DNA of 64,000 nt from a virus: positions 9,487-73,486 of IMG/VR virus record IMGVR_UViG_3300028025_003013; one strand, 5' to 3'. Positions 1 through 64,000 of the stretch are shown one piece after another. Under the pieces are notes generated by a model. It saw only the letters and a program-made list of their open reading frames with translations, made no database searches and was not told the origin of the DNA. The first letter of the stretch is position 1. Every line of letters starts with the position of its first letter. Position numbers and translations under genes: made by a program.

Positions 1-5
1 TGATT

Positions 6-218
6 ATGAAATTGCGTGTTATTATTAATGGTGTTTCTTTTTATACTACATCCACTGCTATCAAGCAACGTCGTGTAGGTGACTTCTGTTTACAGAACGA
101 TGCCCTTGCGTATGCCTTGGTTTGCATGGGTAATGACTTGGGAATCGGTAAGACTGTTCGCTACTACGATCACAAGATGGTGCAACATACGTTTGATATT
201 CAATTGACAAAGGTTTAA
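6..218 (+). CDS. hypothetical protein
   Basis: 70-aa ORF in a tightly packed + strand run. Confidence 0.7.
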   Translation: MKLRVIINGVSFYTTSTAIKQRRVGDFCLQNDALAYALVCMGNDLGIGKTVRYYDHKMVQHTFDIQLTKV

Positions 219-220
219 TC

Positions 221-403
221 ATGAGTAAAATGGCTGAGTTAGATATGGAAATTCGCGAAGCATTGGACAACCACACTGGTCCAAAATCATACCTGTCATG
301 CGTTGACATTGCGAAGATGCTCGGTGTTCCCGTTGAGATGGTTCATCAGATCGTTGAAGAACGATGGGACGAAACACTTAAATCAAATGGGGTGACAGCA
401 TGA
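221..403 (+). CDS. hypothetical protein (possible small HTH)
   Basis: 60 aa; 'DIAKMLGVPVEMV' is HTH-like; stop overlaps the next start (ATGA). Confidence 0.7.
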   Translation: MSKMAELDMEIREALDNHTGPKSYLSCVDIAKMLGVPVEMVHQIVEERWDETLKSNGVTA

Positions 404-582
404 TAGTGGTCCAGGAAACTACTAAGTGGGATTCTTCCAGTGCAGCAAACCATATATACGTACTCAGTGATGACAAGCGATCTATGATTGCCTATATCAA
501 AGCTGGTACAAAAGAGGTAAAGAAATTTAGTAAACCACTTCCATTCTACGTGAAGGGAAGAACATTTAGGAAGATCAAATGA
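400..582 (+). CDS. hypothetical protein
   Basis: 60 aa; ATGA coupling on both sides. Confidence 0.75.
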   Translation: MIVVQETTKWDSSSAANHIYVLSDDKRSMIAYIKAGTKEVKKFSKPLPFYVKGRTFRKIK

Positions 583-1904
583 ATATAAATGCATTCTTTA
601 ACGATCTGGCATCGAACAATTCTCGTATCTATAAGACCGAGCAATTACGTAAGCATGCTGGTGACGAGACACTGCGTGAGGTAGTGCGTCTGGCACTTGA
701 TCCATTTACGCAATTCTATCAGCGGAAGATCCCTGAATATGAATTCGTTGGGGCTGACTCTGAACACCAAACATCTTTAGAGATGGCGATCGCAAACCTT
801 TACTACTTGTCCAGTCGTGAAGTTACTGGCAATGCAGCGATTGCACATCTACGTGCTATCCTTTCTGGTCTTGAGCCAGATGACGCAAAGGTGATTGAAC
901 GAATCATCGACAAGAGTTTGGACTGTGGTGTTCAGGTATCCACTGCCAATGATGTTTGGCCAGGATTGATTAAAGAATATCCCTGCATGCTTTGTTCTCC
1001 CTTTGAACAGAAGTTGGTTGACAAAATCAAATTCCCTGCGTATGCGCAGATGAAGATGGATGGTATGCGCTTCAACGCTATCGTGCGGGAAGGTAAGGTA
1101 GAATTCCGTAGTCGTAATGGCAAACAGATTCTTCTGCTTGGTCATCTCGAGAAAGAGTTTGCCGCACTGGCTGGTGATGTTGATTGCGTGTTTGATGGTG
1201 AGTTAATGGTAATGTTCAAAGAAGATTATCAATTCGCAGATCGTCAGACTGGCAATGGTATTTTGAACAAGGCAAACAAGGGTACGATATCTGAAGCAGA
1301 AGCATCGTTGGTTCATGCATCAGTATGGGATGTTATTCCATACCTGTACTTTACCGATGGTAACTGCCCTGTTCCATATTCCAAACGATTCAGTTCGCTG
1401 ACTGATTTGGTTAATAGTCAAACGACCACTATCGTCACTGGCAAAAGAATTCACTTGGTTGCCACCGAGATCGTTGAGACATACGAGAAGGCACAGGAGA
1501 TCTTTAATGAGTATCTCTCGCTGGGCTACGAAGGTATCATCCTCAAAGATGGTTCTGGCGAATGGGAAGACAAACGTGCAAAGCATCAGATCAAATTCAA
1601 AGGTGAGTTAGAATGCGATCTGAAGATTGTTGCTGTTGAAGAAGGTACTGGCAAGTATGCTGGTCTGCTTGGTGCCATCGTTTGCGAGTCTGCCGATGGT
1701 GTTGTGAAGGTAAACGTGGGAAGTGGATTCAACGACGCACATCGTAAGAATCTCAAAGAGAAAGACCTTGTGGGTAAGATTGTTGCTGTGAAGTATAATG
1801 CTCGCATTAAGAATAAGCAGGGCGAAGAAAGTTTGTTTCTTCCAATCTTCGTTGAAGTGCGTGATGACAAAGATGAAGCTGATTCATCAAAGGATATAAA
1901 ATGA
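579..1904 (+). CDS. gp30: ATP-dependent DNA ligase (T4 gp30-like)
   Basis: KMDGMR adenylation motif, FDGEL, EGIILK and C-terminal OB fold (VGSGF, LFLPIF). Confidence 0.96.
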   Translation: MNINAFFNDLASNNSRIYKTEQLRKHAGDETLREVVRLALDPFTQFYQRKIPEYEFVGADSEHQTSLEMAIANLYYLSSREVTGNAAIAHLRAILSGLEPDDAKVIERIIDKSLDCGVQVSTANDVWPGLIKEYPCMLCSPFEQKLVDKIKFPAYAQMKMDGMRFNAIVREGKVEFRSRNGKQILLLGHLEKEFAALAGDVDCVFDGELMVMFKEDYQFADRQTGNGILNKANKGTISEAEASLVHASVWDVIPYLYFTDGNCPVPYSKRFSSLTDLVNSQTTTIVTGKRIHLVATEIVETYEKAQEIFNEYLSLGYEGIILKDGSGEWEDKRAKHQIKFKGELECDLKIVAVEEGTGKYAGLLGAIVCESADGVVKVNVGSGFNDAHRKNLKEKDLVGKIVAVKYNARIKNKQGEESLFLPIFVEVRDDKDEADSSKDIK

Positions 1905-2116
1905 ACGAACAAATTGAAATACTTTTTAAACAGGCTGGTGGATATTTCGAAATGGATGTGGAGGGAAACCTATTCACATACACACAGGACTTTGATCCTG
2001 AGTATTTTGCTCTACTGATTATTAAAGAATCCGCTAGTGTTGCAGACAAGCATGTACGCCATGGCGATATTGATGTTGCTAGAATTATCAAACGACATTT
2101 TGGAGTTGAAGAATGA
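1901..2116 (+). CDS. hypothetical protein
   Basis: 71 aa, coupled; resembles the next ORF (FAxxIIxE). Confidence 0.75.
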   Translation: MNEQIEILFKQAGGYFEMDVEGNLFTYTQDFDPEYFALLIIKESASVADKHVRHGDIDVARIIKRHFGVEE

Positions 2117-2316
2117 GTGAACGAATTAGAGAACTATCCAAAGAGGCATATGAAGCCACGATTAGAAATACTCCGAGTATGCTAGTCACCAGAGAGGATT
2201 TTGAGCATAACTTTGCCATGGCAATTATCAATGAGTGTCTTTCTATCTGCGAAGAACTCGGAGCAGACTTTGATTGTCACTATGCAGCAGATGCAATCTC
2301 GAGGAAATTCACATGA
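2113..2316 (+). CDS. hypothetical protein
   Basis: 67 aa, coupled; similar to 1901-2116. Confidence 0.75.
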   Translation: MSERIRELSKEAYEATIRNTPSMLVTREDFEHNFAMAIINECLSICEELGADFDCHYAADAISRKFT

Positions 2317-2654
2317 GTCTAGATGTTGACCTAATGGTTACGCAACCATGCTCTGTTTACAGTTCTAACATTACCCATAATCTCGGTAAGATGGCTGGCG
2401 AGGTTAAACTGAGTAATGGTAAAACTTTATACGATGTGCTTTGGCGTCCCGAGGAACATGGGTTCTACTATGCCAAAGAGATCTCAGAGTTGCTTGACGA
2501 AGGTTGGAACATACTGCTGGCAGATCCAACGCATTTTATGCAATGGGATCCATCGAATCATTGGGGTAGCTACGAAGGGCTATGCAACTTTGTTTACAAT
2601 TATCGTAATGCATGCTGGGACAATCCAGATGCAGAGATAAGTGCCTCGAGGTAG
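2313..2654 (+). CDS. hypothetical protein
   Basis: Start moved to the ATG overlapping the upstream stop (MSLDVDL...). Confidence 0.75.
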   Translation: MSLDVDLMVTQPCSVYSSNITHNLGKMAGEVKLSNGKTLYDVLWRPEEHGFYYAKEISELLDEGWNILLADPTHFMQWDPSNHWGSYEGLCNFVYNYRNACWDNPDAEISASR

Positions 2655-2666
2655 TTTGGAACTGAC

Positions 2667-2695
2667 TTTACGGAAATTCTTTTTTGGAGTATAAT
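2667..2695 (+). promoter_or_regulatory. sigma70-type early promoter (leaderless)
   Basis: TTTACG-17-TATAAT; ATG at 2702 falls on the expected +1. Confidence 0.75.
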
Positions 2696-2701
2696 TGAGG
2701 T

Positions 2702-2845
2702 ATGAAGATAAAACTTAAAACCAAGAAACCACGCAACCCAGTTGCGAAGGACTTGCGCACTCCAAAATATCGGATGCGAGTTGTCCTCTCCAAGAAAAAA
2801 GAAATCCCTGTGTTTGACTTTAAGAAAGAGATTGATTATGCATGA
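2702..2845 (+). CDS. small basic protein, weakly ArfA-like
   Basis: Not in the ORF track; MKIKLKTKKPRNPVAKDLRTPKYRMRVVLSKKKEIPVFDFKKEIDYA. Confidence 0.65.
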   Translation: MKIKLKTKKPRNPVAKDLRTPKYRMRVVLSKKKEIPVFDFKKEIDYA

Positions 2846-2993
2846 CATTGATGAAATTCGTTTAGCACGTGCGTTGGGTAGAGTCATCGAAGAAGAAATC
2901 CGTAAAGGCAACAAGTTGCCAGATGAAGTCTTGCGAGCGTATGAGGAATTGTATAGACATTGGCAGTATCAAATGGATCGAGAATTGTCATGA
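2838..2993 (+). CDS. hypothetical protein
   Basis: MHDIDEIRLAR...; start shortened relative to the ORF track. Confidence 0.7.
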   Translation: MHDIDEIRLARALGRVIEEEIRKGNKLPDEVLRAYEELYRHWQYQMDRELS

Positions 2994-3523
2994 GAAAAGA
3001 ACTAGACGAAGCACTCGTTGCAAAGTATCCGTTGATCTTTAGAGATCGCAATGGAGACATGCGCACAACTTTAATGTGCTGGGGTTTTGAATGTGGCGAT
3101 GGTTGGTATAACATCATCGATGTTCTTTGTGGAAAACTTTCCAGCGAATACATTTCTGCGAAGAGTCGCTATGACTTTATCAAAGATAGGGTTGGTGAGA
3201 AAGTGTATGGTGGCTCTGGTGATGTTATCACACAGGGTGAGATTGATCAACGCAAACTGGTCATGGAAGAAGAAGCAAGCAAGGTTCCAGTTGCTGTTCA
3301 GATTAAAGAGAAGTTCGGTGGACTACGATTCTATGTTCAGGCTGCAACCGATAAACATTATCAGTATATTAGTTTTGCCGAGAGTATGAGTTATCGTACC
3401 TGTGAACAATGTGGTGCTCCAGGCAAACGCTACACTGATGGTTGGCATAAAGTGCTTTGCGATATCCATGCAGCTATGGATGGTCGTGAAGAACAATACG
3501 AATCTGATGAGGGGGATGAATAA
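2990..3523 (+). CDS. hypothetical phage protein (QIKEKFGGLRFY / CxxCG family)
   Basis: Recognisable phage motif with Zn-ribbon-like CEQCG...LCDIH. Confidence 0.8.
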   Translation: MRKELDEALVAKYPLIFRDRNGDMRTTLMCWGFECGDGWYNIIDVLCGKLSSEYISAKSRYDFIKDRVGEKVYGGSGDVITQGEIDQRKLVMEEEASKVPVAVQIKEKFGGLRFYVQAATDKHYQYISFAESMSYRTCEQCGAPGKRYTDGWHKVLCDIHAAMDGREEQYESDEGDE

Positions 3524-3882
3524 TGTTTTACGGTAAAGAATCAATCACAGAAACACTGGCGTTGATCCGCAGTAAGACTGACGGAGTTATTCATATTCCA
3601 ATGTCAGAATACAAGTTGAGTGAACGATGGACTGATGAGTTCCGTATTCGTGATGGCCATATCAAACTCGAAGATGGCACATGGGTTACGGAAGTTGATG
3701 TTGGAGATTATCTAAACAAACTGGAAACCGATATCTTGGATTTGTATACCAGCTATCAAACTGGTCTAAATGAGATTCGTTTGCTGAAACAACAAAGGTA
3801 CGAGATGGAATATGGTTTGCGTGTTGCAGAGAAGGCATTGAAGAAATCTCTTGCAATGACGAAAGAACTTATCCAAGATTGA
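3523..3882 (+). CDS. hypothetical protein
   Basis: 119 aa; TAATG coupling. Confidence 0.75.
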   Translation: MFYGKESITETLALIRSKTDGVIHIPMSEYKLSERWTDEFRIRDGHIKLEDGTWVTEVDVGDYLNKLETDILDLYTSYQTGLNEIRLLKQQRYEMEYGLRVAEKALKKSLAMTKELIQD

Positions 3883-3907
3883 CTTTAAATCAATCTAATG
3901 GTATACT
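3879..3907 (+). promoter_or_regulatory. sigma70-type promoter
   Basis: TTGACT-17-TATACT. Confidence 0.75.
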
Positions 3908-3939
3908 TGTGATTGATCTAACTAACTTAAGAGATAACG

Positions 3940-4377
3940 ATGACTCAGATTGCAGCTTTGCTAAGACCTCGTATGATATCCAGCGAAGTTACTACAACTA
4001 AGAAAGAAGTACGTATGGTAAAAATTGCTATAAACAGATGCTTTGGTGGCTTTGGTTTATCCGACCCAGCATTTGAAAGATTGCTTGCTCGCAAGGGTAT
4101 TGCATTCGAGAAAGTTAAAGGTGAATCCGCATTCTTGGGTGACAGCTACTACAAAGCTGGTCATGTAGGCGATGATGATCATTACCTGAGTGAACACACA
4201 TTCTGCGAGGATCGTACAGATCCTGATTTGATTGCAGTCATCGAAGAGATGGGTAAAGAAGCAGAAGGTTGGGCAGCAGACATTGCAATCGTTGAAGTAC
4301 CTGCTGGCGTTAAATGGCACATCCATGAGTATGATGGATTAGAGCATGTGGCTGAAGACCACAGAACATGGAGTTAA
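3940..4377 (+). CDS. hypothetical phage protein
   Basis: INRCFGGFGLS...R.DPDLI.V.EE...I.EYDG.E, a common phage family. Confidence 0.8.
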   Translation: MTQIAALLRPRMISSEVTTTKKEVRMVKIAINRCFGGFGLSDPAFERLLARKGIAFEKVKGESAFLGDSYYKAGHVGDDDHYLSEHTFCEDRTDPDLIAVIEEMGKEAEGWAADIAIVEVPAGVKWHIHEYDGLEHVAEDHRTWS

Positions 4378-4378
4378 T

Positions 4379-4603
4379 ATGAAGACACTTGAAATTGGGT
4401 TCAGTGAAGATTATGAGGTACGTTTCAGCTGTGAAGAAATTCCACAGCCACCAGGAATGTATCACCTGCAGATTGTTTCAACATCTATTTGGAAAGAGCA
4501 AAAGATTGATAACAAGAAAGACTTCTTCCTAGAGAAGAAACAACTTATGATGATTTGTGATTATTTTAATGGAGTGAAAAATGAACTTAACGAGCAACAA
4601 TAA
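4379..4603 (+). CDS. hypothetical protein
   Basis: MKTLEIG... with GGAG Shine-Dalgarno. Confidence 0.65.
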   Translation: MKTLEIGFSEDYEVRFSCEEIPQPPGMYHLQIVSTSIWKEQKIDNKKDFFLEKKQLMMICDYFNGVKNELNEQQ

Positions 4604-4910
4604 TATGGATTTTATTGCCTTAGCGAAAGCGTCTGGCACAAACTTGGAAGAACTGATTACATCAGATGAGTTTGTAGATTGGTTTAAAGAGTATCTCTCT
4701 GAGAAAGAAATCAATGTAACCTTTACCAAGAAAGATGGAACAAGTCGCAACATGCATTGCACTCGTGACTTCAGTAAGATCCCTGCGGATATGATTCCCA
4801 CTGGTACTGGTGTCAAGACAACTGGCGATGCTGTTCAGGTATTCGATTTGACTATCAACGAATGGCGTTCTTTTAAAACTTCAACCCTAACACATATTGA
4901 GTGGCTATGA
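4581..4910 (+). CDS. SH3/WYL_2-like (DUF2693-like) protein
   Basis: VTFTKKDGT.R.M.CT...VFDL...EWRSF motif. Confidence 0.75.
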   Translation: MNLTSNNNMDFIALAKASGTNLEELITSDEFVDWFKEYLSEKEINVTFTKKDGTSRNMHCTRDFSKIPADMIPTGTGVKTTGDAVQVFDLTINEWRSFKTSTLTHIEWL

Positions 4911-5173
4911 CACAATCTATTTCATCTCCTGTTGATCGTGACAAGATCAAAAAAATGCTGGCAGAAATTTCTGGTAGCATGACACGTATCGAAGCCGAGC
5001 GTGATTACATTAAAGAATCCGTGAAGGAAATGTCAGCTGAGTTTCAGCTGTCCAAGAAAACATTGAACAAGATGGCTCGTGTATATCACAGACAGAACTT
5101 CAATGAAGAAGTTGCCTCGCATGAAGAATTCGAGGATCTCTATGAAACAATCGTACAAGGAAACAAAGAATGA
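4907..5173 (+). CDS. dsbA: dsDNA-binding protein, T4 DsbA-like
   Basis: Size and 'K..LNKMARVYH.QNF..E...EFE.LY' pattern; lies near rnh as in T4. Confidence 0.75.
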   Translation: MTQSISSPVDRDKIKKMLAEISGSMTRIEAERDYIKESVKEMSAEFQLSKKTLNKMARVYHRQNFNEEVASHEEFEDLYETIVQGNKE

Positions 5174-5364
5174 AAACATTCGCAATCATCGGTGTAGTAG
5201 CATTGGTTATTTTCTTTCTAATCTTTGGACCACTGCTAACAATATGGGCACTGAACACTTTGTTCCCAGCACTTGCAATCGCTTACACATGGCAAACATG
5301 GGCTGCAATCGTCCTTCTTGGAATGTGGTTTCGTGGACTCGTGGACTTTAGGAAGTCTAAGTAA
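5170..5364 (+). CDS. small membrane protein
   Basis: Two hydrophobic segments. Confidence 0.75.
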   Translation: MKTFAIIGVVALVIFFLIFGPLLTIWALNTLFPALAIAYTWQTWAAIVLLGMWFRGLVDFRKSK

Positions 5365-5417
5365 CCCTACAGGGTTGAGGGTTATCACTTGACTTTAATT
5401 AGGTTCTCATGTATAAT
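5362..5417 (+). promoter_or_regulatory. stem-loop plus sigma70 promoter cassette
   Basis: TAACCCT-N9-AGGGTTA followed by TTGACT-17-TATAAT. Confidence 0.8.
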
Positions 5418-5440
5418 TATATTATAAACTGGAGCGATAC

Positions 5441-6547
5441 ATGTCGAATACTATAAAACGTAAACAATTAGCCGAACGATTGTTGGGTGCAAATGAGCCA
5501 AAGTTAACTGAGGGCGATCGTTACACATCGTCTCTCATTATCGCATTGAATCATTACAACTCAGAAAACGATGACAAGGACAAACAAAAGTGGTTTGTTT
5601 CTTATGTAGCGCAGACTGACAAGAAATTGGCAGTGGCGTTATTGAAGTTGGATCCTCATCTGTTTAGACATGCTGGTATCATCGCACGTTTGGTCATGCG
5701 TGAACAACCAGTTGCCGAAAAGGAATTGTCATTCCTACAAGAACGAACAGCTGTGCTTACTGAATTGACACAGAAGCCAGAGCCAGTTAAGGTTGTTGTT
5801 AAAGACGACAAGCCAGTGGCACCAGTGATCTCATTGCAAGATCGTATTGAAGCAAAAGCACGTGAGTTGGCTGGTGACTTTGATGGTGCAATTGATGACT
5901 TTGTTCTTGATGACAAGTCATTCGATGCCAAAGATCTCATGAAGCGATTGAATGCTTCAGGACCAGTGGCTAAGATTATAGGTTCATTCTACGTCAATAC
6001 AGTTGAAGAACTAAACGAAGCCATCGAAGGCAAAGATCCTCAGTTGGTTGAAGGTTATTCAAACTTCAAGAAAGCCAAGCTGAAGAAACTTGCAGCATTG
6101 TATCAGTCAATCATTGATGCAGCAGGTGCGCAGGTTCAGGTAGCCAAAGCGACTCGCAAGCCACGTCAACGCAAAGAGAAGCCAGCTGGCGTTATCGTTG
6201 CCAAGATGAAGTACAAGAAGGAAGATACCGAATACGCTATCAAGTCTGTGCCAGCTTCTGGTATCGTCAATGCTCAGGAACTGTGGGTGTTCAATTCCAA
6301 GTATCGCAAACTGCAGGTATATCGTGCAATTGATCCAAAGGGTTTGTCTGTTAAAGGTACAAGCATCGTTGGTTACGATCCCGATAACTCTGGCTCCAAG
6401 ACAATGCGTAAACCAGAGCAGGTAAGCGTATATGCAACGCTGACCAAGCGACCACTGAATCAGGCATTCAAAGGGTTGACCACGCAAGAGCAAAAGGTCA
6501 ATGGTCGTATCAATGAAGAATGTATTCTATTGAAAGTGTTCCAATGA
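5441..6547 (+). CDS. conserved hypothetical protein of T4-like phages
   Basis: 368-aa ORF with GGAG SD, downstream of a strong promoter. Confidence 0.85.
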   Translation: MSNTIKRKQLAERLLGANEPKLTEGDRYTSSLIIALNHYNSENDDKDKQKWFVSYVAQTDKKLAVALLKLDPHLFRHAGIIARLVMREQPVAEKELSFLQERTAVLTELTQKPEPVKVVVKDDKPVAPVISLQDRIEAKARELAGDFDGAIDDFVLDDKSFDAKDLMKRLNASGPVAKIIGSFYVNTVEELNEAIEGKDPQLVEGYSNFKKAKLKKLAALYQSIIDAAGAQVQVAKATRKPRQRKEKPAGVIVAKMKYKKEDTEYAIKSVPASGIVNAQELWVFNSKYRKLQVYRAIDPKGLSVKGTSIVGYDPDNSGSKTMRKPEQVSVYATLTKRPLNQAFKGLTTQEQKVNGRINEECILLKVFQ

Positions 6548-6720
6548 AAACAGTACAGCAACTAGAAACTGAAGCCATCCTAGCATTGGGTGAGTCTCAT
6601 AACCATCAGCGTGAAGTAATCTACCGCATGGGAGAAAAACTATCAGAACTGGAACAACAACTTGCCATGGCCAATGACAGGGTTCGTCAACTAGAATCTC
6701 AACTGTATGGTGGCAAATAA
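6544..6720 (+). CDS. hypothetical coiled-coil protein
   Basis: ATGA coupling. Confidence 0.65.
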   Translation: MKTVQQLETEAILALGESHNHQREVIYRMGEKLSELEQQLAMANDRVRQLESQLYGGK

Positions 6721-6890
6721 TGAGAATGATTTGTGACGACCACAACACATCATACTACTGGGTGGATGAAGAAACAGGCAAGCACCTAAGCCCACACTTT
6801 GATTATGAAGCGGATGCTGTGCAGTGGAAGCACAATATTGAAAATAAGATTTATGAACAACTCGAACAGAGATTGAGAGAAACAAAATGA
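6720..6890 (+). CDS. hypothetical protein
   Basis: 56 aa (MRMICDDHNTSYYWVDEETGKHLSPHF...), below the track cutoff; coupled on both sides. Confidence 0.65.
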   Translation: MRMICDDHNTSYYWVDEETGKHLSPHFDYEADAVQWKHNIENKIYEQLEQRLRETK

Positions 6891-7780
6891 TCCTAGTTGA
6901 TTACAGCCAAGTAGCACTGGCAAACTTCCTGTCCTTTAAGGCAGAACTAACACGTGGCTCTGAGGCTGAGATCATTAATCTCATTCGTCATTCTACCCTG
7001 TCTACACTCAAGTACTACAAGAAAAAGTATGGCAATGAGTATGGTGAGATGGTTATCTGTTGCGATGGTCGTAAGTACTGGCGCAGAGAATTCTTTGAAC
7101 ACTACAAAGCTGGTCGCAAGAAAGCACGTGATGCATCAGACCTTAACTGGACTTTGATCTTTGATACCCTGTCTCAGTTACGTAACGACCTCGTTGAGAA
7201 TTTCCCTTACAGGGTTCTTCATCTCGATCGTGCAGAAGCCGATGACATTATCGCTGTGCTTGCAAAGTGGACACAAGAGAATGGTATGGTTCAGCAGGGA
7301 CTGGTTGAAGAGCCACAAAAGGTTCTTGTCTTGTCTTCCGATGGTGACTTCATCCAACTTCAGCAGTACGATAACGTAACGCAGTGGTCACCGATGCAGA
7401 AGAAGTATATCAAAGCCAATATGAAAGAACTTCATGAGAAGAAGATTACTCATATCGTTAAGGCAGGTGATGATGGCATTCCAAACATCCTTTCAGCCGA
7501 TGATGTGTTCGTTAAGGGCGAGCGTCAAAAGCCAGTGAGTGCCAAGCGACTGCAAGAGTTTATTGAGAATGGTTTTATCGCATGTAAGAATGATGACGAA
7601 CGTCGCAACTGGCATCGTAACAGTACGCTGGTAGACTTCAACTTTATCCCAGAGGACATTCAGAACTCCATCGTAGATGCTTATATAAATAGTAAACCTG
7701 TCAAAGATAAGATGAAGATTATGACTTATCTTGCCAACCATCGATGCAAACTTTTATTAGAAGAACTTGAGGACTTTTAA
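6887..7780 (+). CDS. rnh: RNase H / 5'-3' exonuclease (T4 rnh)
   Basis: ILVD, YWRR...YKAGRK, EADDII, SSDGDFIQL and DDGIPN motifs. Confidence 0.95.
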   Translation: MILVDYSQVALANFLSFKAELTRGSEAEIINLIRHSTLSTLKYYKKKYGNEYGEMVICCDGRKYWRREFFEHYKAGRKKARDASDLNWTLIFDTLSQLRNDLVENFPYRVLHLDRAEADDIIAVLAKWTQENGMVQQGLVEEPQKVLVLSSDGDFIQLQQYDNVTQWSPMQKKYIKANMKELHEKKITHIVKAGDDGIPNILSADDVFVKGERQKPVSAKRLQEFIENGFIACKNDDERRNWHRNSTLVDFNFIPEDIQNSIVDAYINSKPVKDKMKIMTYLANHRCKLLLEELEDF

Positions 7781-7781
7781 C

Positions 7782-8204
7782 ATGGCTAGATTTATTCCTG
7801 AGATGCTTACGGAGATCAATGATGATCCCAAGACACTTGAGAAGTGGAAAGACAATGCAGCACTGAAGATATTGTTCAAGCATGCATTTGAGAAAGAACA
7901 TAAGTTTGTGCTACCAGAAGGCGACCCACCATATACGGAAGATGCCGCACCGATTGGTATGTCACCAACAAACTTTACGCAAGAGATGCGTAGGATGTAT
8001 GTGTTCTGTCGTGCAGATCTTCAACCGATCAAACGTGAAGCATTGTTCATTGGATTGCTGGAAAGCATTCATCCAAGTGAAGCAAAGATTTTGTTGGCAG
8101 TAAAGGATCAGAAACTAAATAAGATGTATCCAAAAATTACCGCAAAGCTGGTTGCTGAAGCTGGTATGATTACCTTACCTGTCAAAGAAAAGAAAAATGT
8201 CTAA
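7782..8204 (+). CDS. conserved hypothetical T4-like protein
   Basis: LPEGDPPY...RE.LFI.LLE..HP.EA; TATAAATA late promoter at 7684 upstream. Confidence 0.8.
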   Translation: MARFIPEMLTEINDDPKTLEKWKDNAALKILFKHAFEKEHKFVLPEGDPPYTEDAAPIGMSPTNFTQEMRRMYVFCRADLQPIKREALFIGLLESIHPSEAKILLAVKDQKLNKMYPKITAKLVAEAGMITLPVKEKKNV

Positions 8205-8439
8205 CACAATCATCCAAATTACCAATTCTGAGGGAAAGATCATTTCAGCCGAGTTGCGTAGTGCTGTACCCGAATCGCTACTTGTCTGCATTTACCGTGA
8301 CTTTCATACCGCAAGGCTGGTTTCCGTAGCCATGGAGTGGCAAAAAGCCACGTCATCATGGCGATCTTCTGACGGATTCACCTGTGAATATGAGGTAGCT
8401 TCCCTTCCCAGAGAGGAAGTTTCGGTTCGGATCCCGTAA
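8197..8439 (+). CDS. hypothetical protein
   Basis: 80-aa ORF. Confidence 0.6.
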   Translation: MSNTIIQITNSEGKIISAELRSAVPESLLVCIYRDFHTARLVSVAMEWQKATSSWRSSDGFTCEYEVASLPREEVSVRIP

Positions 8440-8470
8440 GTTGTTGATCTAAAAGGGATTTTCCCCACTA

Positions 8471-8570
8471 AAATAACCCTACCGAGTGTAGGGTTTTTCA
8501 CATTTCGCTTGACGGAAATTCACTTTTCAGGCATAATTACTTTATAGTAATTAGAAAAGGAAATGAAATG
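8471..8570 (+). promoter_or_regulatory. repeated early-promoter cassette (stem-loop, promoter, RBS)
   Basis: AACCCTAC-cgagt-GTAGGGTT, TTGACG-17-CATAAT and AAAGGAAA RBS; near-duplicate parts at 28816-28842 and 29035-29097. Confidence 0.85.
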
Positions 8571-8771
8571 AAACGTAAATTTGTGACTCGTGATATCCGT
8601 ACTATCGTAAACGAATTCACCAAGCGCACCTATGAGCAGTCTGGCACATACGCTTATCCTGCTGGATACTTGGAAAGCATGATTGTTAGTTTGATCGCTG
8701 ACGCACCTCGCCACAAGCAGGTTGAATGCTTGGCTTCTTTGCAATGTGCTAACTACTCTTTAGGAAAATAA
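8568..8771 (+). CDS. hypothetical early protein
   Basis: First ORF after the promoter cassette. Confidence 0.75.
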   Translation: MKRKFVTRDIRTIVNEFTKRTYEQSGTYAYPAGYLESMIVSLIADAPRHKQVECLASLQCANYSLGK

Positions 8772-8773
8772 TC

Positions 8774-8938
8774 ATGCGTGGAACACTTCGTACTTTGTTA
8801 GGTTTCTTTATCGTGTTTGGTGCAGTTGGTGGTATCGATAATGCCACTGACTCAGAATTATTCTTGATTGCTGGCATTACTGCCATTGGTATGTTGTTAA
8901 TGTTGTCTGGCGTCAAAGCCATGAAGGAGATCTCATGA
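8774..8938 (+). CDS. small membrane protein
   Basis: 54 aa, MRGTLRTLLGFFIVFGAVGG...; two TM-like segments. Confidence 0.7.
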   Translation: MRGTLRTLLGFFIVFGAVGGIDNATDSELFLIAGITAIGMLLMLSGVKAMKEIS

Positions 8939-9126
8939 ACGTATACGAAGGTGTTGACATGGCAGAAGTCAATCGTGACTTGGAAGACATCGCCAACAAA
9001 GAACGTGAGGCGATGACCGAAGCTGAATTCGAAGCCATGATGGATGCGATGGAAGCTGACTATCTCGCAAAGCAGTACGAAGCCGAATCGTATGATTTAG
9101 ATGCAACTTATTATGGAGTGAAGTAA
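8935..9126 (+). CDS. hypothetical acidic protein
   Basis: AGGAG SD; coupled. Confidence 0.75.
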   Translation: MNVYEGVDMAEVNRDLEDIANKEREAMTEAEFEAMMDAMEADYLAKQYEAESYDLDATYYGVK

Positions 9127-9278
9127 TGAACAAAGAATTAAAAGCACTGGTGATTAAAGCAGGTGCACCACCACCATTGCTTGACGAAATTTGGTTTAAC
9201 ATCTTCTGCCAGCAATTTGCAGATGTGTTGTTGACTCAGGTTGAACAGGATGTTATGGAGAAAGAAATTAATGAATAA
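9126..9278 (+). CDS. hypothetical protein
   Basis: 50 aa, MNKELKALVIKAGAP...; TAATG coupling. Confidence 0.6.
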   Translation: MNKELKALVIKAGAPPPLLDEIWFNIFCQQFADVLLTQVEQDVMEKEINE

Positions 9279-9573
9279 ATTTGCAGCAATGAAACAAAAG
9301 AATGCGATTGACAGTGAGATTCTGTTAATCACGCAGGAAGAATGTGCCGAAGTAAGCCAAGCGATTAGCAAGGTTTTTAGGTTTGGTATGGATGATGAAT
9401 ACAAAGGCATTACTAATCGTGAACATCTCGAAGAAGAGATCGGTGACCTGATGTGTATGATTGATCTGTTGATTGAGAATGGTATCGTTAGCGAGTCGGC
9501 AGTAATGACTGCAAAGAACGAAAAGATGAACAAGCTGATGACATGGTCTGGCATTTTTAAGGAGCAGGTATGA
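9271..9573 (+). CDS. MazG-like NTP pyrophosphohydrolase
   Basis: QEECAEV..AISK..RFG...LEEEIGDL motif. Confidence 0.85.
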   Translation: MNKFAAMKQKNAIDSEILLITQEECAEVSQAISKVFRFGMDDEYKGITNREHLEEEIGDLMCMIDLLIENGIVSESAVMTAKNEKMNKLMTWSGIFKEQV

Positions 9574-9797
9574 TTACGATTAGTGGAATTACCAAGCGTC
9601 AAAAGCGCATGCTAAACATCATGTGGAATTTGGATACCGAGGAAGACTACTTTGAGTGGTATGAATCTTTGGATGCCGAGTTGCAAGCTGAAGCGGATCT
9701 GCTACAGCGTTTGGTGATCTTGGAATCGTATGAAGAAGATCTCGGTGACTGTGTTGATGCCAAGAAAGTTCTTGGAAAATTTGCCAAACTTGACTAA
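9570..9797 (+). CDS. hypothetical protein
   Basis: 75 aa, coupled. Confidence 0.7.
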   Translation: MITISGITKRQKRMLNIMWNLDTEEDYFEWYESLDAELQAEADLLQRLVILESYEEDLGDCVDAKKVLGKFAKLD

Positions 9798-9841
9798 GTC
9801 TGGTATACTTGTCGGTGTCGGTTATGATAAAGGATTATATT

Positions 9842-10108
9842 ATGTATGATATTGAAGAAGAAAAGCCCAAGCATGCTACTGGCTTGATGGGTATTGACTA
9901 CGAGACAGCAGATCGAATCACTCGGTTGACCTTAACTGAGTACCGAGATCGGTTGCAGCATGAATTGGACATGTGGAATGCAGATCCTCAGGATGAGACG
10001 AATCCCGATGGGTACTGGATGCATCCCGAAGATGTAGTGCGTAACTGCAAGACAGTTAAACTTATTGATGTGCTTTTACAAGATTTTGGTGGAGAATTGT
10101 ATGCCTAA
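9842..10108 (+). CDS. hypothetical protein
   Basis: AAGGA SD; TTGCCA-17-TATACT promoter at 9781-9809. Confidence 0.7.
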   Translation: MYDIEEEKPKHATGLMGIDYETADRITRLTLTEYRDRLQHELDMWNADPQDETNPDGYWMHPEDVVRNCKTVKLIDVLLQDFGGELYA

Positions 10109-10598
10109 TTGGTGCTATAACAGCGTAGTTATTTCTCATGATGATGAGACACTTATTGATGCCTTGGAACAGGAATTGATGAAGGGTGATGATGCCAAGG
10201 TGTTTAATCATCTTGTGCCTCGTCCAGTCGAAGAGGAAGAAAACTGGTACGCATGGAACATCAACGCATGGGGTACAAAGTGGGATGTGACTCCGTATGA
10301 TTGGGATCGTGATGGTAATTCTATCACTATGACTTTTGATTCTGCATGGTCGCCACCGATTAATCTGTATGAAACACTGACTGAAGAAGGTTGGTATGTT
10401 AATGCAAAGTATCATGAGCCTGGATGTGTATTCATTGGAAAGTTTGAAGATGGCTTTGATGAATATTATGAGTACGACATTACAGACGAAGATGCAATCA
10501 ATGAGTTGCCAGAAGAACTGATTGAGTTCGGTAACCTGTTGGAAGAGCATGAGAACTGGAAAGAAAATAATGAAGCTACAGACGAAACTGAAGATTGA
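10101..10598 (+). CDS. DUF1281/YubB-like ferredoxin-fold protein
   Basis: MPNWC...WY.W....WGTKWD...FDSAWSPP...Y.EPG motifs. Confidence 0.8.
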   Translation: MPNWCYNSVVISHDDETLIDALEQELMKGDDAKVFNHLVPRPVEEEENWYAWNINAWGTKWDVTPYDWDRDGNSITMTFDSAWSPPINLYETLTEEGWYVNAKYHEPGCVFIGKFEDGFDEYYEYDITDEDAINELPEELIEFGNLLEEHENWKENNEATDETED

Positions 10599-10707
10599 GA
10601 ATTTCTTTAATCAGATTCAGCGTAACTTTACGTTGATGGAATGGTTCGTTATAATGCTGGTTGTTTACATGTTGGGTAATGTATTGTTTAACTGGATCTT
10701 TAGATGA
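10570..10707 (+). CDS. small membrane protein
   Basis: Hydrophobic C-terminus; coupled to the next gene. Confidence 0.5.
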   Translation: MKLQTKLKIENFFNQIQRNFTLMEWFVIMLVVYMLGNVLFNWIFR

Positions 10708-11183
10708 AACAAAAGTGGCTTGATGCGTTCATGGACACAGCCGAGCGATTTGCTCAGTTGTCGAGTTCGCGAAGATTGCATGTTGGTGCAGTTGTCGTAA
10801 AGGATAATCGCATCATCTCGATCGGCTACAATGGTATGCCAGCTGGTTGGACTAATGACTGCGAGCATAAGATCTATTGTGATGATGGAGATTATTCTGA
10901 ACAGCTTCTTCCTAAGGATTCGAATCAGTGGGTAAAGTATAAACTTGTCACAAAGGATGAAGTTATCCATGCTGAGGCGAATGCCATAGCCAAGTTAGCC
11001 AGAGATGGCGAAAGCGGAAGTGGCAGTGCTATGTTTTGTACTCATGCGCCATGTGTGCAGTGTGCCAAACTAATCTATGGGGCTGGTATCACCAAGATGT
11101 TCTATAGAGACAGCTATCGGGATGCTGATGGGATAAACTTCCTTACAGCTACAGGTGTTGAGGTAATACCCTACAAAAAGTAA
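10704..11183 (+). CDS. cd: dCMP deaminase
   Basis: VGAV...GYNG, HAEANAI and PCVQC zinc motifs. Confidence 0.93.
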   Translation: MKQKWLDAFMDTAERFAQLSSSRRLHVGAVVVKDNRIISIGYNGMPAGWTNDCEHKIYCDDGDYSEQLLPKDSNQWVKYKLVTKDEVIHAEANAIAKLARDGESGSGSAMFCTHAPCVQCAKLIYGAGITKMFYRDSYRDADGINFLTATGVEVIPYKK

Positions 11184-11199
11184 GGTTTTAATAAAATAC

Positions 11200-11240
11200 T
11201 TGACGGAAATTCAAAACTGAGGTAGAATTGGTTATAAATA
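11200..11240 (+). promoter_or_regulatory. sigma70 promoter plus T4-type late promoter
   Basis: TTGACG-17-TAGAAT; TATAAATA at 11233-11240. Confidence 0.75.
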
Positions 11241-11257
11241 CTTAAATGGAGTTCAAA

Positions 11258-11566
11258 ATGAAAAAGATCGTAAAATTTGCAGTTGCTTCTCTTGTGGTTT
11301 CTTTTGGCTTTGCATCGACAGCGCATGCATGGGGCGAAAGAGAACAAGGTGCTCTTGCTGGTGTAGCTGGTCTTTGGATATTTCAACAATTGTCCAAGCC
11401 ACAAGTTGTAGTTCAGCAACCACCAGTTGTGTATGCTCCTCCGCAAGTTGTGTATACTCAACCACCAGTTGTAGTATATAACCCTGTGAGACAATGGTGT
11501 GAGACCAGAGTTATTATCGACCAAAATGGTTTTCATCGCACTGCTCAGGTTTGTTGGTATCAGTAA
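11258..11566 (+). CDS. secreted Pro/Val-rich protein
   Basis: Signal peptide ending AHA; (Q/P)PPVVY repeats. Confidence 0.8.
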   Translation: MKKIVKFAVASLVVSFGFASTAHAWGEREQGALAGVAGLWIFQQLSKPQVVVQQPPVVYAPPQVVYTQPPVVVYNPVRQWCETRVIIDQNGFHRTAQVCWYQ

Positions 11567-11576
11567 GTTGTAAGTG

Positions 11577-11605
11577 TTGACTTTAAAAGAAAAGAAACGT
11601 ATAAT
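11577..11605 (+). promoter_or_regulatory. sigma70 promoter of the tRNA operon
   Basis: TTGACT-17-TATAAT; predicted +1 is the A of ATG 11612. Confidence 0.9.
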
Positions 11606-11611
11606 TCAATT

Positions 11612-11734
11612 ATGTTAAAAATAGTTTGTTCCTCGTTGGCTAAACATCTACCACTCAATAGTGGCTGGACAAACACACGCCCACAGTCAACAGACGTATT
11701 TGCGATTGAGTATAGTGAGGGTTTTGGAAACTAG
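11612..11734 (+). CDS. attenuator leader peptide (40 aa, contains all 20 amino acids)
   Basis: MLKIVCSSLAKHLPLNSGWTNTRPQSTDVFAIEYSEGFGN*; 32 distinct codons; stop lies inside the antiterminator 5' arm. Confidence 0.8.
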   Translation: MLKIVCSSLAKHLPLNSGWTNTRPQSTDVFAIEYSEGFGN

Positions 11735-11766
11735 ATTAGACAACAAGTCTACTTCCCAAAACCCTC
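11717..11766 (+). promoter_or_regulatory. antiterminator hairpin
   Basis: GAGGGTTTTGG (11717-11727) pairs perfectly with CCAAAACCCTC (11756-11766); inner stem TAGATT/AGTCTA. Confidence 0.85.
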
Positions 11767-11797
11767 TGAGATGAAAGTCCAGAGGGTTTTTTGTTTT
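11758..11797 (+). terminator. intrinsic terminator (attenuator)
   Basis: AAAACCCTCTG...GAAA loop...CAGAGGGTTTT followed by TTGTTTT; shares 11758-11766 with the antiterminator. Confidence 0.9.
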
Positions 11798-11816
11798 AGG
11801 GCATCGTCCCAAATTA

Positions 11817-11831
11817 GATCTTTAACAATTT
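11817..11831 (+). promoter_or_regulatory. rrn-type boxA (Nus antitermination)
   Basis: GATCTTTAACAATTT versus E. coli rrn leader GCTCTTTAACAATTT. Confidence 0.7.
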
Positions 11832-11842
11832 GAAGTTTCTGT

Positions 11843-11916
11843 TCCCTGATAGTGTAGCGGTAACACAGCTGACTTTGACTCAGCTATCGCAGGTTCGAAT
11901 CCTGCTCGGGGTGCCA
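11843..11916 (+). tRNA. tRNA-Gln(UUG)
   Basis: Cloverleaf; anticodon loop CTTTGAC; TTCGAAT T-loop; encoded CCA. Confidence 0.92.
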
Positions 11917-11954
11917 TAATAAAGCATATTGCAAAGTATGCTTTGATATGATAT

Positions 11955-12028
11955 GGGGGTAAAACTTTAAAGTGAAGTAACTGGCTTTTAACCAGTAAAA
12001 CTAGGAGCGTTACCTAGTACCCCTACCA
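11955..12028 (+). tRNA. tRNA-Lys(UUU), non-canonical
   Basis: All four stems pair; loop CTTTTAA; A8/U14; T-loop AGCGTTA; CCA. Confidence 0.85.
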
Positions 12029-12036
12029 GATACAAT

Positions 12037-12112
12037 GGTGTCCATAGTGTAAAGGTTAGCACCCAACTCTGTGAAAGTTGTAGAAAGGGATCGTTCCCCT
12101 TTGGATACCCCA
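12037..12112 (+). tRNA. tRNA-His(GUG)
   Basis: G-1:C73; loop CTGTGAA; T-loop ATCGTTC. Confidence 0.88.
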
Positions 12113-12114
12113 GT

Positions 12115-12189
12115 GGTGATATAGCACAGCGGTAGTGCACTTCCTTCATACGGAATAGGTCGTTTGTTCGAATCAAACTATCACCACCA
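12115..12189 (+). tRNA. tRNA-Met(CAU), elongator
   Basis: Cloverleaf; loop TTCATAC; G1-C72 paired. Confidence 0.85.
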
Positions 12190-12200
12190 AAGATTAATAT

Positions 12201-12287
12201 GGGTGTTGCCCACTACGGCAGTCTGTAAAACTGTTCCTGAAGGTAGTGAAGTCAAGGCACGTGGAGCGTTACCATCAACACCCACCA
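12201..12287 (+). tRNA. tRNA-Tyr(GUA)-like RNA without a normal D-arm
   Basis: Acceptor GGGTGTTG/CAACACCC-ACCA; anticodon arm GCAGT-CTGTAAA-ACTGT; T-loop AGCGTTA. Confidence 0.7.
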
Positions 12288-12293
12288 TATTAT

Positions 12294-12370
12294 GCCCCGA
12301 TGACGGAATTGGTATACGTGTTGGTCTTAGAAACCAAATTTTGGGAGTTCGAGTCTCCCTTGGGGCACCA
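12294..12370 (+). tRNA. tRNA-Leu(UAG)
   Basis: Loop CTTAGAA; short variable region; CCA. Confidence 0.9.
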
Positions 12371-12378
12371 AGTATTTT

Positions 12379-12453
12379 GCATCGTTAACTCAGCGGTAGA
12401 GTGTCTCCCTTACAAGGAGAAGGTCGGCAGTTCGATCCTGTCACGATGTACCA
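12379..12453 (+). tRNA. tRNA-Val(UAC)
   Basis: Loop CTTACAA; cloverleaf; CCA. Confidence 0.93.
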
Positions 12454-12460
12454 GTTTTAT

Positions 12461-12536
12461 GCCAAGATAGCTCATCAGGTAGAGCACCAGTTTGAAGCAT
12501 TGGGTGTGGTCGGTTCGAGTCCGACTCTTGGTACCA
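12461..12536 (+). tRNA. tRNA-Phe(GAA)
   Basis: Loop TTGAAGC; cloverleaf; CCA. Confidence 0.9.
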
Positions 12537-12540
12537 GTTT

Positions 12541-12615
12541 TGCCTTATAGCTCAGAGGAAGAGCAATCGCTTGATAAGCGATAGGTCGACATTTCGAAAT
12601 TGTCTAAGGCAACCA
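12541..12615 (+). tRNA. tRNA-Ile(GAU)
   Basis: Loop TTGATAA; cloverleaf; CCA. Confidence 0.92.
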
Positions 12616-12616
12616 T

Positions 12617-12693
12617 ATCCCAATGGCGCAATTGGTAGACGCACCTCTCTCAAAAGGAGTCTGTTGAAGGTTCGAGTCCTTCTTGGGATACCA
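12617..12693 (+). tRNA. tRNA-Leu(CAA)
   Basis: Loop CTCAAAA; short variable region; CCA. Confidence 0.87.
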
Positions 12694-12699
12694 GATTAT

Positions 12700-12775
12700 G
12701 CCCCATTAGTAAAATGGATGATTACGCTGTGCTACGAACGCAGAGGTGGAGGTTCAATTCCTTCATGGGGTACCA
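12700..12775 (+). tRNA. tRNA-Arg(ACG)
   Basis: Loop CTACGAA; CCA. Confidence 0.92.
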
Positions 12776-12783
12776 AAGTTTAT

Positions 12784-12875
12784 GGAAGATAATGCAGCGG
12801 GGTTGGTCCTGCGACCAGCCTTGAAAACTGGGTTCTCAGAAATGGGATGGGGTTCGACTCCTCTGTCTTCCGCCA
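12784..12875 (+). tRNA. tRNA-Ser(UGA)
   Basis: Loop CTTGAAA; long variable arm; G73; CCA. Confidence 0.88.
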
Positions 12876-12891
12876 ATATAAGGAGCATGAT

Positions 12892-13086
12892 ATGCAAATA
12901 ACGAGAGCAGAACAGGCAAACATTAAACAGCATAACTTGGAGCAACGTCGTCTTCAAGACAAGAGAGATGAAGACTATCGCAAGGTAGTTGAGAAAAGAT
13001 CGTATGAACGAATCATAGAAGATCGAGTTGATCGCAATCGTCGCCTGGATTTAGACAAAGGTAGGAATATAGATATTGAATGTTAG
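12892..13086 (+). CDS. hypothetical protein inside the tRNA array
   Basis: AGGAG SD; MQITRAEQ...KGRNIDIEC. Confidence 0.7.
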   Translation: MQITRAEQANIKQHNLEQRRLQDKRDEDYRKVVEKRSYERIIEDRVDRNRRLDLDKGRNIDIEC

Positions 13087-13170
13087 AGAGTGGGCAGGAT
13101 GGTAATGCAGCAGTTTGCTAAACTGTAGATCCGAAAGGGTCAAAGGGTTCGACTCCCTTACTCTCTGCCA
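13085..13170 (+). tRNA. tRNA-Ser(GCU)
   Basis: Loop TTGCTAA; long variable arm; CCA. Confidence 0.92.
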
Positions 13171-13172
13171 AT

Positions 13173-13247
13173 ACGGCATTCGTTCAACGGATAGGACATG
13201 AGTCTTCTAAACTCAGAATGGTGGTTCGATTCCTCCATGCCGTGCCA
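13173..13247 (+). tRNA. tRNA-Arg(UCU)
   Basis: Loop CTTCTAA; CCA. Confidence 0.9.
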
Positions 13248-13253
13248 GTGTTC

Positions 13254-13328
13254 GGGCTGATAGCTTAATGGTAAAGCGTTCGACTCATAATCGATTGAGT
13301 CTGAGTTCAATTCTCAGTCAGCCCACCA
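13254..13328 (+). tRNA. tRNA-Ile2(CAU), probable lysidine type
   Basis: CGA-CTCATAA-TCG anticodon arm as in bacterial Ile2. Confidence 0.78.
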
Positions 13329-13370
13329 GTGTAATGTTAAATAGAGGTAATGCAGTAAGAAAGGTCTAAT

Positions 13371-13928
13371 ATGAATATCCTAGCACTTGATGCAAGTGGT
13401 CTACCTAGAAAGTGGATCAACTTTGAAGATGCAATTACGTACCATGCCAAAGGGCAGGTTGTATGGTCTCTTGGAGATCCTGTTGCAAAGTTTCGTGGTG
13501 GTTTGCAAAATGATGGCACATTGTCTTACATCGAGTCGCCATCTATCATTGCGATCAAAGGTAAAGGATATTCACTTGACAAAGTCGGGAGAGTAATCCT
13601 GACAAACAAAACTTTGTTTGGTCGTGACAGACATCTGTGTGCTTATTGTGGTGATGTATTTTTACCAAGCAAGTTATCACGTGACCATGTTGTGCCTGTA
13701 TCAAAGGGTGGTGAAGATAGTTGGACAAACGTAGTAACATCATGCGTCAAGTGCAATACGCACAAGGGTGCTAAGACACTTGAACAAAGTGGCTTGCAGT
13801 TGCTGTATGTTCCATACGAACCAAACCACTACGAGAATATGATTTTACAAAACAGAAACATTCTTGCTGATCAAATGGAGTACTTGTTATCAGGTGTTCC
13901 AAAGAACAGTAGAGTGCATCTGCTATAG
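13371..13928 (+). CDS. HNH endonuclease (McrA/HNH_5-like)
   Basis: RD..CAYCG...SRDHVVP.SKGG...W.N.V..C..CN..KG. Confidence 0.92.
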   Translation: MNILALDASGLPRKWINFEDAITYHAKGQVVWSLGDPVAKFRGGLQNDGTLSYIESPSIIAIKGKGYSLDKVGRVILTNKTLFGRDRHLCAYCGDVFLPSKLSRDHVVPVSKGGEDSWTNVVTSCVKCNTHKGAKTLEQSGLQLLYVPYEPNHYENMILQNRNILADQMEYLLSGVPKNSRVHLL

Positions 13929-14004
13929 TGCGATACCCGAGCGGTCTAAGGGCACAGCCTGCAAAACTGATGATTCGTGGGTTCGAATCCCACTCGCACT
14001 TCCA
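13927..14004 (+). tRNA. tRNA-Cys(GCA)
   Basis: Loop CTGCAAA; U73; CCA; imperfect anticodon stem. Confidence 0.85.
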
Positions 14005-14013
14005 AGATAGTTG

Positions 14014-14042
14014 TTGACCTTAATTCAGGTTTAGTGTATAAT
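14014..14042 (+). promoter_or_regulatory. internal sigma70 promoter
   Basis: TTGACC-17-TATAAT. Confidence 0.8.
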
Positions 14043-14063
14043 TGATTTTTAGATGGAGAAAAA

Positions 14064-14201
14064 ATGTTTAAAGATGATGTGGCACTGGGCGAATTTTTGG
14101 AATTTTTGGGTGACCTGTCCCTCGAGGGGGAGTCTTTTGAAATATGTCTGGCTGCACTGAAACTGCAGTCCGCACTGAAAGAAATTTATCCGCAGTATTG
14201 A
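14064..14201 (+). CDS. small hypothetical protein
   Basis: 45 aa, MFKDDVALGEFLEFLGDL...; GGAG SD. Confidence 0.6.
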   Translation: MFKDDVALGEFLEFLGDLSLEGESFEICLAALKLQSALKEIYPQY

Positions 14202-14210
14202 AAATACTGC

Positions 14211-14239
14211 TTGACTTAAATTAGCATTTGATGTATAAT
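14211..14239 (+). promoter_or_regulatory. internal sigma70 promoter
   Basis: TTGACT-17-TATAAT, preceded by inverted repeat GCAGTATT-gaa-AATACTGC. Confidence 0.85.
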
Positions 14240-14245
14240 TAGAGT

Positions 14246-14330
14246 TCTGAAGTCCTCTATTAGTCTTTACGTAAAGTCGGAAGCATGAGGCTTGGGGTGT
14301 GGCTCATCGTGAGATGCCCAGTCACCCCAC
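14246..14330 (+). ncRNA. unassigned structured RNA A
   Basis: Two hairpins between the promoter and tRNA-Glu; no ORF. Confidence 0.5.
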
Positions 14331-14334
14331 CTTT

Positions 14335-14409
14335 GCACGATTCGTCTATCGGTTAGGACACCAGCCTTTCACGTTGGTAAGATGGGTTCGATTCCCATAT
14401 CGTGTACCA
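14335..14409 (+). tRNA. tRNA-Glu(UUC)
   Basis: Loop CTTTCAC; CCA. Confidence 0.93.
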
Positions 14410-14630
14410 TATTAAATTGTATTGGGTTGCCAATGCCAGTAGGTAATTTAGTTCGCCCCCAACTGACGGAGTTGGACTGCTAAGTTACACGAAACCTTGA
14501 GATCATATCAGGAGGACGCTGGACAAAATTGGAACGTAATGTGGTTAACAGACAAGTCCATGGACGTCATGGTAGGGCAGGTTCAAAACTGTTATTTCTG
14601 TTAAACATCCCAGTATAATTTAATATGGTA
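14405..14630 (+). ncRNA. unassigned structured RNA B
   Basis: 22-bp closing stem (2 G-U) enclosing several hairpins. Confidence 0.7.
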
Positions 14631-14638
14631 AAGTTTAT

Positions 14639-14714
14639 TCCCTAGTAGCACAGCGGTAGTTGCACTTGACTGTTAATCAAGGTGTCCGTGGTTCGATCCC
14701 ACGCTGGGGAGCCA
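14639..14714 (+). tRNA. tRNA-Asn(GUU)
   Basis: Loop CTGTTAA; CCA. Confidence 0.93.
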
Positions 14715-14718
14715 ATAT

Positions 14719-14795
14719 CGCGATGTATGGAAGTGGTCATCCGCCCAGTCTCATAAGCTGTGGAATCGCTGGTTCGAATCCAGCCATCGCAACCA
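14719..14795 (+). tRNA. tRNA-fMet(CAU)-like
   Basis: C1:A72 mismatch; loop CTCATAA; lacks the GGG/CCC anticodon-stem pairs. Confidence 0.78.
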
Positions 14796-14797
14796 AA

Positions 14798-15020
14798 CGT
14801 GCCGAGTGTCTTTGGCTAATGTGATCCGCATGACGAGAAACAGTGTGACAACTGTAGGATGGTTCTTCTTCTGTAATGGAAGTCATGGGTAACCATGGGT
14901 CGACCTAACCAGCGTTGGCAACACGAAAGTCTTGTGCATGGCGAGTGGGTGGAAGGTACGTGTGATGGGTGCGATAGCGTCGTATCTTGATGTGCTATAA
15001 TTACCACGATGTGCAGGAAG
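14798..15020 (+). ncRNA. unassigned structured RNA C
   Basis: GC-richer 225-nt spacer with many nested stems; no credible ORF. Confidence 0.6.
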
Positions 15021-15024
15021 CAAT

Positions 15025-15098
15025 GCCCTTGTAGTATATTGGTATTACAGTTGCCTTGTAAGCATCAAAAGAAGGTTCGATTCCTTACTGGGGCACCA
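15025..15098 (+). tRNA. tRNA-Thr(UGU)
   Basis: Loop CTTGTAA; CCA. Confidence 0.85.
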
Positions 15099-15106
15099 AG
15101 TTTTTA

Positions 15107-15181
15107 GGTCTCAAAGTGTTCATGGACGCACATATGCCTGTCACGCATAAAGAAGGGGATCGTTACCCCTTGAGACCGCCA
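15107..15181 (+). tRNA. tRNA-Asp(GUC), non-canonical
   Basis: Loop CTGTCAC; A8/U14; T-loop ATCGTTA; G73; CCA. Confidence 0.87.
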
Positions 15182-15326
15182 TTGTTAAGTGTTATCAAGG
15201 TATCGTGTATGGACCCATACACTACTCGACAGTAAGGGTGCGACTGACACTGTCTGATATAACTGTTATTCGCTCGCCAGTGCTAGCTACATTTTTGGCA
15301 AATCGGCAGATAACACTTAACAATGG
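15179..15326 (+). ncRNA. unassigned structured RNA D
   Basis: Perfect 18-bp closing stem enclosing three hairpins. Confidence 0.7.
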
Positions 15327-15330
15327 TTTT

Positions 15331-15405
15331 GGGGGATTAGTGATAATGGGAGCACATGTGCTTTGCAAGCATGAAGTGGGAGTTCGATCCTCCCATCCTC
15401 CACCA
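15331..15405 (+). tRNA. tRNA-Ala(UGC)
   Basis: G3-U70; loop TTTGCAA; CCA. Confidence 0.93.
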
Positions 15406-15413
15406 AAATATAT

Positions 15414-15490
<77 letters not shown>

Positions 15491-15504
15491 ACATCGAAGG
15501 TAAT

Positions 15505-15957
15505 ATGTTACATCTTATTGAAACTCTAACCGATAAGTTTTTTGAATTGCTTGCAGATGATCCTGTGAGACCAACCATACCACATGTGGACAGAGTTGGT
15601 GAGAACAAGGACATCTTTGTATTTCGTGATGAGAACGATACAGTGAAAGCTATTACCTGCGTCAGCTATCAGGCAACCATACCTACCAAGGAATCAGAGT
15701 TGTTTGAGCAATGCGACAATCCTACAATTGCGATCTTTTACACCATCTGGAGTTATGCTCCTGGTGCTGGCAGAAAACTAATCTTTGATGCAGTGCGACA
15801 TATCAAAGAAAACGATACATGCATAGAACGATTCATTACACTTTCTCCAAAGACTGAGATGGCTAGAAAATTCCATCTAGGAAACAAAGCCATCATCCTA
15901 AGAGAAAATGAAGAGACTGTCAACTACGAATATATACAGGAGAAAACCAATGGCTAA
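15505..15957 (+). CDS. hypothetical protein, possibly GNAT-fold
   Basis: DDPVRP.IP...FYTIWSY.PGAGR.LI...TLSP...MARKFH. Confidence 0.75.
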   Translation: MLHLIETLTDKFFELLADDPVRPTIPHVDRVGENKDIFVFRDENDTVKAITCVSYQATIPTKESELFEQCDNPTIAIFYTIWSYAPGAGRKLIFDAVRHIKENDTCIERFITLSPKTEMARKFHLGNKAIILRENEETVNYEYIQEKTNG

Positions 15958-16084
15958 TGTTAAGCAGGGTAATCTTACAAAGAGTCCTCAGTGGTGGAAA
16001 CACCTCAAGGACTTTAAGCGTTTCTTCTGGAAAGCAGAACGCAAAGCACAAAACAATGACATCAAAGGGAGACTGCATGAGTGA
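15950..16084 (+). CDS. small basic protein
   Basis: 44 aa, MANVKQGNLTKSPQWWKHLKDFKRFFWKAERK...; AGGAG SD. Confidence 0.7.
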   Translation: MANVKQGNLTKSPQWWKHLKDFKRFFWKAERKAQNNDIKGRLHE

Positions 16085-16268
16085 TACACCATCTACATTT
16101 AAGCAACAGTGGGAAGCCAAGAAGTTACTTAAACGTGCAAAGAAGAAAGCCAAGCACCAGCTACAAAAAGAAGGTTTCTCTAAGAACGAAGCCACCAAGC
16201 AGGTTAACTCAGCATTGAATCGTATTGTGGCTAATCCGATTCGCAAAGCAAGTGGTCGAGGTGGATAA
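16077..16268 (+). CDS. small basic protein
   Basis: MSDTPSTFKQQWE...; GGAG SD. Confidence 0.7.
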   Translation: MSDTPSTFKQQWEAKKLLKRAKKKAKHQLQKEGFSKNEATKQVNSALNRIVANPIRKASGRGG

Positions 16269-16567
16269 TGAGTTATAGTCGCTGGGGTGGTTCTGTATGG
16301 TATAGTTTTTACAACTGCAGTTCAGGTGACACCAGAGACACTCAGGTGCTATCTCTGTGGTACAGCATGGATCATATCATCGACTGGTTGTATGCAGATC
16401 TAGAAGATGTTACAGCTGAAGATATTGTAGAAATGTATAAATGTACGCATGCAGAAGCTACAGAAGCCATGGAGATCATAGGCTGGTTCATGGATGATGT
16501 AATGGAAGATTATCCTGATGCACTGCAAATTCTTGATAAAATAGACAAAATCGGTGAGCCCAGATGA
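16268..16567 (+). CDS. hypothetical protein
   Basis: 99 aa; TAATG coupling. Confidence 0.75.
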   Translation: MSYSRWGGSVWYSFYNCSSGDTRDTQVLSLWYSMDHIIDWLYADLEDVTAEDIVEMYKCTHAEATEAMEIIGWFMDDVMEDYPDALQILDKIDKIGEPR

Positions 16568-16634
16568 TGGAATTGGTATACATATCAGACTTAAAATCTG
16601 AGTTCTGAGGGTTCGAGTCCCTCTCTGGGCACCA
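16558..16634 (+). tRNA. tRNA-Leu(UAA)
   Basis: Loop CTTAAAA; short variable region; CCA. Confidence 0.92.
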
Positions 16635-16720
16635 AACCCTCCCCATACAGGTAGAAAAATCCCTTTAAAATCAACAACTTACGTAATCCCCTCAGTTTCT
16701 GGGGGTTTTGCAGAAACTTG

Positions 16721-16749
16721 TTGACGGAAATTGGGTTCTCATGCATAAT
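16721..16749 (+). promoter_or_regulatory. sigma70-type early promoter
   Basis: TTGACG(GAAATT)-17-CATAAT. Confidence 0.8.
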
Positions 16750-16784
16750 TATGTTATTGAGTTAGAAAACTGTTTGGAGATTAA

Positions 16785-17729
16785 ATGATGAATGCCGTGA
16801 AAACTACTGTGAATTTCGATCGTGTTACTGGTAAAAACATTGTGATGGTCGGTGATGCTGGTCCTTTTAAGACTGCAAAAACTGGCGTTGAATTAGAACG
16901 TGCTGTTGAATTCTTTTTTAAGAAAGCCACTGGCGTGAAAAAAGATTACGATCAAATTATGGGTGGTGTGTCTGTGTCCTCTGAGCCAAAAGAAGAAAAG
17001 TATGACATCAATACACGATTCGGTTTCGTCGAGAAACTCGTGTCGATGGTTGCGTCTGGTGTCCAGCCCTCTGCTGTGATTACTGGTTCTGGTGGTCTCG
17101 GTAAGACATACACTGTTACAAAAACATTGCAGTCTTCTGGCTACAAAGATATCTCTGACTTGGCTGAGTTCCAAGTCGGTTCTGTGATTAACACTCGCAA
17201 GTGCTTTACCTTTGTTAAAGGTTATTCTACTCCAAAGGGTTTGTATCGCACTCTGTTCGAAAACAACAAGTCCATCATCGTGTTTGATGATTGCGATGCA
17301 GTGTTGAAAGATCCAGTTGCTTTGAACCTGTTGAAAGGTGCTTTGGATTCTTACGGCAAACGTATCATCAGCTGGAATGCTGACATGCGTGACGATGACC
17401 TGCCACGTAGCTTCAACTTCGAAGGTCGTGTGATTTTCATTAGCAACATGAGCCAAGACAAAATTGATCAGGCTATCCGTAGTCGTTCAATGATGATTGA
17501 TCTGAGCATGACTCTTGACCAGAAGATTGATCGTATGGAGCACATTGCTTTGTCTGATGAGTTTATGCCTGAGTACACAAAGACTCAGAAGCAAGATGCT
17601 CTGGGTTTGATCCGTGACATCAAAGATGAAGCCAAGGAAATTTCCCTGCGCACTTTGATCTCGGTTACCAAGATCCGTGCCAGCAACGATGACTGGAAAG
17701 ATCTTGCTACTTACATGTTGACTGCTTAA
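16785..17729 (+). CDS. AAA+/P-loop ATPase
   Basis: Walker A GSGGLGKT, Walker B IIVFDDCD, arginine finger AIRSR. Confidence 0.88.
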   Translation: MMNAVKTTVNFDRVTGKNIVMVGDAGPFKTAKTGVELERAVEFFFKKATGVKKDYDQIMGGVSVSSEPKEEKYDINTRFGFVEKLVSMVASGVQPSAVITGSGGLGKTYTVTKTLQSSGYKDISDLAEFQVGSVINTRKCFTFVKGYSTPKGLYRTLFENNKSIIVFDDCDAVLKDPVALNLLKGALDSYGKRIISWNADMRDDDLPRSFNFEGRVIFISNMSQDKIDQAIRSRSMMIDLSMTLDQKIDRMEHIALSDEFMPEYTKTQKQDALGLIRDIKDEAKEISLRTLISVTKIRASNDDWKDLATYMLTA

Positions 17730-17739
17730 GGAGAAAGGT

Positions 17740-17973
17740 ATGAGTATAATGGCTGAGATGGTTATGGAAATACAATCTGATATCGCTGATGGTATCCTGT
17801 CCTTTGGTGCAATTGCTGAACGATATAACATTAATCGTGCGGATGTGGAATTGATTGCCGATGAGATGATGGAACAGCAATACGATGAGTCAATGGATGG
17901 TGACTTTGATTCTGCCATGGCCAGTGCTGGTTATGGAACTGACGAAGATTATGGTTATTATGGAGATGAATGA
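17740..17973 (+). CDS. hypothetical acidic protein
   Basis: SMDGDFDSAMASAGYGTDEDY motif. Confidence 0.8.
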   Translation: MSIMAEMVMEIQSDIADGILSFGAIAERYNINRADVELIADEMMEQQYDESMDGDFDSAMASAGYGTDEDYGYYGDE

Positions 17974-18214
17974 TATGTACGTATCTTATACTGAAGCCCG
18001 AGTGGCTACCCTACAATATAATCAAGAGCATGGTTCGTTCTTTGATCGTGGATCCGCTGACTCATACTATGGTCGTGAACCGATTCCCCATCGTGGTGGT
18101 GTAGGTGGTGCTTCTGGTCCAAGAATTGAATCCAACCATCCTGAAGATGTTCAGGCTTACATGGCTGGTTATGAGTTCAACGAAATGTATGGCGACAAGA
18201 AAGACTGGGGTTAA
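17966..18214 (+). CDS. hypothetical protein
   Basis: HG..FDRG.ADSYY.R...PH...Y.AGY phage motif. Confidence 0.75.
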   Translation: MNDMYVSYTEARVATLQYNQEHGSFFDRGSADSYYGREPIPHRGGVGGASGPRIESNHPEDVQAYMAGYEFNEMYGDKKDWG

Positions 18215-18215
18215 A

Positions 18216-18416
18216 ATGATATTAGAAATGGCCAATGGCTCTAAAAGAAAGTTTGATGTCAACAACAAGAAAGATGTTGAGTTGTATAGAACTTTTTTAA
18301 TGACTCGTCGTTGGGGTGGCACTGGTTGTCCTTTTGTTTTAGAATTCCCGCATCTGACGATCCCAGATATGATCAAAGATAAGATGATGCATAAGTATAT
18401 GAAGATAGAAATTTAA
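18216..18416 (+). CDS. hypothetical protein
   Basis: W...GCPF.LE.P...IPDMI motif. Confidence 0.7.
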   Translation: MILEMANGSKRKFDVNNKKDVELYRTFLMTRRWGGTGCPFVLEFPHLTIPDMIKDKMMHKYMKIEI

Positions 18417-18490
18417 GTCTCGCTGGTGTAATGGCAGCACGATGGTCTCCAAAACCATTAGTCGGAGTTCGAGTCTCTGGCGGGATGCCA
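18417..18490 (+). tRNA. tRNA-Trp(CCA)
   Basis: Loop CTCCAAA; G73; CCA. Confidence 0.92.
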
Positions 18491-18496
18491 AATAAT

Positions 18497-18571
18497 GCAG
18501 GTATAATTCAGTGGTAGAATGTCTCGTTGCCAACGAGAATGTCGTCGGTTCGAACCCGACTACCTGCTCCA
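18497..18571 (+). tRNA. tRNA-Gly(GCC)
   Basis: Loop TTGCCAA; U73; CCA. Confidence 0.94.
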
Positions 18572-18578
18572 CGTTTTC

Positions 18579-18652
18579 GCAGGGTTCGTATAGTGGTAAT
18601 ACCTTAGCCTTCCAAGCTAATGCTGAGAGTTCGATTCTCTTACCCTGCTCCA
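18579..18652 (+). tRNA. tRNA-Gly(UCC)
   Basis: Loop CTTCCAA; U73; CCA. Confidence 0.94.
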
Positions 18653-18656
18653 ATTT

Positions 18657-18732
18657 GCTGATATGGCTCAGTCGGTAGAGCACATCCTTGGTAAGGATGA
18701 GGTCACCAGTTCGATTCTGGTTATCAGCACCA
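18657..18732 (+). tRNA. tRNA-Thr(GGU)
   Basis: Loop TTGGTAA; canonical cloverleaf; CCA. Confidence 0.95.
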
Positions 18733-18748
18733 TAGTTTGGAAACAGAC

Positions 18749-18777
18749 TTGACGGAAACTTCAAATTGGAGTATAAT
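18749..18777 (+). promoter_or_regulatory. sigma70 promoter (leaderless)
   Basis: TTGACG-17-TATAAT; ATG at 18784. Confidence 0.8.
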
Positions 18778-18783
18778 TATATT

Positions 18784-19071
18784 ATGAATGATCTCTTTAA
18801 ACCTACCTTTGACTGGATTCGTGATGACTTTGTTAGTAATCGCACTCGTTTTCTTGTGGAGTTGCTTGCTTGGGCTATCAGCATTGGCTGTAGTATCACG
18901 ATGGCACTCACTGTCCCCACTCCCCCTCTTCTTGCTTTGTACCCTGTTTGGATCGCTGGTTGCGCCATGTATGCTTGGGCTGCTTATACTCGGCAATCGT
19001 TTGGGATGTTGGCTAACTACATCCTGCTTACCCTTATCGACACAGTGGGTTTGATAAGGATGCTAACATGA
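18784..19071 (+). CDS. membrane protein
   Basis: Three hydrophobic segments. Confidence 0.8.
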   Translation: MNDLFKPTFDWIRDDFVSNRTRFLVELLAWAISIGCSITMALTVPTPPLLALYPVWIAGCAMYAWAAYTRQSFGMLANYILLTLIDTVGLIRMLT

Positions 19072-19241
19072 AGTGGTTACGCTATTCAGGTATAACTTTG
19101 GGGATGACTCTCAATCCCTTTCACTGGACGTTTGTTGCTCGTTGGATTAAGCCAACTGATATGGATCCCTGTCAATATGGGTTCTATGTTTCGCTGGGAT
19201 TTATTTGGTTGCGTATATGGATTGATAATGGAGACTGGTAA
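19068..19241 (+). CDS. hypothetical protein
   Basis: 57 aa, MKWLRYSG...NPFHW...IDNGDW; coupled on both sides. Confidence 0.7.
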   Translation: MKWLRYSGITLGMTLNPFHWTFVARWIKPTDMDPCQYGFYVSLGFIWLRIWIDNGDW

Positions 19242-19444
19242 TGAAAATCGAAGATGCAGATTTTGTTTTGACAAGAAGCCAAATTTTAAAGCTGGCAGAA
19301 TTGGCCAATCATTTTAAAGACACAAAGTTTTTTAATCTGTACGAAACCAATGACAATGGTATCGGACCATCAACGCATGTTCGGTTCGATCTGTTTGAAG
19401 AGGATGATACGAAACTTAACATAACTGATGTGAGTACATGGTAA
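19241..19444 (+). CDS. hypothetical protein
   Basis: TAATG coupling. Confidence 0.7.
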   Translation: MKIEDADFVLTRSQILKLAELANHFKDTKFFNLYETNDNGIGPSTHVRFDLFEEDDTKLNITDVSTW

Positions 19445-19656
19445 TGGACGACAACAAACTTGAGAAAATCGCTTATGAGATTGATGACTTTCTTGCAGAG
19501 TTGATTACGAAGTATGAATTGGATGCGCTTGTTGCATCATCTATCATACTGGCTCGTTTGACTCGCATGAATGTTGAGGTAGATGGCGGAGAAGAATTTA
19601 AAAACCTAATGCGTAGCGCAATGGGTAAGACACTTGAACGAAATAATATACACTAG
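19444..19656 (+). CDS. hypothetical protein
   Basis: TAATG coupling. Confidence 0.7.
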   Translation: MDDNKLEKIAYEIDDFLAELITKYELDALVASSIILARLTRMNVEVDGGEEFKNLMRSAMGKTLERNNIH

Positions 19657-19664
19657 GAAAAACT

Positions 19665-20537
19665 ATGAAAATCGCAATTTGCTCGGATGTCCACCTTGAA
19701 TTTGGACAATTGAATTTGGAGAATACTGACAATGCTGAAGTTCTTGTTCTATCTGGTGATATCTGTACTGCTGTTGATCTTCGTGTTACCGATAGCATTC
19801 TTTCTTCTGCCAAAACTGATCGCTATCTTGATTTCTTTACTGCTTGTAGTCGTAACTTTCCTCATGTGGTGTATGTCATGGGCAATCATGAGCATTATCA
19901 TGGCGACTATGCTACTTCTGCTGGTTTTCTAAAAGATGCCATGAAGCAATGTGGTGATAACATTCACTTCCTCGACAAAGAAGTTTGGGAACTGAACGAC
20001 CATGTGTTTATCGGTGGCACTCTTTGGACTGACATGAATGGCGAAGATGAGATGACGATGAATCATGTGTCTCGTCGTATGAACGATTTTCAGATCTGTG
20101 AGAACAGTGCGGAGATGGTTAACTACAGAACATTTGATACTGAAGATGACCACAAGAAAGTACGATTCAAAACTCGTCCAGCAACTTTGTCTCCAAGGCA
20201 TGTAGTGGAAGACCACAAAGCCATGCTAAAGGTAATTGAAGATACTTACGACAACACTCCTCCATGGAAGACTATTGTTGTTTGTACGCATCATGCACCA
20301 AGCAAAGGTTCTGAGCATCCACGTTACAAGACGGATCAATTGATGAATGGTGCTTACAATTCTCAGTTGGATGGCTTTATCATGGATCGTCCAGGTATCA
20401 AACTGTGGACTCATGGTCACACTCATGAAGACTTTGACTACATGATTAAAGGTTGCCGTGTTGTTTGCAACCCTCGTGGTTACATTAACTACGAAGATCG
20501 TGCAGATCGTTTCGAACTTAAATTTGTTGAGGTATAA
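19665..20537 (+). CDS. metallophosphoesterase (calcineurin-like)
   Basis: SDVH, GD, GNHE, HHAP and HGHTH motifs. Confidence 0.93.
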   Translation: MKIAICSDVHLEFGQLNLENTDNAEVLVLSGDICTAVDLRVTDSILSSAKTDRYLDFFTACSRNFPHVVYVMGNHEHYHGDYATSAGFLKDAMKQCGDNIHFLDKEVWELNDHVFIGGTLWTDMNGEDEMTMNHVSRRMNDFQICENSAEMVNYRTFDTEDDHKKVRFKTRPATLSPRHVVEDHKAMLKVIEDTYDNTPPWKTIVVCTHHAPSKGSEHPRYKTDQLMNGAYNSQLDGFIMDRPGIKLWTHGHTHEDFDYMIKGCRVVCNPRGYINYEDRADRFELKFVEV

Positions 20538-20627
20538 TATGGGACTGTTGAAGTCTATTCGTGAATGGTTTGTCAATGCGTTTAAAACTAGATGCACTGG
20601 CGACTGCAACCAAGGAAGGAACTGCAC

Positions 20628-20963
20628 ATGTCGGATTACAGACCAGATAAGTGGGTAGTTGTTAAAATTACTAGCAAAGAATATCCAGCAATTCATAAGG
20701 TGTTTGCCTGTTGGTATGGTGGATGGGCTGGTTCTGATTCATGGAAGCTGAACAGTGGTATTACCAAAGCTACTCTCGAAGGCAATGTATATTCCTTTGA
20801 GGGTAGTTCTGGTTCTGTTTATGAATGTCACAAAGACTGCTACGGAACGAATGGGTATGGTAGTGGTGTTCTCAATAATATGATTGACAGAGTTGAGAAG
20901 ATTGGTGGAACAGTAGAAGTCCTACCAGAAGAAACGAATTGGTTGGAGATAAATTATGAGTAA
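20628..20963 (+). CDS. hypothetical phage protein
   Basis: Y.PDKWVVVKI...W.GG..GSDSWKLNSGI motif. Confidence 0.8.
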   Translation: MSDYRPDKWVVVKITSKEYPAIHKVFACWYGGWAGSDSWKLNSGITKATLEGNVYSFEGSSGSVYECHKDCYGTNGYGSGVLNNMIDRVEKIGGTVEVLPEETNWLEINYE

Positions 20964-21576
20964 ACCCTGCAATGAACATCCTGATGCACCCCATGGGTTC
21001 ATGCGAGACGCATCTCATGACGCAGGGGAATACGTTTGTGAATGTCATTTTTGGAACCCAGAGGAAGACTATCATAGCGACAAAGGTTATGAAGTTGGAA
21101 CATTGGAAGATTGTGAAGCATTTGACCGAAAACGAAATATGAAGTATACTATAACTGTAGAGGAAGATCCTGTAACTGGTGAACTTGTTTTACCTTTTAC
21201 GGATGAAATCATAGAGCAAGTGGGCTGGAAGATCGGTGATACGATCGACTGGAAAGATAATCATAATGGGAGTTTTACCTTGAGCAAAGTTGATAAAGTT
21301 TGGGTAATGGTTGATACGATCTTTACCTATCGCATGCGTTACTGCGTGCAAGCACCTGCCAGCAATCCAGAGTATGCTTTGGATGACGTAACGATGGAAA
21401 CTGCAAAAGAGTTTTCGCAGTTGCCTATTGGGGAACACATTGTTTCTCATCGAGTTGTTTCTGAAGCAGAAGCAATCGCCATGTGTGATGTTGACAATGA
21501 CTACTGCAAAGAATGGACTTCTGAAAAGAAGGTTGAAGTGTTTTTTACTAAAGAAGGTGAAAAGGTACAACTATGA
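20956..21576 (+). CDS. hypothetical multi-domain protein (AbrB-like middle part)
   Basis: EDP.TGEL.LPF...GW..GD...W segment. Confidence 0.75.
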   Translation: MSKPCNEHPDAPHGFMRDASHDAGEYVCECHFWNPEEDYHSDKGYEVGTLEDCEAFDRKRNMKYTITVEEDPVTGELVLPFTDEIIEQVGWKIGDTIDWKDNHNGSFTLSKVDKVWVMVDTIFTYRMRYCVQAPASNPEYALDDVTMETAKEFSQLPIGEHIVSHRVVSEAEAIAMCDVDNDYCKEWTSEKKVEVFFTKEGEKVQL

Positions 21577-21875
21577 AATATACGCTGACATGTGAACAAG
21601 GTTCTTTTAAGAACACAGTGCAGTTTGAAGAAGACTTCCTGCCGTCTGTTCTAGAGAATATGCAACTGTTTTTAAAGGGTTGTGGCTTTCACTTTGATGG
21701 TACGTTGGATATCATTAACGAAGAAACTGAAGAACTGTATAGCGACACCCATGACTTTCGTGGTATGGACTGGGAACAAACTGTTAAGGTTACTAACCTT
21801 AACCAGACAGATATGTTTGACTCCATGGATCTTCAGCATGCACCCAATTACTACGATACAGAGAGAAACAAATAA
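21573..21875 (+). CDS. hypothetical protein
   Basis: 100 aa, coupled. Confidence 0.75.
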   Translation: MKYTLTCEQGSFKNTVQFEEDFLPSVLENMQLFLKGCGFHFDGTLDIINEETEELYSDTHDFRGMDWEQTVKVTNLNQTDMFDSMDLQHAPNYYDTERNK

Positions 21876-22228
21876 TGGGAATGCCACTTGATGTTCTTTT
21901 GTTTCAGCAGGCATGTGACCAGAAATCTTCTGAGGCTAACGCTGATCTATACAAACTGTTGATCTCAGAAGAGGTCAAAGAGTTTTGGGATGCTGATGCT
22001 GAAGAAGATGACGTAGAAAGATTGGATGCCTGCATGGATATGATCTGGGTTATACTTGGATACTGTCACATGAAAGGTTACAATGTTGCTGGCGCATGGG
22101 ACGAAGTTGTTCGTACCAATATGGCAAAGGTTGATCCAGTAACAGGCAAAGTCCGTCGTCGTGAAGACGGAAAGATTCTTAAACCAGAAGGGTGGAAGCC
22201 ACCCGATATGAGTAAATTTATAAAATGA
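21875..22228 (+). CDS. MazG-like / PRA-PH family NTP pyrophosphatase
   Basis: LI.EE..E...LDA..D..WV...EV..TNM.K...R.DGKILKP. Confidence 0.88.
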   Translation: MGMPLDVLLFQQACDQKSSEANADLYKLLISEEVKEFWDADAEEDDVERLDACMDMIWVILGYCHMKGYNVAGAWDEVVRTNMAKVDPVTGKVRRREDGKILKPEGWKPPDMSKFIK

Positions 22229-22725
22229 TTACGTTATACTTAGACATGGATGGTGTGCTTTGTGATTTTCATAAAGCATACATCGCACTACCTGGAGTTG
22301 TTCCAGGAGAATTCGATCGCAAGAAATTTCGATCAGCAGTTCTCGATTACAAAATCTTTGAAGATCTGGATATGATGCCAGACACTCAAGAACTGTTGAA
22401 CCATGTTTCTAAGTTAAATGTTAAAATTGAGATCCTGACTTCCATGGGTACGCATGACCCATTTCAGGGTAACGAAGCCAAGCATCAGAAACAACACTGG
22501 TTGAACAAGCATAACATTCCTTACAGGGCTAACTTTGTTCGCAGTAAGCCAGAAAAGGCTGAGTATGCTACACCAACATCTATCTTGATTGACGACTCTA
22601 TTGGTTGCGTCAAGCCATTTGAGTTTGCTGGTGGTCATGCGATCCTTCATACAAAGGCAAAGAAAACTATTGCAGAACTGGATAATCTCATCCTTCAAAT
22701 CACTGCATTGAGCACACTACGATGA
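22225..22725 (+). CDS. HAD-family 5'(3')-deoxyribonucleotidase
   Basis: YLDMDGVL.DF...K..Y...ILIDD motifs. Confidence 0.88.
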   Translation: MITLYLDMDGVLCDFHKAYIALPGVVPGEFDRKKFRSAVLDYKIFEDLDMMPDTQELLNHVSKLNVKIEILTSMGTHDPFQGNEAKHQKQHWLNKHNIPYRANFVRSKPEKAEYATPTSILIDDSIGCVKPFEFAGGHAILHTKAKKTIAELDNLILQITALSTLR

Positions 22726-23258
22726 ACATCTTCTATCTTGATAATGATCCGAAAGTCTGTGCAGAAATGCATGTTGATAAACATTGCGTAAAGATGATAC
22801 TTGAATATGCTCAACTTCTTTCTACTGCTCATCGTATTCTTGATGGCACTGAATTTACTGGCGTCAGTAAAACTGGTCGGAAACAAACTCGATTCGTTCT
22901 TTCTGACAGCCGTGAATCTGTTCTGTATAGTGCTACTCATGTCAACCATCCTTCAGCTGTTTGGGTAAGAAAGTCCTACGAAAACTATGAGTGGTTGTAT
23001 CAACTGTTCGTTTCGTTGCTGAACGAATATACCTATCGCTACGGCAAAGTTCATGCGACACAAAGGTTAGTGGATGACCTGTATACACCACCAAGCAATA
23101 TCCCGAAGGGTATCGGATTCACCGAACCAACCCCAGCCATGCCAGACACCTACAAAGTCTCTGGCGATTCCATTTCGTCATATAAAAACTACTACCTCGG
23201 TGACAAACAGAGGATGTTCTCATGGAAAAATCGTCCAACACCAAACTGGATTCGCTAA
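22722..23258 (+). CDS. pyrimidine-dimer DNA glycosylase (DenV)-related protein
   Basis: MNIFYLD...DKH..KM.LE..QLL...TH.NHP...W...EY..RYGK.H. Confidence 0.75.
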   Translation: MNIFYLDNDPKVCAEMHVDKHCVKMILEYAQLLSTAHRILDGTEFTGVSKTGRKQTRFVLSDSRESVLYSATHVNHPSAVWVRKSYENYEWLYQLFVSLLNEYTYRYGKVHATQRLVDDLYTPPSNIPKGIGFTEPTPAMPDTYKVSGDSISSYKNYYLGDKQRMFSWKNRPTPNWIR

Positions 23259-23287
23259 ATACTATTATCCCATTACTGGAACATTGA

Positions 23288-23530
23288 ATGCCTACATATA
23301 GTTTTAGAAATAAAAACACTGGTGAGATACATGATGAAGTTATGCGCATCGCTGCTAGAGAGCAGTATCTACTAGATAATCCCCAACTCGAATCAATCAT
23401 AACAAGTGCACCTGCATTTGCTGGGGATCATATCACAATCAAAACCGACTCAGGATTTAAGGAGGTGCTACAGAAGATACATGAACGAACCCCAGGAAGT
23501 CAGCTAAACAAATCTTCATCTCAACTCTAA
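23288..23530 (+). CDS. FmdB-like small protein of T4-like phages
   Basis: MPTY.F....TGE; CTAAATA late-promoter-like site upstream. Confidence 0.75.
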   Translation: MPTYSFRNKNTGEIHDEVMRIAAREQYLLDNPQLESIITSAPAFAGDHITIKTDSGFKEVLQKIHERTPGSQLNKSSSQL

Positions 23531-23540
23531 GGAAGTCTAA

Positions 23541-24308
23541 ATGGCTCGTACCGCAGCAGCAAAAAGAATAGATAATGTACAAAGTGAGCCAGTTAAATTA
23601 AAGACAGTGAATAATCAATTACGCATACGAATTGATGACCTAAAAACTTTTCAACCCTTAACAGACAATCAAAAGTTATTCTTTGAAGCGTATAAACGTG
23701 GTGACTATTTCATGGCACTGCATGGTGTCGCTGGAACAGGTAAAACCTTTTGTGCGTTATACAAAGCGATTGAAGAGGTACTGGATAAAGCAAATCCTTT
23801 CAACAAGATTATTGTAGTTCGTTCCGCAGTTCAGTCTCGTGAGATTGGACACTTACCAGGAGATGTGGATGAGAAGATGGAAATCTATCAACAGCCATAT
23901 CGTCAGATTTGCCATACACTGTTCGATCGCAAAGACGCATGGGACAGATTAGAAGAACAACATCATATCGAATTCATCTCTACCTCATTCATTCGTGGTA
24001 TGTCCTTTGATGATGCAATCATTATTGTTGACGAGATGCAGAATATGACGTATGAGGAAATTGATACAGTCATGACACGTGTTGGTTATCGCTCCAAGAT
24101 TATCTGGTGCGGAGACTATCGTCAGACTGATCTAAATAGACGTAAGAACGATGTTACAGGAATTCTTAAATTCTTTGACATCGCCCAGCACATGAGTGCT
24201 TTCACAAGAATTGAATTTACCGTAGATGACATTGTACGTTCGTCTTTGGTTAAAGATTATATTTTGGCCAAACTCCGTTACGAAGATTACGAGGATAAAA
24301 AGAAATGA
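23541..24308 (+). CDS. phoH: PhoH-family ATPase
   Basis: GVAGTGKT, IG.LPG..EK, FIRG, DEMQN and GD..Q.D motifs. Confidence 0.93.
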   Translation: MARTAAAKRIDNVQSEPVKLKTVNNQLRIRIDDLKTFQPLTDNQKLFFEAYKRGDYFMALHGVAGTGKTFCALYKAIEEVLDKANPFNKIIVVRSAVQSREIGHLPGDVDEKMEIYQQPYRQICHTLFDRKDAWDRLEEQHHIEFISTSFIRGMSFDDAIIIVDEMQNMTYEEIDTVMTRVGYRSKIIWCGDYRQTDLNRRKNDVTGILKFFDIAQHMSAFTRIEFTVDDIVRSSLVKDYILAKLRYEDYEDKKK

Positions 24309-24919
24309 TTACTGTAGAACAATTTACCGAAATGTTCCCAAAGAACAAAAACCCACAGGCATGGACAGCAGCACTAAATGAAGTGTTGCCTACCTACAAG
24401 ATTGATACACCAGAACGCATTGCATCGTTCCTTGCTCAGTGTGGTCATGAGTCTGCTGGATTCACTGTGCTTCAAGAAAACCTAAACTACTCTGCTGATG
24501 GTCTAAACAAGATCTTCAAGAAATATTTTCCTACACTTGATTCCGCACAACCATACGCACGCAAGCCAGAGATGATTGCTAATCGTGTTTATGGTGGTCG
24601 CATGGGCAATGGCGACGAATCGTCTGGTGAAGGATATAAGTTCCGTGGACGTGGTCCGATCCAGTTGACTGGTAAAGACAACTACGCTGCATGCTCTGAC
24701 TTTTTGTTCCAAGACGACACATTGATTCAGAATCCAGATATGCTTCTTGATCCAGAGTACGCATTGCACTCAGCATGCTGGTTCTGGTGGAAGAATGATC
24801 TAAACAACTACGCAGACTCTGCTGATCTAGTTACCATGACCAAGCGTATCAATGGTGGCACTATCGGTCTCGAAGATCGTATTAAACATTACAATCATGC
24901 GATGGAAATCTTTGCGTAA
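24305..24919 (+). CDS. GH19 (chitinase-class) endolysin
   Basis: FLAQCGHES, ENLNYS, RGRGPIQLTGKDNY and TKRINGG motifs. Confidence 0.92.
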   Translation: MITVEQFTEMFPKNKNPQAWTAALNEVLPTYKIDTPERIASFLAQCGHESAGFTVLQENLNYSADGLNKIFKKYFPTLDSAQPYARKPEMIANRVYGGRMGNGDESSGEGYKFRGRGPIQLTGKDNYAACSDFLFQDDTLIQNPDMLLDPEYALHSACWFWWKNDLNNYADSADLVTMTKRINGGTIGLEDRIKHYNHAMEIFA

Positions 24920-25572
24920 TGTTCAACCGCATATATCATGATATTCCAAAATTGGAACGTGCCACCGCACCTGATGGCAGTCGAGTTTATAAGACGCCAT
25001 CGGGTCGAGCCTATCCTAGCGTCACAACAGTTACGGGACAGTACAACAAAGCAGCAATCATCGAATGGAGAAACCGAGTCGGAGAAGCAGAAGCCAACCG
25101 AATCAGTTCAACAGCTGCAAAGCGTGGAACCAGAGTCCATACCCTGTGCGAATCCTATCTCAACAATGAGTCTGTTGAACCAAATATGTTTGATGCAGAG
25201 ACTTTCAAAGCAATCAAACCATACCTAGATAACATACAAGACATTCACTGTCTTGAAACTGCGTTATACTCAGACCACTTAGAAGTTGCAGGAACAGTTG
25301 ATTGCATCGCTAAATATAATGGTAAGATGTCTGTCATTGACTTTAAAACTTCCAAGAGAAGAAAGAGTCGTGATGATATTCACAATTACTTTATGCAATG
25401 CTCTGCCTATGCAGTCGCCTTTGAAGAACGCACTGGTGTTCCTGTAGGTAAGATTGTTATCATAATGGCAGTTGATGATGACGACACGATAATCTTTGAA
25501 GAGAATCGTGATGAGTGGATCAATGGGTTCATTGGACTCAGAGCGGATTACAAATCTTGGAAAGGTATTTAA
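24919..25572 (+). CDS. PD-(D/E)xK exonuclease
   Basis: YPSVTT, RGT..H, AGTVDCI, IDFKTS and Q..AY motifs. Confidence 0.9.
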   Translation: MFNRIYHDIPKLERATAPDGSRVYKTPSGRAYPSVTTVTGQYNKAAIIEWRNRVGEAEANRISSTAAKRGTRVHTLCESYLNNESVEPNMFDAETFKAIKPYLDNIQDIHCLETALYSDHLEVAGTVDCIAKYNGKMSVIDFKTSKRRKSRDDIHNYFMQCSAYAVAFEERTGVPVGKIVIIMAVDDDDTIIFEENRDEWINGFIGLRADYKSWKGI

Positions 25573-25706
25573 TGAACGACAAGATGAAGATATGCATAGT
25601 GTGTGTAGAGTACAATGCAGAAAAGAAAGTCTGTAACAAATGTGGATGCTACATGCCGTTAAAGAGTACGATTCCCTTTGCCAAGTGTCCACTGGGTAAA
25701 TGGTAA
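25572..25706 (+). CDS. small Cys-rich protein
   Basis: C..C...C..CGC.M..K......CP.GKW. Confidence 0.75.
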   Translation: MNDKMKICIVCVEYNAEKKVCNKCGCYMPLKSTIPFAKCPLGKW

Positions 25707-25747
25707 TCATGGAACGATTGACTTAAATTTAAAAATAGGGTAAACTT

Positions 25748-25951
25748 ATGTTATATCTTGATTACACCTTTGATCTAAATGATAACATGATCGGGTTCGA
25801 CAAGGAATTAAAACTCCATGGGCATGTTAATGGAAACAGTTGGGGCAATTTGCCTGAGAGTTGGAAAGAGGGAGATCTTTGGAAACTCATGCTCGATGCC
25901 AACGGAAAAGTTTGTATGATGAGGATTAAGGATAGTGCAAGTAACATTTAA
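25748..25951 (+). CDS. hypothetical protein
   Basis: 67-aa ORF. Confidence 0.65.
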   Translation: MLYLDYTFDLNDNMIGFDKELKLHGHVNGNSWGNLPESWKEGDLWKLMLDANGKVCMMRIKDSASNI

Positions 25952-26084
25952 ATTGGTTGAGTACAGAGATGCTGGTATGATGACATACACATACTTCTGG
26001 ACATTGAACAGTAAACATGTTGGACCATATTTTAATAGTGAGAGCGAAGCAAAAGATTGGCTGAACGAAAGATTGGCCATTTGA
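25935..26084 (+). CDS. small hypothetical protein
   Basis: GTG start; TYFW...KHVGPYF.SE.EA..W resembles 6720-6890. Confidence 0.5.
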   Translation: MQVTFKLVEYRDAGMMTYTYFWTLNSKHVGPYFNSESEAKDWLNERLAI

Positions 26085-26405
26085 TATTGCTGTATGAAGC
26101 AAAGAGAAAAGTGTCTTGGACGAGGGTTCGATTCCCTCCACCTCCACCAAAAGTATTCTAAACTGGACGCAGGATCTAAGAAGGTTAAAAGTGGGTTGAT
26201 CACCACAAGTAAGCTGGAGATCGAGAATGCTTTTGATGGGGGTGACTAGGTTTCGACAGGGCAACAAGTAAATGCGTGGACAGCACGACACAGATAGTCG
26301 TAAAAAGTAAAACAACGTAAACGCAAACGACGAACAGTTCGCATTAGCAGCCTAAACACTGCTTAGGGTTTCGGTAGCTTTCCTCGTAACAGAATAAGCT
26401 ACCAC
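26085..26405 (+). ncRNA. ssrA: two-piece (circularly permuted) tmRNA
   Basis: The 3' tRNA-like half (GAGGGTTCGATTCCCTC-CACCTCC-ACCA, ends 26149) precedes the 5' half (GGGGGTGA..GGTTTCGAC, from 26238); G3-U70; tag ANDEQFALAA* at 26323-26355; outer ends approximate. Confidence 0.92.
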
Positions 26406-26557
26406 AAATTTGAGAGTTGGTAGGTCTCTTTAAAACCTATCGTTAGTTAGTCTTTGCTAATCAACAGCAACCGATACCTTAGTATCTTGTACTGTAATGA
26501 TGGTGACGAAGCTGATGAATTTGTTAGTTTAACTTTTTAATTTTCTAAGGAAATGAT

Positions 26558-26752
26558 ATGAAAACATTGATCGCTACAATTTTGTCCGCATTCGCTTTGA
26601 CATCTTTCGCTGCAGAGCCAGCTAAAGCCACAGCACCTGCACCAGCCAAGGCAACAGCACCAGCTGTAGCTACACCTGCGCCAGCACCTGCTAAGGCAGA
26701 GGCTAAGAAAGAAGAGAAGAAGGTAGAAAAGAAAGCCGAAGCTAAGAAGTAA
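26558..26752 (+). CDS. small secreted Ala/Pro/Lys-rich protein
   Basis: Signal peptide ending SFA/AEPAKA; PAKATAPA repeats. Confidence 0.85.
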   Translation: MKTLIATILSAFALTSFAAEPAKATAPAPAKATAPAVATPAPAPAKAEAKKEEKKVEKKAEAKK

Positions 26753-26763
26753 TTAGTTTTGCT

Positions 26764-26794
26764 GGGTGGGGATGAAAGTCTCCACCCATTTATT
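26764..26794 (+). terminator. hairpin, possible terminator
   Basis: TGGGTGGGGAT-GAAA-GTCTCCACCCA followed by TTTATT. Confidence 0.55.
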
Positions 26795-26807
26795 CTAAGG
26801 AAAACAA

Positions 26808-27023
26808 ATGAAACATTTAATCGCTACACTCTTAATGGCATTTACTGCTAGCACCTTTGCCGCAGAACCAGCCAAAGCCCCACAACAACCTGCTGGTGCC
26901 AAAGAGCGCAAGCAGGTTACCCCAGATTTTAGCAAAAAGAAAGAAAAGGCTCCAGCCAAGAAGCCAACTTCTAAGCCAGTTCCTGCGCCAAAGAAAAAGC
27001 CAGCCACTGAGCCAGCGAAGTAA
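26808..27023 (+). CDS. small secreted Ala/Pro/Lys-rich protein (paralogue)
   Basis: Signal peptide ending TFA/AEPAKA; same TTCTAAGGAAA RBS as the previous gene. Confidence 0.85.
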   Translation: MKHLIATLLMAFTASTFAAEPAKAPQQPAGAKERKQVTPDFSKKKEKAPAKKPTSKPVPAPKKKPATEPAK

Positions 27024-27100
27024 AAATGCCTAAATAATAGACAGTGGGTTGAAGGATCCCAATAAAACCTTCATTACACACAACACAAAAGGAGTATTTT

Positions 27101-27373
27101 ATGTCAAATATGACACCCTTCGAGATTCGCCTCGAACTTTTAAAAATGGCGAAAGACATGCTTTCCGAGGACTATCATGGAAAGCGTGAAGTAATTAGCA
27201 ACGACTGGCATATGAAAGTCGAATCTGCTAAACTAAATGGTGGCGTGATTCCTGATCATCCAGGATTCCCAGTCTACCCTGCTGAAACCGATATCATTGC
27301 GAAAGCACAGATACTCAATGGTTTCGTCAGCAATATCCCACTAGAAATTAAGACTAGCAAAAAGTCCACCTGA
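27101..27373 (+). CDS. conserved hypothetical T4-like protein
   Basis: PFEIRLELLKMAKDML...II.KA..L..FVS; AGGAG SD; CTAAATA upstream. Confidence 0.85.
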   Translation: MSNMTPFEIRLELLKMAKDMLSEDYHGKREVISNDWHMKVESAKLNGGVIPDHPGFPVYPAETDIIAKAQILNGFVSNIPLEIKTSKKST

Positions 27374-27423
27374 TAGGGATCGAGGGTGTGCATCCGCACA
27401 CCTTCCTTAAACTAAGAAAGGAG

Positions 27424-28098
27424 ATGACTTTGCCTAAAGCAAAATTCCAAATCATCGCAACATTTATAGTAGTCCTACTGACTGCTATAGCAGTAACAAT
27501 AGATCAGAGATCACTACTCCCGATCAAAGCAACATTCAAACAGCTAACACCTACAGCGCAAAAAGAAGTATTGTGTTTGGCTGATAACATCCTGTTCGAA
27601 GCAGGACATGAACCAAAAGATGGTCAAATGGCAGTTGCCGTTGTCACACTCAATCGCCTCAAGTCAGGCAACTTTGCAGATTCAATCTGTGGTGTGGTAA
27701 AACAAAAGACTGGCAACGTCTGTCAGTTCTCATGGTGGTGCGAAGACAAACCGAGAATGACTTCCATTACAAGAAACTTGACTAGTGCTCAACAGTCGGT
27801 GTATAATTCTATATTAGACATGGCAGTGTACGCATACCTTAACTCTGAAATATTAAGAGACAATACAAAGGGTGCTACCTACTACCATGCTGATTACGTT
27901 AATCCTAACTGGAAACGTCTAGAGAAAACAGTGCAAATTGGAAGACATATATTTTATAAGAATGGAGAAGTTGATGTCAAATATGATGAAAAAGCTAAAC
28001 CTAGCACTGGAACAGGACGATTTAAGCCACTCGTATTTTCTACTAATGGAAGAGATTACAATGGCTACCTGCAAGCAAACTATCGAATGGATTTTTGA
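27424..28098 (+). CDS. cell-wall hydrolase SleB (Hydrolase_2)
   Basis: N-terminal TM segment; CLA.NI.FEA..E...AVA.V.LNR, CQFSW, GATYYHADYV.P.W, IGRHIFY. Confidence 0.9.
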   Translation: MTLPKAKFQIIATFIVVLLTAIAVTIDQRSLLPIKATFKQLTPTAQKEVLCLADNILFEAGHEPKDGQMAVAVVTLNRLKSGNFADSICGVVKQKTGNVCQFSWWCEDKPRMTSITRNLTSAQQSVYNSILDMAVYAYLNSEILRDNTKGATYYHADYVNPNWKRLEKTVQIGRHIFYKNGEVDVKYDEKAKPSTGTGRFKPLVFSTNGRDYNGYLQANYRMDF

Positions 28099-28540
28099 TT
28101 CGAACTTTGCTGAGGAACGACCAGAAGTTCTAAACTTGATTGTTTGTTCTCCTGGTGGTGATTTGAATGCTGCGTTTGCAGTAATTGATACAATGCGTGG
28201 TAGTAAGATTCCAGTCCATACGATCGGACTCGGACAGATTGCTTCCGCTGGATTGTTAATCTTTATTAGTGGTGTCAAAGGTAATCGTGTTCTTACACCG
28301 AACACTTCTATCTTGTCTCACCAATATACATGGGGTGCTTTTGGTAAAGAACATGAACTGTTTGCTACCGTAAAGGAGTTTGATCTTACAACCAAACGAC
28401 TAATTGCACATTACAAAAAATGTACTGGGATGAACGAAGCCCAGATCCGTGAAGTTCTTCTGCCACCGCATGATGTATGGCTTGATGCGCAGGAGTCTAA
28501 GAAACTTGGTCTTTGCGACTTAGTGAAAGATCTTAAATAG
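27974..28540 (+). CDS. clpP: ClpP-family protease
   Basis: CSPGG, GQIASAG (catalytic Ser), ILSHQ (His), D.WL...E...GL.D; start uncertain (27974 or 27983). Confidence 0.88.
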   Translation: MSNMMKKLNLALEQDDLSHSYFLLMEEITMATCKQTIEWIFDSNFAEERPEVLNLIVCSPGGDLNAAFAVIDTMRGSKIPVHTIGLGQIASAGLLIFISGVKGNRVLTPNTSILSHQYTWGAFGKEHELFATVKEFDLTTKRLIAHYKKCTGMNEAQIREVLLPPHDVWLDAQESKKLGLCDLVKDLK

Positions 28541-28549
28541 GAGAAAACT

Positions 28550-28795
28550 TTGAATCATGAAAAACTCACACTCATTATCTGCACAACGATTGTTGTACTC
28601 AGTGCTATCTTTGGTTGCACCTACTACTACACAAATCAATCTAAAATTATGGCAGACACGATTGCAGCTGCTTCAGCGAAAGGTGTTGACCCACTAGCAG
28701 TACGCTGTTCCTTTGCGTCAAACCAAGACACAATCTGCTTGGTCTATGCGTCAACCCTTCATTCTGGCTCGCCCAGCCCAGCCTATAAAAAGTAA
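28550..28795 (+). CDS. membrane-anchored hypothetical protein
   Basis: TM segment; KG.DPL.VRC motif; AGGAG SD with TTG start. Confidence 0.7.
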   Translation: MNHEKLTLIICTTIVVLSAIFGCTYYYTNQSKIMADTIAAASAKGVDPLAVRCSFASNQDTICLVYASTLHSGSPSPAYKK

Positions 28796-28815
28796 TACTT
28801 TTAGGTTACCACAGG

Positions 28816-28842
28816 AAATAACCCTACCGAGTGTAGGGTTTT
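28816..28842 (+). repeat. 27-bp exact repeat of 8471-8497 (stem-loop)
   Basis: AAATAACCCTACCGAGTGTAGGGTTTT. Confidence 0.9.
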
Positions 28843-29035
28843 CCGCATTAGGGCTAGGATTCCCCTGAAAATAACCCCAAAAAGACCCTTTTAGGACTGC
28901 TTAGATCGCCCTAGGATCGCTTCAGAGGGTTTCGGGGGAAGGTTACCCACCCCTAAGTCCGAAAAGGGCTAAAAACACCCCAAAAAGCGTTGCGAAAAAG
29001 CAACGAAAATACCTTTCCAAACTTGCAGAAAACAC

Positions 29036-29064
29036 TTGACGGAAATTCAGAATACAGGCATAAT
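29036..29064 (+). promoter_or_regulatory. sigma70 early promoter (copy of the 8509 cassette)
   Basis: TTGACG-17-CATAAT with a near-identical 5'UTR. Confidence 0.85.
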
Positions 29065-29094
29065 TACTTTATAGTGATTAGAAAAGGAAACGAA

Positions 29095-29337
29095 ATGACT
29101 GAATTTGAAAAAAACTGCTACGGTATGACCGAAGCCCAAATCCGTGAAGAATACATGAACGGCATTACTGCCAAGTTTTCTGGTCTGGAAATGGTTGCGA
29201 TGAGTGTGTTGTCTGATGCGCAAGAATTGATGACCTTTGGTCATGACCAAGCAACCGATCAGGCTCGCAAAAACATCAACATCGCAAAGTTCATTCTGTC
29301 AGAAATGATGGAAGCCAAAATGTCTGCAACAGTTTAA
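29095..29337 (+). CDS. hypothetical early protein
   Basis: MTEFEKNCYGM...; start follows the cassette RBS. Confidence 0.8.
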   Translation: MTEFEKNCYGMTEAQIREEYMNGITAKFSGLEMVAMSVLSDAQELMTFGHDQATDQARKNINIAKFILSEMMEAKMSATV

Positions 29338-29346
29338 GGGGAAATT

Positions 29347-29550
29347 ATGAGTCAGGTATTGTACAAATCAAAAGCCGAAATGCGTGTCGAGGGTGAGAAG
29401 GCTCTCAAGAAATTCTTGAAGTCTGGTGGTGTCGTTGAGATTGTCAAAGCCAAACGTGCACCCAAGCAAAAAATGCGTGCCAAGAACAGCAAGGGTTTTC
29501 TTGGTAGCACTGCTCCCTCTGGCGTAACCTCTTCTAACTTTTGGAGATAA
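29347..29550 (+). CDS. small basic protein
   Basis: Strong SD. Confidence 0.75.
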   Translation: MSQVLYKSKAEMRVEGEKALKKFLKSGGVVEIVKAKRAPKQKMRAKNSKGFLGSTAPSGVTSSNFWR

Positions 29551-29551
29551 T

Positions 29552-29920
29552 ATGAAGATCGTAATCACAACTCAGTTTCGCGAAAACTATGGTGCTCATG
29601 ATTGGGATGGCACAGGTGAGTGCCCTCAGTACTGGAAGTTTAAGGGTGGTTCTGAGTACATCATCGACAACATCCAAGAGCATGTCAAGATGAATGACTT
29701 CTTTGGCAAGAAGTGCGAGATGATCGTTGACGGAATCCGTGCCAAGATTGAGCACAAGAGTGACTACGCAGAAGAGTACATTCTTGGCTGGACGATCGAA
29801 GAGGACAGCTACATGTCTGAGTTCGAAAGATCGCAGTTGGAGTATGATGGTGTTATCACATACAAAGAGCCACGTTTAGATATCGATGGCAACCTTGTGA
29901 AAATCTTGCAAGCTGCTTGA
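29552..29920 (+). CDS. hypothetical phage protein
   Basis: TQ..ENYGAHDWDG.GECPQYWKFKGG motif. Confidence 0.85.
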   Translation: MKIVITTQFRENYGAHDWDGTGECPQYWKFKGGSEYIIDNIQEHVKMNDFFGKKCEMIVDGIRAKIEHKSDYAEEYILGWTIEEDSYMSEFERSQLEYDGVITYKEPRLDIDGNLVKILQAA

Positions 29921-29951
29921 CTTTAAATCATTAATAGGGTATAATTACATT

Positions 29952-30104
29952 ATGGAAATTACAATCAGAAAAGTCGCCAATGGTTACATTGTGCGCACAG
30001 AGGGTGAAGACCCTGTCGAGGGTTTCGTGACGAAGGAATTTATCTTCACGAGAAAATCGCAGGTCATTAAATTCTTTAGAGAAACTTTCTCAGCGGGAGA
30101 GTAA
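29952..30104 (+). CDS. small hypothetical protein (leaderless)
   Basis: MEITIRKVANGYIV...; TTGACT-17-TATAAT at 29917-29945. Confidence 0.7.
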   Translation: MEITIRKVANGYIVRTEGEDPVEGFVTKEFIFTRKSQVIKFFRETFSAGE

Positions 30105-30106
30105 AC

Positions 30107-30442
30107 ATGGGTATGATATTTGTTCGTGACAAATCTTCCAAGAAGCGTAAGCCCACAAAGGCTCAACGTGAATTGAAAGAGCAGTGGGAAGCCATGCTGA
30201 AGAAGTACGAAACAAAACCTGTATCGGGTAGAGCAGTTGCATTGCCAAAACCCAAGGCATACGTGCGGGAAACTGCATATCATCCTAGTTTGAATAGTGG
30301 TCATCATGACACCAGTGCCAAACCTGCAAAGGTTTACACAGGAACTAAGATGCTTGGTATTGGTACAATGCACAAGTCAAACTCGGTGCCAATCTTCAGT
30401 AATGAGGAAGCAGTAGAAATCGCAACGATGCGGAGGGGTTAA
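30107..30442 (+). CDS. conserved hypothetical T4-like protein
   Basis: YTG...GI.TMHKSN.VP motif. Confidence 0.85.
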   Translation: MGMIFVRDKSSKKRKPTKAQRELKEQWEAMLKKYETKPVSGRAVALPKPKAYVRETAYHPSLNSGHHDTSAKPAKVYTGTKMLGIGTMHKSNSVPIFSNEEAVEIATMRRG

Positions 30443-30566
30443 TGTTCTTTAACCTTATGGCTGCAGCACTTTTAGTTCTTGCTGTGTTGTTGTTGATTCT
30501 TGGTAATGTTAGCTGGGGTTTGTGTTGCCTAGCTGGATTCTTTTTGATTAAAATTTGGAGTTGATT

Positions 30567-30848
30567 ATGGAACTTTCTATTACAGAAATGCGTGACAAAG
30601 TATCACTGTGCGTTGTTGATCAAGACATGGACGCACTGGCAAAGATACATAACTTTCTTTTGACCCAGTCCAAGATCATGGACAAGTGGTTCGACAAGTA
30701 TCTCGACATGTTCGAGAAGAAAATGAAACCTGATGAACCGAATACCAACATTTGGAAAATGTATCACAACAAGTCCAATGAGTATTCAGAACTTCAATCA
30801 CTAATTAGGACTACAGATGCTTACCTCAGAAAATACAAATCAGTTTAG
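30567..30848 (+). CDS. hypothetical protein
   Basis: GGAG SD. Confidence 0.7.
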   Translation: MELSITEMRDKVSLCVVDQDMDALAKIHNFLLTQSKIMDKWFDKYLDMFEKKMKPDEPNTNIWKMYHNKSNEYSELQSLIRTTDAYLRKYKSV

Positions 30849-31056
30849 TACTGCCTCATCGTTCTCTCTGTTCATTGAGAAACGAGCCAGAGAAAAACGC
30901 ATGCCGTATATGGATGCTGTGCTTGAGTATTGCGCAGAGAACTTTATTGATCCGCAGGACATCGCTTCACTGATTAACAAATCCCTCAAGGATAAGATTC
31001 AGTTGGAGATGATTAACGCAAACATGCTACCTAAACAGGCACAGCTGGATGTTTAA
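30817..31056 (+). CDS. gp33: late-transcription coactivator gp33
   Basis: FS..IE......YMDA...C......I..LI.K.LK.KI..E; gene order gp33-gp59-gp32. Confidence 0.85.
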   Translation: MLTSENTNQFSTASSFSLFIEKRAREKRMPYMDAVLEYCAENFIDPQDIASLINKSLKDKIQLEMINANMLPKQAQLDV

Positions 31057-31240
31057 ATACACTTGGTTAGCCGTACCAGTTTTAATCTTTTTTATTATGA
31101 TGGGTGCGATTGTTTTTATGGGAGAGCAGGCAGACAAGAACACCATCAGGTATGATTGTCGTCAGTTGATTGGTGGTTGGCATCCCGATGTTCCACCTGA
31201 GGTAATTGAAGAATGTAGGAAACGAAGTGGACGGATTTAA
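31049..31240 (+). CDS. small membrane-anchored protein
   Basis: TM segment plus YDC....PD.P....ECRK. Confidence 0.7.
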   Translation: MFKYTWLAVPVLIFFIMMGAIVFMGEQADKNTIRYDCRQLIGGWHPDVPPEVIEECRKRSGRI

Positions 31241-31832
31241 TGTATACAAATACTACATGGCTGTTAAGTTGCACTTTACCACTGATGGCTATGACGTATT
31301 TGAAACTAATGGACATGTGAAAGGATCACGAGATGTATTTTCTAGCCGTAATGATAGGTTCATTTTTGAGAAACTTGGAAGAAAGTTTGATAAACCTTTT
31401 GATGTCATACAGTATTTTGTTGCGAACTTTGCTTATGGTAACGATGCCGTGGTATACTGCGATGCTGAGTCAGATGCTAATCTCGTAACATGGCAACGAA
31501 GAAAACAATCCCTAACACAAACATTTAAAAACGACATTGACGCATTATTGCTACATGTTGAAAAGAACAAACACACACATGACAGAGTCTTCAAATTCGT
31601 ACAGGGTGACCACCCAGAACTACTCAAGTTGTTTCTTGGAAGTCACATCAGTATTGAAACTATGGTTATCCTCGATTCATTCGAGAACTATCTTTCTGAT
31701 TGGAAGTCAAATACAAACTTGCTTTGGGAAGAAGAATATCGTAGAATCATTAAGTGTAAGAGATTCATTAAGTTTGACTCTTCCAAGCTAATGACAACCT
31801 ATCAGGAACTAAGTGAGGGATTTACATTCTGA
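31227..31832 (+). CDS. gp59: helicase loader gp59
   Basis: Y..Y.A.KLHF...YD...R.D...F.KL, F.AN, IS.ET..ILD. Confidence 0.9.
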   Translation: MDGFNVYKYYMAVKLHFTTDGYDVFETNGHVKGSRDVFSSRNDRFIFEKLGRKFDKPFDVIQYFVANFAYGNDAVVYCDAESDANLVTWQRRKQSLTQTFKNDIDALLLHVEKNKHTHDRVFKFVQGDHPELLKLFLGSHISIETMVILDSFENYLSDWKSNTNLLWEEEYRRIIKCKRFIKFDSSKLMTTYQELSEGFTF

Positions 31833-31836
31833 TATC

Positions 31837-32037
31837 ATGGGCAATAGTAAACGTAATTTCAGTCATGAGTACGATGACGAAGAGCGCAATAACAAGCGCA
31901 AGAAGCACCCGAAACATTCACCAAATGTCAAGGGACAAGGTATGAGAACGCTAAATAGTTATGTTGAGGAAGAAGACTTCGATCTAGAAGACGACGACCA
32001 AGACGAAACAAAGATACGTTTTTATACAACACATTAA
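31837..32037 (+). CDS. hypothetical protein
   Basis: 66 aa between gp59 and gp32. Confidence 0.6.
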   Translation: MGNSKRNFSHEYDDEERNNKRKKHPKHSPNVKGQGMRTLNSYVEEEDFDLEDDDQDETKIRFYTTH

Positions 32038-32064
32038 TATACTTTTTATACAAGGAAACATACG

Positions 32065-32982
32065 ATGGACATTCAAGCACTCCGCAACATGCGTAAAACA
32101 GACTTCAGCAAAATCTCTGCTGAGTTTGACAAGATTGCCAACCCAGAGGCTGGTGGCAAAAAATCTTATCAAGACGATCGCTTCTGGAAACTAGAAGCCG
32201 ACAAAGCAGGCAACGCAACTGCTGTAATCCGATTCCTACCACGTGTTGAAGGCGATGAACTCCCATGGGTTCGTATCTTCAATCATGCTTTCCAGGGTCC
32301 AACTGGCAAGTGGTATATCGAAAACTCTCTCACCACACTCAACGAAAAAGATCCTGTTGGAGAACTCAACTCCAAACTGTGGAACTCTGGCTCTGAGGAA
32401 AACAAGAAAGTCGCACAAAAGCAAAAGCGTAAGTTATCTTACATTGCCAACGTGTTGATCATCTCTGATCCTAAGCATCCTGAGAACGAAGGACAGGTTC
32501 GTTTGTATAAGTTTGGTAAAAAGATCTTTGACAAGATCATGGAAAAGGCTAATCCTACCTTTGAGGATGAAAAGCCAGTTATCGTATTTGATCTTTGGGA
32601 AGGTGCAGACTTTAAACTGCGTCAACGTAAAGTCGATGGTTACGCTAACTATGACCAGTCTACCTTTATGGAACCATCCGCATTGTTCGGTGGCGATGAA
32701 GACAAACTGTTGAAGGTTGTTAACTCACAGGTTAAACTGGTTGAGTTTACTGATCGTAAGAACTTCAAGACCTTTGAAGAACTCGCTCGCAAGTTGAACG
32801 ATGTTCTTGATGGTGGTTCTACTCCTGTTGCTTCTGCTGCTAATATGGCTGAAGATGAGAACTACACACCACCAGTGCGTACACCTGCGCCAGCTGCAAA
32901 GCCAGTAAGTGTAGCAAAGGTTAGTGCTGGAGATGATGAAGACGTAATGTCTTATTTCCAGAAGATTGCTGACGAAGCATAA
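32065..32982 (+). CDS. gp32: single-stranded DNA-binding protein gp32
   Basis: D.RFWK...DKAGN...IRFLP, WYIENSLTT, FGKKIFDKI, GYANYD.S.F; acidic tail. Confidence 0.97.
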   Translation: MDIQALRNMRKTDFSKISAEFDKIANPEAGGKKSYQDDRFWKLEADKAGNATAVIRFLPRVEGDELPWVRIFNHAFQGPTGKWYIENSLTTLNEKDPVGELNSKLWNSGSEENKKVAQKQKRKLSYIANVLIISDPKHPENEGQVRLYKFGKKIFDKIMEKANPTFEDEKPVIVFDLWEGADFKLRQRKVDGYANYDQSTFMEPSALFGGDEDKLLKVVNSQVKLVEFTDRKNFKTFEELARKLNDVLDGGSTPVASAANMAEDENYTPPVRTPAPAAKPVSVAKVSAGDDEDVMSYFQKIADEA

Positions 32983-32998
32983 TCGCTTCTAGCATTGA

Positions 32999-33026
32999 GA
33001 AAGCCACCTTCGGGTGGCTTTTTTGT
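32999..33026. terminator. intrinsic terminator between convergent genes
   Basis: AAGCCACC-TTCG-GGTGGCTT-TTTT. Confidence 0.9.
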
Positions 33027-35032
33027 TATGTACCGTATCGTTTCTGCATTTGATTCTGAACACCTTGATTTGGATTACGCACTGGTGGCTTAATCGCATA
33101 GGTGCTAGAACTATTGTTGTTAACGCTACTCATTGGAGCAATAACTGTGCTTGACGAAGAAGCTGGAGCATTCTTTGCCATCTCGCTTTCAGCAGACTGT
33201 GCAGCAACCTGATTGCCTGTCTGTGGTTGCGATGGTGTGAGTTTTGCTGATGTGCCTTCAGCGATCTGTTTTAATTTATCTGCACCACCGAATGCTTCGA
33301 TGTCTCGCTTGCTGCCATTATCAAGAATGTTCTTAGCTTCTTCTGCAGTTATCTTAGCCTTAGACATATCCGGATTAGCAACTGCCTTTGGTGCATCAGA
33401 ACTTGGTTTAGCTGCAGCGCCAGCTTCTCCACCACCTGCTGGCGCAGGAGCAGAACTTTCTTTCTTGAATGGGTAGAATGGTCCGATTGAAACTTTCTTA
33501 CCAATAACTGGAATTGTGAATCCAACTTCTGGTATACCGAATCCTTCTAAGAAACCAAACACCTGATCTTTAATGTTCTTAAAGAAGTCTACAAGTGGTG
33601 TAAAGAATGTCTTTATCGGTTCAACAATATACTCATTAAGCATATCGCCAACAGCTGACACCGCACTCATGATCGGTTCAGCAATATACTTGTCGAATGC
33701 TTTACCCAAGAATCCAAAGAAATCTTTCAATGGTTGAATAATGTAGTCGTCAATAAAGCCACTGAACCAGTCTACGATAGAACGAATTGTCTTGGCATCA
33801 ATTAGACCGAATGTCAAGAATGAAAGAATGCCACCAAAACCAGCGATCAATGCTTCAGCAATTGATCCAGTTTCCATGAATGCTTTAAAGCCATCGATGA
33901 TACCATTGACCAGAGAGCCAATAATCATTGCAGGCAATAAGAACTTTGTGAATGCTTTGAGCAGGTTCTTGGGATTAAACAGGAACTTGGCTGCATTAAG
34001 AATACTACTTCCAAGCATGCTCATGATGCCGTCTAAGAATCCGCCACCACTTTCTGCTTTTGGTTTCTGAGCATCGTTTGGTTTTGCGCCACCACCAGTA
34101 TTCTCTGCGATTGTTTTAAGCAAGTCAGTTTGCTCTTGTTCCTTCTTCTGGCTTTCCATATCAGCTTCTGACATGTCAGCTGGTCCGAGACTCGAGGATT
34201 GTGTTTCTGGGAATTTAATTATCTTAGCCGTTGTGCTTTCTGGGGCAGCTTCTTCTTTGGCTTTTTTAACTCTTGTAAAGGTTCTTACACGACCTTCATC
34301 CGATGGGTCAAGTGAACCTTTTGTAGATGTAGTACGTACATCTGCTTCCTTGACCATTTTGTTTCTGGCTTCTTTACCCATCTCATGGTAACGTCCAGTG
34401 TCGGCATTAAACTTAACTCTGCCTTCATTTACCTTACGAATTACCGACTGCTCTTCCAGCGACTTCTGTAGCTTCTCAACAACAATAGGTGAATTGTCTG
34501 CAATGATTTCAAGCAATTCAATTTGCTCTCTCATCAAATCAGCATTCTCATTCTTTGCTGGCTGTGCGTCATTTGGTTTGACATCAACAGGTTGGGCAAC
34601 AGGTTCTTCCTGTGGTTTAAACTTATTCTCTCTGTTCTCGAGATACTTGTCAGCTACACGACCTGGACCAGTTTCATTATGACCACGTTTAAGAATACTT
34701 GTCTTGTCCAAGAATCCACGCACAGTGAACAGATCTTTCATCCACTCTTTGCCAGCACCAACCAATCCTGGTGGTCCGCTTTTTGTCTGCGCCATACCCT
34801 TGGCTGGGGCTACATTAACCTGTATGGTGTTTAATGTTTTAGATAATTCACCTTTGTCACCGAGACTATCAACCATAGTCTTATTCAGTTGTTCTAACTG
34901 AGCAAGTTGCTTCTTGGCGAAGTCTACGTAAAGTACATTGTTTTCTTTGGTTAGTGTTTCCAGTTTAGACGTTGATGTTCCTCCCAGACCTTCTGAGGTT
35001 TGCATCTTTTGTTTGTCTAATACTTGTTTCAT
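33026..35032 (-). CDS. tape-measure / baseplate hub-like protein (gp29-like)
   Basis: Long helical protein with hydrophobic and amphipathic repeats downstream of gp26/gp51; start moved to the ATG overlapping the gp51 stop. Confidence 0.65.
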   Translation of the reverse strand: MKQVLDKQKMQTSEGLGGTSTSKLETLTKENNVLYVDFAKKQLAQLEQLNKTMVDSLGDKGELSKTLNTIQVNVAPAKGMAQTKSGPPGLVGAGKEWMKDLFTVRGFLDKTSILKRGHNETGPGRVADKYLENRENKFKPQEEPVAQPVDVKPNDAQPAKNENADLMREQIELLEIIADNSPIVVEKLQKSLEEQSVIRKVNEGRVKFNADTGRYHEMGKEARNKMVKEADVRTTSTKGSLDPSDEGRVRTFTRVKKAKEEAAPESTTAKIIKFPETQSSSLGPADMSEADMESQKKEQEQTDLLKTIAENTGGGAKPNDAQKPKAESGGGFLDGIMSMLGSSILNAAKFLFNPKNLLKAFTKFLLPAMIIGSLVNGIIDGFKAFMETGSIAEALIAGFGGILSFLTFGLIDAKTIRSIVDWFSGFIDDYIIQPLKDFFGFLGKAFDKYIAEPIMSAVSAVGDMLNEYIVEPIKTFFTPLVDFFKNIKDQVFGFLEGFGIPEVGFTIPVIGKKVSIGPFYPFKKESSAPAPAGGGEAGAAAKPSSDAPKAVANPDMSKAKITAEEAKNILDNGSKRDIEAFGGADKLKQIAEGTSAKLTPSQPQTGNQVAAQSAESEMAKNAPASSSSTVIAPMSSVNNNSSSTYAIKPPVRNPNQGVQNQMQKRYGT

Positions 35033-35214
35033 TTGCTTTGCATCCTTTGTTTTTCTTCTTCTAACCATTGAATCAACATAGTCACATATATCTCTCGTTC
35101 AAACGGGAACATTTCCTCTAACTCTTCCAAACTATACTTATGGTATTGCATAAGAGCAAAGTTTGTTTTGTAGTAGTTATAGAGAGACTCATGACAAAGG
35201 TTTATTAAAAAAAA
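35029..35214 (-). CDS. gp51: gp51-like baseplate hub assembly chaperone (-1 frame of gp26)
   Basis: Not in the track; HESLYNYYKTNFALMQYHKYSLEELEEMFPFEREIYVTMLIQWLEEE; first ATG only at 35151. Confidence 0.85.
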   Translation of the reverse strand, partial: FFLINLCHESLYNYYKTNFALMQYHKYSLEELEEMFPFEREIYVTMLIQWLEEEKQRMQSK

Positions 35215-35924
35215 CTGTTAAGACCCTCGATCACCTTTTCATGGTGATGCTTACATACAGGGCAGTCGTACTGCACTTCCTTTGACAGCTTTGGCATTGT
35301 TTCGAAGAACTGTTGAATCTTCTTAAATTGATCTTGGGTTAAATTCTCCAAGAACTCTTGTAACTCTGTTTCGGTTTGATCTTTGGCATAGTGCAACTCG
35401 TCACCATCATAGATCAAATCGATAGAACTGGTAATAACTTTAAAGACTGAATCGGCATCAGCCTGATCCATACCTTCTAGATCTTTGATCATACTCAGGG
35501 ATGGGTATCTCATCACAACACCTACATCATCGAACAACCCAATCTTCTTGGTGTGTCCTTCTGGAAAATTAACCTGCAACTTAGATAGATCAAAGGTCAA
35601 CTTAACTCTTGCCTTTGTATCTTCGTCTGGGCATACGTCACAGGCAACTACGATCTCTACGATCTCGCCAACAGACTTAGATCTAAGCTGGGCAAAGATA
35701 TACTCAATATCGAACAGCGCCAGCTTTTCTACATCTAGTTCTGTTCTTACGCAGGACTTGATAATCTGCTTAAGCGTATCTAGCATTGCAACTGGATCTT
35801 CGCTTTGCTGGGCAATGAGAAGTGCCTTTTCTTCTTTAACTAAAAAGGCACGAAACTTAATCTCTTGTTTCGTCGAAGGTACTGTTGCGGTATATACTGC
35901 TGCATTCTGAATAGGTAATGCCAT
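35205..35924 (-). CDS. gp26: baseplate hub subunit / chaperone gp26
   Basis: MALP...FR.FLVKEEK.LL.A, FDIEY.F..LR.KSVGE, C..C, ends GL.SFF. Confidence 0.92.
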   Translation of the reverse strand: MALPIQNAAVYTATVPSTKQEIKFRAFLVKEEKALLIAQQSEDPVAMLDTLKQIIKSCVRTELDVEKLALFDIEYIFAQLRSKSVGEIVEIVVACDVCPDEDTKARVKLTFDLSKLQVNFPEGHTKKIGLFDDVGVVMRYPSLSMIKDLEGMDQADADSVFKVITSSIDLIYDGDELHYAKDQTETELQEFLENLTQDQFKKIQQFFETMPKLSKEVQYDCPVCKHHHEKVIEGLNSFF

Positions 35925-35927
35925 ATG

Positions 35928-36350
35928 TCAAACTCCTTTGTTCATGTTATCAATCAATTTGCTCAATTCCGCAGTGCTACCCACGAATATCGCATTATTA
36001 TTTGTTACTTGTTTCGCTGCCTCGGTCTTGCTTGGTGCGTCAAGTATTCGCTTCTTGCCATGCAGATCCATTAACTGATGGTTAATGTCCGCAAGCTGTT
36101 TCATCAAATTACCCACTACCTCAAAGGCACGTGGATGCTCTGAAGATTTTGCAACCTCCAGCGCATGGTTCAATGCATCCTGTCCCTGCTGTAGCAGGTT
36201 GTGTAGATTACCTCTTGATTTGTCATAATCATAATCCACTCTATCATCGGGAGGGAGAATCACTTCTCCACTCTTTGTAATGATCTCACCTGTTACCTTT
36301 TCAGCAGGTTCAAGGTCAAAGATCTCACTCATATTATTATCAATTTTCAT
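35928..36350 (-). CDS. gp16: terminase small subunit gp16
   Basis: DY...R.NL, HPRAFEV...L, NNAIFVGSTAEL. Confidence 0.88.
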   Translation of the reverse strand: MKIDNNMSEIFDLEPAEKVTGEIITKSGEVILPPDDRVDYDYDKSRGNLHNLLQQGQDALNHALEVAKSSEHPRAFEVVGNLMKQLADINHQLMDLHGKKRILDAPSKTEAAKQVTNNNAIFVGSTAELSKLIDNMNKGV

Positions 36351-36355
36351 AGTAA

Positions 36356-36772
36356 TTATAGACTTGGTCTTGGACGTGGTCTTGGTGTTTCGCTTGTTGG
36401 TGTAGGTTCTACGCTTGGTGTTGGCATTGGGTCTGGCATTGGTAAGCTAGATGATGTTCCCATTGCTGGTGGTGTATACGGTACTGGTGTTGTATTGCTT
36501 GCTGCGCCAGCTACCTTTTCCTGAGTGCGACCCCATGCAGCGATACCCAACACAGCACCCATGGCTAAGTGAAACAATCCAGCACCCTGTAAGGTTAGCG
36601 GATTCCACTGAGTCACTGGTTGCTTTAGTAATGTTTGTAGTAGTGCCCATGCGACAGGGAATATAACCATGTCACAGAAACAAACGACCATGTACATCCA
36701 ACCCATGGCTGGACGCCATTTCTTTTGCATCCAATCTTCTTCTTTCTTTTCTACTATAACTTCTTCTGCCAT
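36356..36772 (-). CDS. 3TM-type holin-like membrane protein
   Basis: KWRPAMGW.Y...LG...GRT.EK. Confidence 0.75.
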   Translation of the reverse strand: MAEEVIVEKKEEDWMQKKWRPAMGWMYMVVCFCDMVIFPVAWALLQTLLKQPVTQWNPLTLQGAGLFHLAMGAVLGIAAWGRTQEKVAGAASNTTPVPYTPPAMGTSSSLPMPDPMPTPSVEPTPTSETPRPRPRPSL

Positions 36773-36793
36773 TGTACTTCCTTATTATTGTTA

Positions 36794-37603
36794 TTAGAAC
36801 TCGAAATCACCAAGAAAATCTTCTACCACACCTTCACTTAAACTTTGCGCATCTGCAAATACAGAATCACCAGCACCAGTAAATATGTTTTGGGCATCAC
36901 CGAATATCTGATCTTGATAACCACCAAAGTCGTTGAAGTATTCGTTTGGTATCTCGAATGCAGAATTTATCTGTGACGACAAAGATCTGGTAGTGAAGCC
37001 ATTCATGTTAGACAAGTCACTGCCCACAGTACTAAATCTATCGTTATCTCTAAGAACACTTCCCTGCGTTGCATCAGCTATAGCTGAGGATCTCCAATAC
37101 TTGTAGTTCATGGAGATGTTTACCTTTAGCGTTTCCTTTGCAGCATAATCCATTGTTATAGCTTGCATCTGTTTTGGATAGCACTCATACAACTTAACAC
37201 CGTAAACTGCTCTACCATCGTTATTGAAAGTTAAGATATCAATGTTTGGTGCAATGTAATTGTCGTAGTAATTCCAGTGGCGTGTTTCTCTGTCGGAGAT
37301 CGACTGAATCCAGTTATCAAAGAATTCCTTGACGATGTAGTTGGAGTCGCAGTAGAATGAAAAGTTTACATTGCCGTAAAGGTTCTCGTACGGCATCTCA
37401 CGAACTTCACCATATGTTCTTAGCTGAGCAGTGCTGATGTTCTGGTCTGGTAACTGAGTTTGATCGCAGAACAAACGCATTAGTCGTAGCGAATCGCTGG
37501 CGTTATTAAAAGCAACACCCTTTGGCTGCGCAATAGTTACCATGAACTTGCTTGGGTTAGCTAAACCACGTGTCTTAACTTCTGTGATGAATTCTGATAG
37601 CAT
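36794..37603 (-). CDS. gp54: tail tube initiator (gp54/gp19 family)
   Basis: GLA....F.V, C....LP, F.CD......FF..W, L.E.YP. Confidence 0.75.
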   Translation of the reverse strand: MLSEFITEVKTRGLANPSKFMVTIAQPKGVAFNNASDSLRLMRLFCDQTQLPDQNISTAQLRTYGEVREMPYENLYGNVNFSFYCDSNYIVKEFFDNWIQSISDRETRHWNYYDNYIAPNIDILTFNNDGRAVYGVKLYECYPKQMQAITMDYAAKETLKVNISMNYKYWRSSAIADATQGSVLRDNDRFSTVGSDLSNMNGFTTRSLSSQINSAFEIPNEYFNDFGGYQDQIFGDAQNIFTGAGDSVFADAQSLSEGVVEDFLGDFEF

Positions 37604-38184
37604 TAAATTTTTCCTAGTGAGTCTTGCCAGACTTGGATCTTGGTGGCACCGACAAATCTCTCAACTGGAAGAAGCATGGCCATGGACCAGTCTTTTGAAT
37701 TGATTTTCACAAAAGGCGATCGAACATGAGCCGTTAAGTATTCTTTTACGCATGGCTTTGCTAGATTAAACCTAGCAACTCCGTTGATTGTCGCCCATGA
37801 CATACGTAACTTGGTGTTACCATCCATCTTGTCGTTATTACGAAACTGCTGTAGTCTGTCCAACAGCTTAATACGAATCGGATACGCCAGATAGTGCATA
37901 TTCAATCCACGAAAACCATTCGGTGTTTTAGCAAAGGGAAACACCAGCGGAAACCTATCATAGTAAGGTAGCGTATCTTTATGTTTCGGGTCATACATAT
38001 ACAGGTAGCAGTTACCTGGAATGATCTGAGACCTATTTTGAGATGGGCTATTCTTCACCAACTTATTTGGTGTTGAAACTTGTTTGGACAAAAGCAAGAC
38101 CTGTTGATCGAACCATGTTTTGGAACGATACTTTATGGTTGGATCGTAAACTGCTTTGTCAAAGATTTTTTGGTATGTATCCAT
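37603..38184 (-). CDS. gp2: DNA end protector gp2
   Basis: YDPK.K.TLPYYD.FPL, GLN.HYL, PC.K.YL..HV. Confidence 0.92.
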   Translation of the reverse strand: MDTYQKIFDKAVYDPTIKYRSKTWFDQQVLLLSKQVSTPNKLVKNSPSQNRSQIIPGNCYLYMYDPKHKDTLPYYDRFPLVFPFAKTPNGFRGLNMHYLAYPIRIKLLDRLQQFRNNDKMDGNTKLRMSWATINGVARFNLAKPCVKEYLTAHVRSPFVKINSKDWSMAMLLPVERFVGATKIQVWQDSLGKI

Positions 38185-38193
38185 ATATTCTAT

Positions 38194-38631
38194 TTATTTG
38201 ATTCCTAGATGATGTTCTGTAAGTATCTTGAATTCCCATCCACGATCTTTTGCATATTCAGTTGCAGCTTTCCACTTAGCCTCATTTTTACCCCATGTCA
38301 TTACTTCAGTGATATAACGCTGTGTAACTCTGCTGGGAGGGACAGGTGGACGAGTCTGAGAATCTGGCTTAATTTCAACTAGATATGTGGCTAAATTGCC
38401 GTCTTTATTACGCACCTGTATCTGAAAGTCTACGAAATAGCGATGAATTCTATTGTCGGTAGGACAGACGTACGGAATTACAGTCTCCTCGGACTTCCAC
38501 TTTACAACATTTTGGTTACGATCGCACCATGTGGCAAACTTTGTTTCCCATGAGGAACGCATAATGATGTTAGTTGGATCTCCAGAATACTTCTCTGGTT
38601 TCGTTGGAACGAACTTTCTTTTATGATACAT
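38194..38631 (-). CDS. gp4: head completion nuclease gp4
   Basis: P..KY.GD...I..RSSWE, W.SEE..IPY, HRYF.DF, EIKP, N.AKW.AA; true start 38631. Confidence 0.92.
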   Translation of the reverse strand: MYHKRKFVPTKPEKYSGDPTNIIMRSSWETKFATWCDRNQNVVKWKSEETVIPYVCPTDNRIHRYFVDFQIQVRNKDGNLATYLVEIKPDSQTRPPVPPSRVTQRYITEVMTWGKNEAKWKAATEYAKDRGWEFKILTEHHLGIK

Positions 38632-38685
38632 GGCTTTTTTGGCTAATAAATAATAGACTACCCCTCCATTATTTAGAGAAAACCT

Positions 38686-39918
38686 ATGGCAACTGAATAC
38701 GATCAACAAGGCAATCCCATCGGCGATTATAGTGCCGTTGCTGGCGCAACAAGCGGATTTCTTGGATCTGCAGCACCTTCCTATGCTGATACACCAGAAG
38801 GTATTCGCCCACCAATTTCCTCTACAAGAGCAAGTAACAAATACGCTGTTGGCATTAGATCTTTTCCCAAAGATGTCACCACAGCTCAAATGCAGAACTA
38901 CATTAAGTTCTATATCAACGTGCAATCTGATTCTAAGGTAGCCAGAGATAACTCTGAAGAGATGGCTGTTGTTCAACCAGATCGTTCTGCCATGAATAGT
39001 TTAGTGGGTAAGACAACCAGTTCTACCGCATATGCAGCAGCAGCTGCAGCACAGGGTGCTGTTCTGGGATTCGTTGGTGGTATAGCTTCTGGTGCAGCTG
39101 GGGCTAAAGATGCTGTCGGTGCTATTGGTGGTGTCGCTGGTGGTGGTGCAAAAGGTGCACTGGGTGGCGCACTAGTGGGTGGTGGCGTTGCGGCAGTACA
39201 AACAACTGTGCTAGAATCAGCTGGAATTAAATTCGGTGCGCCAGCCAAACGTGTAAAAGAAGCTATAGTTCTCTATACTCCGCAACAACTTAGTGTTCGT
39301 TACGGTATGCAATGGTCCGAAGAAGATGTAGGTATTGCTGCTGCCTTAGCTACCAATCCAGAATTGGCAAACCAGTTGTCAGCTGCTGGTGAGTCTATGA
39401 AAGCTGGTAACGTAAAAGATGGTGCAGCACAGGGTGGTGCTGGTATTGCCAATGCAGCAAAGGGTGCTATTTCCTCAGAGATTTTAAAAGCCAATGCTGG
39501 TCTTTCAGCAATGTCTAGGTCTGCAGGCAATCCAAGAAAAGAACAAATCTTTAAAGGTGTGGACTATCGTAGGTTTACCTTTGACTATCAGTTTGCACCA
39601 AGAGATGCAGCTGAAGCACAGGCTGCATTAAACATTATCTGGTTGTTTAAGTATCACATGCACCCAGAGTTTAAAGATGCAAACAATTTCGTTTATGTTT
39701 ATCCATCTGAATTTGACATTGAGTACTACATCGGTGAGAGGCAAAACACCAGTTTAAACAAGATATCATCATGCGTGCTTACAGAGATGAACGTAAACTA
39801 CTCACCGAATGGTGTATTCACTACATTCCCAGATGGAACTCCGACTCAGATCAACGTAACTCTTAACTTCGTTGAACTAGAGACACTAACCAAAGAACGT
39901 ATCGAGGCTGGTCTATAA
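38686..39918 (+). CDS. gp48: baseplate tail-tube cap gp48
   Basis: NP..EQIFKG...R.F.F...F.P....EA, YPSEFDI.Y, ELE.LT; AATAAATA upstream. Confidence 0.85.
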   Translation: MATEYDQQGNPIGDYSAVAGATSGFLGSAAPSYADTPEGIRPPISSTRASNKYAVGIRSFPKDVTTAQMQNYIKFYINVQSDSKVARDNSEEMAVVQPDRSAMNSLVGKTTSSTAYAAAAAAQGAVLGFVGGIASGAAGAKDAVGAIGGVAGGGAKGALGGALVGGGVAAVQTTVLESAGIKFGAPAKRVKEAIVLYTPQQLSVRYGMQWSEEDVGIAAALATNPELANQLSAAGESMKAGNVKDGAAQGGAGIANAAKGAISSEILKANAGLSAMSRSAGNPRKEQIFKGVDYRRFTFDYQFAPRDAAEAQAALNIIWLFKYHMHPEFKDANNFVYVYPSEFDIEYYIGERQNTSLNKISSCVLTEMNVNYSPNGVFTTFPDGTPTQINVTLNFVELETLTKERIEAGL

Positions 39919-40415
39919 TGTACTTCGACAATATGCAAGACATGTACTACGATTTCCAGAAAGCCAATGGAGAAATAGATTACGTAAAATTAAAAGACAT
40001 AACGCAGAACGTGCGCTTTAAGATGGCAGTTCTAGAGAACATCAGTCTTTACGAATTCTATGATATGAACGACAATGATACTCCAGAGATCGTTTCGGAA
40101 CATTTTTATAATTCTCCAAAGTATCACTGGGTAATTATGATTGCCAATCAAAAGTATGATTACGTTGAAGACTTCCCGATGGCAGTCGACAGGCTAGAAA
40201 AGAAAATCACAGAAAAGTATGGTGCTGGTAACGAGTATGATACTCACCACTATGAGTTCAATGGTTGGATAGTTGACAACATTAGTTATCCAACGGCATC
40301 TGCAGTTTCAAACTATCAATATGAGTTTGACCAGAACGAAGCAAAACGTAGAATACGAATCATCAGTCCAGGATTGCTTGATCAGGTCTTAACCGAATTT
40401 AGAAATATAATGTAA
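39918..40415 (+). CDS. gp53: baseplate wedge gp53
   Basis: MYF...D.PE......Y....HW...AN, E...NE.KR.I. Confidence 0.88.
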   Translation: MYFDNMQDMYYDFQKANGEIDYVKLKDITQNVRFKMAVLENISLYEFYDMNDNDTPEIVSEHFYNSPKYHWVIMIANQKYDYVEDFPMAVDRLEKKITEKYGAGNEYDTHHYEFNGWIVDNISYPTASAVSNYQYEFDQNEAKRRIRIISPGLLDQVLTEFRNIM

Positions 40416-41704
40416 TGGCGCAAAAAGATGGTCTAAGATTTGCTGGCGACGTAGACATTGAACGAGTTGAGATAGTTTCCTCAGCTGGTCGTGGTGTTGA
40501 AGTTACCAATATGATTGCAGAGATTCAGATATTTGAGGATATCTTTTCTCCCTGCGTTACAGGCACAGTTACAATAACTGACAGTATCGATCTGGTAAAC
40601 GTCTTTCCCTTTGTTGGTGAAGAAAAGATTATTCTTAAAATTCGAACACCAGCCATTCCTGATAAGATGAAGGAATCTAGAATTGATCAACAGTTCTTTA
40701 TCTACAAGATGTCTGATCGCAAGGTGCTTGGTGATAAGAACGTATTCTACATCCTGCACTTTTGTTCCTACGAATTAGTTTCCGATGCCAACTTAAAACT
40801 GTCTCGAGCATTTGAAGGTAAGATCTCTGATCTGGCCAAGAAGATAATGAAGACTGAGATCGTTAAGTCCGATCTTCCAATGGACATTGAAGAAACCAAA
40901 AACTCCGTAAAGTATATCTCCAACTATTGGTCTCCGTATAGGAACATGAACTTTCTGGCTGAGAGAGCAATCAGCAGTAGCAATGTTCCAAACTACGTGT
41001 TCTTTGAAAATCGCCATGGGTTAAACTTTGTTTCGCTGTCAGGTTTATTCAGTAAGAAAGACCGAGAGCAGTATACATATGACTCATTTGAACGTGTGCC
41101 GAGAGAACGTGGTTCCATTGTCAATCCAGAAGCAACATTCTCTCGATTCTTGGACTATACAATTGAAACTGGCTTTGATTACATCGAGCGTATCAACAGT
41201 GGTATGTTTGGTAGCAAGATGATTTCGCATGATATTCTGACCAAGAAGTACAGTACGCAGAACGTGAACATGTTCACTAACTTTGAACAAGAAAAACACC
41301 TTAACAAGTATCCAGTTTCTACACAGGATGTGTTGGCACGTTATAATTCAAACATCTTTAATTACCCTAAGTACAATAGCCATATGAATGGTTCTGGGGA
41401 TGATGGTGCTCAGAACTGGTTACAGCGCAGAGTATCACTAATGGCACAGGCGCATGCGTACAGAATGACAGCTGAAGTTCCAGGTAGAACAGATATTACT
41501 GTCGGTGAGATCGTTAAAGTTCAGATTTATAAGTCTTCGCAGACACTTAAAGAAGATGTTAACCAATCGTTGATTGATAATATGTTCTCTGGTAGATACA
41601 TTATTAGCGCATTGAACCACCGCATTACTCGTGAGAAGCATGAGATCCATATGGAATTATTAAAAGATTCCTTGATCGTTGATCCTAAGACAGGAAAGAA
41701 ATGA
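40415..41704 (+). CDS. baseplate hub protein (gp27-like position)
   Basis: I.EDIF....TG...I.D, FFEN..G.NF, SG.Y.I..L.H; between gp53 and gp5. Confidence 0.7.
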   Translation: MAQKDGLRFAGDVDIERVEIVSSAGRGVEVTNMIAEIQIFEDIFSPCVTGTVTITDSIDLVNVFPFVGEEKIILKIRTPAIPDKMKESRIDQQFFIYKMSDRKVLGDKNVFYILHFCSYELVSDANLKLSRAFEGKISDLAKKIMKTEIVKSDLPMDIEETKNSVKYISNYWSPYRNMNFLAERAISSSNVPNYVFFENRHGLNFVSLSGLFSKKDREQYTYDSFERVPRERGSIVNPEATFSRFLDYTIETGFDYIERINSGMFGSKMISHDILTKKYSTQNVNMFTNFEQEKHLNKYPVSTQDVLARYNSNIFNYPKYNSHMNGSGDDGAQNWLQRRVSLMAQAHAYRMTAEVPGRTDITVGEIVKVQIYKSSQTLKEDVNQSLIDNMFSGRYIISALNHRITREKHEIHMELLKDSLIVDPKTGKK

Positions 41705-44553
41705 AATTATATACTGGTGTAGTTGAAAATCGTAAAGACCCATTAAAGCTGGGTCGTTGTCAGGTTCGTATTGTCGGGTTACACACCGAGCAAAAAACAG
41801 TACTACCAACGGCAGATCTGCCATGGGCATTCCCGATGCAGCCAGTTACCTCTGCTGCGATGAATGGTATTGGCCATGCGCCAGTCGGTCCAGTTGAAGG
41901 CACATGGGTCATTATCTTCTTTAGAGATGCTGACGAACAACAGCCGATTATGATGGGTACGATCGGTGGTATCCCTCAGGTCGATTCCAAGAAGATAGAC
42001 GAGTTTACAGACTTTGTTGAATTGTTTCCAAGTTCAATTGCTCAGACAGGAACTAAGAGTGGTGACGTACCACAGAACGTAGCTACCGATGGTTCTGGTA
42101 ATCCGATAGCAGTTGGTTCGGGTGGCTTTTTAACTACTGGCAATGCTGATACACCAGCACAGGCTGCAACTACAGCTAATCAGGCATCCACTGCAGCAAA
42201 AGTTGACGCACCAATTCCTGGATCTCCACCATACGGTAAAAGAGAAGGTTCTTCGGTAAACATTCCGCAGACATCTTACAAAGGTATTCAAGCACTGGGT
42301 AATGCCATGACCTCGCTGGGTATTACAGCTAGGTATGCACGTGCAGCTATCCTTGGTATTGCCATGGGTGAATCAAAGTGTATACCACAGAACGAAGCAT
42401 ATACTTACAATGCAGCTAGGTTAAAGCAGGTTTACAGCTGGATTGATGAAGAGAATGCAGCAAAGTATGCTAACTGGAAAGGTTCTCGCGAAGACTTTTT
42501 CCGCTACATCTACGGACCAACAACTCGTTCTGGTAAATCACTGGGACATACTGCTGCTGATGATGGCGCAAAATACTGGGGTCGTGGTTACATTCAGTTA
42601 ACTGGTAAGGGCAACTATACCAAGTACGCAAAGCTGTCTGGCGTAGATATTATTGCTTCACCAGACCTAACCAACGACTACGAAAAAGGTGCGTTAGTTG
42701 CTGTTGCTTACTTTAAAGATCGTGTCAAGGTTGAACAAAATGATCCATCATACTTTGAAGCTGCATGTCGTGCGGTAGGTTATAACGTACCAGACATTAA
42801 AGCTGCAAAGAAAGCATACTACGAATACTTCCTTGGTGAAACTGCTGCAGATGATAAGTCCGCAGTTCCAGGAGAAACACCTGCCAACGTAGCAGTAAAC
42901 GAACAGGGCATTCCACTAGATCGTGTTCAAAATATGGACACAGGATTCTCTGATCCTGATATGAAGTATCCACTAAGATCTCATATCAACGAACCAGATA
43001 CAAACCGACTGGCTCGAAGCAAAGTCCCTGGAACTGCAGTTGAAAAGAAAGATGCCACACGTTTAAATGGATTGCCAGTTGCCGATGGTACTACCTTTAG
43101 CCAACCAGCTGTTCCTTACAACGCCAAGTATCCATACAACCATGTGTTCGAATCTGAGTCTGGACATATTCAAGAATTTGACGATACACCAGATAATGAA
43201 CGTGTTCACCTGTATCATAAGACAGGGACATTCCTTGAGGTTGACGTAAACGGCACTCAGGTTAATCGTATCACTGGCGATGGCTATACAATCATCGACA
43301 AGAACGGCTATATCTATATCAAGGGCGCATGTACCATTACAGCAGAAGGTGCTACAAACATCTTTGTTAATGCTGATGCCAACATTAAGGTTGCAGGTCT
43401 AACTCAGATCGATCTACTCAACGATGCTGCAATTAACGTGGCTGGCAATCTAGACTTAAACGTGGCTGGTGCATTTCAAGTTAAGTGCGATACCTTTACA
43501 CTTGAAACTACTGGTGACTCTGTAGATATAACTTCTGCCACTGGAATAAACATTCAGGGAGAAGAAGCGATTAATGTAAAATCCGCTGCAGAAGTTAATA
43601 TTCAAGGTGAAGGTGATGTTAACGCAAAGTCTGCTGGCGCAGTTAATCTGCAAGCTGGTGCTGATGTTAGCCTTAAAGCTGGTGGTAATGTTGCTGCCGA
43701 TGGTTCTATTATCGATCTGGCCAATGGTTCTTCTTCGGATGCAGCAGATGCTGCTGATGCAGCCAAGACTGATCTCGGTGATCCGCCAGCTGTTGGTAGT
43801 CCAGAAAACAATGTGTTTCAAACACTGGAAGTTCCAACTCGTAATATGGAAGATGAAGCAGCATACGAAACTCCAGAAGACAATGCTTCACCAGAAGGAC
43901 AAGCAGCAAACAAACGTGAGGTGGTTGGTGAAAAGAGCACTCCAGAAAACACTACTGCTACTGAGTCTGCACCTGCGCCAGCAAACAATGTTAAACCTCA
44001 GGGAGCAAACTGCGATCTGATCTACACAATGAATACTTTCCCGACATCGTTTAGATTGTCACCGAATGTTAATGTGGGAACTATGATTGCTGGTAGCCAT
44101 ATCCTACAGGGTCAACAGGCTCTTGGCAAGATGATGAGTATACAAGAGATCGTTTGTAATATGAAAGGTCTTGCAGAAAACTGTATTGAACCGATCATGG
44201 CTCTTGCTGGTGGTAAGGGTGGTATTATTATTACGTCTGGCTTTAGGCAGAATGGTGTAGTGAGTAACTCATCTGCTACTTCTCAACATCCTGCGGGACA
44301 AGCATTCGACTTCCAATTGACTGGTAAGATTAATGACTATCAGGCTACCTATGACTTTGTTCAGAAAGTTGCCGCAAGTGTGCCATTTGATCAATTGATT
44401 CTGGAGTATAGAGATCCAGGGGTGAATGGTAATAACAGAAAAGTTCGCATCTGCTGGGTTCACTGCTCATTCAAGTACACTGGAAACCGTAAGATGGCAT
44501 TCACTATGTTGAACGACAAGACCTATAAGAAAGATGGTTTCGCTTTAGTATGA
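41701..44553 (+). CDS. gp5: baseplate central spike gp5 with GH19 and peptidase M15 domains
   Basis: OB fold (GVVE.R.DP..LGRC.VR), GH19 motif GRGYIQLTG..NY, YPYNHV.ESESGH..E.DDTP, beta-helix repeats, C-terminal SGFR..SQH..G.A.D..WVH.S. Confidence 0.92.
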   Translation: MKLYTGVVENRKDPLKLGRCQVRIVGLHTEQKTVLPTADLPWAFPMQPVTSAAMNGIGHAPVGPVEGTWVIIFFRDADEQQPIMMGTIGGIPQVDSKKIDEFTDFVELFPSSIAQTGTKSGDVPQNVATDGSGNPIAVGSGGFLTTGNADTPAQAATTANQASTAAKVDAPIPGSPPYGKREGSSVNIPQTSYKGIQALGNAMTSLGITARYARAAILGIAMGESKCIPQNEAYTYNAARLKQVYSWIDEENAAKYANWKGSREDFFRYIYGPTTRSGKSLGHTAADDGAKYWGRGYIQLTGKGNYTKYAKLSGVDIIASPDLTNDYEKGALVAVAYFKDRVKVEQNDPSYFEAACRAVGYNVPDIKAAKKAYYEYFLGETAADDKSAVPGETPANVAVNEQGIPLDRVQNMDTGFSDPDMKYPLRSHINEPDTNRLARSKVPGTAVEKKDATRLNGLPVADGTTFSQPAVPYNAKYPYNHVFESESGHIQEFDDTPDNERVHLYHKTGTFLEVDVNGTQVNRITGDGYTIIDKNGYIYIKGACTITAEGATNIFVNADANIKVAGLTQIDLLNDAAINVAGNLDLNVAGAFQVKCDTFTLETTGDSVDITSATGINIQGEEAINVKSAAEVNIQGEGDVNAKSAGAVNLQAGADVSLKAGGNVAADGSIIDLANGSSSDAADAADAAKTDLGDPPAVGSPENNVFQTLEVPTRNMEDEAAYETPEDNASPEGQAANKREVVGEKSTPENTTATESAPAPANNVKPQGANCDLIYTMNTFPTSFRLSPNVNVGTMIAGSHILQGQQALGKMMSIQEIVCNMKGLAENCIEPIMALAGGKGGIIITSGFRQNGVVSNSSATSQHPAGQAFDFQLTGKINDYQATYDFVQKVAASVPFDQLILEYRDPGVNGNNRKVRICWVHCSFKYTGNRKMAFTMLNDKTYKKDGFALV

Positions 44554-44602
44554 TCCCTAACACCGTAATTATGCACCAAGTCAAGTTTGGAGTCAAGTTT
44601 AG

Positions 44603-45184
44603 ATGACAGTTAAAGTTACTCAATTGAATCCAAGCGGATTTGGTGCAGTGGCTGGAGATCCACTTGCTGCAATTACCGAAGATGGGTCAACTGCATATTC
44701 CAACTTTATTCCAACAGTATACGAAGGTGCGGTGTTTTCCATAGATTTACAATTTCAAGGTTCGTATGCCAGTGCAGCCGAGCCACCAGTAATTACTCTT
44801 GAAAATGCCACTGCTGTTTCGCTGACTACAAACCTTTCAGCAAATGGGTTAACTGCTACGAAACCTAATGCTTATACGTATAGGATTACTGGCTCATGGG
44901 CTAATGCTTTTACAAATAGTTACTATCAGTTTAAAATGAGAGACTATTCTTTAAAGGTTTTACCACCAACCACTACGGAAGACTGGATTGCTTTGATACG
45001 TTATCAGATGCCGTCTCCAACTTCAATACAAAAGGACATTGTGTTTAGTGTAACGATTCCACCAGATCCATTATTGGGTGGTCATCCAACTACAGAAAAT
45101 GTCACCATAAGTCAGTGGGTATTCTGGAACTTTGCTTCAGCCAGAGCAGCAGTTATTAGCCTAGTGGCACAGGGAGAAATATAA
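44603..45184 (+). CDS. hypothetical structural protein (gp5.1 position)
   Basis: 193 aa between gp5 and PAAR. Confidence 0.7.
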   Translation: MTVKVTQLNPSGFGAVAGDPLAAITEDGSTAYSNFIPTVYEGAVFSIDLQFQGSYASAAEPPVITLENATAVSLTTNLSANGLTATKPNAYTYRITGSWANAFTNSYYQFKMRDYSLKVLPPTTTEDWIALIRYQMPSPTSIQKDIVFSVTIPPDPLLGGHPTTENVTISQWVFWNFASARAAVISLVAQGEI

Positions 45185-45498
45185 TGCCAGCAGTAGCAAG
45201 AGCAGGAGATACCGTACTTTCTATCGATGGAACAGGGTTCAAGTGTCGTCAACCCATGCAGACCTCTGTGGGTGCGGTTAATGGTAATAACGTATTTGCC
45301 AATGGTATCCTTATCGTGGTTCATGGTAAACTGATAGCACCCCATCCTAAGTCTGGATGTCAACCAGATACTTCTACTTTATCCACGTCATCCAGTAAAG
45401 TTAAGATCGGTGGACTGGGAGTTGGAAGAATCGGAGACGATTATGGTGGAATTAACACAATTACGCAAGGTTCTTCAAATGTGTTCGCAGGTGGATAA
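45184..45498 (+). CDS. PAAR spike-tip protein (gp5.4-like)
   Basis: MPAVARAGD, V.ANG, H..C, GRIGD, GS.NVFAG. Confidence 0.88.
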   Translation: MPAVARAGDTVLSIDGTGFKCRQPMQTSVGAVNGNNVFANGILIVVHGKLIAPHPKSGCQPDTSTLSTSSSKVKIGGLGVGRIGDDYGGINTITQGSSNVFAGG

Positions 45499-45509
45499 TA
45501 AATAATCAA

Positions 45510-45911
45510 ATGGCTACAGCAACTAAAAAACAACGCACCTTTTCGGACTTGGATCTGAATTTTACCGCACATCCAGTTACGGGAGATGTAGCACGGCTAT
45601 ACGACGAGAATGCCATCAAGCGTTCAGTGCGAAACCTGCTTCAAACAAACAACTTTGAACGACCATTTCATAGCGAAATAGGTTCTCAGATCCGTGCCTT
45701 ACTATTTGAACCAGCATCCCCAGTTTTAAATACCATGCTAAAGCGAGTTATTGCTGACACCATTGCTACCTTTGAACCAAGAGTTGTGGTAAACAGTGTT
45801 ACAGTTTCTTCAAACGCAGACAATAACGCATTGAATGTTACCTTGGTATTCACCATAGTGAACACAGTTAACCCAGTAACAATGAATGTTGTTTTACAGA
45901 GAACACGATAA
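45510..45911 (+). CDS. gp25: baseplate wedge gp25
   Basis: FSDLDL.F..HP, AIKRSV.NL..T...ERPF, FEPRV. Confidence 0.94.
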   Translation: MATATKKQRTFSDLDLNFTAHPVTGDVARLYDENAIKRSVRNLLQTNNFERPFHSEIGSQIRALLFEPASPVLNTMLKRVIADTIATFEPRVVVNSVTVSSNADNNALNVTLVFTIVNTVNPVTMNVVLQRTR

Positions 45912-47737
45912 TGGACAATAAAAGAATTAGAGTCACCGAACTGGATTTTGACCAGATCAAAGACAACTTCAAGAACTTCCTAAAAGGTCAAAGCGAGTTT
46001 CAGGACTATGACTTTGAAGGTTCTGGCGTTAATGTGTTGCTGGATATTCTGGCTTACAATACTCACTACAATGCGATGTATGCCAACCTTGCCATGAACG
46101 AGGCATTCTTGGACTCAGCTTCCAAACGAAACAACGTAGTTTCCCATGCCAAGTCGTTGGGTTATATTCCAGTCCCAGCCAAGTGTGCTGAGGCAGTTGT
46201 TAACATTACCGTTTTCAATGCCACAAATTCTCCAGACACACTTACGCTTCCAGCGTTTACTCAATTCTCAACTTCCATTGATAAAGTAAACTACAACTTT
46301 TACAGCAGAAATGCTATAACAACAGCACCAGTTAATGGCATTTATACCTTTAGCAATGTAGTTATTACCGAAGGTACGCCACTGCGTTTTCAGTATATCG
46401 TCAATGAAGGTGTTTCGTTCCTAATTCCGAATCCTGGTGCAGATCTTTCTACGCTAAGTGTTCGTGTTCAAGACAGCACCAGCACTAGTGGTTACGTGGT
46501 TTATACACGTGGTGATGACCTAACGCTGGTTAAGCCAGATGATACAGTTTTCTTTGTTAAGGAAATTGATAATGAGTTGTATGAAGTTTACTTTGGTGAT
46601 GGCGTAACTGGTCGTCCAGTTATTTCTGGTAATGTGGTTACCTTGGATTACTTTGTTTCCAATAAGGAAGCTGCAAACAACGCCAAGGCATTTACCTGCA
46701 ACACTAACATTGGTGGTGGCACTGTTGCGGTTACTACAGTTTCCATGGCGCAGGGTGGTTCTTCTATCGAAAGCATCGACAGCATTAAGTTCAATGCACC
46801 ACGCAACTATGCAGCACAGAATCGTGCAGTTACCGCTGAAGACTATAAAGTTATTCTACCTTCCATCTATCCGAACATTGAATCGGTAAACGTATGGGGT
46901 GGCGAGGAAGCGGATCCTCCACAGTACGGTAAGGTATTCATCTCTATTAAACCAAAGTCTGGCGAAACCCTTACTACTTCTACCAAAGAAATCATTAAGA
47001 AAAACATTCTCCGCAGCAAGAACATTGTTTCTATTACTCCAGAGATCGTTGACGCAGACTTTTTGTATGTGAACGTATACACCGCAGTATACTACAATCC
47101 TTTGCAAACTGAGAAAAACCCAGACACTATAAAAACGCTGGTAAACAATACGATCAATAAGTATGATAATGATGACCTTCGTAGGTTCGGTGGTATGTTT
47201 AGGTACTCGAAATTGTCTCGTTTAATCGATGCAACTGATGTTTCTATAACAAGTAACATCACAAATGTTACCTTTATGAAGATACTTACACCAGCCTTCA
47301 ATACAAAGGCTAAATATAACATAACTTTCAACAACCCAATACATTCCTCTCTAGCTGCAGATGAGTCTATAAAAAGCACTGCGTTTTACATCTCTTCCAC
47401 AGAACAACCAGTTTATATTGACGATGATGGTGTTGGAAATTTAAGAATGTTTTACTATACTGGAACGAACACAAAAGTGTTTATTAACAAAACTCTCGGT
47501 ACAGTAAATTACTTAACTGGAAAAGTTGTGATCAACGATTTAGTTATTGCTTCTGCTCCAAATAATATCATCGAATTACACTGTACTCCAGATTCTAACG
47601 ACGTAGTTTCTGTTAGAAATCAAATCGTAGCACTTAATCAGAACAGCACCAGAGTTAACGTAATCGTTGACACAGTTGCTTCTGGACAATTCGCTGGTGG
47701 AACGAACTTTATATTCTCCTCAAATAACGCAAGATGA
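45911..47737 (+). CDS. gp6: baseplate wedge gp6
   Basis: LDFD.IK, DYDFEGS, LAYNT, FGDG, QNRAVT..DY, WGGE...P.YGKVFI. Confidence 0.95.
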   Translation: MDNKRIRVTELDFDQIKDNFKNFLKGQSEFQDYDFEGSGVNVLLDILAYNTHYNAMYANLAMNEAFLDSASKRNNVVSHAKSLGYIPVPAKCAEAVVNITVFNATNSPDTLTLPAFTQFSTSIDKVNYNFYSRNAITTAPVNGIYTFSNVVITEGTPLRFQYIVNEGVSFLIPNPGADLSTLSVRVQDSTSTSGYVVYTRGDDLTLVKPDDTVFFVKEIDNELYEVYFGDGVTGRPVISGNVVTLDYFVSNKEAANNAKAFTCNTNIGGGTVAVTTVSMAQGGSSIESIDSIKFNAPRNYAAQNRAVTAEDYKVILPSIYPNIESVNVWGGEEADPPQYGKVFISIKPKSGETLTTSTKEIIKKNILRSKNIVSITPEIVDADFLYVNVYTAVYYNPLQTEKNPDTIKTLVNNTINKYDNDDLRRFGGMFRYSKLSRLIDATDVSITSNITNVTFMKILTPAFNTKAKYNITFNNPIHSSLAADESIKSTAFYISSTEQPVYIDDDGVGNLRMFYYTGTNTKVFINKTLGTVNYLTGKVVINDLVIASAPNNIIELHCTPDSNDVVSVRNQIVALNQNSTRVNVIVDTVASGQFAGGTNFIFSSNNAR

Positions 47738-50700
47738 CAAGTTTAGTCAAAGCCAAAGTTTCCACTGTAGTATCCAAACAGGCTCCAGAGTTTGTTCGTG
47801 AGGAACATGCTAAGTTCATTCAATTCTTAGAAGCATACTATGAGTGGATGGAGCAACAGGGCAATGCTGGCTTTACGATGCGTAATATTGAAAGCGCACG
47901 AGACATTGATAAGACTGTAGACGACTTTGTCCAGTACTTTCAAAAGGAGTTAATGGTTGCTATCCCTGAGTATGTTATCAGCGATAAGCGTATGCTGGCT
48001 CAGCGTATCCATGACCTGTATCGTGCCAAGGGTACTAATCAGTCCTACGAATTACTATTCCGTATTCTATACGACGAACCAGCGGAGATCTACTATCCCA
48101 AGGTAGACTTACTACGTTCTTCGGACGGCAAGTTTGACAGACGCACTGTTATTAAAGTTATCGAGAATGCTGGTGATGCGTTTAACTTAGTTGGACAAAC
48201 AATCACTCAGGCTGCAGATTTAGGTAATGGTATTACTTTGGCATCGGCTAGAGTAGAATCAGTTATTAAGACTTCTGCTGGCACAAACATTATTGCAGAA
48301 ATAAACATTAATCCCACAACACTTGTTGGAACATTTATTGCTGGTGCCACCATTACTGGTTTAGACAATCAAACCGATTCTCTAATCTCCATGACCTCAC
48401 AAACCCTAATCTCCAATGTTAGATTGGACACAAAGGGTTCGTATTACAGCATTGGTCAAAAGTTTACCACTGCAGCTGGTTCTGGTTTAGACTTTCTTTG
48501 TGAAGTTGCCACTGTTCAAACAGGTAGTATTTCTGGCATCTTTGTTCAAAACCCTGGATCTAACTATCGCAAGGGTGACTTAATCAATTTCAATAATACA
48601 GATACTGGTGGTTATGGTGCCAGTGCCGTTGTTGAAGAAGTAGATCAAACAGCGTTCCTATTGGAAACTACCACTGGTGCGTTGTTCTCCACAGGTGCAC
48701 TAACCTTTGATATTGGTGACGCAACCAATACCTATGTTGGTCTTCCAACTTATAACAATCTGGCAGGAACACGTTTAACTGGTACAGGTACTGGTGCAGC
48801 GTTCAATGTAGGCTTCACTGAGGGTTCTCCAGACGTTTACACAATTGGTATCTATGCTGGTGGTAATAACTACACTGTTGGCGATACAATTAAAATTCTA
48901 GGAACATCAGTTGGTGGTGCCACAACTACCAATGATATTACTATTACTGTTGCCACACTAAGCGACATTCAGGCTACAGCTGGTGACTTTATTGTTGGTC
49001 AGACATGGATTGTTGCAGATTTAGGCAGTACTACTCAGTTGCAATGGAATCAGATCGCAGGAACAACTGGTCAGGTATATACTGTGGGATCTCGATTCAC
49101 TGCTGCCATAGAAGGTTACGGCAGGGGTTCTGGTAAAGCAACACAAACTTCTATTGATACTGTTACCTTTACTGGCACAGCGCCAGCAGTTTCGGTAAGT
49201 CCAGATATTGATCGCAGCAGGGGTCGTATCTCTGATACAGCATTGACTTCTTCAACTGCATCATTTATGTTGTTGGAAGATGGTGGTAAAATTATTCCTG
49301 AAGATGCCACCATCGGTGGTATTAAGAGTGTTAGGGTTATTGATGGTGGTAAGTTTTATAACAAAACCCCAATCCCAACAGCTGCAAATTCTTCAGGCAG
49401 TAACGCAAAGTTAGTTGCTTACGGTGAAGACATCGGTAGGATCACAGGTATAAACATCACAAACCTTGGTGTTTACTATGAATCCAAACCATCTGTTGCT
49501 TCTCCAGTTAATGCTATCATCAACAATTTAAACAATACCAACTTTGTTCCTGGTGAGGCTATCTACAGCGAACCAGAAGTATTGTTATTGGAAACTGGTG
49601 GTGAGTTGCTTCTTGAGAATAGCTATAGCGATAGGCTACTCAATGAAGAACAAAGTGGTGGTTATGGTTTATTCGAATCCTTTAACACATCAAGAAACCT
49701 ACTAACTATTAGCCCAGCTAATATTAAGAATCGTATAGTTTCTGAGAATGGATTAAACTACATTACCTTTGAAGATCAACGTAAGGTTGTAACTGAAGAT
49801 TCTGGTGAGTTTACTGGCAATCAGGTTATTCGTGGTCTAACCTCTGGCGCACGTGCTCGAATCATGAGCATTGGCCATGCGGAAGTTACGCCACAACGTG
49901 GTGCAGTGGGTAAGTATGTTGGTGTGTTTATTGGTGCTGATGGTAAAGTTTCTGAATCATCAAAGCGCATGCCAGACAATCTTTACCACCAAGAGTTTAG
50001 CTACGTTATTAAAGTTGGTCTGTCCATCGATAAATACCGTGATGCAGTAAAGCGTATTCTACACCCAGTGGGTCTTGCACTATTCGGACAGGTTGCTATT
50101 CAGTCCTTTGGCGACGCAAAAATGCCAGGACTTACTTCCACTGATTTGTTCCGCACTCTTAGCCTTGGTATTAGACAGATTATTGATGCCAAGATGAAGT
50201 CGTTACACCACAATGTAACTTTGGTATTCCCGTTGTTCGACAAAGCAAATATGCGCATGCATATTCTGGCGTCAGACTTCTTACCAGTACTTCACTTCCC
50301 ACGTGCGGAACCACTCAGCGTATATGTTCTGGATTTGAGATCCAAGTCTATAACCGACTGGCATACTCATATCTGGTTAGATCCTATGGATCTTCGTTCT
50401 CAAATTAGACAGAACGTAGTTAGCATCGAATCTAAGGTTCTTAGAAGTGGTGTGCAATTGGTTGGTGGACCAAGACTTGGTAATCTAGAAAAATTCAAAT
50501 TCTTCATACCACCATATGAAGCTGGAACTAAAAATTCTTTAAATCTGAATCGTGAAGCATGGGATCAGGTATACCCTGCTCCGAATAATACCTATTGGAA
50601 TACATACGGCACAACTCAGATTAAAGACTTCGGCGATATCGTATTGGCAGATGTCATAAATAATCCAGAGAGAAAGGTCGATTTTATCATAATCGATGCT

Positions 50701-50868
50701 CATATCGACATAGTCTCGAACCCTCCTGGGGAAGTTACTTTCGATTATGGTTTATCTTATATTACAATGGATAATTTAGGGTTTACAATGGACTTAGATA
50801 CAGAAAGATCTGACTCCGATGACATCTTCATGGACGATATTCAAACAACAATGGACTCTACAAAATAA
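47734..50868 (+). CDS. gp7: baseplate wedge initiator gp7-like
   Basis: PEFV......F..FLEAYY, Y..KGT..S...LFR.LY, Q.FSYV.K, LHP.G; between gp6 and gp8. Confidence 0.85.
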   Translation: MTSLVKAKVSTVVSKQAPEFVREEHAKFIQFLEAYYEWMEQQGNAGFTMRNIESARDIDKTVDDFVQYFQKELMVAIPEYVISDKRMLAQRIHDLYRAKGTNQSYELLFRILYDEPAEIYYPKVDLLRSSDGKFDRRTVIKVIENAGDAFNLVGQTITQAADLGNGITLASARVESVIKTSAGTNIIAEININPTTLVGTFIAGATITGLDNQTDSLISMTSQTLISNVRLDTKGSYYSIGQKFTTAAGSGLDFLCEVATVQTGSISGIFVQNPGSNYRKGDLINFNNTDTGGYGASAVVEEVDQTAFLLETTTGALFSTGALTFDIGDATNTYVGLPTYNNLAGTRLTGTGTGAAFNVGFTEGSPDVYTIGIYAGGNNYTVGDTIKILGTSVGGATTTNDITITVATLSDIQATAGDFIVGQTWIVADLGSTTQLQWNQIAGTTGQVYTVGSRFTAAIEGYGRGSGKATQTSIDTVTFTGTAPAVSVSPDIDRSRGRISDTALTSSTASFMLLEDGGKIIPEDATIGGIKSVRVIDGGKFYNKTPIPTAANSSGSNAKLVAYGEDIGRITGINITNLGVYYESKPSVASPVNAIINNLNNTNFVPGEAIYSEPEVLLLETGGELLLENSYSDRLLNEEQSGGYGLFESFNTSRNLLTISPANIKNRIVSENGLNYITFEDQRKVVTEDSGEFTGNQVIRGLTSGARARIMSIGHAEVTPQRGAVGKYVGVFIGADGKVSESSKRMPDNLYHQEFSYVIKVGLSIDKYRDAVKRILHPVGLALFGQVAIQSFGDAKMPGLTSTDLFRTLSLGIRQIIDAKMKSLHHNVTLVFPLFDKANMRMHILASDFLPVLHFPRAEPLSVYVLDLRSKSITDWHTHIWLDPMDLRSQIRQNVVSIESKVLRSGVQLVGGPRLGNLEKFKFFIPPYEAGTKNSLNLNREAWDQVYPAPNNTYWNTYGTTQIKDFGDIVLADVINNPERKVDFIIIDAHIDIVSNPPGEVTFDYGLSYITMDNLGFTMDLDTERSDSDDIFMDDIQTTMDSTK

Positions 50869-50883
50869 GAGTTAGGAGAAAAA

Positions 50884-52278
50884 ATGGCTGCTATTATTAC
50901 AAACAAATTTCGCATTCACAATGCAATGTCCTTTAAAGAAGGCTTTGGTGAAGCGTCGCCGACACAGATGTATCTGTTTATCGGTCGTTCACAACCATGG
51001 GCTTCGGACGCTGCGCCAGATACCCCAGTAGACACAGTTGAATCTGAATACTTTAACTACGATGATATGATTGCTATGAAACGCATTCAGGCATCAGACG
51101 TTTCCCATGCTATTCTGCGTCGTAACTGGACTTCTGGTAAGTACTATGACATCTATCGTCACAACTACAACAACAGTGCTAATCAGGGTGTTGACATCGA
51201 TGCTGGTACTGGCACAACTCGTCAAACATTATTTGATGCAAACTACTTTGTTGTTACTGAAGAATACAACGTATACAAGTGTTTAGATAACCGCAACGCT
51301 GCAAGCGTAGTTGCTCCTTCAACACAACAACCGACTGGCACTTCAACTTCCGCATTTACTACATCTGATGGTTACACATGGAAGTACATGTACTCTATCT
51401 CTCCTGCTGATACATTGAAGTTTGTTTCTACAGACTTTATTCCAGTTAAGACTTTGACTGGTAACCCAGGATCTACAGATTCATACTACAGCCAGTGGCT
51501 TGTTCAGGCTGCAGCTACAAGCGGTTCTATCGACAACATCGTTATCACTAATAATGGTACTGGTTATACCAGTGCTCCAACTGTTGCTATTTCTGGTGAT
51601 GGCACTGGTGCTACGGCAACTGCCACTGTAACAGCTGGTGGAGTTACAGCGATAAATATTACCAACCCAGGAAGTGGTTACACTTATGTAACTATTTCTT
51701 TCTCTGGTGGTGCTGGCGCAAATGCATCAGCATCTGCTATCATCTCGCCAAAGGGTGGTCATGGTTCAGATCCTGTCAAGGAACTTGGTGGTTTCTATGT
51801 AATTATGAACGTACGTCTTGAGTACGCTGATGGTGGTGGTGACTTCCCTGTTGATAATGATTATCGTCGTATCGGTATTATCAAAGATCCAATCTTGTTT
51901 GGAACAACCAACCTTGCAACAACTTCAACCCTAAGAGCAACAAAGACTTTGACTCTGCAGGCTGGCGTTTCTGGAACCTTTATCGTTGACGAAGTTATTA
52001 CTCAGTCAACCACTGGTGCAACTGGTCGTATCGTTTCTTATGATCCTACTACACGTGTAGTAAACTACATCAAACAACAGGGTGTTCAAAACAACATCGA
52101 CTTTACAACTGGTAACAATATTACTGGTGCTGGCTCTGGTGCTGTTGGTAACGTATCTGCTTTGGGTAACCCAGAAGTTGCTATCGACTCTGGTGAGATC
52201 ATTTACTTTGAGAATCGTCGTCCAATTAATCGTGCTTCGGACCAGTTAGAAGACATTAAGATCGTTGTTGAGATGTAA
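50884..52278 (+). CDS. gp8: baseplate wedge gp8
   Basis: MAAIIT..FR, YL.IGR...W, VYKCL.N, DGY.WKYMY, GGHG.D...ELG, EDIKIV.E. Confidence 0.93.
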   Translation: MAAIITNKFRIHNAMSFKEGFGEASPTQMYLFIGRSQPWASDAAPDTPVDTVESEYFNYDDMIAMKRIQASDVSHAILRRNWTSGKYYDIYRHNYNNSANQGVDIDAGTGTTRQTLFDANYFVVTEEYNVYKCLDNRNAASVVAPSTQQPTGTSTSAFTTSDGYTWKYMYSISPADTLKFVSTDFIPVKTLTGNPGSTDSYYSQWLVQAAATSGSIDNIVITNNGTGYTSAPTVAISGDGTGATATATVTAGGVTAINITNPGSGYTYVTISFSGGAGANASASAIISPKGGHGSDPVKELGGFYVIMNVRLEYADGGGDFPVDNDYRRIGIIKDPILFGTTNLATTSTLRATKTLTLQAGVSGTFIVDEVITQSTTGATGRIVSYDPTTRVVNYIKQQGVQNNIDFTTGNNITGAGSGAVGNVSALGNPEVAIDSGEIIYFENRRPINRASDQLEDIKIVVEM

Positions 52279-52320
52279 TAAATAGTAGTTGAATGCACCG
52301 AATAAACATAGGCTGAGAGA

Positions 52321-55300
52321 ATGACTATCAATTTTAACGTAGATCCGTACTTTGACGATTACAACGAAGATGACAAATATCTTCGTGTTCTGTTTCGTCC
52401 AGGATACCCAGTACAAGCACGTGAGCTAACACAGGCGCAAACTATCCTGCAAAATCAGGTTACTCGCTTTGGTAACCATGTGTTCAAACAGGGTTCGATG
52501 GTAACTCCTGGTCAGGTGGCTTATGATGGTGAATTCAACTACATCAAACTACAAACGATCTACAACAACACTGAAGTTACATCTTATGTAGAAGAGTTTG
52601 TTGGACAAGAAATTGTTGGGTCAACCAGTGGCATTCGTGCACTAGTACTTTACGCCACTGAGTCTACCGAAACAGATCCTCCAACACTGTACGTTAAGTA
52701 CATGAACTCTGGTACTGATACAACTACCAAAGTTTTTGCCGACAATGAACAGATTATTTCTCAGGATAATACCAACCAGCGTTTTGCGTTCACTTATACG
52801 CAGGGTGCAACTGGTTTGGGTTCATCGGCTTCTATTCAGAAAGGTATCTATTTTGTAAATGGATTCTTTACTCAGGTAGATACTCAAACTGTTATTCTTG
52901 ACAAGTATTCAAACACTCCAACTTATCGTATCGGTCTTGATGTTACTGAAGATGTAGTAACTCCTGAAGAAGATGCAAACCTATTTGATAACGCACAGGG
53001 TTCATCTAACTTTGCTGCTCCAGGTGCTCACCGCTACAAAATTACTCTAGTATTAGAAAAACGTCCAACTGACGATGATGGCGATAAAGACTTTATCGAG
53101 TTGTTACGTATTAAAGATGGCGAAACTCAGTTTCAGGTTAAGAATGCTGCATACGCAGACATTATGGATACCATGGCTCGTCGTACCTATGATGAGTCTG
53201 GTAACTACAGCGTAAGACCTTTTGGTATTGATGTTCGTGAACACCGTAACAACGATCGTGGTACATGGGATGCTGGTGTTTCTTATAACATCGGTGACAT
53301 TGTTGCCAATGGTCTTGGCCAGTTCTATGTTGCAAGAACCTCTGGTATTTCTACAACCAATAAACCAGTTCACACACTTGGTGTTTCCTATGATGGAACA
53401 TCCTTGTACTGGGAATATACAACAGCACCACCATACAATCGTGGTGTTTACTCTGTTGCTGATGGTGGCGATGAAGCATATCTCGCCATGGGTATCGAAA
53501 AGGGTAAAGCATACGTACAGGGTTACGAGATCGAAAAACTCGCAACCACTTACATTAAAGTTCCAAAGTCTAGAGCATTCAAGCAGATTCTAGATGGTAA
53601 GATTTCCACACCAGTTGGAAACTTCGTACAGGTAACTAACCTGTATGGTCCTCCAAACCTTCCTACATTCCCAGTGGTTTATCTACGTGATGCCAAGACA
53701 GTAACTCGTGGTTCTGCAGCTGGCAATCAGGTTGGTACTGCACGTATTCGTGGTATCGAATTAGAATCTGGTGCAAACGGATCGGTTACAGCATACTACA
53801 AAGTAATGTTGTATGACATCGAGATGAACACAGGTGTAACTGATGTTGTTATCAACAGTGGTGGTACTGGTGCTTCTAGTCCAACAATTACCATTGATGA
53901 TCCATTCATCAATGGCGTAAGTGGTAATGTCGTTGCTTCATGGACCAGCGGAATGTCTTCTGCCGTGGGCAATATTATTTCTTATGTTAACTCTGGTGTC
54001 AAGAACTTCTACAGAGTTACTGCATACAGTGCTGTTTTAAGTTCAAGCGCACCGACCCATACATTTGGTGTTACAGCTTATGGTGGCGCATCGCTTGAAT
54101 ACATCGGTACAACTGCCACAGCTACAGCTGTAGTTTCTAGTGGCGCAGTGGTTGCTGTTCAGGTAACACGTCCAGGTAATGGATACGTAACTCCACCGAC
54201 CTTTACCTTCTCCAGTGGCTCTGCTTCAGTGTCATGCTCTGTTGGTAAGTTGGACTTTTCTCGTTTAGTTAAGCAACTTCACTATCCAACCGATGCAGCT
54301 GGCAATGCTTTCTCTGCAGATGCTTATCCAATATACAATGTTGGCGCAGGACAAATTACCTGCACTGGTGCTGGATCAAGTGCATTGGTTGTTGGTAATG
54401 GAACATACTTCTTACGACAGACTAAAGTTGGCGATTTGATTCGTGCAACAACTACAGCTGGCGCAGTCTCAGAATTTAAAGTTGGTTACATTATTGATAA
54501 CACAACACTATATGCATCAGCAAACGTAACCAATGGTTTCTCTGGTAGTGCATTTACAGTTTTGAATAACCCACTGTTTGAGCCAACCAACACTGGATTG
54601 TTGTACAGACTTCCATACAATGCGATTCGTCGTATTCGTTCAGTGGATGATGCAACAGTTGGAACAACTACACGTGTTCGCCAGTACTTTGCTGAACAAA
54701 CAGTTAACTCATCATATCAGTTAAACTACTCGACTGATACTGTTGACCAAACCTTCTTGACACCAGATAGCCCATCCTCAACGGATCGTAACTATCTACT
54801 GGTTAAAACATCTGGTGGCAACCTAAGCACTTATCCAGCTGGAACAGTTATTGCTCCAACCTCTATTGTATTCAGCGATACTACTCAACGTAACATTACT
54901 GTTACAGTTCCAAGTGGATTGTTTGATGGTACTGGTTCACGTGTTCGTTTGATTGCCACAGTTAACAAGTCGCAATCCTCTGCTGGTGAAAAGTCCAAGA
55001 CTCTAAACTTTGGCGAGATCCTTAACGTAACTGCTCAGGCAAACGTACAGGCTACCACTATTAGTCTTGGTAAGGCAGACGTATATAAGATTGAAAAGAT
55101 TCTACAATCAACAGTTGCTTTTGGAACAGCATACGATCCAGCAGCTGTAATTGACATTACAGATAACTACACCCTTAATGATGGCCAACGTGATACTCAC
55201 TACGACATTGGATACATTACAAGAAAACCTGGAGTCTCTGCTCCAACAGGTCCAATCCGTATTTACTTTGAATACTTCTCGCATACAGGTACTGGTGACT

Positions 55301-58300
55301 ACTTCTCTGTAGACTCATATTCTGGTATTAATTATAAGGATATTCCTACATATAAGGGCAATTCCTTAGCGAATTTCATCGATTTTAGAGCACGTATTAA
55401 TGATGATGGTAAATCCTACAGTTCTGCTCCGAATCTTCCAAAGCGTTCTGAAGACATCATTGCTGACTATACTTACTACCTTGCACGTCGTGGATCTTTG
55501 ATTGTCAATGGTGATGGTTCGCTAGTTAACAAAGAAGGTGTTTCATCGGACACTCCAGAGTTTCCAGAAGCACCAGGAACTGGTATGGTATTGTACAATG
55601 TTACATACATGCCTTTTACCTACGATACCACCAACAAGCAGGTAATTATTACTTCTATCGATAATCGTCGATACACCATGCGTGATATCGGTAAGTTGGA
55701 AACACGTATCGAAAAGCTGGAAGAGTTTACTAAACTTTCTATGCTGGAACGTGCCACTGCATCTACTCAGATTATTGATACAACAACACTCAGCGATCGA
55801 CTAAAAGCTGGTTTCATTGTTGATACCTTTGATGGTCATAGCACTGGTGGAACAACTGAGATTGATTATCGTGTTTCTATCGATACAATCAATCGTGAGG
55901 CTCGTCCACTGTATAACATTGAGAACGTGAATCTAATCGAAAAGAACTCAAACGATACTCAACGTAGTGCAAATGGATATATTGTCAATGGTGATGTGTT
56001 TACACTGCCGTTTACGCACCTGTCAGTTATCAGTCAGCTTAAAGCGTCTAGAACTGAAAACATTAACCCATTCGCTATCTTTACCTTTATTGGTAACCTG
56101 ATGCTTAACCCAGCCTCTGATGAGTGGGTTGACATCGAGAACGTAGACGTTACTGTGTTTGATGACAAAGAAAAACAAGCACTGGAATCTCTTGCTAATT
56201 TAACTTTCAATCCAATTACTGGTAAGCAGGGTATCCTCGGTAACTACTATGGCGCATGGGAAGAAGTTTCCACTGGTAGAACAAACACAATTAGTACCAA
56301 TTTTAGATCAGAATTTGGACCAAGCGATTGGTGGAGATTCCAATCTGGCTGGCGTCGTGAAGTGCATGATGAGATAACAGCAAAAGAAATTGGATATCAA
56401 AGAACTCAGTACACCACTGAAGTAAAGATGATTGGTAGCGGAACACCTATTCTTACTGAAGACAAGGTAACAAGTTCTACAATCATTCCTTATATTCGTT
56501 CACGTCCACTGCTGTTCGTTGGTAAAGGTATTAAACCTAGCACATTGGTCAATGCATTCTTTGATGGCACTGCTGTTAATGAGTATGTTACTCCTGCCAA
56601 AACTCTTGTTATCACAAACCGCACTGGTATGTTTGACGACAGATCCAACGTAGGTGCAAACAATGCTGAGACAGCACGTGTAAGTACTGTGGATGGTAAA
56701 ACTGCGTTGGCATACAACAAGGGTGACCTAGTTTATGTTGCAACACGTGGTGGAAGTTCTTACACTGCCGACAACTCTCCAGCTACCAGCGTAGTTGCGT
56801 TAGTTGAAGATAATACTACAACCCTGCGTATCGTTAACACAATCGGAACATTCCTTGCTGGTGACGTTGTTGTGGGTTCTGTTTCTGGTGCACGTGCCAC
56901 AGTTGTTTCTATCGCAAGCCCGACATCTTTGGTTACAAACCAGAATGGTGAAATTGCTGGCGTATTTAATATTCCAAATACAGAAAAGCTACGTTTCCGT
57001 TGCGGTACTCGTGTGTTCCGTGTTTCTGATAGTGCCACAGATCTAAACTCAACAACACGTGCTGAGGCATCATACCTAGCTTCTGGTGTTAAAGAAGTTC
57101 ACAATAGATCCTTTAGTTCTATTCGTCACTACGAGATTGCCACACGTGAACTTCCAGGACAGACAAATGGTGCACCACCAAACACATGGGTAAACGATCC
57201 AGCATCTGCTCGTACTGTTGCAGATACCACATGGTATGATCCGTTGGCACAAACCTTCTTGGTTCAAAACAAAGGTGGTATGATGTTGAGTAAAGTCAAC
57301 ATTTACTTCCAGAGCAAAGATGCCAACATGCCAGTGCGCATGGAAATCCGTGAAACAGTGAATGGATATCCAGGTAAGGTTATCCTGCCATTCTCCAGCA
57401 TATCGTTGAATCCTTCTCAGGTTAATATCTCTCAAGATTCATCAGTACCAACTACCTTTACATTCCCAGTTCCAATCCCACTGCGTGACAAAGGTGAGTA
57501 TGCGTTGGTTCTACTTTCTGACTCCAATAACTATCGTGTTTGGATTTCTCAGATGGGTGAAAAGGATATCTTAACTGGTCGTCCGATCTCTGAACAACCT
57601 TACATGGGTGTGCTATTCAAGTCGCAAAACGGCTCGACATGGACAGCTGAACAGTATCAGGATTTAAAGTTCGAATTGTATCGTGCCAAGTTTGATACAA
57701 ACACTGTTGCTACAATTGACTTTGTCAACGACACACTACCAACAGATGTATTGAAAAGCAATCCGTTGGAAACAACAACTGGTTCTGGAGTGATTTACGT
57801 TACTCACTATAACCATGGTATGCCAAGCGGATCTAAAGTTAGATTCAGTAATGTTACTGGAACTTACCATGGTATTCCAGCTAACCTGCTACAGTCAGCA
57901 AATACCGTAACACGTATTAGTAACAGCAAGTATTCTATTACTGTGGCAGCAACAGCAACAGCCACTGGTTTAACTGGTGGTGATCGTATCGGTGTTACAA
58001 GAAATGTTCAGTTTAACTTGTTGCACCCACAGGTCGAGGAATTCATCCTGCCAGATACCAACATTCAGTATGAAGTTCAGGCATGCACTGGTAAGTCTCT
58101 GGACGGATCAGAAGTTCCTTATGTTCTTGAGGACACATGGATTGATATTGCACCTAACCAGTCTAACTACTTTAGCAACCCAAGACTGTTGGCTTCTTCA
58201 CTGAATGAGTTGACGTTGTTGAATGGTAGCAAATCCTTTACCATGCGTGCCAAGTTGTTTACAACAAATGATGCGGTAACTCCAATGTTGGACATCCACC

Positions 58301-58737
58301 GCACCTCTGCGTTGGTTGTTGAGAATCTTATTAATAACCAAACTGAAGGTAATATTACTTACGTTGATGAAACAACCCCAAGGATTGGTTCTTCTTTGTC
58401 TAAATATATTACCAAGAAGGTTAAATTAACCACTCCTGGAACTGGTCTTCATGTGGCTTTTGATCTTAACTGCCCACCCGAAGCCAATGTTAATGTATAC
58501 TACAAAGTAGCCAAAGCTGGTGATGCCATCTTGTTTGAATTGCAACCATGGAGACTTTCTGTTCCAGATGCTCAAACAATTCCTAAATCCAACGATGCTG
58601 GTTCATTCCAAGAAGTTGCCTTTACGGAAGAAGAGTTGGACGAGTTTGATGTTGTTCAGGTTAAGATTGTCTTTACTTCCACCAACTCATCGGCTATTCC
58701 AAGAATTCAAAACCTTAGAGTGATTGCGTTGGCATGA
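52321..58737 (+). CDS. large virion structural protein (DUF4815/VrlC-like)
   Basis: PYFDD, VLFRPG..VQARELTQ.Q, APGAHR, ARRTYDESG.Y, N.RYTMRDIG.LE.RI, DPLAQTF. Confidence 0.88.
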   Translation: MTINFNVDPYFDDYNEDDKYLRVLFRPGYPVQARELTQAQTILQNQVTRFGNHVFKQGSMVTPGQVAYDGEFNYIKLQTIYNNTEVTSYVEEFVGQEIVGSTSGIRALVLYATESTETDPPTLYVKYMNSGTDTTTKVFADNEQIISQDNTNQRFAFTYTQGATGLGSSASIQKGIYFVNGFFTQVDTQTVILDKYSNTPTYRIGLDVTEDVVTPEEDANLFDNAQGSSNFAAPGAHRYKITLVLEKRPTDDDGDKDFIELLRIKDGETQFQVKNAAYADIMDTMARRTYDESGNYSVRPFGIDVREHRNNDRGTWDAGVSYNIGDIVANGLGQFYVARTSGISTTNKPVHTLGVSYDGTSLYWEYTTAPPYNRGVYSVADGGDEAYLAMGIEKGKAYVQGYEIEKLATTYIKVPKSRAFKQILDGKISTPVGNFVQVTNLYGPPNLPTFPVVYLRDAKTVTRGSAAGNQVGTARIRGIELESGANGSVTAYYKVMLYDIEMNTGVTDVVINSGGTGASSPTITIDDPFINGVSGNVVASWTSGMSSAVGNIISYVNSGVKNFYRVTAYSAVLSSSAPTHTFGVTAYGGASLEYIGTTATATAVVSSGAVVAVQVTRPGNGYVTPPTFTFSSGSASVSCSVGKLDFSRLVKQLHYPTDAAGNAFSADAYPIYNVGAGQITCTGAGSSALVVGNGTYFLRQTKVGDLIRATTTAGAVSEFKVGYIIDNTTLYASANVTNGFSGSAFTVLNNPLFEPTNTGLLYRLPYNAIRRIRSVDDATVGTTTRVRQYFAEQTVNSSYQLNYSTDTVDQTFLTPDSPSSTDRNYLLVKTSGGNLSTYPAGTVIAPTSIVFSDTTQRNITVTVPSGLFDGTGSRVRLIATVNKSQSSAGEKSKTLNFGEILNVTAQANVQATTISLGKADVYKIEKILQSTVAFGTAYDPAAVIDITDNYTLNDGQRDTHYDIGYITRKPGVSAPTGPIRIYFEYFSHTGTGDYFSVDSYSGINYKDIPTYKGNSLANFIDFRARINDDGKSYSSAPNLPKRSEDIIADYTYYLARRGSLIVNGDGSLVNKEGVSSDTPEFPEAPGTGMVLYNVTYMPFTYDTTNKQVIITSIDNRRYTMRDIGKLETRIEKLEEFTKLSMLERATASTQIIDTTTLSDRLKAGFIVDTFDGHSTGGTTEIDYRVSIDTINREARPLYNIENVNLIEKNSNDTQRSANGYIVNGDVFTLPFTHLSVISQLKASRTENINPFAIFTFIGNLMLNPASDEWVDIENVDVTVFDDKEKQALESLANLTFNPITGKQGILGNYYGAWEEVSTGRTNTISTNFRSEFGPSDWWRFQSGWRREVHDEITAKEIGYQRTQYTTEVKMIGSGTPILTEDKVTSSTIIPYIRSRPLLFVGKGIKPSTLVNAFFDGTAVNEYVTPAKTLVITNRTGMFDDRSNVGANNAETARVSTVDGKTALAYNKGDLVYVATRGGSSYTADNSPATSVVALVEDNTTTLRIVNTIGTFLAGDVVVGSVSGARATVVSIASPTSLVTNQNGEIAGVFNIPNTEKLRFRCGTRVFRVSDSATDLNSTTRAEASYLASGVKEVHNRSFSSIRHYEIATRELPGQTNGAPPNTWVNDPASARTVADTTWYDPLAQTFLVQNKGGMMLSKVNIYFQSKDANMPVRMEIRETVNGYPGKVILPFSSISLNPSQVNISQDSSVPTTFTFPVPIPLRDKGEYALVLLSDSNNYRVWISQMGEKDILTGRPISEQPYMGVLFKSQNGSTWTAEQYQDLKFELYRAKFDTNTVATIDFVNDTLPTDVLKSNPLETTTGSGVIYVTHYNHGMPSGSKVRFSNVTGTYHGIPANLLQSANTVTRISNSKYSITVAATATATGLTGGDRIGVTRNVQFNLLHPQVEEFILPDTNIQYEVQACTGKSLDGSEVPYVLEDTWIDIAPNQSNYFSNPRLLASSLNELTLLNGSKSFTMRAKLFTTNDAVTPMLDIHRTSALVVENLINNQTEGNITYVDETTPRIGSSLSKYITKKVKLTTPGTGLHVAFDLNCPPEANVNVYYKVAKAGDAILFELQPWRLSVPDAQTIPKSNDAGSFQEVAFTEEELDEFDVVQVKIVFTSTNSSAIPRIQNLRVIALA

Positions 58738-58964
58738 TGAAAGTTATCAAAGTACAAGACGAGACCAATCTCGTTAGAGATGTTGAGACAGGGGCTATTC
58801 TTTTTAATAACTCTGCTCAACATCACAAGTATGTGGAACAACGCAAGAAGTTCGTTTCAAGGAACGAGCAAATAGGACAACAGGCAGAAGAAATAAATAG
58901 CATGAAGAATGATATTTCTGAGATCAAGGGCATGTTAACTGCCCTACTGAATAGGAACCAATAA
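58734..58964 (+). CDS. hypothetical structural-module protein
   Basis: LVRD..TGAI...EI..MK.DISEIK.ML. Confidence 0.8.
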   Translation: MMKVIKVQDETNLVRDVETGAILFNNSAQHHKYVEQRKKFVSRNEQIGQQAEEINSMKNDISEIKGMLTALLNRNQ

Positions 58965-59239
58965 TGGCGGTCACTAACGTATCCCAATCGAACACCTTTG
59001 ATCAGTGGAGGGTTAAGACCAACACAATTGCCACGGATCTTGGTGATACTGCTACATTGACCACTACTGCAACCACTGCTGTTGGTGGGGTTAATGAACT
59101 AAAGGGTAATATTGGTCCCCTAAATAATCTGACTACCACTGATAAATCAACTGTCGTTGCAGCAATCAATGAAACTAAGGTTTCGGCAGTTCAGGAAGCA
59201 AACAGTTTTTCAATCGCAATCGCAGTTGCACTAGGATAA
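58964..59239 (+). CDS. fibre-associated protein
   Basis: TFDQWR.KTN, L.TT.K...V.AINE, ends AIAVALG. Confidence 0.8.
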   Translation: MAVTNVSQSNTFDQWRVKTNTIATDLGDTATLTTTATTAVGGVNELKGNIGPLNNLTTTDKSTVVAAINETKVSAVQEANSFSIAIAVALG

Positions 59240-59243
59240 AAAT

Positions 59244-59573
59244 ATGGCAAACACATTTAAGAATGCACTGGCAAGAAACGTAGGAACCACAGCGGTATCC
59301 GTATACACTGCCCCTTCAGCAAAGAACTCCATCTGTATCGAACTGGACGTATGTAACACTACAGCGTCTGGTGTAACATGCGATGTTTTCATTACAAAAT
59401 TCTCCGACTCACTTAACTACTATCTGATTAAGTCTGCCCCTGTTCCAGTGGGTGGTTCACTGCAGGTTGTTGCTGGTCAAAAGATTGTTGTTTCCAATGG
59501 AGATATAATTAAGGTAGTTTCCAGCGCAGCGTCAAGTCTTGACGTAGTTGGCGCAATACTAGAGGACGTCTAA
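59244..59573 (+). CDS. fibre-associated structural protein
   Basis: MANTFK...YT.P...K...P.G.SL...KIV..GD...S.DV...LE. Confidence 0.85.
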   Translation: MANTFKNALARNVGTTAVSVYTAPSAKNSICIELDVCNTTASGVTCDVFITKFSDSLNYYLIKSAPVPVGGSLQVVAGQKIVVSNGDIIKVVSSAASSLDVVGAILEDV

Positions 59574-59574
59574 T

Positions 59575-61455
59575 ATGGCAATCGTTGGCGTAAAAATTGG
59601 TCGTGGTGCAGCTGCGATTGCTACCAACACAGCAGTTGGTAATAACGCATTAGCTGCAAACACAACTGGTGCTCAAAATACTGCTTTTGGTTTCCAATCT
59701 TTAAAAGTTAATACCACTACTAACAACAACACTGCTGTTGGTTATCAAGCACTAGAAAATTCTACTACTGCAGGAAATACAGCTGTTGGTAATAGAGCAG
59801 TTAACAATCTAATTTCTGGTAGTAACAGTACTGGAGTGGGTGATCGTGCATTATTCACGACTTCGACTGGTACATTTAATGATGCGTTTGGTTATGCTGC
59901 GTTATACAGTAATACAACTGGTTCATATAACACTGCACTCGGTCAAGCATCACTTTTTGCAAATACAACTGCTGCCAACAATACTGCTGTAGGATCTTTT
60001 GCAGCAACCACAAACACCACTGGTCAGGGTATAACTGCTCTTGGTTGGAGAGCACTGTATTTAAATACAACTGGTTCTGAAAACGTAGCGATCGGTGGTA
60101 CTTTCTCTACCTACTCAGCACTTTACTTTAATACAACAGGTTCAAATAATACTGCCGTTGGTGCTGGTGCATTATCTTTAAATACCACATCAGGAAACAA
60201 CACGGCAGTTGGTCGTCAAGCACTTTATAGTTTAACGACCTCACAAAGTGTCGCAGTTGGATCACTTGCTGGATATCAAACGACTACAGGTGGTGGATTG
60301 GTGGCAATTGGTTATGCGGCTCTTGCTGCAAACACAACTGGTGTAAGCAACACTGCGGTTGGCACTTCATATAACACCAGTTCTGCTTTGATGTCCAACA
60401 CTACAGGCTCGTATCATGTGGCAGTTGGAGAAGGCTCTCTTGCATCCAATACATCAGGTATGCAAAACACAGCCACAGGTTACCAGGCATTATTTGCAAA
60501 TACCACAGGAACTAACAATGTTGCCTATGGTTATTTGTCATTAACTGCTAACACTACTGCTGATGACAATGTAGCATATGGTGTTTCATCAATGATGGGT
60601 AACACTACTGGCACCCAAAACTCAGGATTAGGTCGTTCTGCTCTACGTACAAACACAACAGGATCTGGAAACACAGCTGTTGGTTTTGATGCTCTTAGAT
60701 TAAACACCACAGGCGGTACAAATACAGCGGTGGGTGTCAATGCGTTATACACCAATGTAACAGGTAGTGACAATACCGCAGTAGGTCGTTTAGCTTTACA
60801 GACTGCTACAGGTTCTGCCAATACCGCTATTGGCGAAAACGCAGGTAATGGAATTACCACTGGTGCTAAGAATACCTTATTGGGTCGCTACAACGGCAAT
60901 CAAAGTGGTTTAGACATTCGCACAGCAAACAATAACATCGTGTTAAGTGATGGTGATGGAAACGTCGGTCTTCGTTCCTACAAAACTTTAGACTACACTA
61001 CAGCGACTGCATTTACTACCATTTCTAATCGTGCATTAGGTATGGGACCAGGCAATACTACCGTAGCTACTGCACTGATGGTTACAGCCTCTGATAATGA
61101 CCGAAATACTGCTGCTCGATATTCTGTGCCATACGCAACAAACAAGTGGGACCATGGGAACTTGTGGATTCAGATTTCATCAGGTAAAGGTGATGCATCT
61201 CTTAACTCGTCTGCATGGTACTTTTATCGCATTACCATGTATAACGGCTCGATGGGTGCAAGTTTAGCAGACAGCGGTGGAGATACTGGGTCTTTTACTA
61301 TGACAATCTCGGATGATGGTGATAGCGCAAATTACGCCAACACTATGATTCTTGGAATTCTTGGACAGTCCACAACTGTAGCTGCTGATAACACCACAAT
61401 GTATTGCAATTTAACTTGGTACCAAGGTTCTTACGAAGCATGGAGATACGCATGA
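59575..61455 (+). CDS. tail-fibre/adhesin protein with ~14-aa beta-roll repeats
   Basis: About 30 copies of NTTGxxNTAVGxxAL. Confidence 0.85.
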   Translation: MAIVGVKIGRGAAAIATNTAVGNNALAANTTGAQNTAFGFQSLKVNTTTNNNTAVGYQALENSTTAGNTAVGNRAVNNLISGSNSTGVGDRALFTTSTGTFNDAFGYAALYSNTTGSYNTALGQASLFANTTAANNTAVGSFAATTNTTGQGITALGWRALYLNTTGSENVAIGGTFSTYSALYFNTTGSNNTAVGAGALSLNTTSGNNTAVGRQALYSLTTSQSVAVGSLAGYQTTTGGGLVAIGYAALAANTTGVSNTAVGTSYNTSSALMSNTTGSYHVAVGEGSLASNTSGMQNTATGYQALFANTTGTNNVAYGYLSLTANTTADDNVAYGVSSMMGNTTGTQNSGLGRSALRTNTTGSGNTAVGFDALRLNTTGGTNTAVGVNALYTNVTGSDNTAVGRLALQTATGSANTAIGENAGNGITTGAKNTLLGRYNGNQSGLDIRTANNNIVLSDGDGNVGLRSYKTLDYTTATAFTTISNRALGMGPGNTTVATALMVTASDNDRNTAARYSVPYATNKWDHGNLWIQISSGKGDASLNSSAWYFYRITMYNGSMGASLADSGGDTGSFTMTISDDGDSANYANTMILGILGQSTTVAADNTTMYCNLTWYQGSYEAWRYA

Positions 61456-61820
61456 CATTAAAAATTAATGGTAACTTGGTTACCCAAAATATTGACGGCA
61501 ATCAAAATATTGTCACTGCGGTTCCATGGGCATGCGAGACTACGGTTGGAACAGTAACAGCTAGTGTTCAGGGAACTGTCTCGCTTAAATATAACTCAGC
61601 AAGCCCATTTGTTGAATACCCAGAACTAACTGAACAAGAAGTTTTGGGTTGGGTTACAACTGCACTTGGAGGGCAAGAAGCTGTAGACTTCTACAACGAA
61701 GTTGTTCTTGAAAAAGCAACAAGTTTTGACTCAAAACCAGACAACAAAGCCACATTCCTTTTCGTAACTGCAGTGTATAAAGCACCTGCGCAATCTCAAC
61801 CAACACCTTGGAGCAACTAA
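61452..61820 (+). CDS. fibre-associated small protein
   Basis: F..Y.ELTE..VLGWV...LG...PW motif. Confidence 0.75.
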   Translation: MTLKINGNLVTQNIDGNQNIVTAVPWACETTVGTVTASVQGTVSLKYNSASPFVEYPELTEQEVLGWVTTALGGQEAVDFYNEVVLEKATSFDSKPDNKATFLFVTAVYKAPAQSQPTPWSN

Positions 61821-61821
61821 A

Positions 61822-62055
61822 ATGAACGAACAAATCGAACAACCAACCGCAGAAGAAATCGCTCGCCACTACAGTGCAGCTATGGACTCTGTAAATCTTA
61901 TCAATGGCACCAAACCAGAATTCACCTCTGATGAAGACTGGGCTGATACCCTAGAGCGCAATGCTGCTCACTTGGAGATCATGGTAGCAAAAGATTACTG
62001 GACAACAGAAAATCTTACACCATTTACTGCTGCAATCGCTACAGCAAGAGCATAA
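61822..62055 (+). CDS. fibre-associated small protein
   Basis: EIARHYSAAMDSV.LIN...RN..HL.IM.AKD.W. Confidence 0.8.
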   Translation: MNEQIEQPTAEEIARHYSAAMDSVNLINGTKPEFTSDEDWADTLERNAAHLEIMVAKDYWTTENLTPFTAAIATARA

Positions 62056-62083
62056 ATAATAGAGAACATTAAAGAGACTATCA

Positions 62084-63763
62084 ATGGCTTATATCGGCTA
62101 CAATCCTTCACAACTAGCGATAGCACCTTTCGCCACTAAGTATTTTACTGGTGATGGTACTACTACAACCTTTACACTGGATCAATCAGTTCCAGGTGCG
62201 AACGAAGCGAACGTAGAAGTATTCGTCGAGAACGTACAACAGAATCCTGTTGATGCTTATACCATTGGTGGTGCACTTAACAATTCGTTAATCTTTTCTG
62301 AAGCACCTGTTACTGGTGGTGCCATCTATGTTATTCACAAAGGTGAAGCTACTTACAACTTACAACCAAGCACTGGTTCAGTAACTGCAACTACATTGGA
62401 TCCAGTACTACGTAACTTTACCGTGGATAACTTCACAGGTAACGGCAGTGCTACTACCTTTACGCTAACTGATACTCCATACTCTGCCAATTCAATTTTG
62501 GTAACTGTGGATGGTATCGTTCAAACTGCTTCAACTAACTACACTGTTTCTGGAACTACACTAAGTTTTGGTTCATCGGCTCCAGATAGTGGTGCTGTAA
62601 TTACTGTTGTTCACATGGGCTTTAGCTCTGGTAACAAAGCAGTAATGGATGGTAGTATTACTCCTGTTAAGTTAAGCACTGGTGGACCAAGTTGGGAAAC
62701 TACTGGTCGTGTAAGTATTACTGCTCCAACTACTGGTGCGCTAAGATTAACTTCTACACTCACAGATGCTACCAACAAACTCGGTAGAATCACTGGTCGT
62801 GCATACACTAATTCGTTGACAGATTTTCTAGCATTCGATATTCGTGGTCTCGAAACGCAAAATCAAATATACTATGGTGGTGGTTCTGGTTTATTGAATT
62901 GCGTTAGTGAGCACAGATGGCATGTTGCCGCCAATAACAATACAGTTAGTGGCACAGGAGCCATGGTTCTAGACGTCAATGGATTTTTAGCTCTTGGTGC
63001 AGCTACTGGTTCTGATTTAAATACCAACTATATTGCTGGCAATACAAATGCAAAGAACTTGTCTATTGTCGGCAATGGTGCTGCAGCTTCTGCAGATGGT
63101 CGCTTGATTCTTGTAAACCCACAAGCATACTCTAGCATTTCAACCACCACATCTACTGCTGGTCGTATCTTCTTTGGATTCCCAAACACTTCCACAGGAA
63201 CAACTGGAAACTTTGCATCAATTGATACCTTGGCATATGGTACTGGTGGTACTGGTGGTTATGGTATCACATTAAGACTTCAGCCTAAATCAGATAATGG
63301 TGCTGCAATCGTTGCTATGCAGTTGTTGCCTACTGGCACTGTAGATCTACCATACGGACAAATCAAATTCCCAGCTGTACAGAATGCATCTTCAGATGCC
63401 AATACGCTGGATGATTATGAAGAAGGTACTTACACACCTACTACCAACATTCCTACCAATTCTGGTACGACCGTAGTTCGTGGCATTTATACTAAAGTGG
63501 GTCAATTGGTGTTCTTTACAGTTGATGTTAGAAATACTACTGGAAACTTTACTATAACCGCAAATGCTAGTTATGTTTCTTTGCCATTCCCTGCTGTTGA
63601 TAACAGTAGCAATATATACTCAGCTGGTTCTTCAATTAACGTAGCTTCCACTACAGACTTTGGTGGGGTACAATTGGGACCATCACAACAAGCAATTTCT
63701 TGCAAAACGTATACCAGCGTTGCATGGATTTCGTTCAGTGGATGTTACAGAGTAGCAACCTAA
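62084..63763 (+). CDS. tail fibre protein
   Basis: MAYIG, two F.G.G..T.FTL Ig-like repeats, Q.ASSDANTLDDYEEGT.TP motif; CATAAATA upstream. Confidence 0.88.
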   Translation: MAYIGYNPSQLAIAPFATKYFTGDGTTTTFTLDQSVPGANEANVEVFVENVQQNPVDAYTIGGALNNSLIFSEAPVTGGAIYVIHKGEATYNLQPSTGSVTATTLDPVLRNFTVDNFTGNGSATTFTLTDTPYSANSILVTVDGIVQTASTNYTVSGTTLSFGSSAPDSGAVITVVHMGFSSGNKAVMDGSITPVKLSTGGPSWETTGRVSITAPTTGALRLTSTLTDATNKLGRITGRAYTNSLTDFLAFDIRGLETQNQIYYGGGSGLLNCVSEHRWHVAANNNTVSGTGAMVLDVNGFLALGAATGSDLNTNYIAGNTNAKNLSIVGNGAAASADGRLILVNPQAYSSISTTTSTAGRIFFGFPNTSTGTTGNFASIDTLAYGTGGTGGYGITLRLQPKSDNGAAIVAMQLLPTGTVDLPYGQIKFPAVQNASSDANTLDDYEEGTYTPTTNIPTNSGTTVVRGIYTKVGQLVFFTVDVRNTTGNFTITANASYVSLPFPAVDNSSNIYSAGSSINVASTTDFGGVQLGPSQQAISCKTYTSVAWISFSGCYRVAT

Positions 63764-63816
63764 TTTTAAATATCTTCAGTGGATTCTGAAGACGGACATT
63801 AACCAAGGAGAAAACA

Positions 63817-63846
63817 ATGTCACTAAGTAAAGAAGTCGTTATCTAA
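63817..63846 (+). pseudogene. N-terminal 9 codons of an interrupted fibre-associated gene
   Basis: Strong AAGGAG SD, then MSLSKEVVI*; stop overlaps the HNH start. Confidence 0.5.
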
Positions 63847-64000
63847 TGAAGGTATACAGAAAGATCTGGACTGAACACTTTGGTAATATTCCTAAGGATG
63901 CAGCTGGTAGAAGTTATGAAATTCACCATTTGGATGGTGACAGAAATAACAATAGCATAGATAATTTAATCTGTGTTGATATAAATGAACATTACAGAAT
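63846..64000 (+). CDS. HNH homing endonuclease (partial, runs off the window)
   Basis: MKVYRKIWTEHFGNIPKD..GRSYEIHHLDGDRNNNSIDNL.C....EH. Confidence 0.88.
   Translation, partial: MKVYRKIWTEHFGNIPKDAAGRSYEIHHLDGDRNNNSIDNLICVDINEHYR

What the first reader, a model, noticed from the sequence alone, without database searches (positions are those of the whole stretch)
11577..11797. Pan-amino-acid attenuator: an all-20-amino-acid leader peptide appears to gate the phage tRNA array
Seen: a TTGACT-17-TATAAT promoter whose predicted +1 is the ATG of a 40-codon ORF (11612-11734, absent from the ORF track), MLKIVCSSLAKHLPLNSGWTNTRPQSTDVFAIEYSEGFGN*. All 20 amino acids appear within the first 34 codons, and 32 of the 40 codons are distinct (Leu TTA/TTG/CTA/CTC, Ser TCC/TCG/TCA/AGT, Ile ATA/ATT, Gly GGC/GGT/GGA). 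The last codons and stop form the 5' arm of a long hairpin (GAGGGTTTTGG 11717-11727 pairs with CCAAAACCCTC 11756-11766). Its 3' arm is also the 5' arm of a U-tailed terminator (11758-11797), so the two structures exclude each other. The first tRNA starts about 45 nt later. Established: this is the logic of trp/his-type attenuators, but those use runs of one or a few amino acids and control biosynthetic genes. Inference: smooth translation to the stop masks the antiterminator and transcription stops. Stalling at almost any upstream codon (starvation, or host anticodon nucleases such as PrrC, PARIS AriB or VapC), or failure to initiate, frees the antiterminator and turns on replacement tRNAs. 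Nearly every phage anticodon has a readable codon in the leader; the exceptions are Arg-UCU, Thr-GGU and internal Met. I do not know of a described phage system of this kind.
Basis: partly seen in the sequence, partly recalled or inferred. Interest (0 to 1): 0.95.

Follow-up and report, generated by a model that had tools for sequence, protein, structure and literature searches.

The report
All-amino-acid leader before phage tRNAs
A family of uncultured freshwater phages puts a tiny conserved coding frame in front of its 25-28 tRNA genes; the frame uses nearly every one of the 20 amino acids and ends inside an RNA on/off switch, so it looks like a sensor that turns the phage's tRNA genes on when protein synthesis falters.

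Summary
At 11577-11797 a TTGACT-17-TATAAT promoter sits 6 nt before the ATG of a 40-codon ORF containing all 20 amino acids. The ORF's last codons form the 5' arm of a hairpin of about -23 kcal/mol. The hairpin's 3' arm is also the 5' arm of a U-tailed terminator, and tRNA-Gln follows 45 nt later.

I found the element in 117 related viral loci: 90 distinct sequences and 75 distinct peptides of 32-46 aa. Of the peptides, 45 have all 20 amino acids, 29 have 19 and 1 has 18. The background chance of all 20 in 40 residues is about 0.3-0.6%. Single-copy residues (Cys, Tyr, His, Asp) change column between lineages but are almost never lost. The reading frame is always open. Both competing hairpins form in 75 of 75 and show compensatory changes. 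The element heads the tRNA array wherever enough downstream sequence is held.

A relative too diverged for nhmmer to detect has an unalignable 35-codon, all-20 ORF at the same place.

Best reading (about 0.6): a ribosome-mediated attenuator that reports decoding capacity for all amino acids. Nothing is shown experimentally. Five literature searches found no description. The scan noted this same stretch once more in an overlapping window, not on other DNA.

The parts
11577..11605 (+). sigma-70-type early promoter: TTGACT, 17 nt, TATAAT
   Evidence: 11 of 12 consensus matches. Among 75 distinct leaders, a -10 box lies 6 nt before the ATG in 38, 7 nt in 24 and 10 nt in 1.
11612..11734 (+). Leader ORF: 40 codons plus TAG, all 20 amino acids, apparently leaderless
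   Evidence: The frame is open in 45 of 45 aligned variants, while frames +1 and +2 carry stops in 44 and 45 of 45. 7 of 75 relatives use a Shine-Dalgarno sequence instead of a leaderless start.
11651..11664 (+). In-ORF hairpin P1, CCACT / AGTGG with a 4-nt loop (codons 14-18); possible pause hairpin
   Evidence: 97.8% of cells paired over 45 sequences. Two pairs have changes on both sides, e.g. CCGTT/AACGG in L112. Its function is inferred.
11666..11679 (+). Conserved TGG-N7-CACG inside the ORF (Trp ... Arg codons)
   Evidence: Present in 70 of 75 leaders, including the most divergent group. Its role is unknown.
11717..11766 (+). Antiterminator hairpin. The 5' arm GAGGGTTTTGG is codons 36-39; the stop TAG 11732-11734 lies inside the hairpin; the 3' arm is CCAAAACCCTC.
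   Evidence: -23.2 kcal/mol here; mean -23.9 (range -16.3 to -30.8) in 75 leaders. Compensatory changes seen.
11758..11797 (+). Intrinsic terminator: AAAACCCTCTG / CAGAGGGTTTT with an inner GAU:GUC stem, a GAAA loop and a T tract
   Evidence: -18.9 kcal/mol here; mean -17.9 in 75 leaders. It shares at least 5 nt with the antiterminator in 75 of 75. 8 pairs of the P1-plus-terminator structure (6 in the terminator helix) have changes on both sides.
11817..11831 (+). boxA-like motif GATCTTTAACAATTT between the terminator and the first tRNA
Evidence: TTC[TA]TTAA[ACT]AA was found in 26 of 43 relatives at this place; the regex misses the window's own variant. The E. coli boxA consensus is recalled, not tested.
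11843..18732 (+). Regulated tRNA array: 25 ARAGORN calls plus Rfam-only tRNAs at 11955-12025 and 12784-12871
   Evidence: In relatives the first tRNA after the element is tRNA-Gln in 41 of 43, and no tRNA lies within 3 kb upstream in 37 of 37.

Best explanation
This is a ribosome-mediated transcription attenuator that gates the phage's tRNA array.

Proposed mechanism:
1. Host RNA polymerase starts at or next to the ATG.
2. A ribosome translates a roughly 40-codon leader that contains (nearly) every amino acid once or twice.
3. If the ribosome keeps pace and reaches the last five or six codons or the stop, it covers the 5' arm of the antiterminator. The shared arm is then free to form the terminator, and transcription ends about 185 nt from the start.
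4. If the ribosome fails to start, or stalls at any earlier codon because one aminoacyl-tRNA is scarce, the antiterminator forms first. It is made earlier and is the more stable hairpin. The terminator cannot then form and polymerase runs into the array, past a boxA-like motif.
5. New phage tRNAs would restore translation and shut the gate again, giving a feedback loop.

Shown: the anatomy, its conservation, the covariation, the position at array heads and the selection for a complete amino-acid set.

Inferred: translation of the ORF, termination, the direction of the switch, the pause role of hairpin P1 and the physiological triggers.
For: 1. Anatomy. The promoter, ORF and overlapping hairpins lie at the stated coordinates.

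2. The ORF is conserved as an ORF.
- 89 of 90 distinct copies keep it.
- Frame 0 is open in 45 of 45 aligned variants, against stops in 44 and 45 of 45 for the other two frames. Only 6.5% of shuffled ORF bodies stay open.
- In the alignment, indels inside the ORF are nearly all multiples of three.
- Two start modes occur: a -10 box 6-7 nt before the ATG in 62 of 75 leaders, and a Shine-Dalgarno sequence in 7 of 75.

3. The amino-acid set is under selection.
- Of 75 distinct peptides (32-46 aa), 45 have 20 kinds, 29 have 19 and 1 has 18. Phage proteins average 15-16 kinds per window of the same length, with P(20) of 0.0008 at 34 aa and 0.006 at 40 aa.
- Tyr occurs exactly once in 40 of 40 peptides but in 7 different alignment columns. 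Cys occurs once in 37 of 40, also in 7 columns. His occurs once in 40 of 40.
- Column shuffling of 13 representatives less than 70% identical to each other gives a mean of 4.5 with at least 19 kinds and 1.07 with 20. The observed values are 13 and 7, and 0 of 20,000 shuffles reach them.
- Resampling only the positions that differ between representatives gives P(at least 19) of about 0.20 and P(20) of about 0.035 per lineage.

4. An independent replicate. Relative G018, not detected by nhmmer, has an unalignable SD-led 35-codon ORF with all 20 amino acids, followed by a terminator, a boxA-like motif and tRNA-Gln.

5. The switch structure.
- Antiterminator and terminator share at least 5 nt in 75 of 75 leaders.
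- 95.4% and 96.6% of cells are paired, against 30-60% when the partners are slid. Changes on both sides occur in 5 pairs (P1 plus antiterminator) and 8 pairs (P1 plus terminator).
- One shared-arm position covaries three ways: A/T/A, G/T/A and G/C/G.

6. Position.
- No tRNA lies within 3 kb upstream in 37 of 37. In 34 of the 37 a tRNA is the next feature downstream; the other 3 have too little sequence.
- In about 33 of 43 there is no other promoter between the terminator and the first tRNA.

7. tRNA coverage. Leaders engage a mean of 24.1 of 27 phage tRNA species. Random 34-codon windows engage 16.9 +/- 2.1, with a maximum of 23, and 0 of 3,597 reach 24.

8. Leaderless precedent. A conserved 95-aa gene (18784) has TATAAT-N5/6-ATG in at least 4 relatives (L008, L009, L028, L047).
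Against: - No experiment or usable transcript map exists. The RNA runs are stored only as contigs, and these cannot show starts, ends or levels.
- Two of those contigs run from the upstream gene into the leader, and one begins 13 nt before the ATG. This does not fit an exclusively leaderless start.
- 30 of 75 peptides lack one or two amino acids. Val is missing in 22, although tRNA-Val is present in the arrays checked.
- Synonymous-codon choice is not significantly more diverse than expected: 24.1 against 23.0 species engaged, with P above 0.07 for each sequence.
- About 10 of 43 relatives have a promoter between the terminator and the first tRNA. The window itself has further promoters inside the array, at 14014 and 14211. 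The gate therefore does not control all tRNA transcription.
- Whether all 20 lie in the sensing zone depends on the assumed ribosome edge. With the edge at the GGG core, 39 of 40 peptides hold every amino-acid kind of the peptide upstream. If the whole arm must be free, one codon is lost (usually the single Asp; Tyr in the window) and 0 of 75 do.
- At equilibrium, about half of the sequences prefer a trimmed hairpin plus the terminator. Read-through without a ribosome therefore rests on folding order.
- Part of the peptide is conserved (HLPLxSGW, GFGK), so a function for the peptide itself is not excluded.
- The antiterminator of G018 is weak: the whole fold is only -11 kcal/mol.
- Eight array heads in five more distant phages have no such ORF.
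Confidence: 0.6

Rival explanations
1. A coupling sensor only. The leader ORF and the two hairpins form an attenuator that reports whether any ribosome follows polymerase (initiation capacity, ribosome supply, transcription-translation coupling). It does not report shortage of particular amino acids or tRNAs. The full amino-acid set would have another cause or add little.
For: - It uses the same anatomy and conservation as the best explanation.
- There are no runs of any codon, so a single scarce tRNA gives only one or two slow codons per leader.
- Val is often absent.
- Codon-level diversity is not significant.
Against: It gives no reason for the strongest signal in the data. Single-copy rare residues are retained while they move between columns, and 75 of 75 peptides have at least 18 kinds. 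G018 reaches all 20 with an unalignable sequence.
Confidence: 0.13
2. An independent small gene. The unit from promoter through ORF to terminator makes a roughly 40-aa micro-protein, or a roughly 185-nt stable RNA acting in trans as some attenuator RNAs do. It merely sits upstream of the array, and the overlap of the two hairpins has no switching role.
For: - The peptide has a conserved core (HLPLxSGW..R, GFGK).
- About 10 of 43 relatives have a separate promoter for the array after the terminator.
- In L143 and L225 the element is followed by protein genes within the sequence held.
- Trans-acting attenuator RNAs and leader peptides are on record. For PMC6614838 and PMC7298713 I saw only the search listing and the start of the abstract.
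Against: - In about 33 of 43 relatives the terminator is the only thing between the sole promoter and the first tRNAs. A constitutive terminator would silence them.
- The conserved peptide parts coincide with RNA helices. In helix P1 pairing is kept at the cost of a Ser-to-Asn change, and no CCY Pro codon appears in 45 sequences.
- A peptide function does not predict a complete amino-acid set.
- The peptide matches no PHROG family and no protein in the large protein collection.
Confidence: 0.12
3. A non-translated structured leader. The region is a processing or stability element for the tRNA precursor, or a protein-binding antitermination site, and the open frame is a by-product.
For: - There is no Shine-Dalgarno sequence in most copies.
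- The gene callers behind the protein collection do not hold this ORF.
- The boxA-like motif next to it shows that the leader carries RNA signals.
Against: - The frame is open in 89 of 90 copies, whereas the other two frames are closed.
- A Shine-Dalgarno sequence appears exactly in lineages that have lost the promoter-adjacent ATG arrangement.
- The amino-acid statistics only have meaning if the frame is read.
- No Rfam family reaches its threshold. The only match is a sub-threshold 32-bit hit to RF02744, whose cut-off is 88 bits.
Confidence: 0.05

Closest known systems
Leader-peptide transcription attenuators of enterobacterial amino-acid operons (trpL, hisL, pheL, leuL, thrL, ilvL)
   Same: A short ORF lies in the 5' leader. 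An intrinsic terminator precedes the regulated genes. An antiterminator shares one arm with the terminator. The stop codon is placed so that a ribosome that finishes favours the terminator and a ribosome stalled upstream favours read-through. The stop-to-terminator distance of 57-65 nt is similar to what I recall for trp.
   Different: - There is no run of regulatory codons; each of about 20 amino acids appears once or twice.
- It controls tRNA genes, not biosynthetic enzymes.
- It is phage-borne.
- It mostly lacks a Shine-Dalgarno sequence and appears leaderless.
- No upstream segment pairs with the antiterminator arm, so no translation should mean read-through rather than super-attenuation.
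- Multivalent attenuation (ilv, thr) covers two or three amino acids, not all.

Background is from recall and from PMC1183508 and PMC3082878, for which I saw only listings and abstract starts.
uORFs and leader peptides that sense general translation stress (E. coli toiL upstream of topAI-yjhQ; erm, cat and vmlR leaders)
   Same: A short translated ORF reports ribosome stalling from many causes and switches downstream expression on.
   Different: As I recall them, those systems respond to drug-stalled ribosomes, often through Rho or translation attenuation, and have no complete amino-acid set. None controls tRNA genes. For PMC12121999 and PMC9226507 I saw only the listing and the start of the abstract.
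pyrBI / pyrE leaders (attenuation through transcription-translation coupling)
   Same: The outcome depends on how closely the ribosome follows polymerase through a short leader ORF next to a terminator.
   Different: There the ribosome blocks the terminator itself and the signal is UTP-dependent polymerase pausing (recalled). Here the ribosome would block the antiterminator, and the presumed signal is decoding speed.
T-box riboswitches
   Same: They link the supply of charged tRNA to read-through of a leader terminator by way of a competing antiterminator.
   Different: T-boxes bind one uncharged tRNA directly, need no translation, occur mainly in Firmicutes and regulate synthetase and amino-acid genes. 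No T-box match was found in the Rfam scan.
rrn-type boxA / Nus antitermination leaders
   Same: A boxA-like motif (GATCTTTAACAATTT at 11817-11831) sits just before a long untranslated RNA operon and is conserved in relatives.
   Different: It lies downstream of the switch and would act after the decision. Similarity to the E. coli consensus is recalled, and no Nus dependence was tested.

Membership tests
Ribosome-mediated (leader-peptide) transcription attenuator | A short ORF between the promoter and the regulated genes, conserved as an open frame | tested here: met
   89 of 90 distinct copies keep it. Frame 0 is open in 45 of 45, while frames +1 and +2 have stops in 44 and 45 of 45.
Ribosome-mediated (leader-peptide) transcription attenuator | An intrinsic terminator (GC-rich hairpin plus U tract) upstream of the regulated genes | tested here: met
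   -15.1 to -21.0 kcal/mol with a T tract in 75 of 75. 96.6% of cells are paired and 8 pairs have double changes.
Ribosome-mediated (leader-peptide) transcription attenuator | An alternative antiterminator that shares an arm with the terminator | tested here: met
   At least 5 nt are shared in 75 of 75 by independent folds. There is three-way covariation at one shared position. 95.4% of cells are paired, against 36-60% when slid. Caveat: 36 of the 45 aligned sequences were found with a pattern that fixes the outer arms.
Ribosome-mediated (leader-peptide) transcription attenuator | The ORF end is placed so that a finishing ribosome masks the antiterminator arm but not the terminator | tested here: met
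   The stop lies 13 nt (42 of 45), 17 nt (1) or 19 nt (2) after the GGG core, and 27-34 nt before the CCC of the shared arm. The ribosome footprint size is recalled.
Ribosome-mediated (leader-peptide) transcription attenuator | Regulatory codons are a run or cluster for the amino acid(s) whose supply is controlled | tested here: not met
   There are no runs. Cys, Trp, His, Tyr and Asp occur once in 70-75 of 75 peptides. This is the feature that makes it a new variant.
Ribosome-mediated (leader-peptide) transcription attenuator | An upstream pause or anti-antiterminator hairpin (the trp 1:2 type) | tested here: inconclusive
   A conserved in-ORF hairpin P1 exists, with 97.8% of cells paired and two pairs with double changes. 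It does not pair with the antiterminator arm, and pausing cannot be tested here.
Ribosome-mediated (leader-peptide) transcription attenuator | Termination and read-through respond to translation of the leader | not testable with these tools
   The RNA runs are contigs only.
Leaderless mRNA | The transcript starts at, or within a few nt of, the AUG, with no Shine-Dalgarno sequence | tested here: inconclusive
   The -10 box lies 6 or 7 nt before the ATG in 62 of 75 leaders. The same arrangement occurs on a conserved 95-aa gene. One RNA contig begins 13 nt upstream, and two bridge from the upstream gene.
T-box riboswitch | Match to the T-box leader model (specifier loop and T-box sequence) | tested here: not met
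   No T-box hit appeared in the Rfam E-value scan of 9000-28000.
rrn-type boxA antitermination signal | A boxA consensus upstream of an untranslated RNA operon | tested here: inconclusive
   The motif at 11817-11831 is conserved in at least 26 of 43 relatives. The consensus is recalled and no family model was available.

The most novel reading that the evidence does not exclude
The leader is a pan-aminoacyl-tRNA meter, a single roughly 34-codon test message carrying one codon for every amino acid. With it a phage measures in real time whether the infected cell can still decode all of them. It switches on its own complete tRNA set only when any one fails, for instance through codon-usage mismatch, starvation, host tRNA decay or host anticodon-nuclease defence. 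It then shuts the set off once the phage tRNAs restore decoding. This would be the first attenuator known to control tRNA genes, the first leader peptide selected for amino-acid completeness rather than for a run of one residue, and a regulated counter-defence.
Probability: 0.45. Interest if true: 0.95.

Novelty: new variant of a known kind. Interest (0 to 1): 0.88.

Why it matters
- **Phage tRNA genes.** They are widespread, but how their expression is controlled is essentially unknown. This element suggests that at least one large phage family expresses its tRNAs on demand, through feedback from translation itself.
- **Attenuation.** The classical principle would extend from sensing one to three amino acids to sensing all of them. 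This is a design not recorded in the literature I could search.
- **Built-in controls.** Natural leaders lacking Val or Cys, and leaders with or without a second promoter, make the hypothesis directly testable in vitro.
- **Uses.** It gives a compact candidate part for reporting global decoding capacity or tRNA-targeting defence activity.
- **Method.** Selection for compositional completeness can be detected in a 40-residue peptide.

Tried and rejected
- **Rfam.** The scan of 9000-28000 gave only tRNAs, a tmRNA and a sub-threshold match of 11726-11791 to RF02744 (32 bits against a cut-off of 88). I treat that match as terminator-like noise.
- **blastn against cultured phages.** 11200-12200 matched only tRNA pieces.
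- **Upstream 106-aa protein as an anchor.** It gave 4 loci without conserved synteny, so I dropped it.
- **The peptide as a protein.** It has no PHROG family and no homologue in the large protein collection within 22-70 aa. Longer and shorter lengths were not searched, so this only shows that gene callers do not hold it.
- **Missing Val versus tRNA-Val.** I tested whether phages whose leader lacks Val also lack tRNA-Val. They do not.
- **Codon-level diversification.** Diversity beyond what the amino-acid composition gives is not significant.
- **Public RNA runs.** Six metatranscriptome runs hold parts of the stretch. I laid four of them, from four studies. All are stored as contigs, so depth, starts and ends cannot be read.
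  - One 202-nt contig covers 11599-11798, but its 3' end is an assembly branch point; two other contigs overlap it by 30 nt.
  - Two contigs from two studies stop at 11719/11720, at the foot of the hairpin.
  - I draw no conclusion from these about termination, transcription start or habitat.
- **Bacterial and archaeal genomes.** 1 hit, on a 2,154-bp contig of a metagenome-assembled genome. The element is therefore not a host feature, as far as an exact pattern can tell.
- **Relatives of the G018 version.** A terminator pattern gave 60 loci. Only the same phage and one 96%-identical copy with the identical peptide were related.
- **More distant phages.** Eight array heads in G013, G017, G019, G020 and G004 have no 25-60-codon ORF with 20 kinds. 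One 55-aa ORF has 19 and is not next to a terminator.
- **Supplementary files.** I asked for none, and no claim here depends on them.
Full report
**What is in the window**

The window is part of a 73-kb viral record estimated 46% complete. Its relatives are phages of about 160-175 kb from freshwater metagenomes. The nearest cultured phages share less than 46% identity in a neighbouring AAA protein.

At 11577-11605 there is a promoter, TTGACT-17-TATAAT, matching 11 of 12 consensus positions. Six bases later, at 11612, starts a 40-codon ORF ending in TAG at 11732-11734. Its product, MLKIVCSSLAKHLPLNSGWTNTRPQSTDVFAIEYSEGFGN, has all 20 amino acids, all within the first 34 codons, and 32 distinct codons.

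Codons 36-39 (GAGGGTTTTGG, 11717-11727) pair with CCAAAACCCTC (11756-11766), giving a hairpin of -23.2 kcal/mol. The segment AAAACCCTCTG (11758-11768) also pairs with CAGAGGGTTTT (11780-11790) ahead of a T tract that ends at 11797, giving a terminator of -18.9 kcal/mol. tRNA-Gln starts at 11843, the first of 25 ARAGORN tRNAs. Rfam adds two more, at 11955-12025 and 12784-12871.

**Is the single ORF more than chance?**

- In 40-residue windows of the window's long ORFs, all 20 kinds occur at 0.26%. The figure is 0.63% in a larger set of 453 ORFs from relatives, 0.08% at 34 residues and 0.12% at 35. The mean is 15-16 kinds.
- Of 96 ATG-ORFs of 37-42 codons in the window, one has all 20, and it is this one.
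- On its own this is suggestive but post hoc, so I looked for relatives.

**Relatives**

- A neighbouring AAA protein retrieved 56 related loci. blastn with the leader found copies at 74-95% identity in nine of them, and the ORF was conserved.
- An exact pattern on the hairpin arms retrieved 45 viral contigs.
- A search of 24 related records gave nine more divergent copies that the pattern had missed, plus one decayed copy.
- A terminator-only pattern followed by an nhmmer profile gave some 40 further variants.
- Pooled, 117 loci have a full-length profile match, comprising 90 distinct sequences.
  - 87 of the 90 gave an ORF call.
  - Two of the other three were technical misses with an intact ORF: an interrupted T tract in L048 and a contig end in L076.
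  - The third, L115, is a decayed copy with GTG in place of ATG and the terminator replaced by an inserted gene.
- No copy keeps the hairpins without the ORF.
- The pattern occurs once in 185,579 bacterial and archaeal species genomes, on a 2-kb contig of a metagenome bin.

**The ORF is maintained as an ORF**

- In 45 aligned variants, frame 0 is open from the promoter-adjacent ATG to a stop 13-19 nt after the GGG core of the hairpin arm.
- Frames +1 and +2 carry stops in 44 and 45 of 45. Shuffled ORF bodies stay open in 6.5% of trials.
- Alignment gaps inside the ORF are almost all multiples of three.
- Start signals differ by lineage. A -10 box lies 6 nt (38 leaders), 7 nt (24) or 10 nt (1) before the ATG. 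Seven leaders have a Shine-Dalgarno sequence instead, for example AAAGGAAG in L090 and L095, and five are unclassified.
- A promoter-adjacent ATG is not peculiar to this ORF.
  - The early promoters of the window share TATAAT-TAnnTTAT, and three of seven run straight into an ATG.
  - One of these opens a 95-aa gene conserved at 60-87% identity in relatives, with the same arrangement in at least four of them.
- These points argue that the ORF is translated. None of them proves it.

**The amino-acid set is under selection**

- Of 75 distinct peptides (32-46 aa), 45 have 20 kinds, 29 have 19 and one has 18. The missing residue is Val in 22, Cys in 4, Gln in 2, and Trp, Asp and Phe in 1 each.
- Rare residues are kept at one copy while changing place. 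In the 40-peptide alignment:
  - Tyr occurs exactly once in 40 of 40, but in seven columns.
  - Cys occurs once in 37 of 40, also in seven columns.
  - His occurs once in 40 of 40, in three columns.
  - Asp occurs once in 39 of 40.
- Close relatives show Cys moving from WTCTRP to LCISR with the rest of the peptide unchanged (L077 against L090 and L095). This is separate from the deeper split between the window's clade and the others.
- I shuffled residues within columns among 13 representatives less than 70% identical to each other. This keeps each column's own, already favourable, composition.
  - The shuffles gave a mean of 4.5 peptides with at least 19 kinds and 1.07 with 20.
  - The observed values are 13 and 7, and none of 20,000 shuffles reached either. 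Relatedness can inflate such a test.
- As a second control I resampled only the positions that differ between pairs of representatives, a mean of 21.7 positions. This gave P(at least 19) of about 0.20 and P(20) of about 0.035 per lineage.
- An independent replicate exists.
  - The complete relative G018 (AAA protein 64% identical) has no copy detectable by nhmmer or blastn.
  - Directly before its terminator, two promoter-like sites, a boxA-like motif and tRNA-Gln lies an SD-led 35-codon ORF, MHFCISTSVKLSYDFNGQAIARPLTSNEGWDGHRV.
  - It has all 20 kinds. One near-identical copy has the same peptide.
- The G002 group (MKSIQLHSFYCQPEIFNLTGSWNASRRDSAEGLKM, 19 kinds in 35 residues) also lacks the HLPL core but keeps the architecture.
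- Eight array heads in five more distant phages have nothing comparable.

**The RNA switch**

- Folding the two segments independently gives an antiterminator averaging -23.9 kcal/mol (range -16.3 to -30.8) and a terminator averaging -17.9 (range -15.1 to -21.0). They share at least 5 nt in 75 of 75 leaders.
- On the 45-sequence alignment, the P1-plus-antiterminator structure has 95.4% of cells paired, against 36-60% when partners are slid. Five pairs have changes on both sides.
- The P1-plus-terminator structure has 96.6% paired, against 30-58% when slid. Eight pairs have changes on both sides.
- 36 of the 45 sequences were ascertained with a pattern that fixes the outer arms, so the informative changes come from the inner stems, the terminator base and the nine divergent copies. 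They include:
  - TTTTGG:CCAAAA to TTTTGA:TCAAAA (L110).
  - GGAAA:TTTCC to GGTAA:TTACC (L109, L112).
  - A matched one-base shortening of both arms (L106).
  - CCCTCTG:CAGAGGG to CCCCGA:TCGGGG (L110, L111, L113).
- One shared-arm position is A/T/A, G/T/A or G/C/G in the three strands.
- At equilibrium, roughly half of the sequences prefer the full antiterminator and half a trimmed hairpin plus the terminator. This near-balance is what a switch needs. It also means that the outcome without a ribosome depends on folding order.

**Position and logic**

- In 37 of 37 pattern-found variants no tRNA lies within 3 kb upstream. In 34 of the 37 a tRNA (Gln in 33) is the next feature downstream; the other three have less than 190 nt of sequence.
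- Over 43 variants with the first tRNA in reach, the spacer is 44-49 nt and without a promoter in about 33. About 10 have a promoter-like site after the terminator.
- Where there is no second promoter, a strong terminator between the only promoter and the first tRNAs makes sense only if it can be overridden.
- The stop codon lies inside the antiterminator, 27-34 nt before the shared arm. A finishing ribosome would therefore melt the 5' arm and leave the terminator free to form. A ribosome stalled or absent upstream would leave the antiterminator, which is transcribed first, to form.
- The extent of the sensing zone depends on where the ribosome's leading edge is put.
  - With duplex allowed from +11 of the P site (recalled) and the GGG:CCC core as the criterion, every amino-acid kind of the peptide lies in the zone in 39 of 40 peptides.
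  - If the whole arm must be free, the zone loses one codon, usually the single Asp (Tyr in the window). The zone then holds 19 kinds in 37, 18 in 25 and fewer in 13 of 75 peptides.

**Other conserved features**

- A 5-bp hairpin inside the ORF (CCACT/AGTGG, codons 14-18) keeps pairing through two double changes, one at the cost of a Ser-to-Asn replacement. Its Pro codon is never CCY in the 45 aligned sequences.
- It is followed by TGG-N7-CACG in 70 of 75 leaders. By analogy with trp-type leaders this could be a pause signal that synchronises polymerase and ribosome. That is inference only.

**tRNA coverage**

- I took 27 tRNA species for the window and applied standard wobble rules.
- On that basis the leaders engage a mean of 24.1 species, and 24 in the window.
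- Random 34-codon windows of phage genes engage 16.9 +/- 2.1, with a maximum of 23, and 0 of 3,597 reach 24.
- Given each peptide, redrawing synonymous codons gives 23.0, so the extra at codon level is small and not significant.
- Arrays cover all or nearly all amino acids, and absence of Val from a leader does not go with absence of tRNA-Val.

**Evidence from RNA**

Six metatranscriptome runs hold parts of the stretch, and I laid four of them. All are kept as contigs, which cannot show ends or levels, and I draw nothing from them. Two points stand against an exclusively leaderless start: two contigs continue from the upstream gene into the leader, and one begins 13 nt before the ATG.

**Literature**

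Five full-text searches found no description of a leader peptide with a complete amino-acid set, or of an attenuator before phage tRNA genes. I saw listings and abstract beginnings only and read no paper in full. The nearest concepts are classical attenuators, multivalent ilv and thr attenuation (recalled), and stress-sensing uORFs such as toiL (PMC12121999, listing only).

**Verdict**

The element is real and conserved, and as far as I can tell it is undescribed. Mechanistically it belongs with ribosome-mediated attenuators but fails their defining feature of a run of regulatory codons. In place of that feature it has selection for amino-acid completeness, and it controls tRNA genes. I therefore rate it a new variant of a known kind. 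The attenuator reading gets a confidence of about 0.6. My confidence is higher, about 0.9, that the complete amino-acid set is under selection, and about 0.8 that the ORF plus the competing hairpins form a regulatory switch.

Noticed in passing
window 11817-11831; relatives at the same place: A boxA-like motif (GATCTTTAACAATTT; TTCTTTAAAAA in most relatives) lies between the terminator and tRNA-Gln. It is conserved in at least 26 of 43 variants. This suggests Nus-type processive antitermination over the untranslated array.
   Followed up: partly
window 5389, 8509, 11577, 16721, 18749, 29036, 29917: The early promoters share an extended consensus, TTGAC[TG]-17-[TC]ATAAT-TAnnTTAT. Three of them run directly into an ATG (11612, 18784, 29952), suggesting several leaderless early genes. 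TATAAT-N5-8-ATG occurs 11 times against 3.5 expected.
   Followed up: partly
window 26057-26446: The phage encodes a tmRNA (tag ANDEQFALAA). It matches the betaproteobacterial and permuted tmRNA models, which hints at the host group and at a wider investment in translation rescue.
   Followed up: no
window 11955-12025 and 12784-12871: Two tRNA-like genes are found by Rfam but not by ARAGORN. By my reading of the anticodon loops they are Lys-TTT and probably Ser-TGA. Earlier notes report unusual tertiary pairs in some of these tRNAs.
   Followed up: no
L103 (second tRNA of the array) and L089: ARAGORN calls a tRNA with anticodon TTA ('tRNA-Stop', an ochre-suppressor type) right after tRNA-Gln in L103. 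It calls a tRNA-Tyr with anticodon ATA at the same place in L089.
   Followed up: no
window 11666-11679 and relatives: TGG-N7-CACG (the Trp ... Arg codons) is kept in 70 of 75 leaders, including the group that lacks the HLPL core. It could be a polymerase pause signal or a nascent-peptide motif.
   Followed up: no
all leaders: Val is by far the amino acid most often missing from the leader (22 of 75), although it is common in phage proteins (7.2%) and tRNA-Val is present in the arrays checked.
   Followed up: partly
L143 3237-3500; L225 3838-4100: A distant version of the element (42 codons, which I counted by eye as all 20 kinds, plus a terminator) has a 5' UTR of about 30 nt. Within the 1.6 kb held it is followed by protein-coding genes rather than tRNAs.
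   Followed up: partly
L115 (record G010): This is a decayed copy. ATG is replaced by GTG, and the antiterminator and terminator are replaced by an inserted small gene before the tRNAs.
   Followed up: partly
window 13371-13928: An HNH endonuclease ORF lies inside the tRNA array (Pfam HNH_5, E = 4e-15). Insertions after the terminator in some relatives may be similar mobile genes.
   Followed up: no
window 14014-14201: A second unit of promoter, small ORF and terminator-like hairpin lies inside the array. It comprises TTGACC-17-TATAAT, an SD-led 45-codon ORF at 14064-14201 and a hairpin at 14118, followed by another promoter at 14211 that feeds tRNA-Glu.
   Followed up: no
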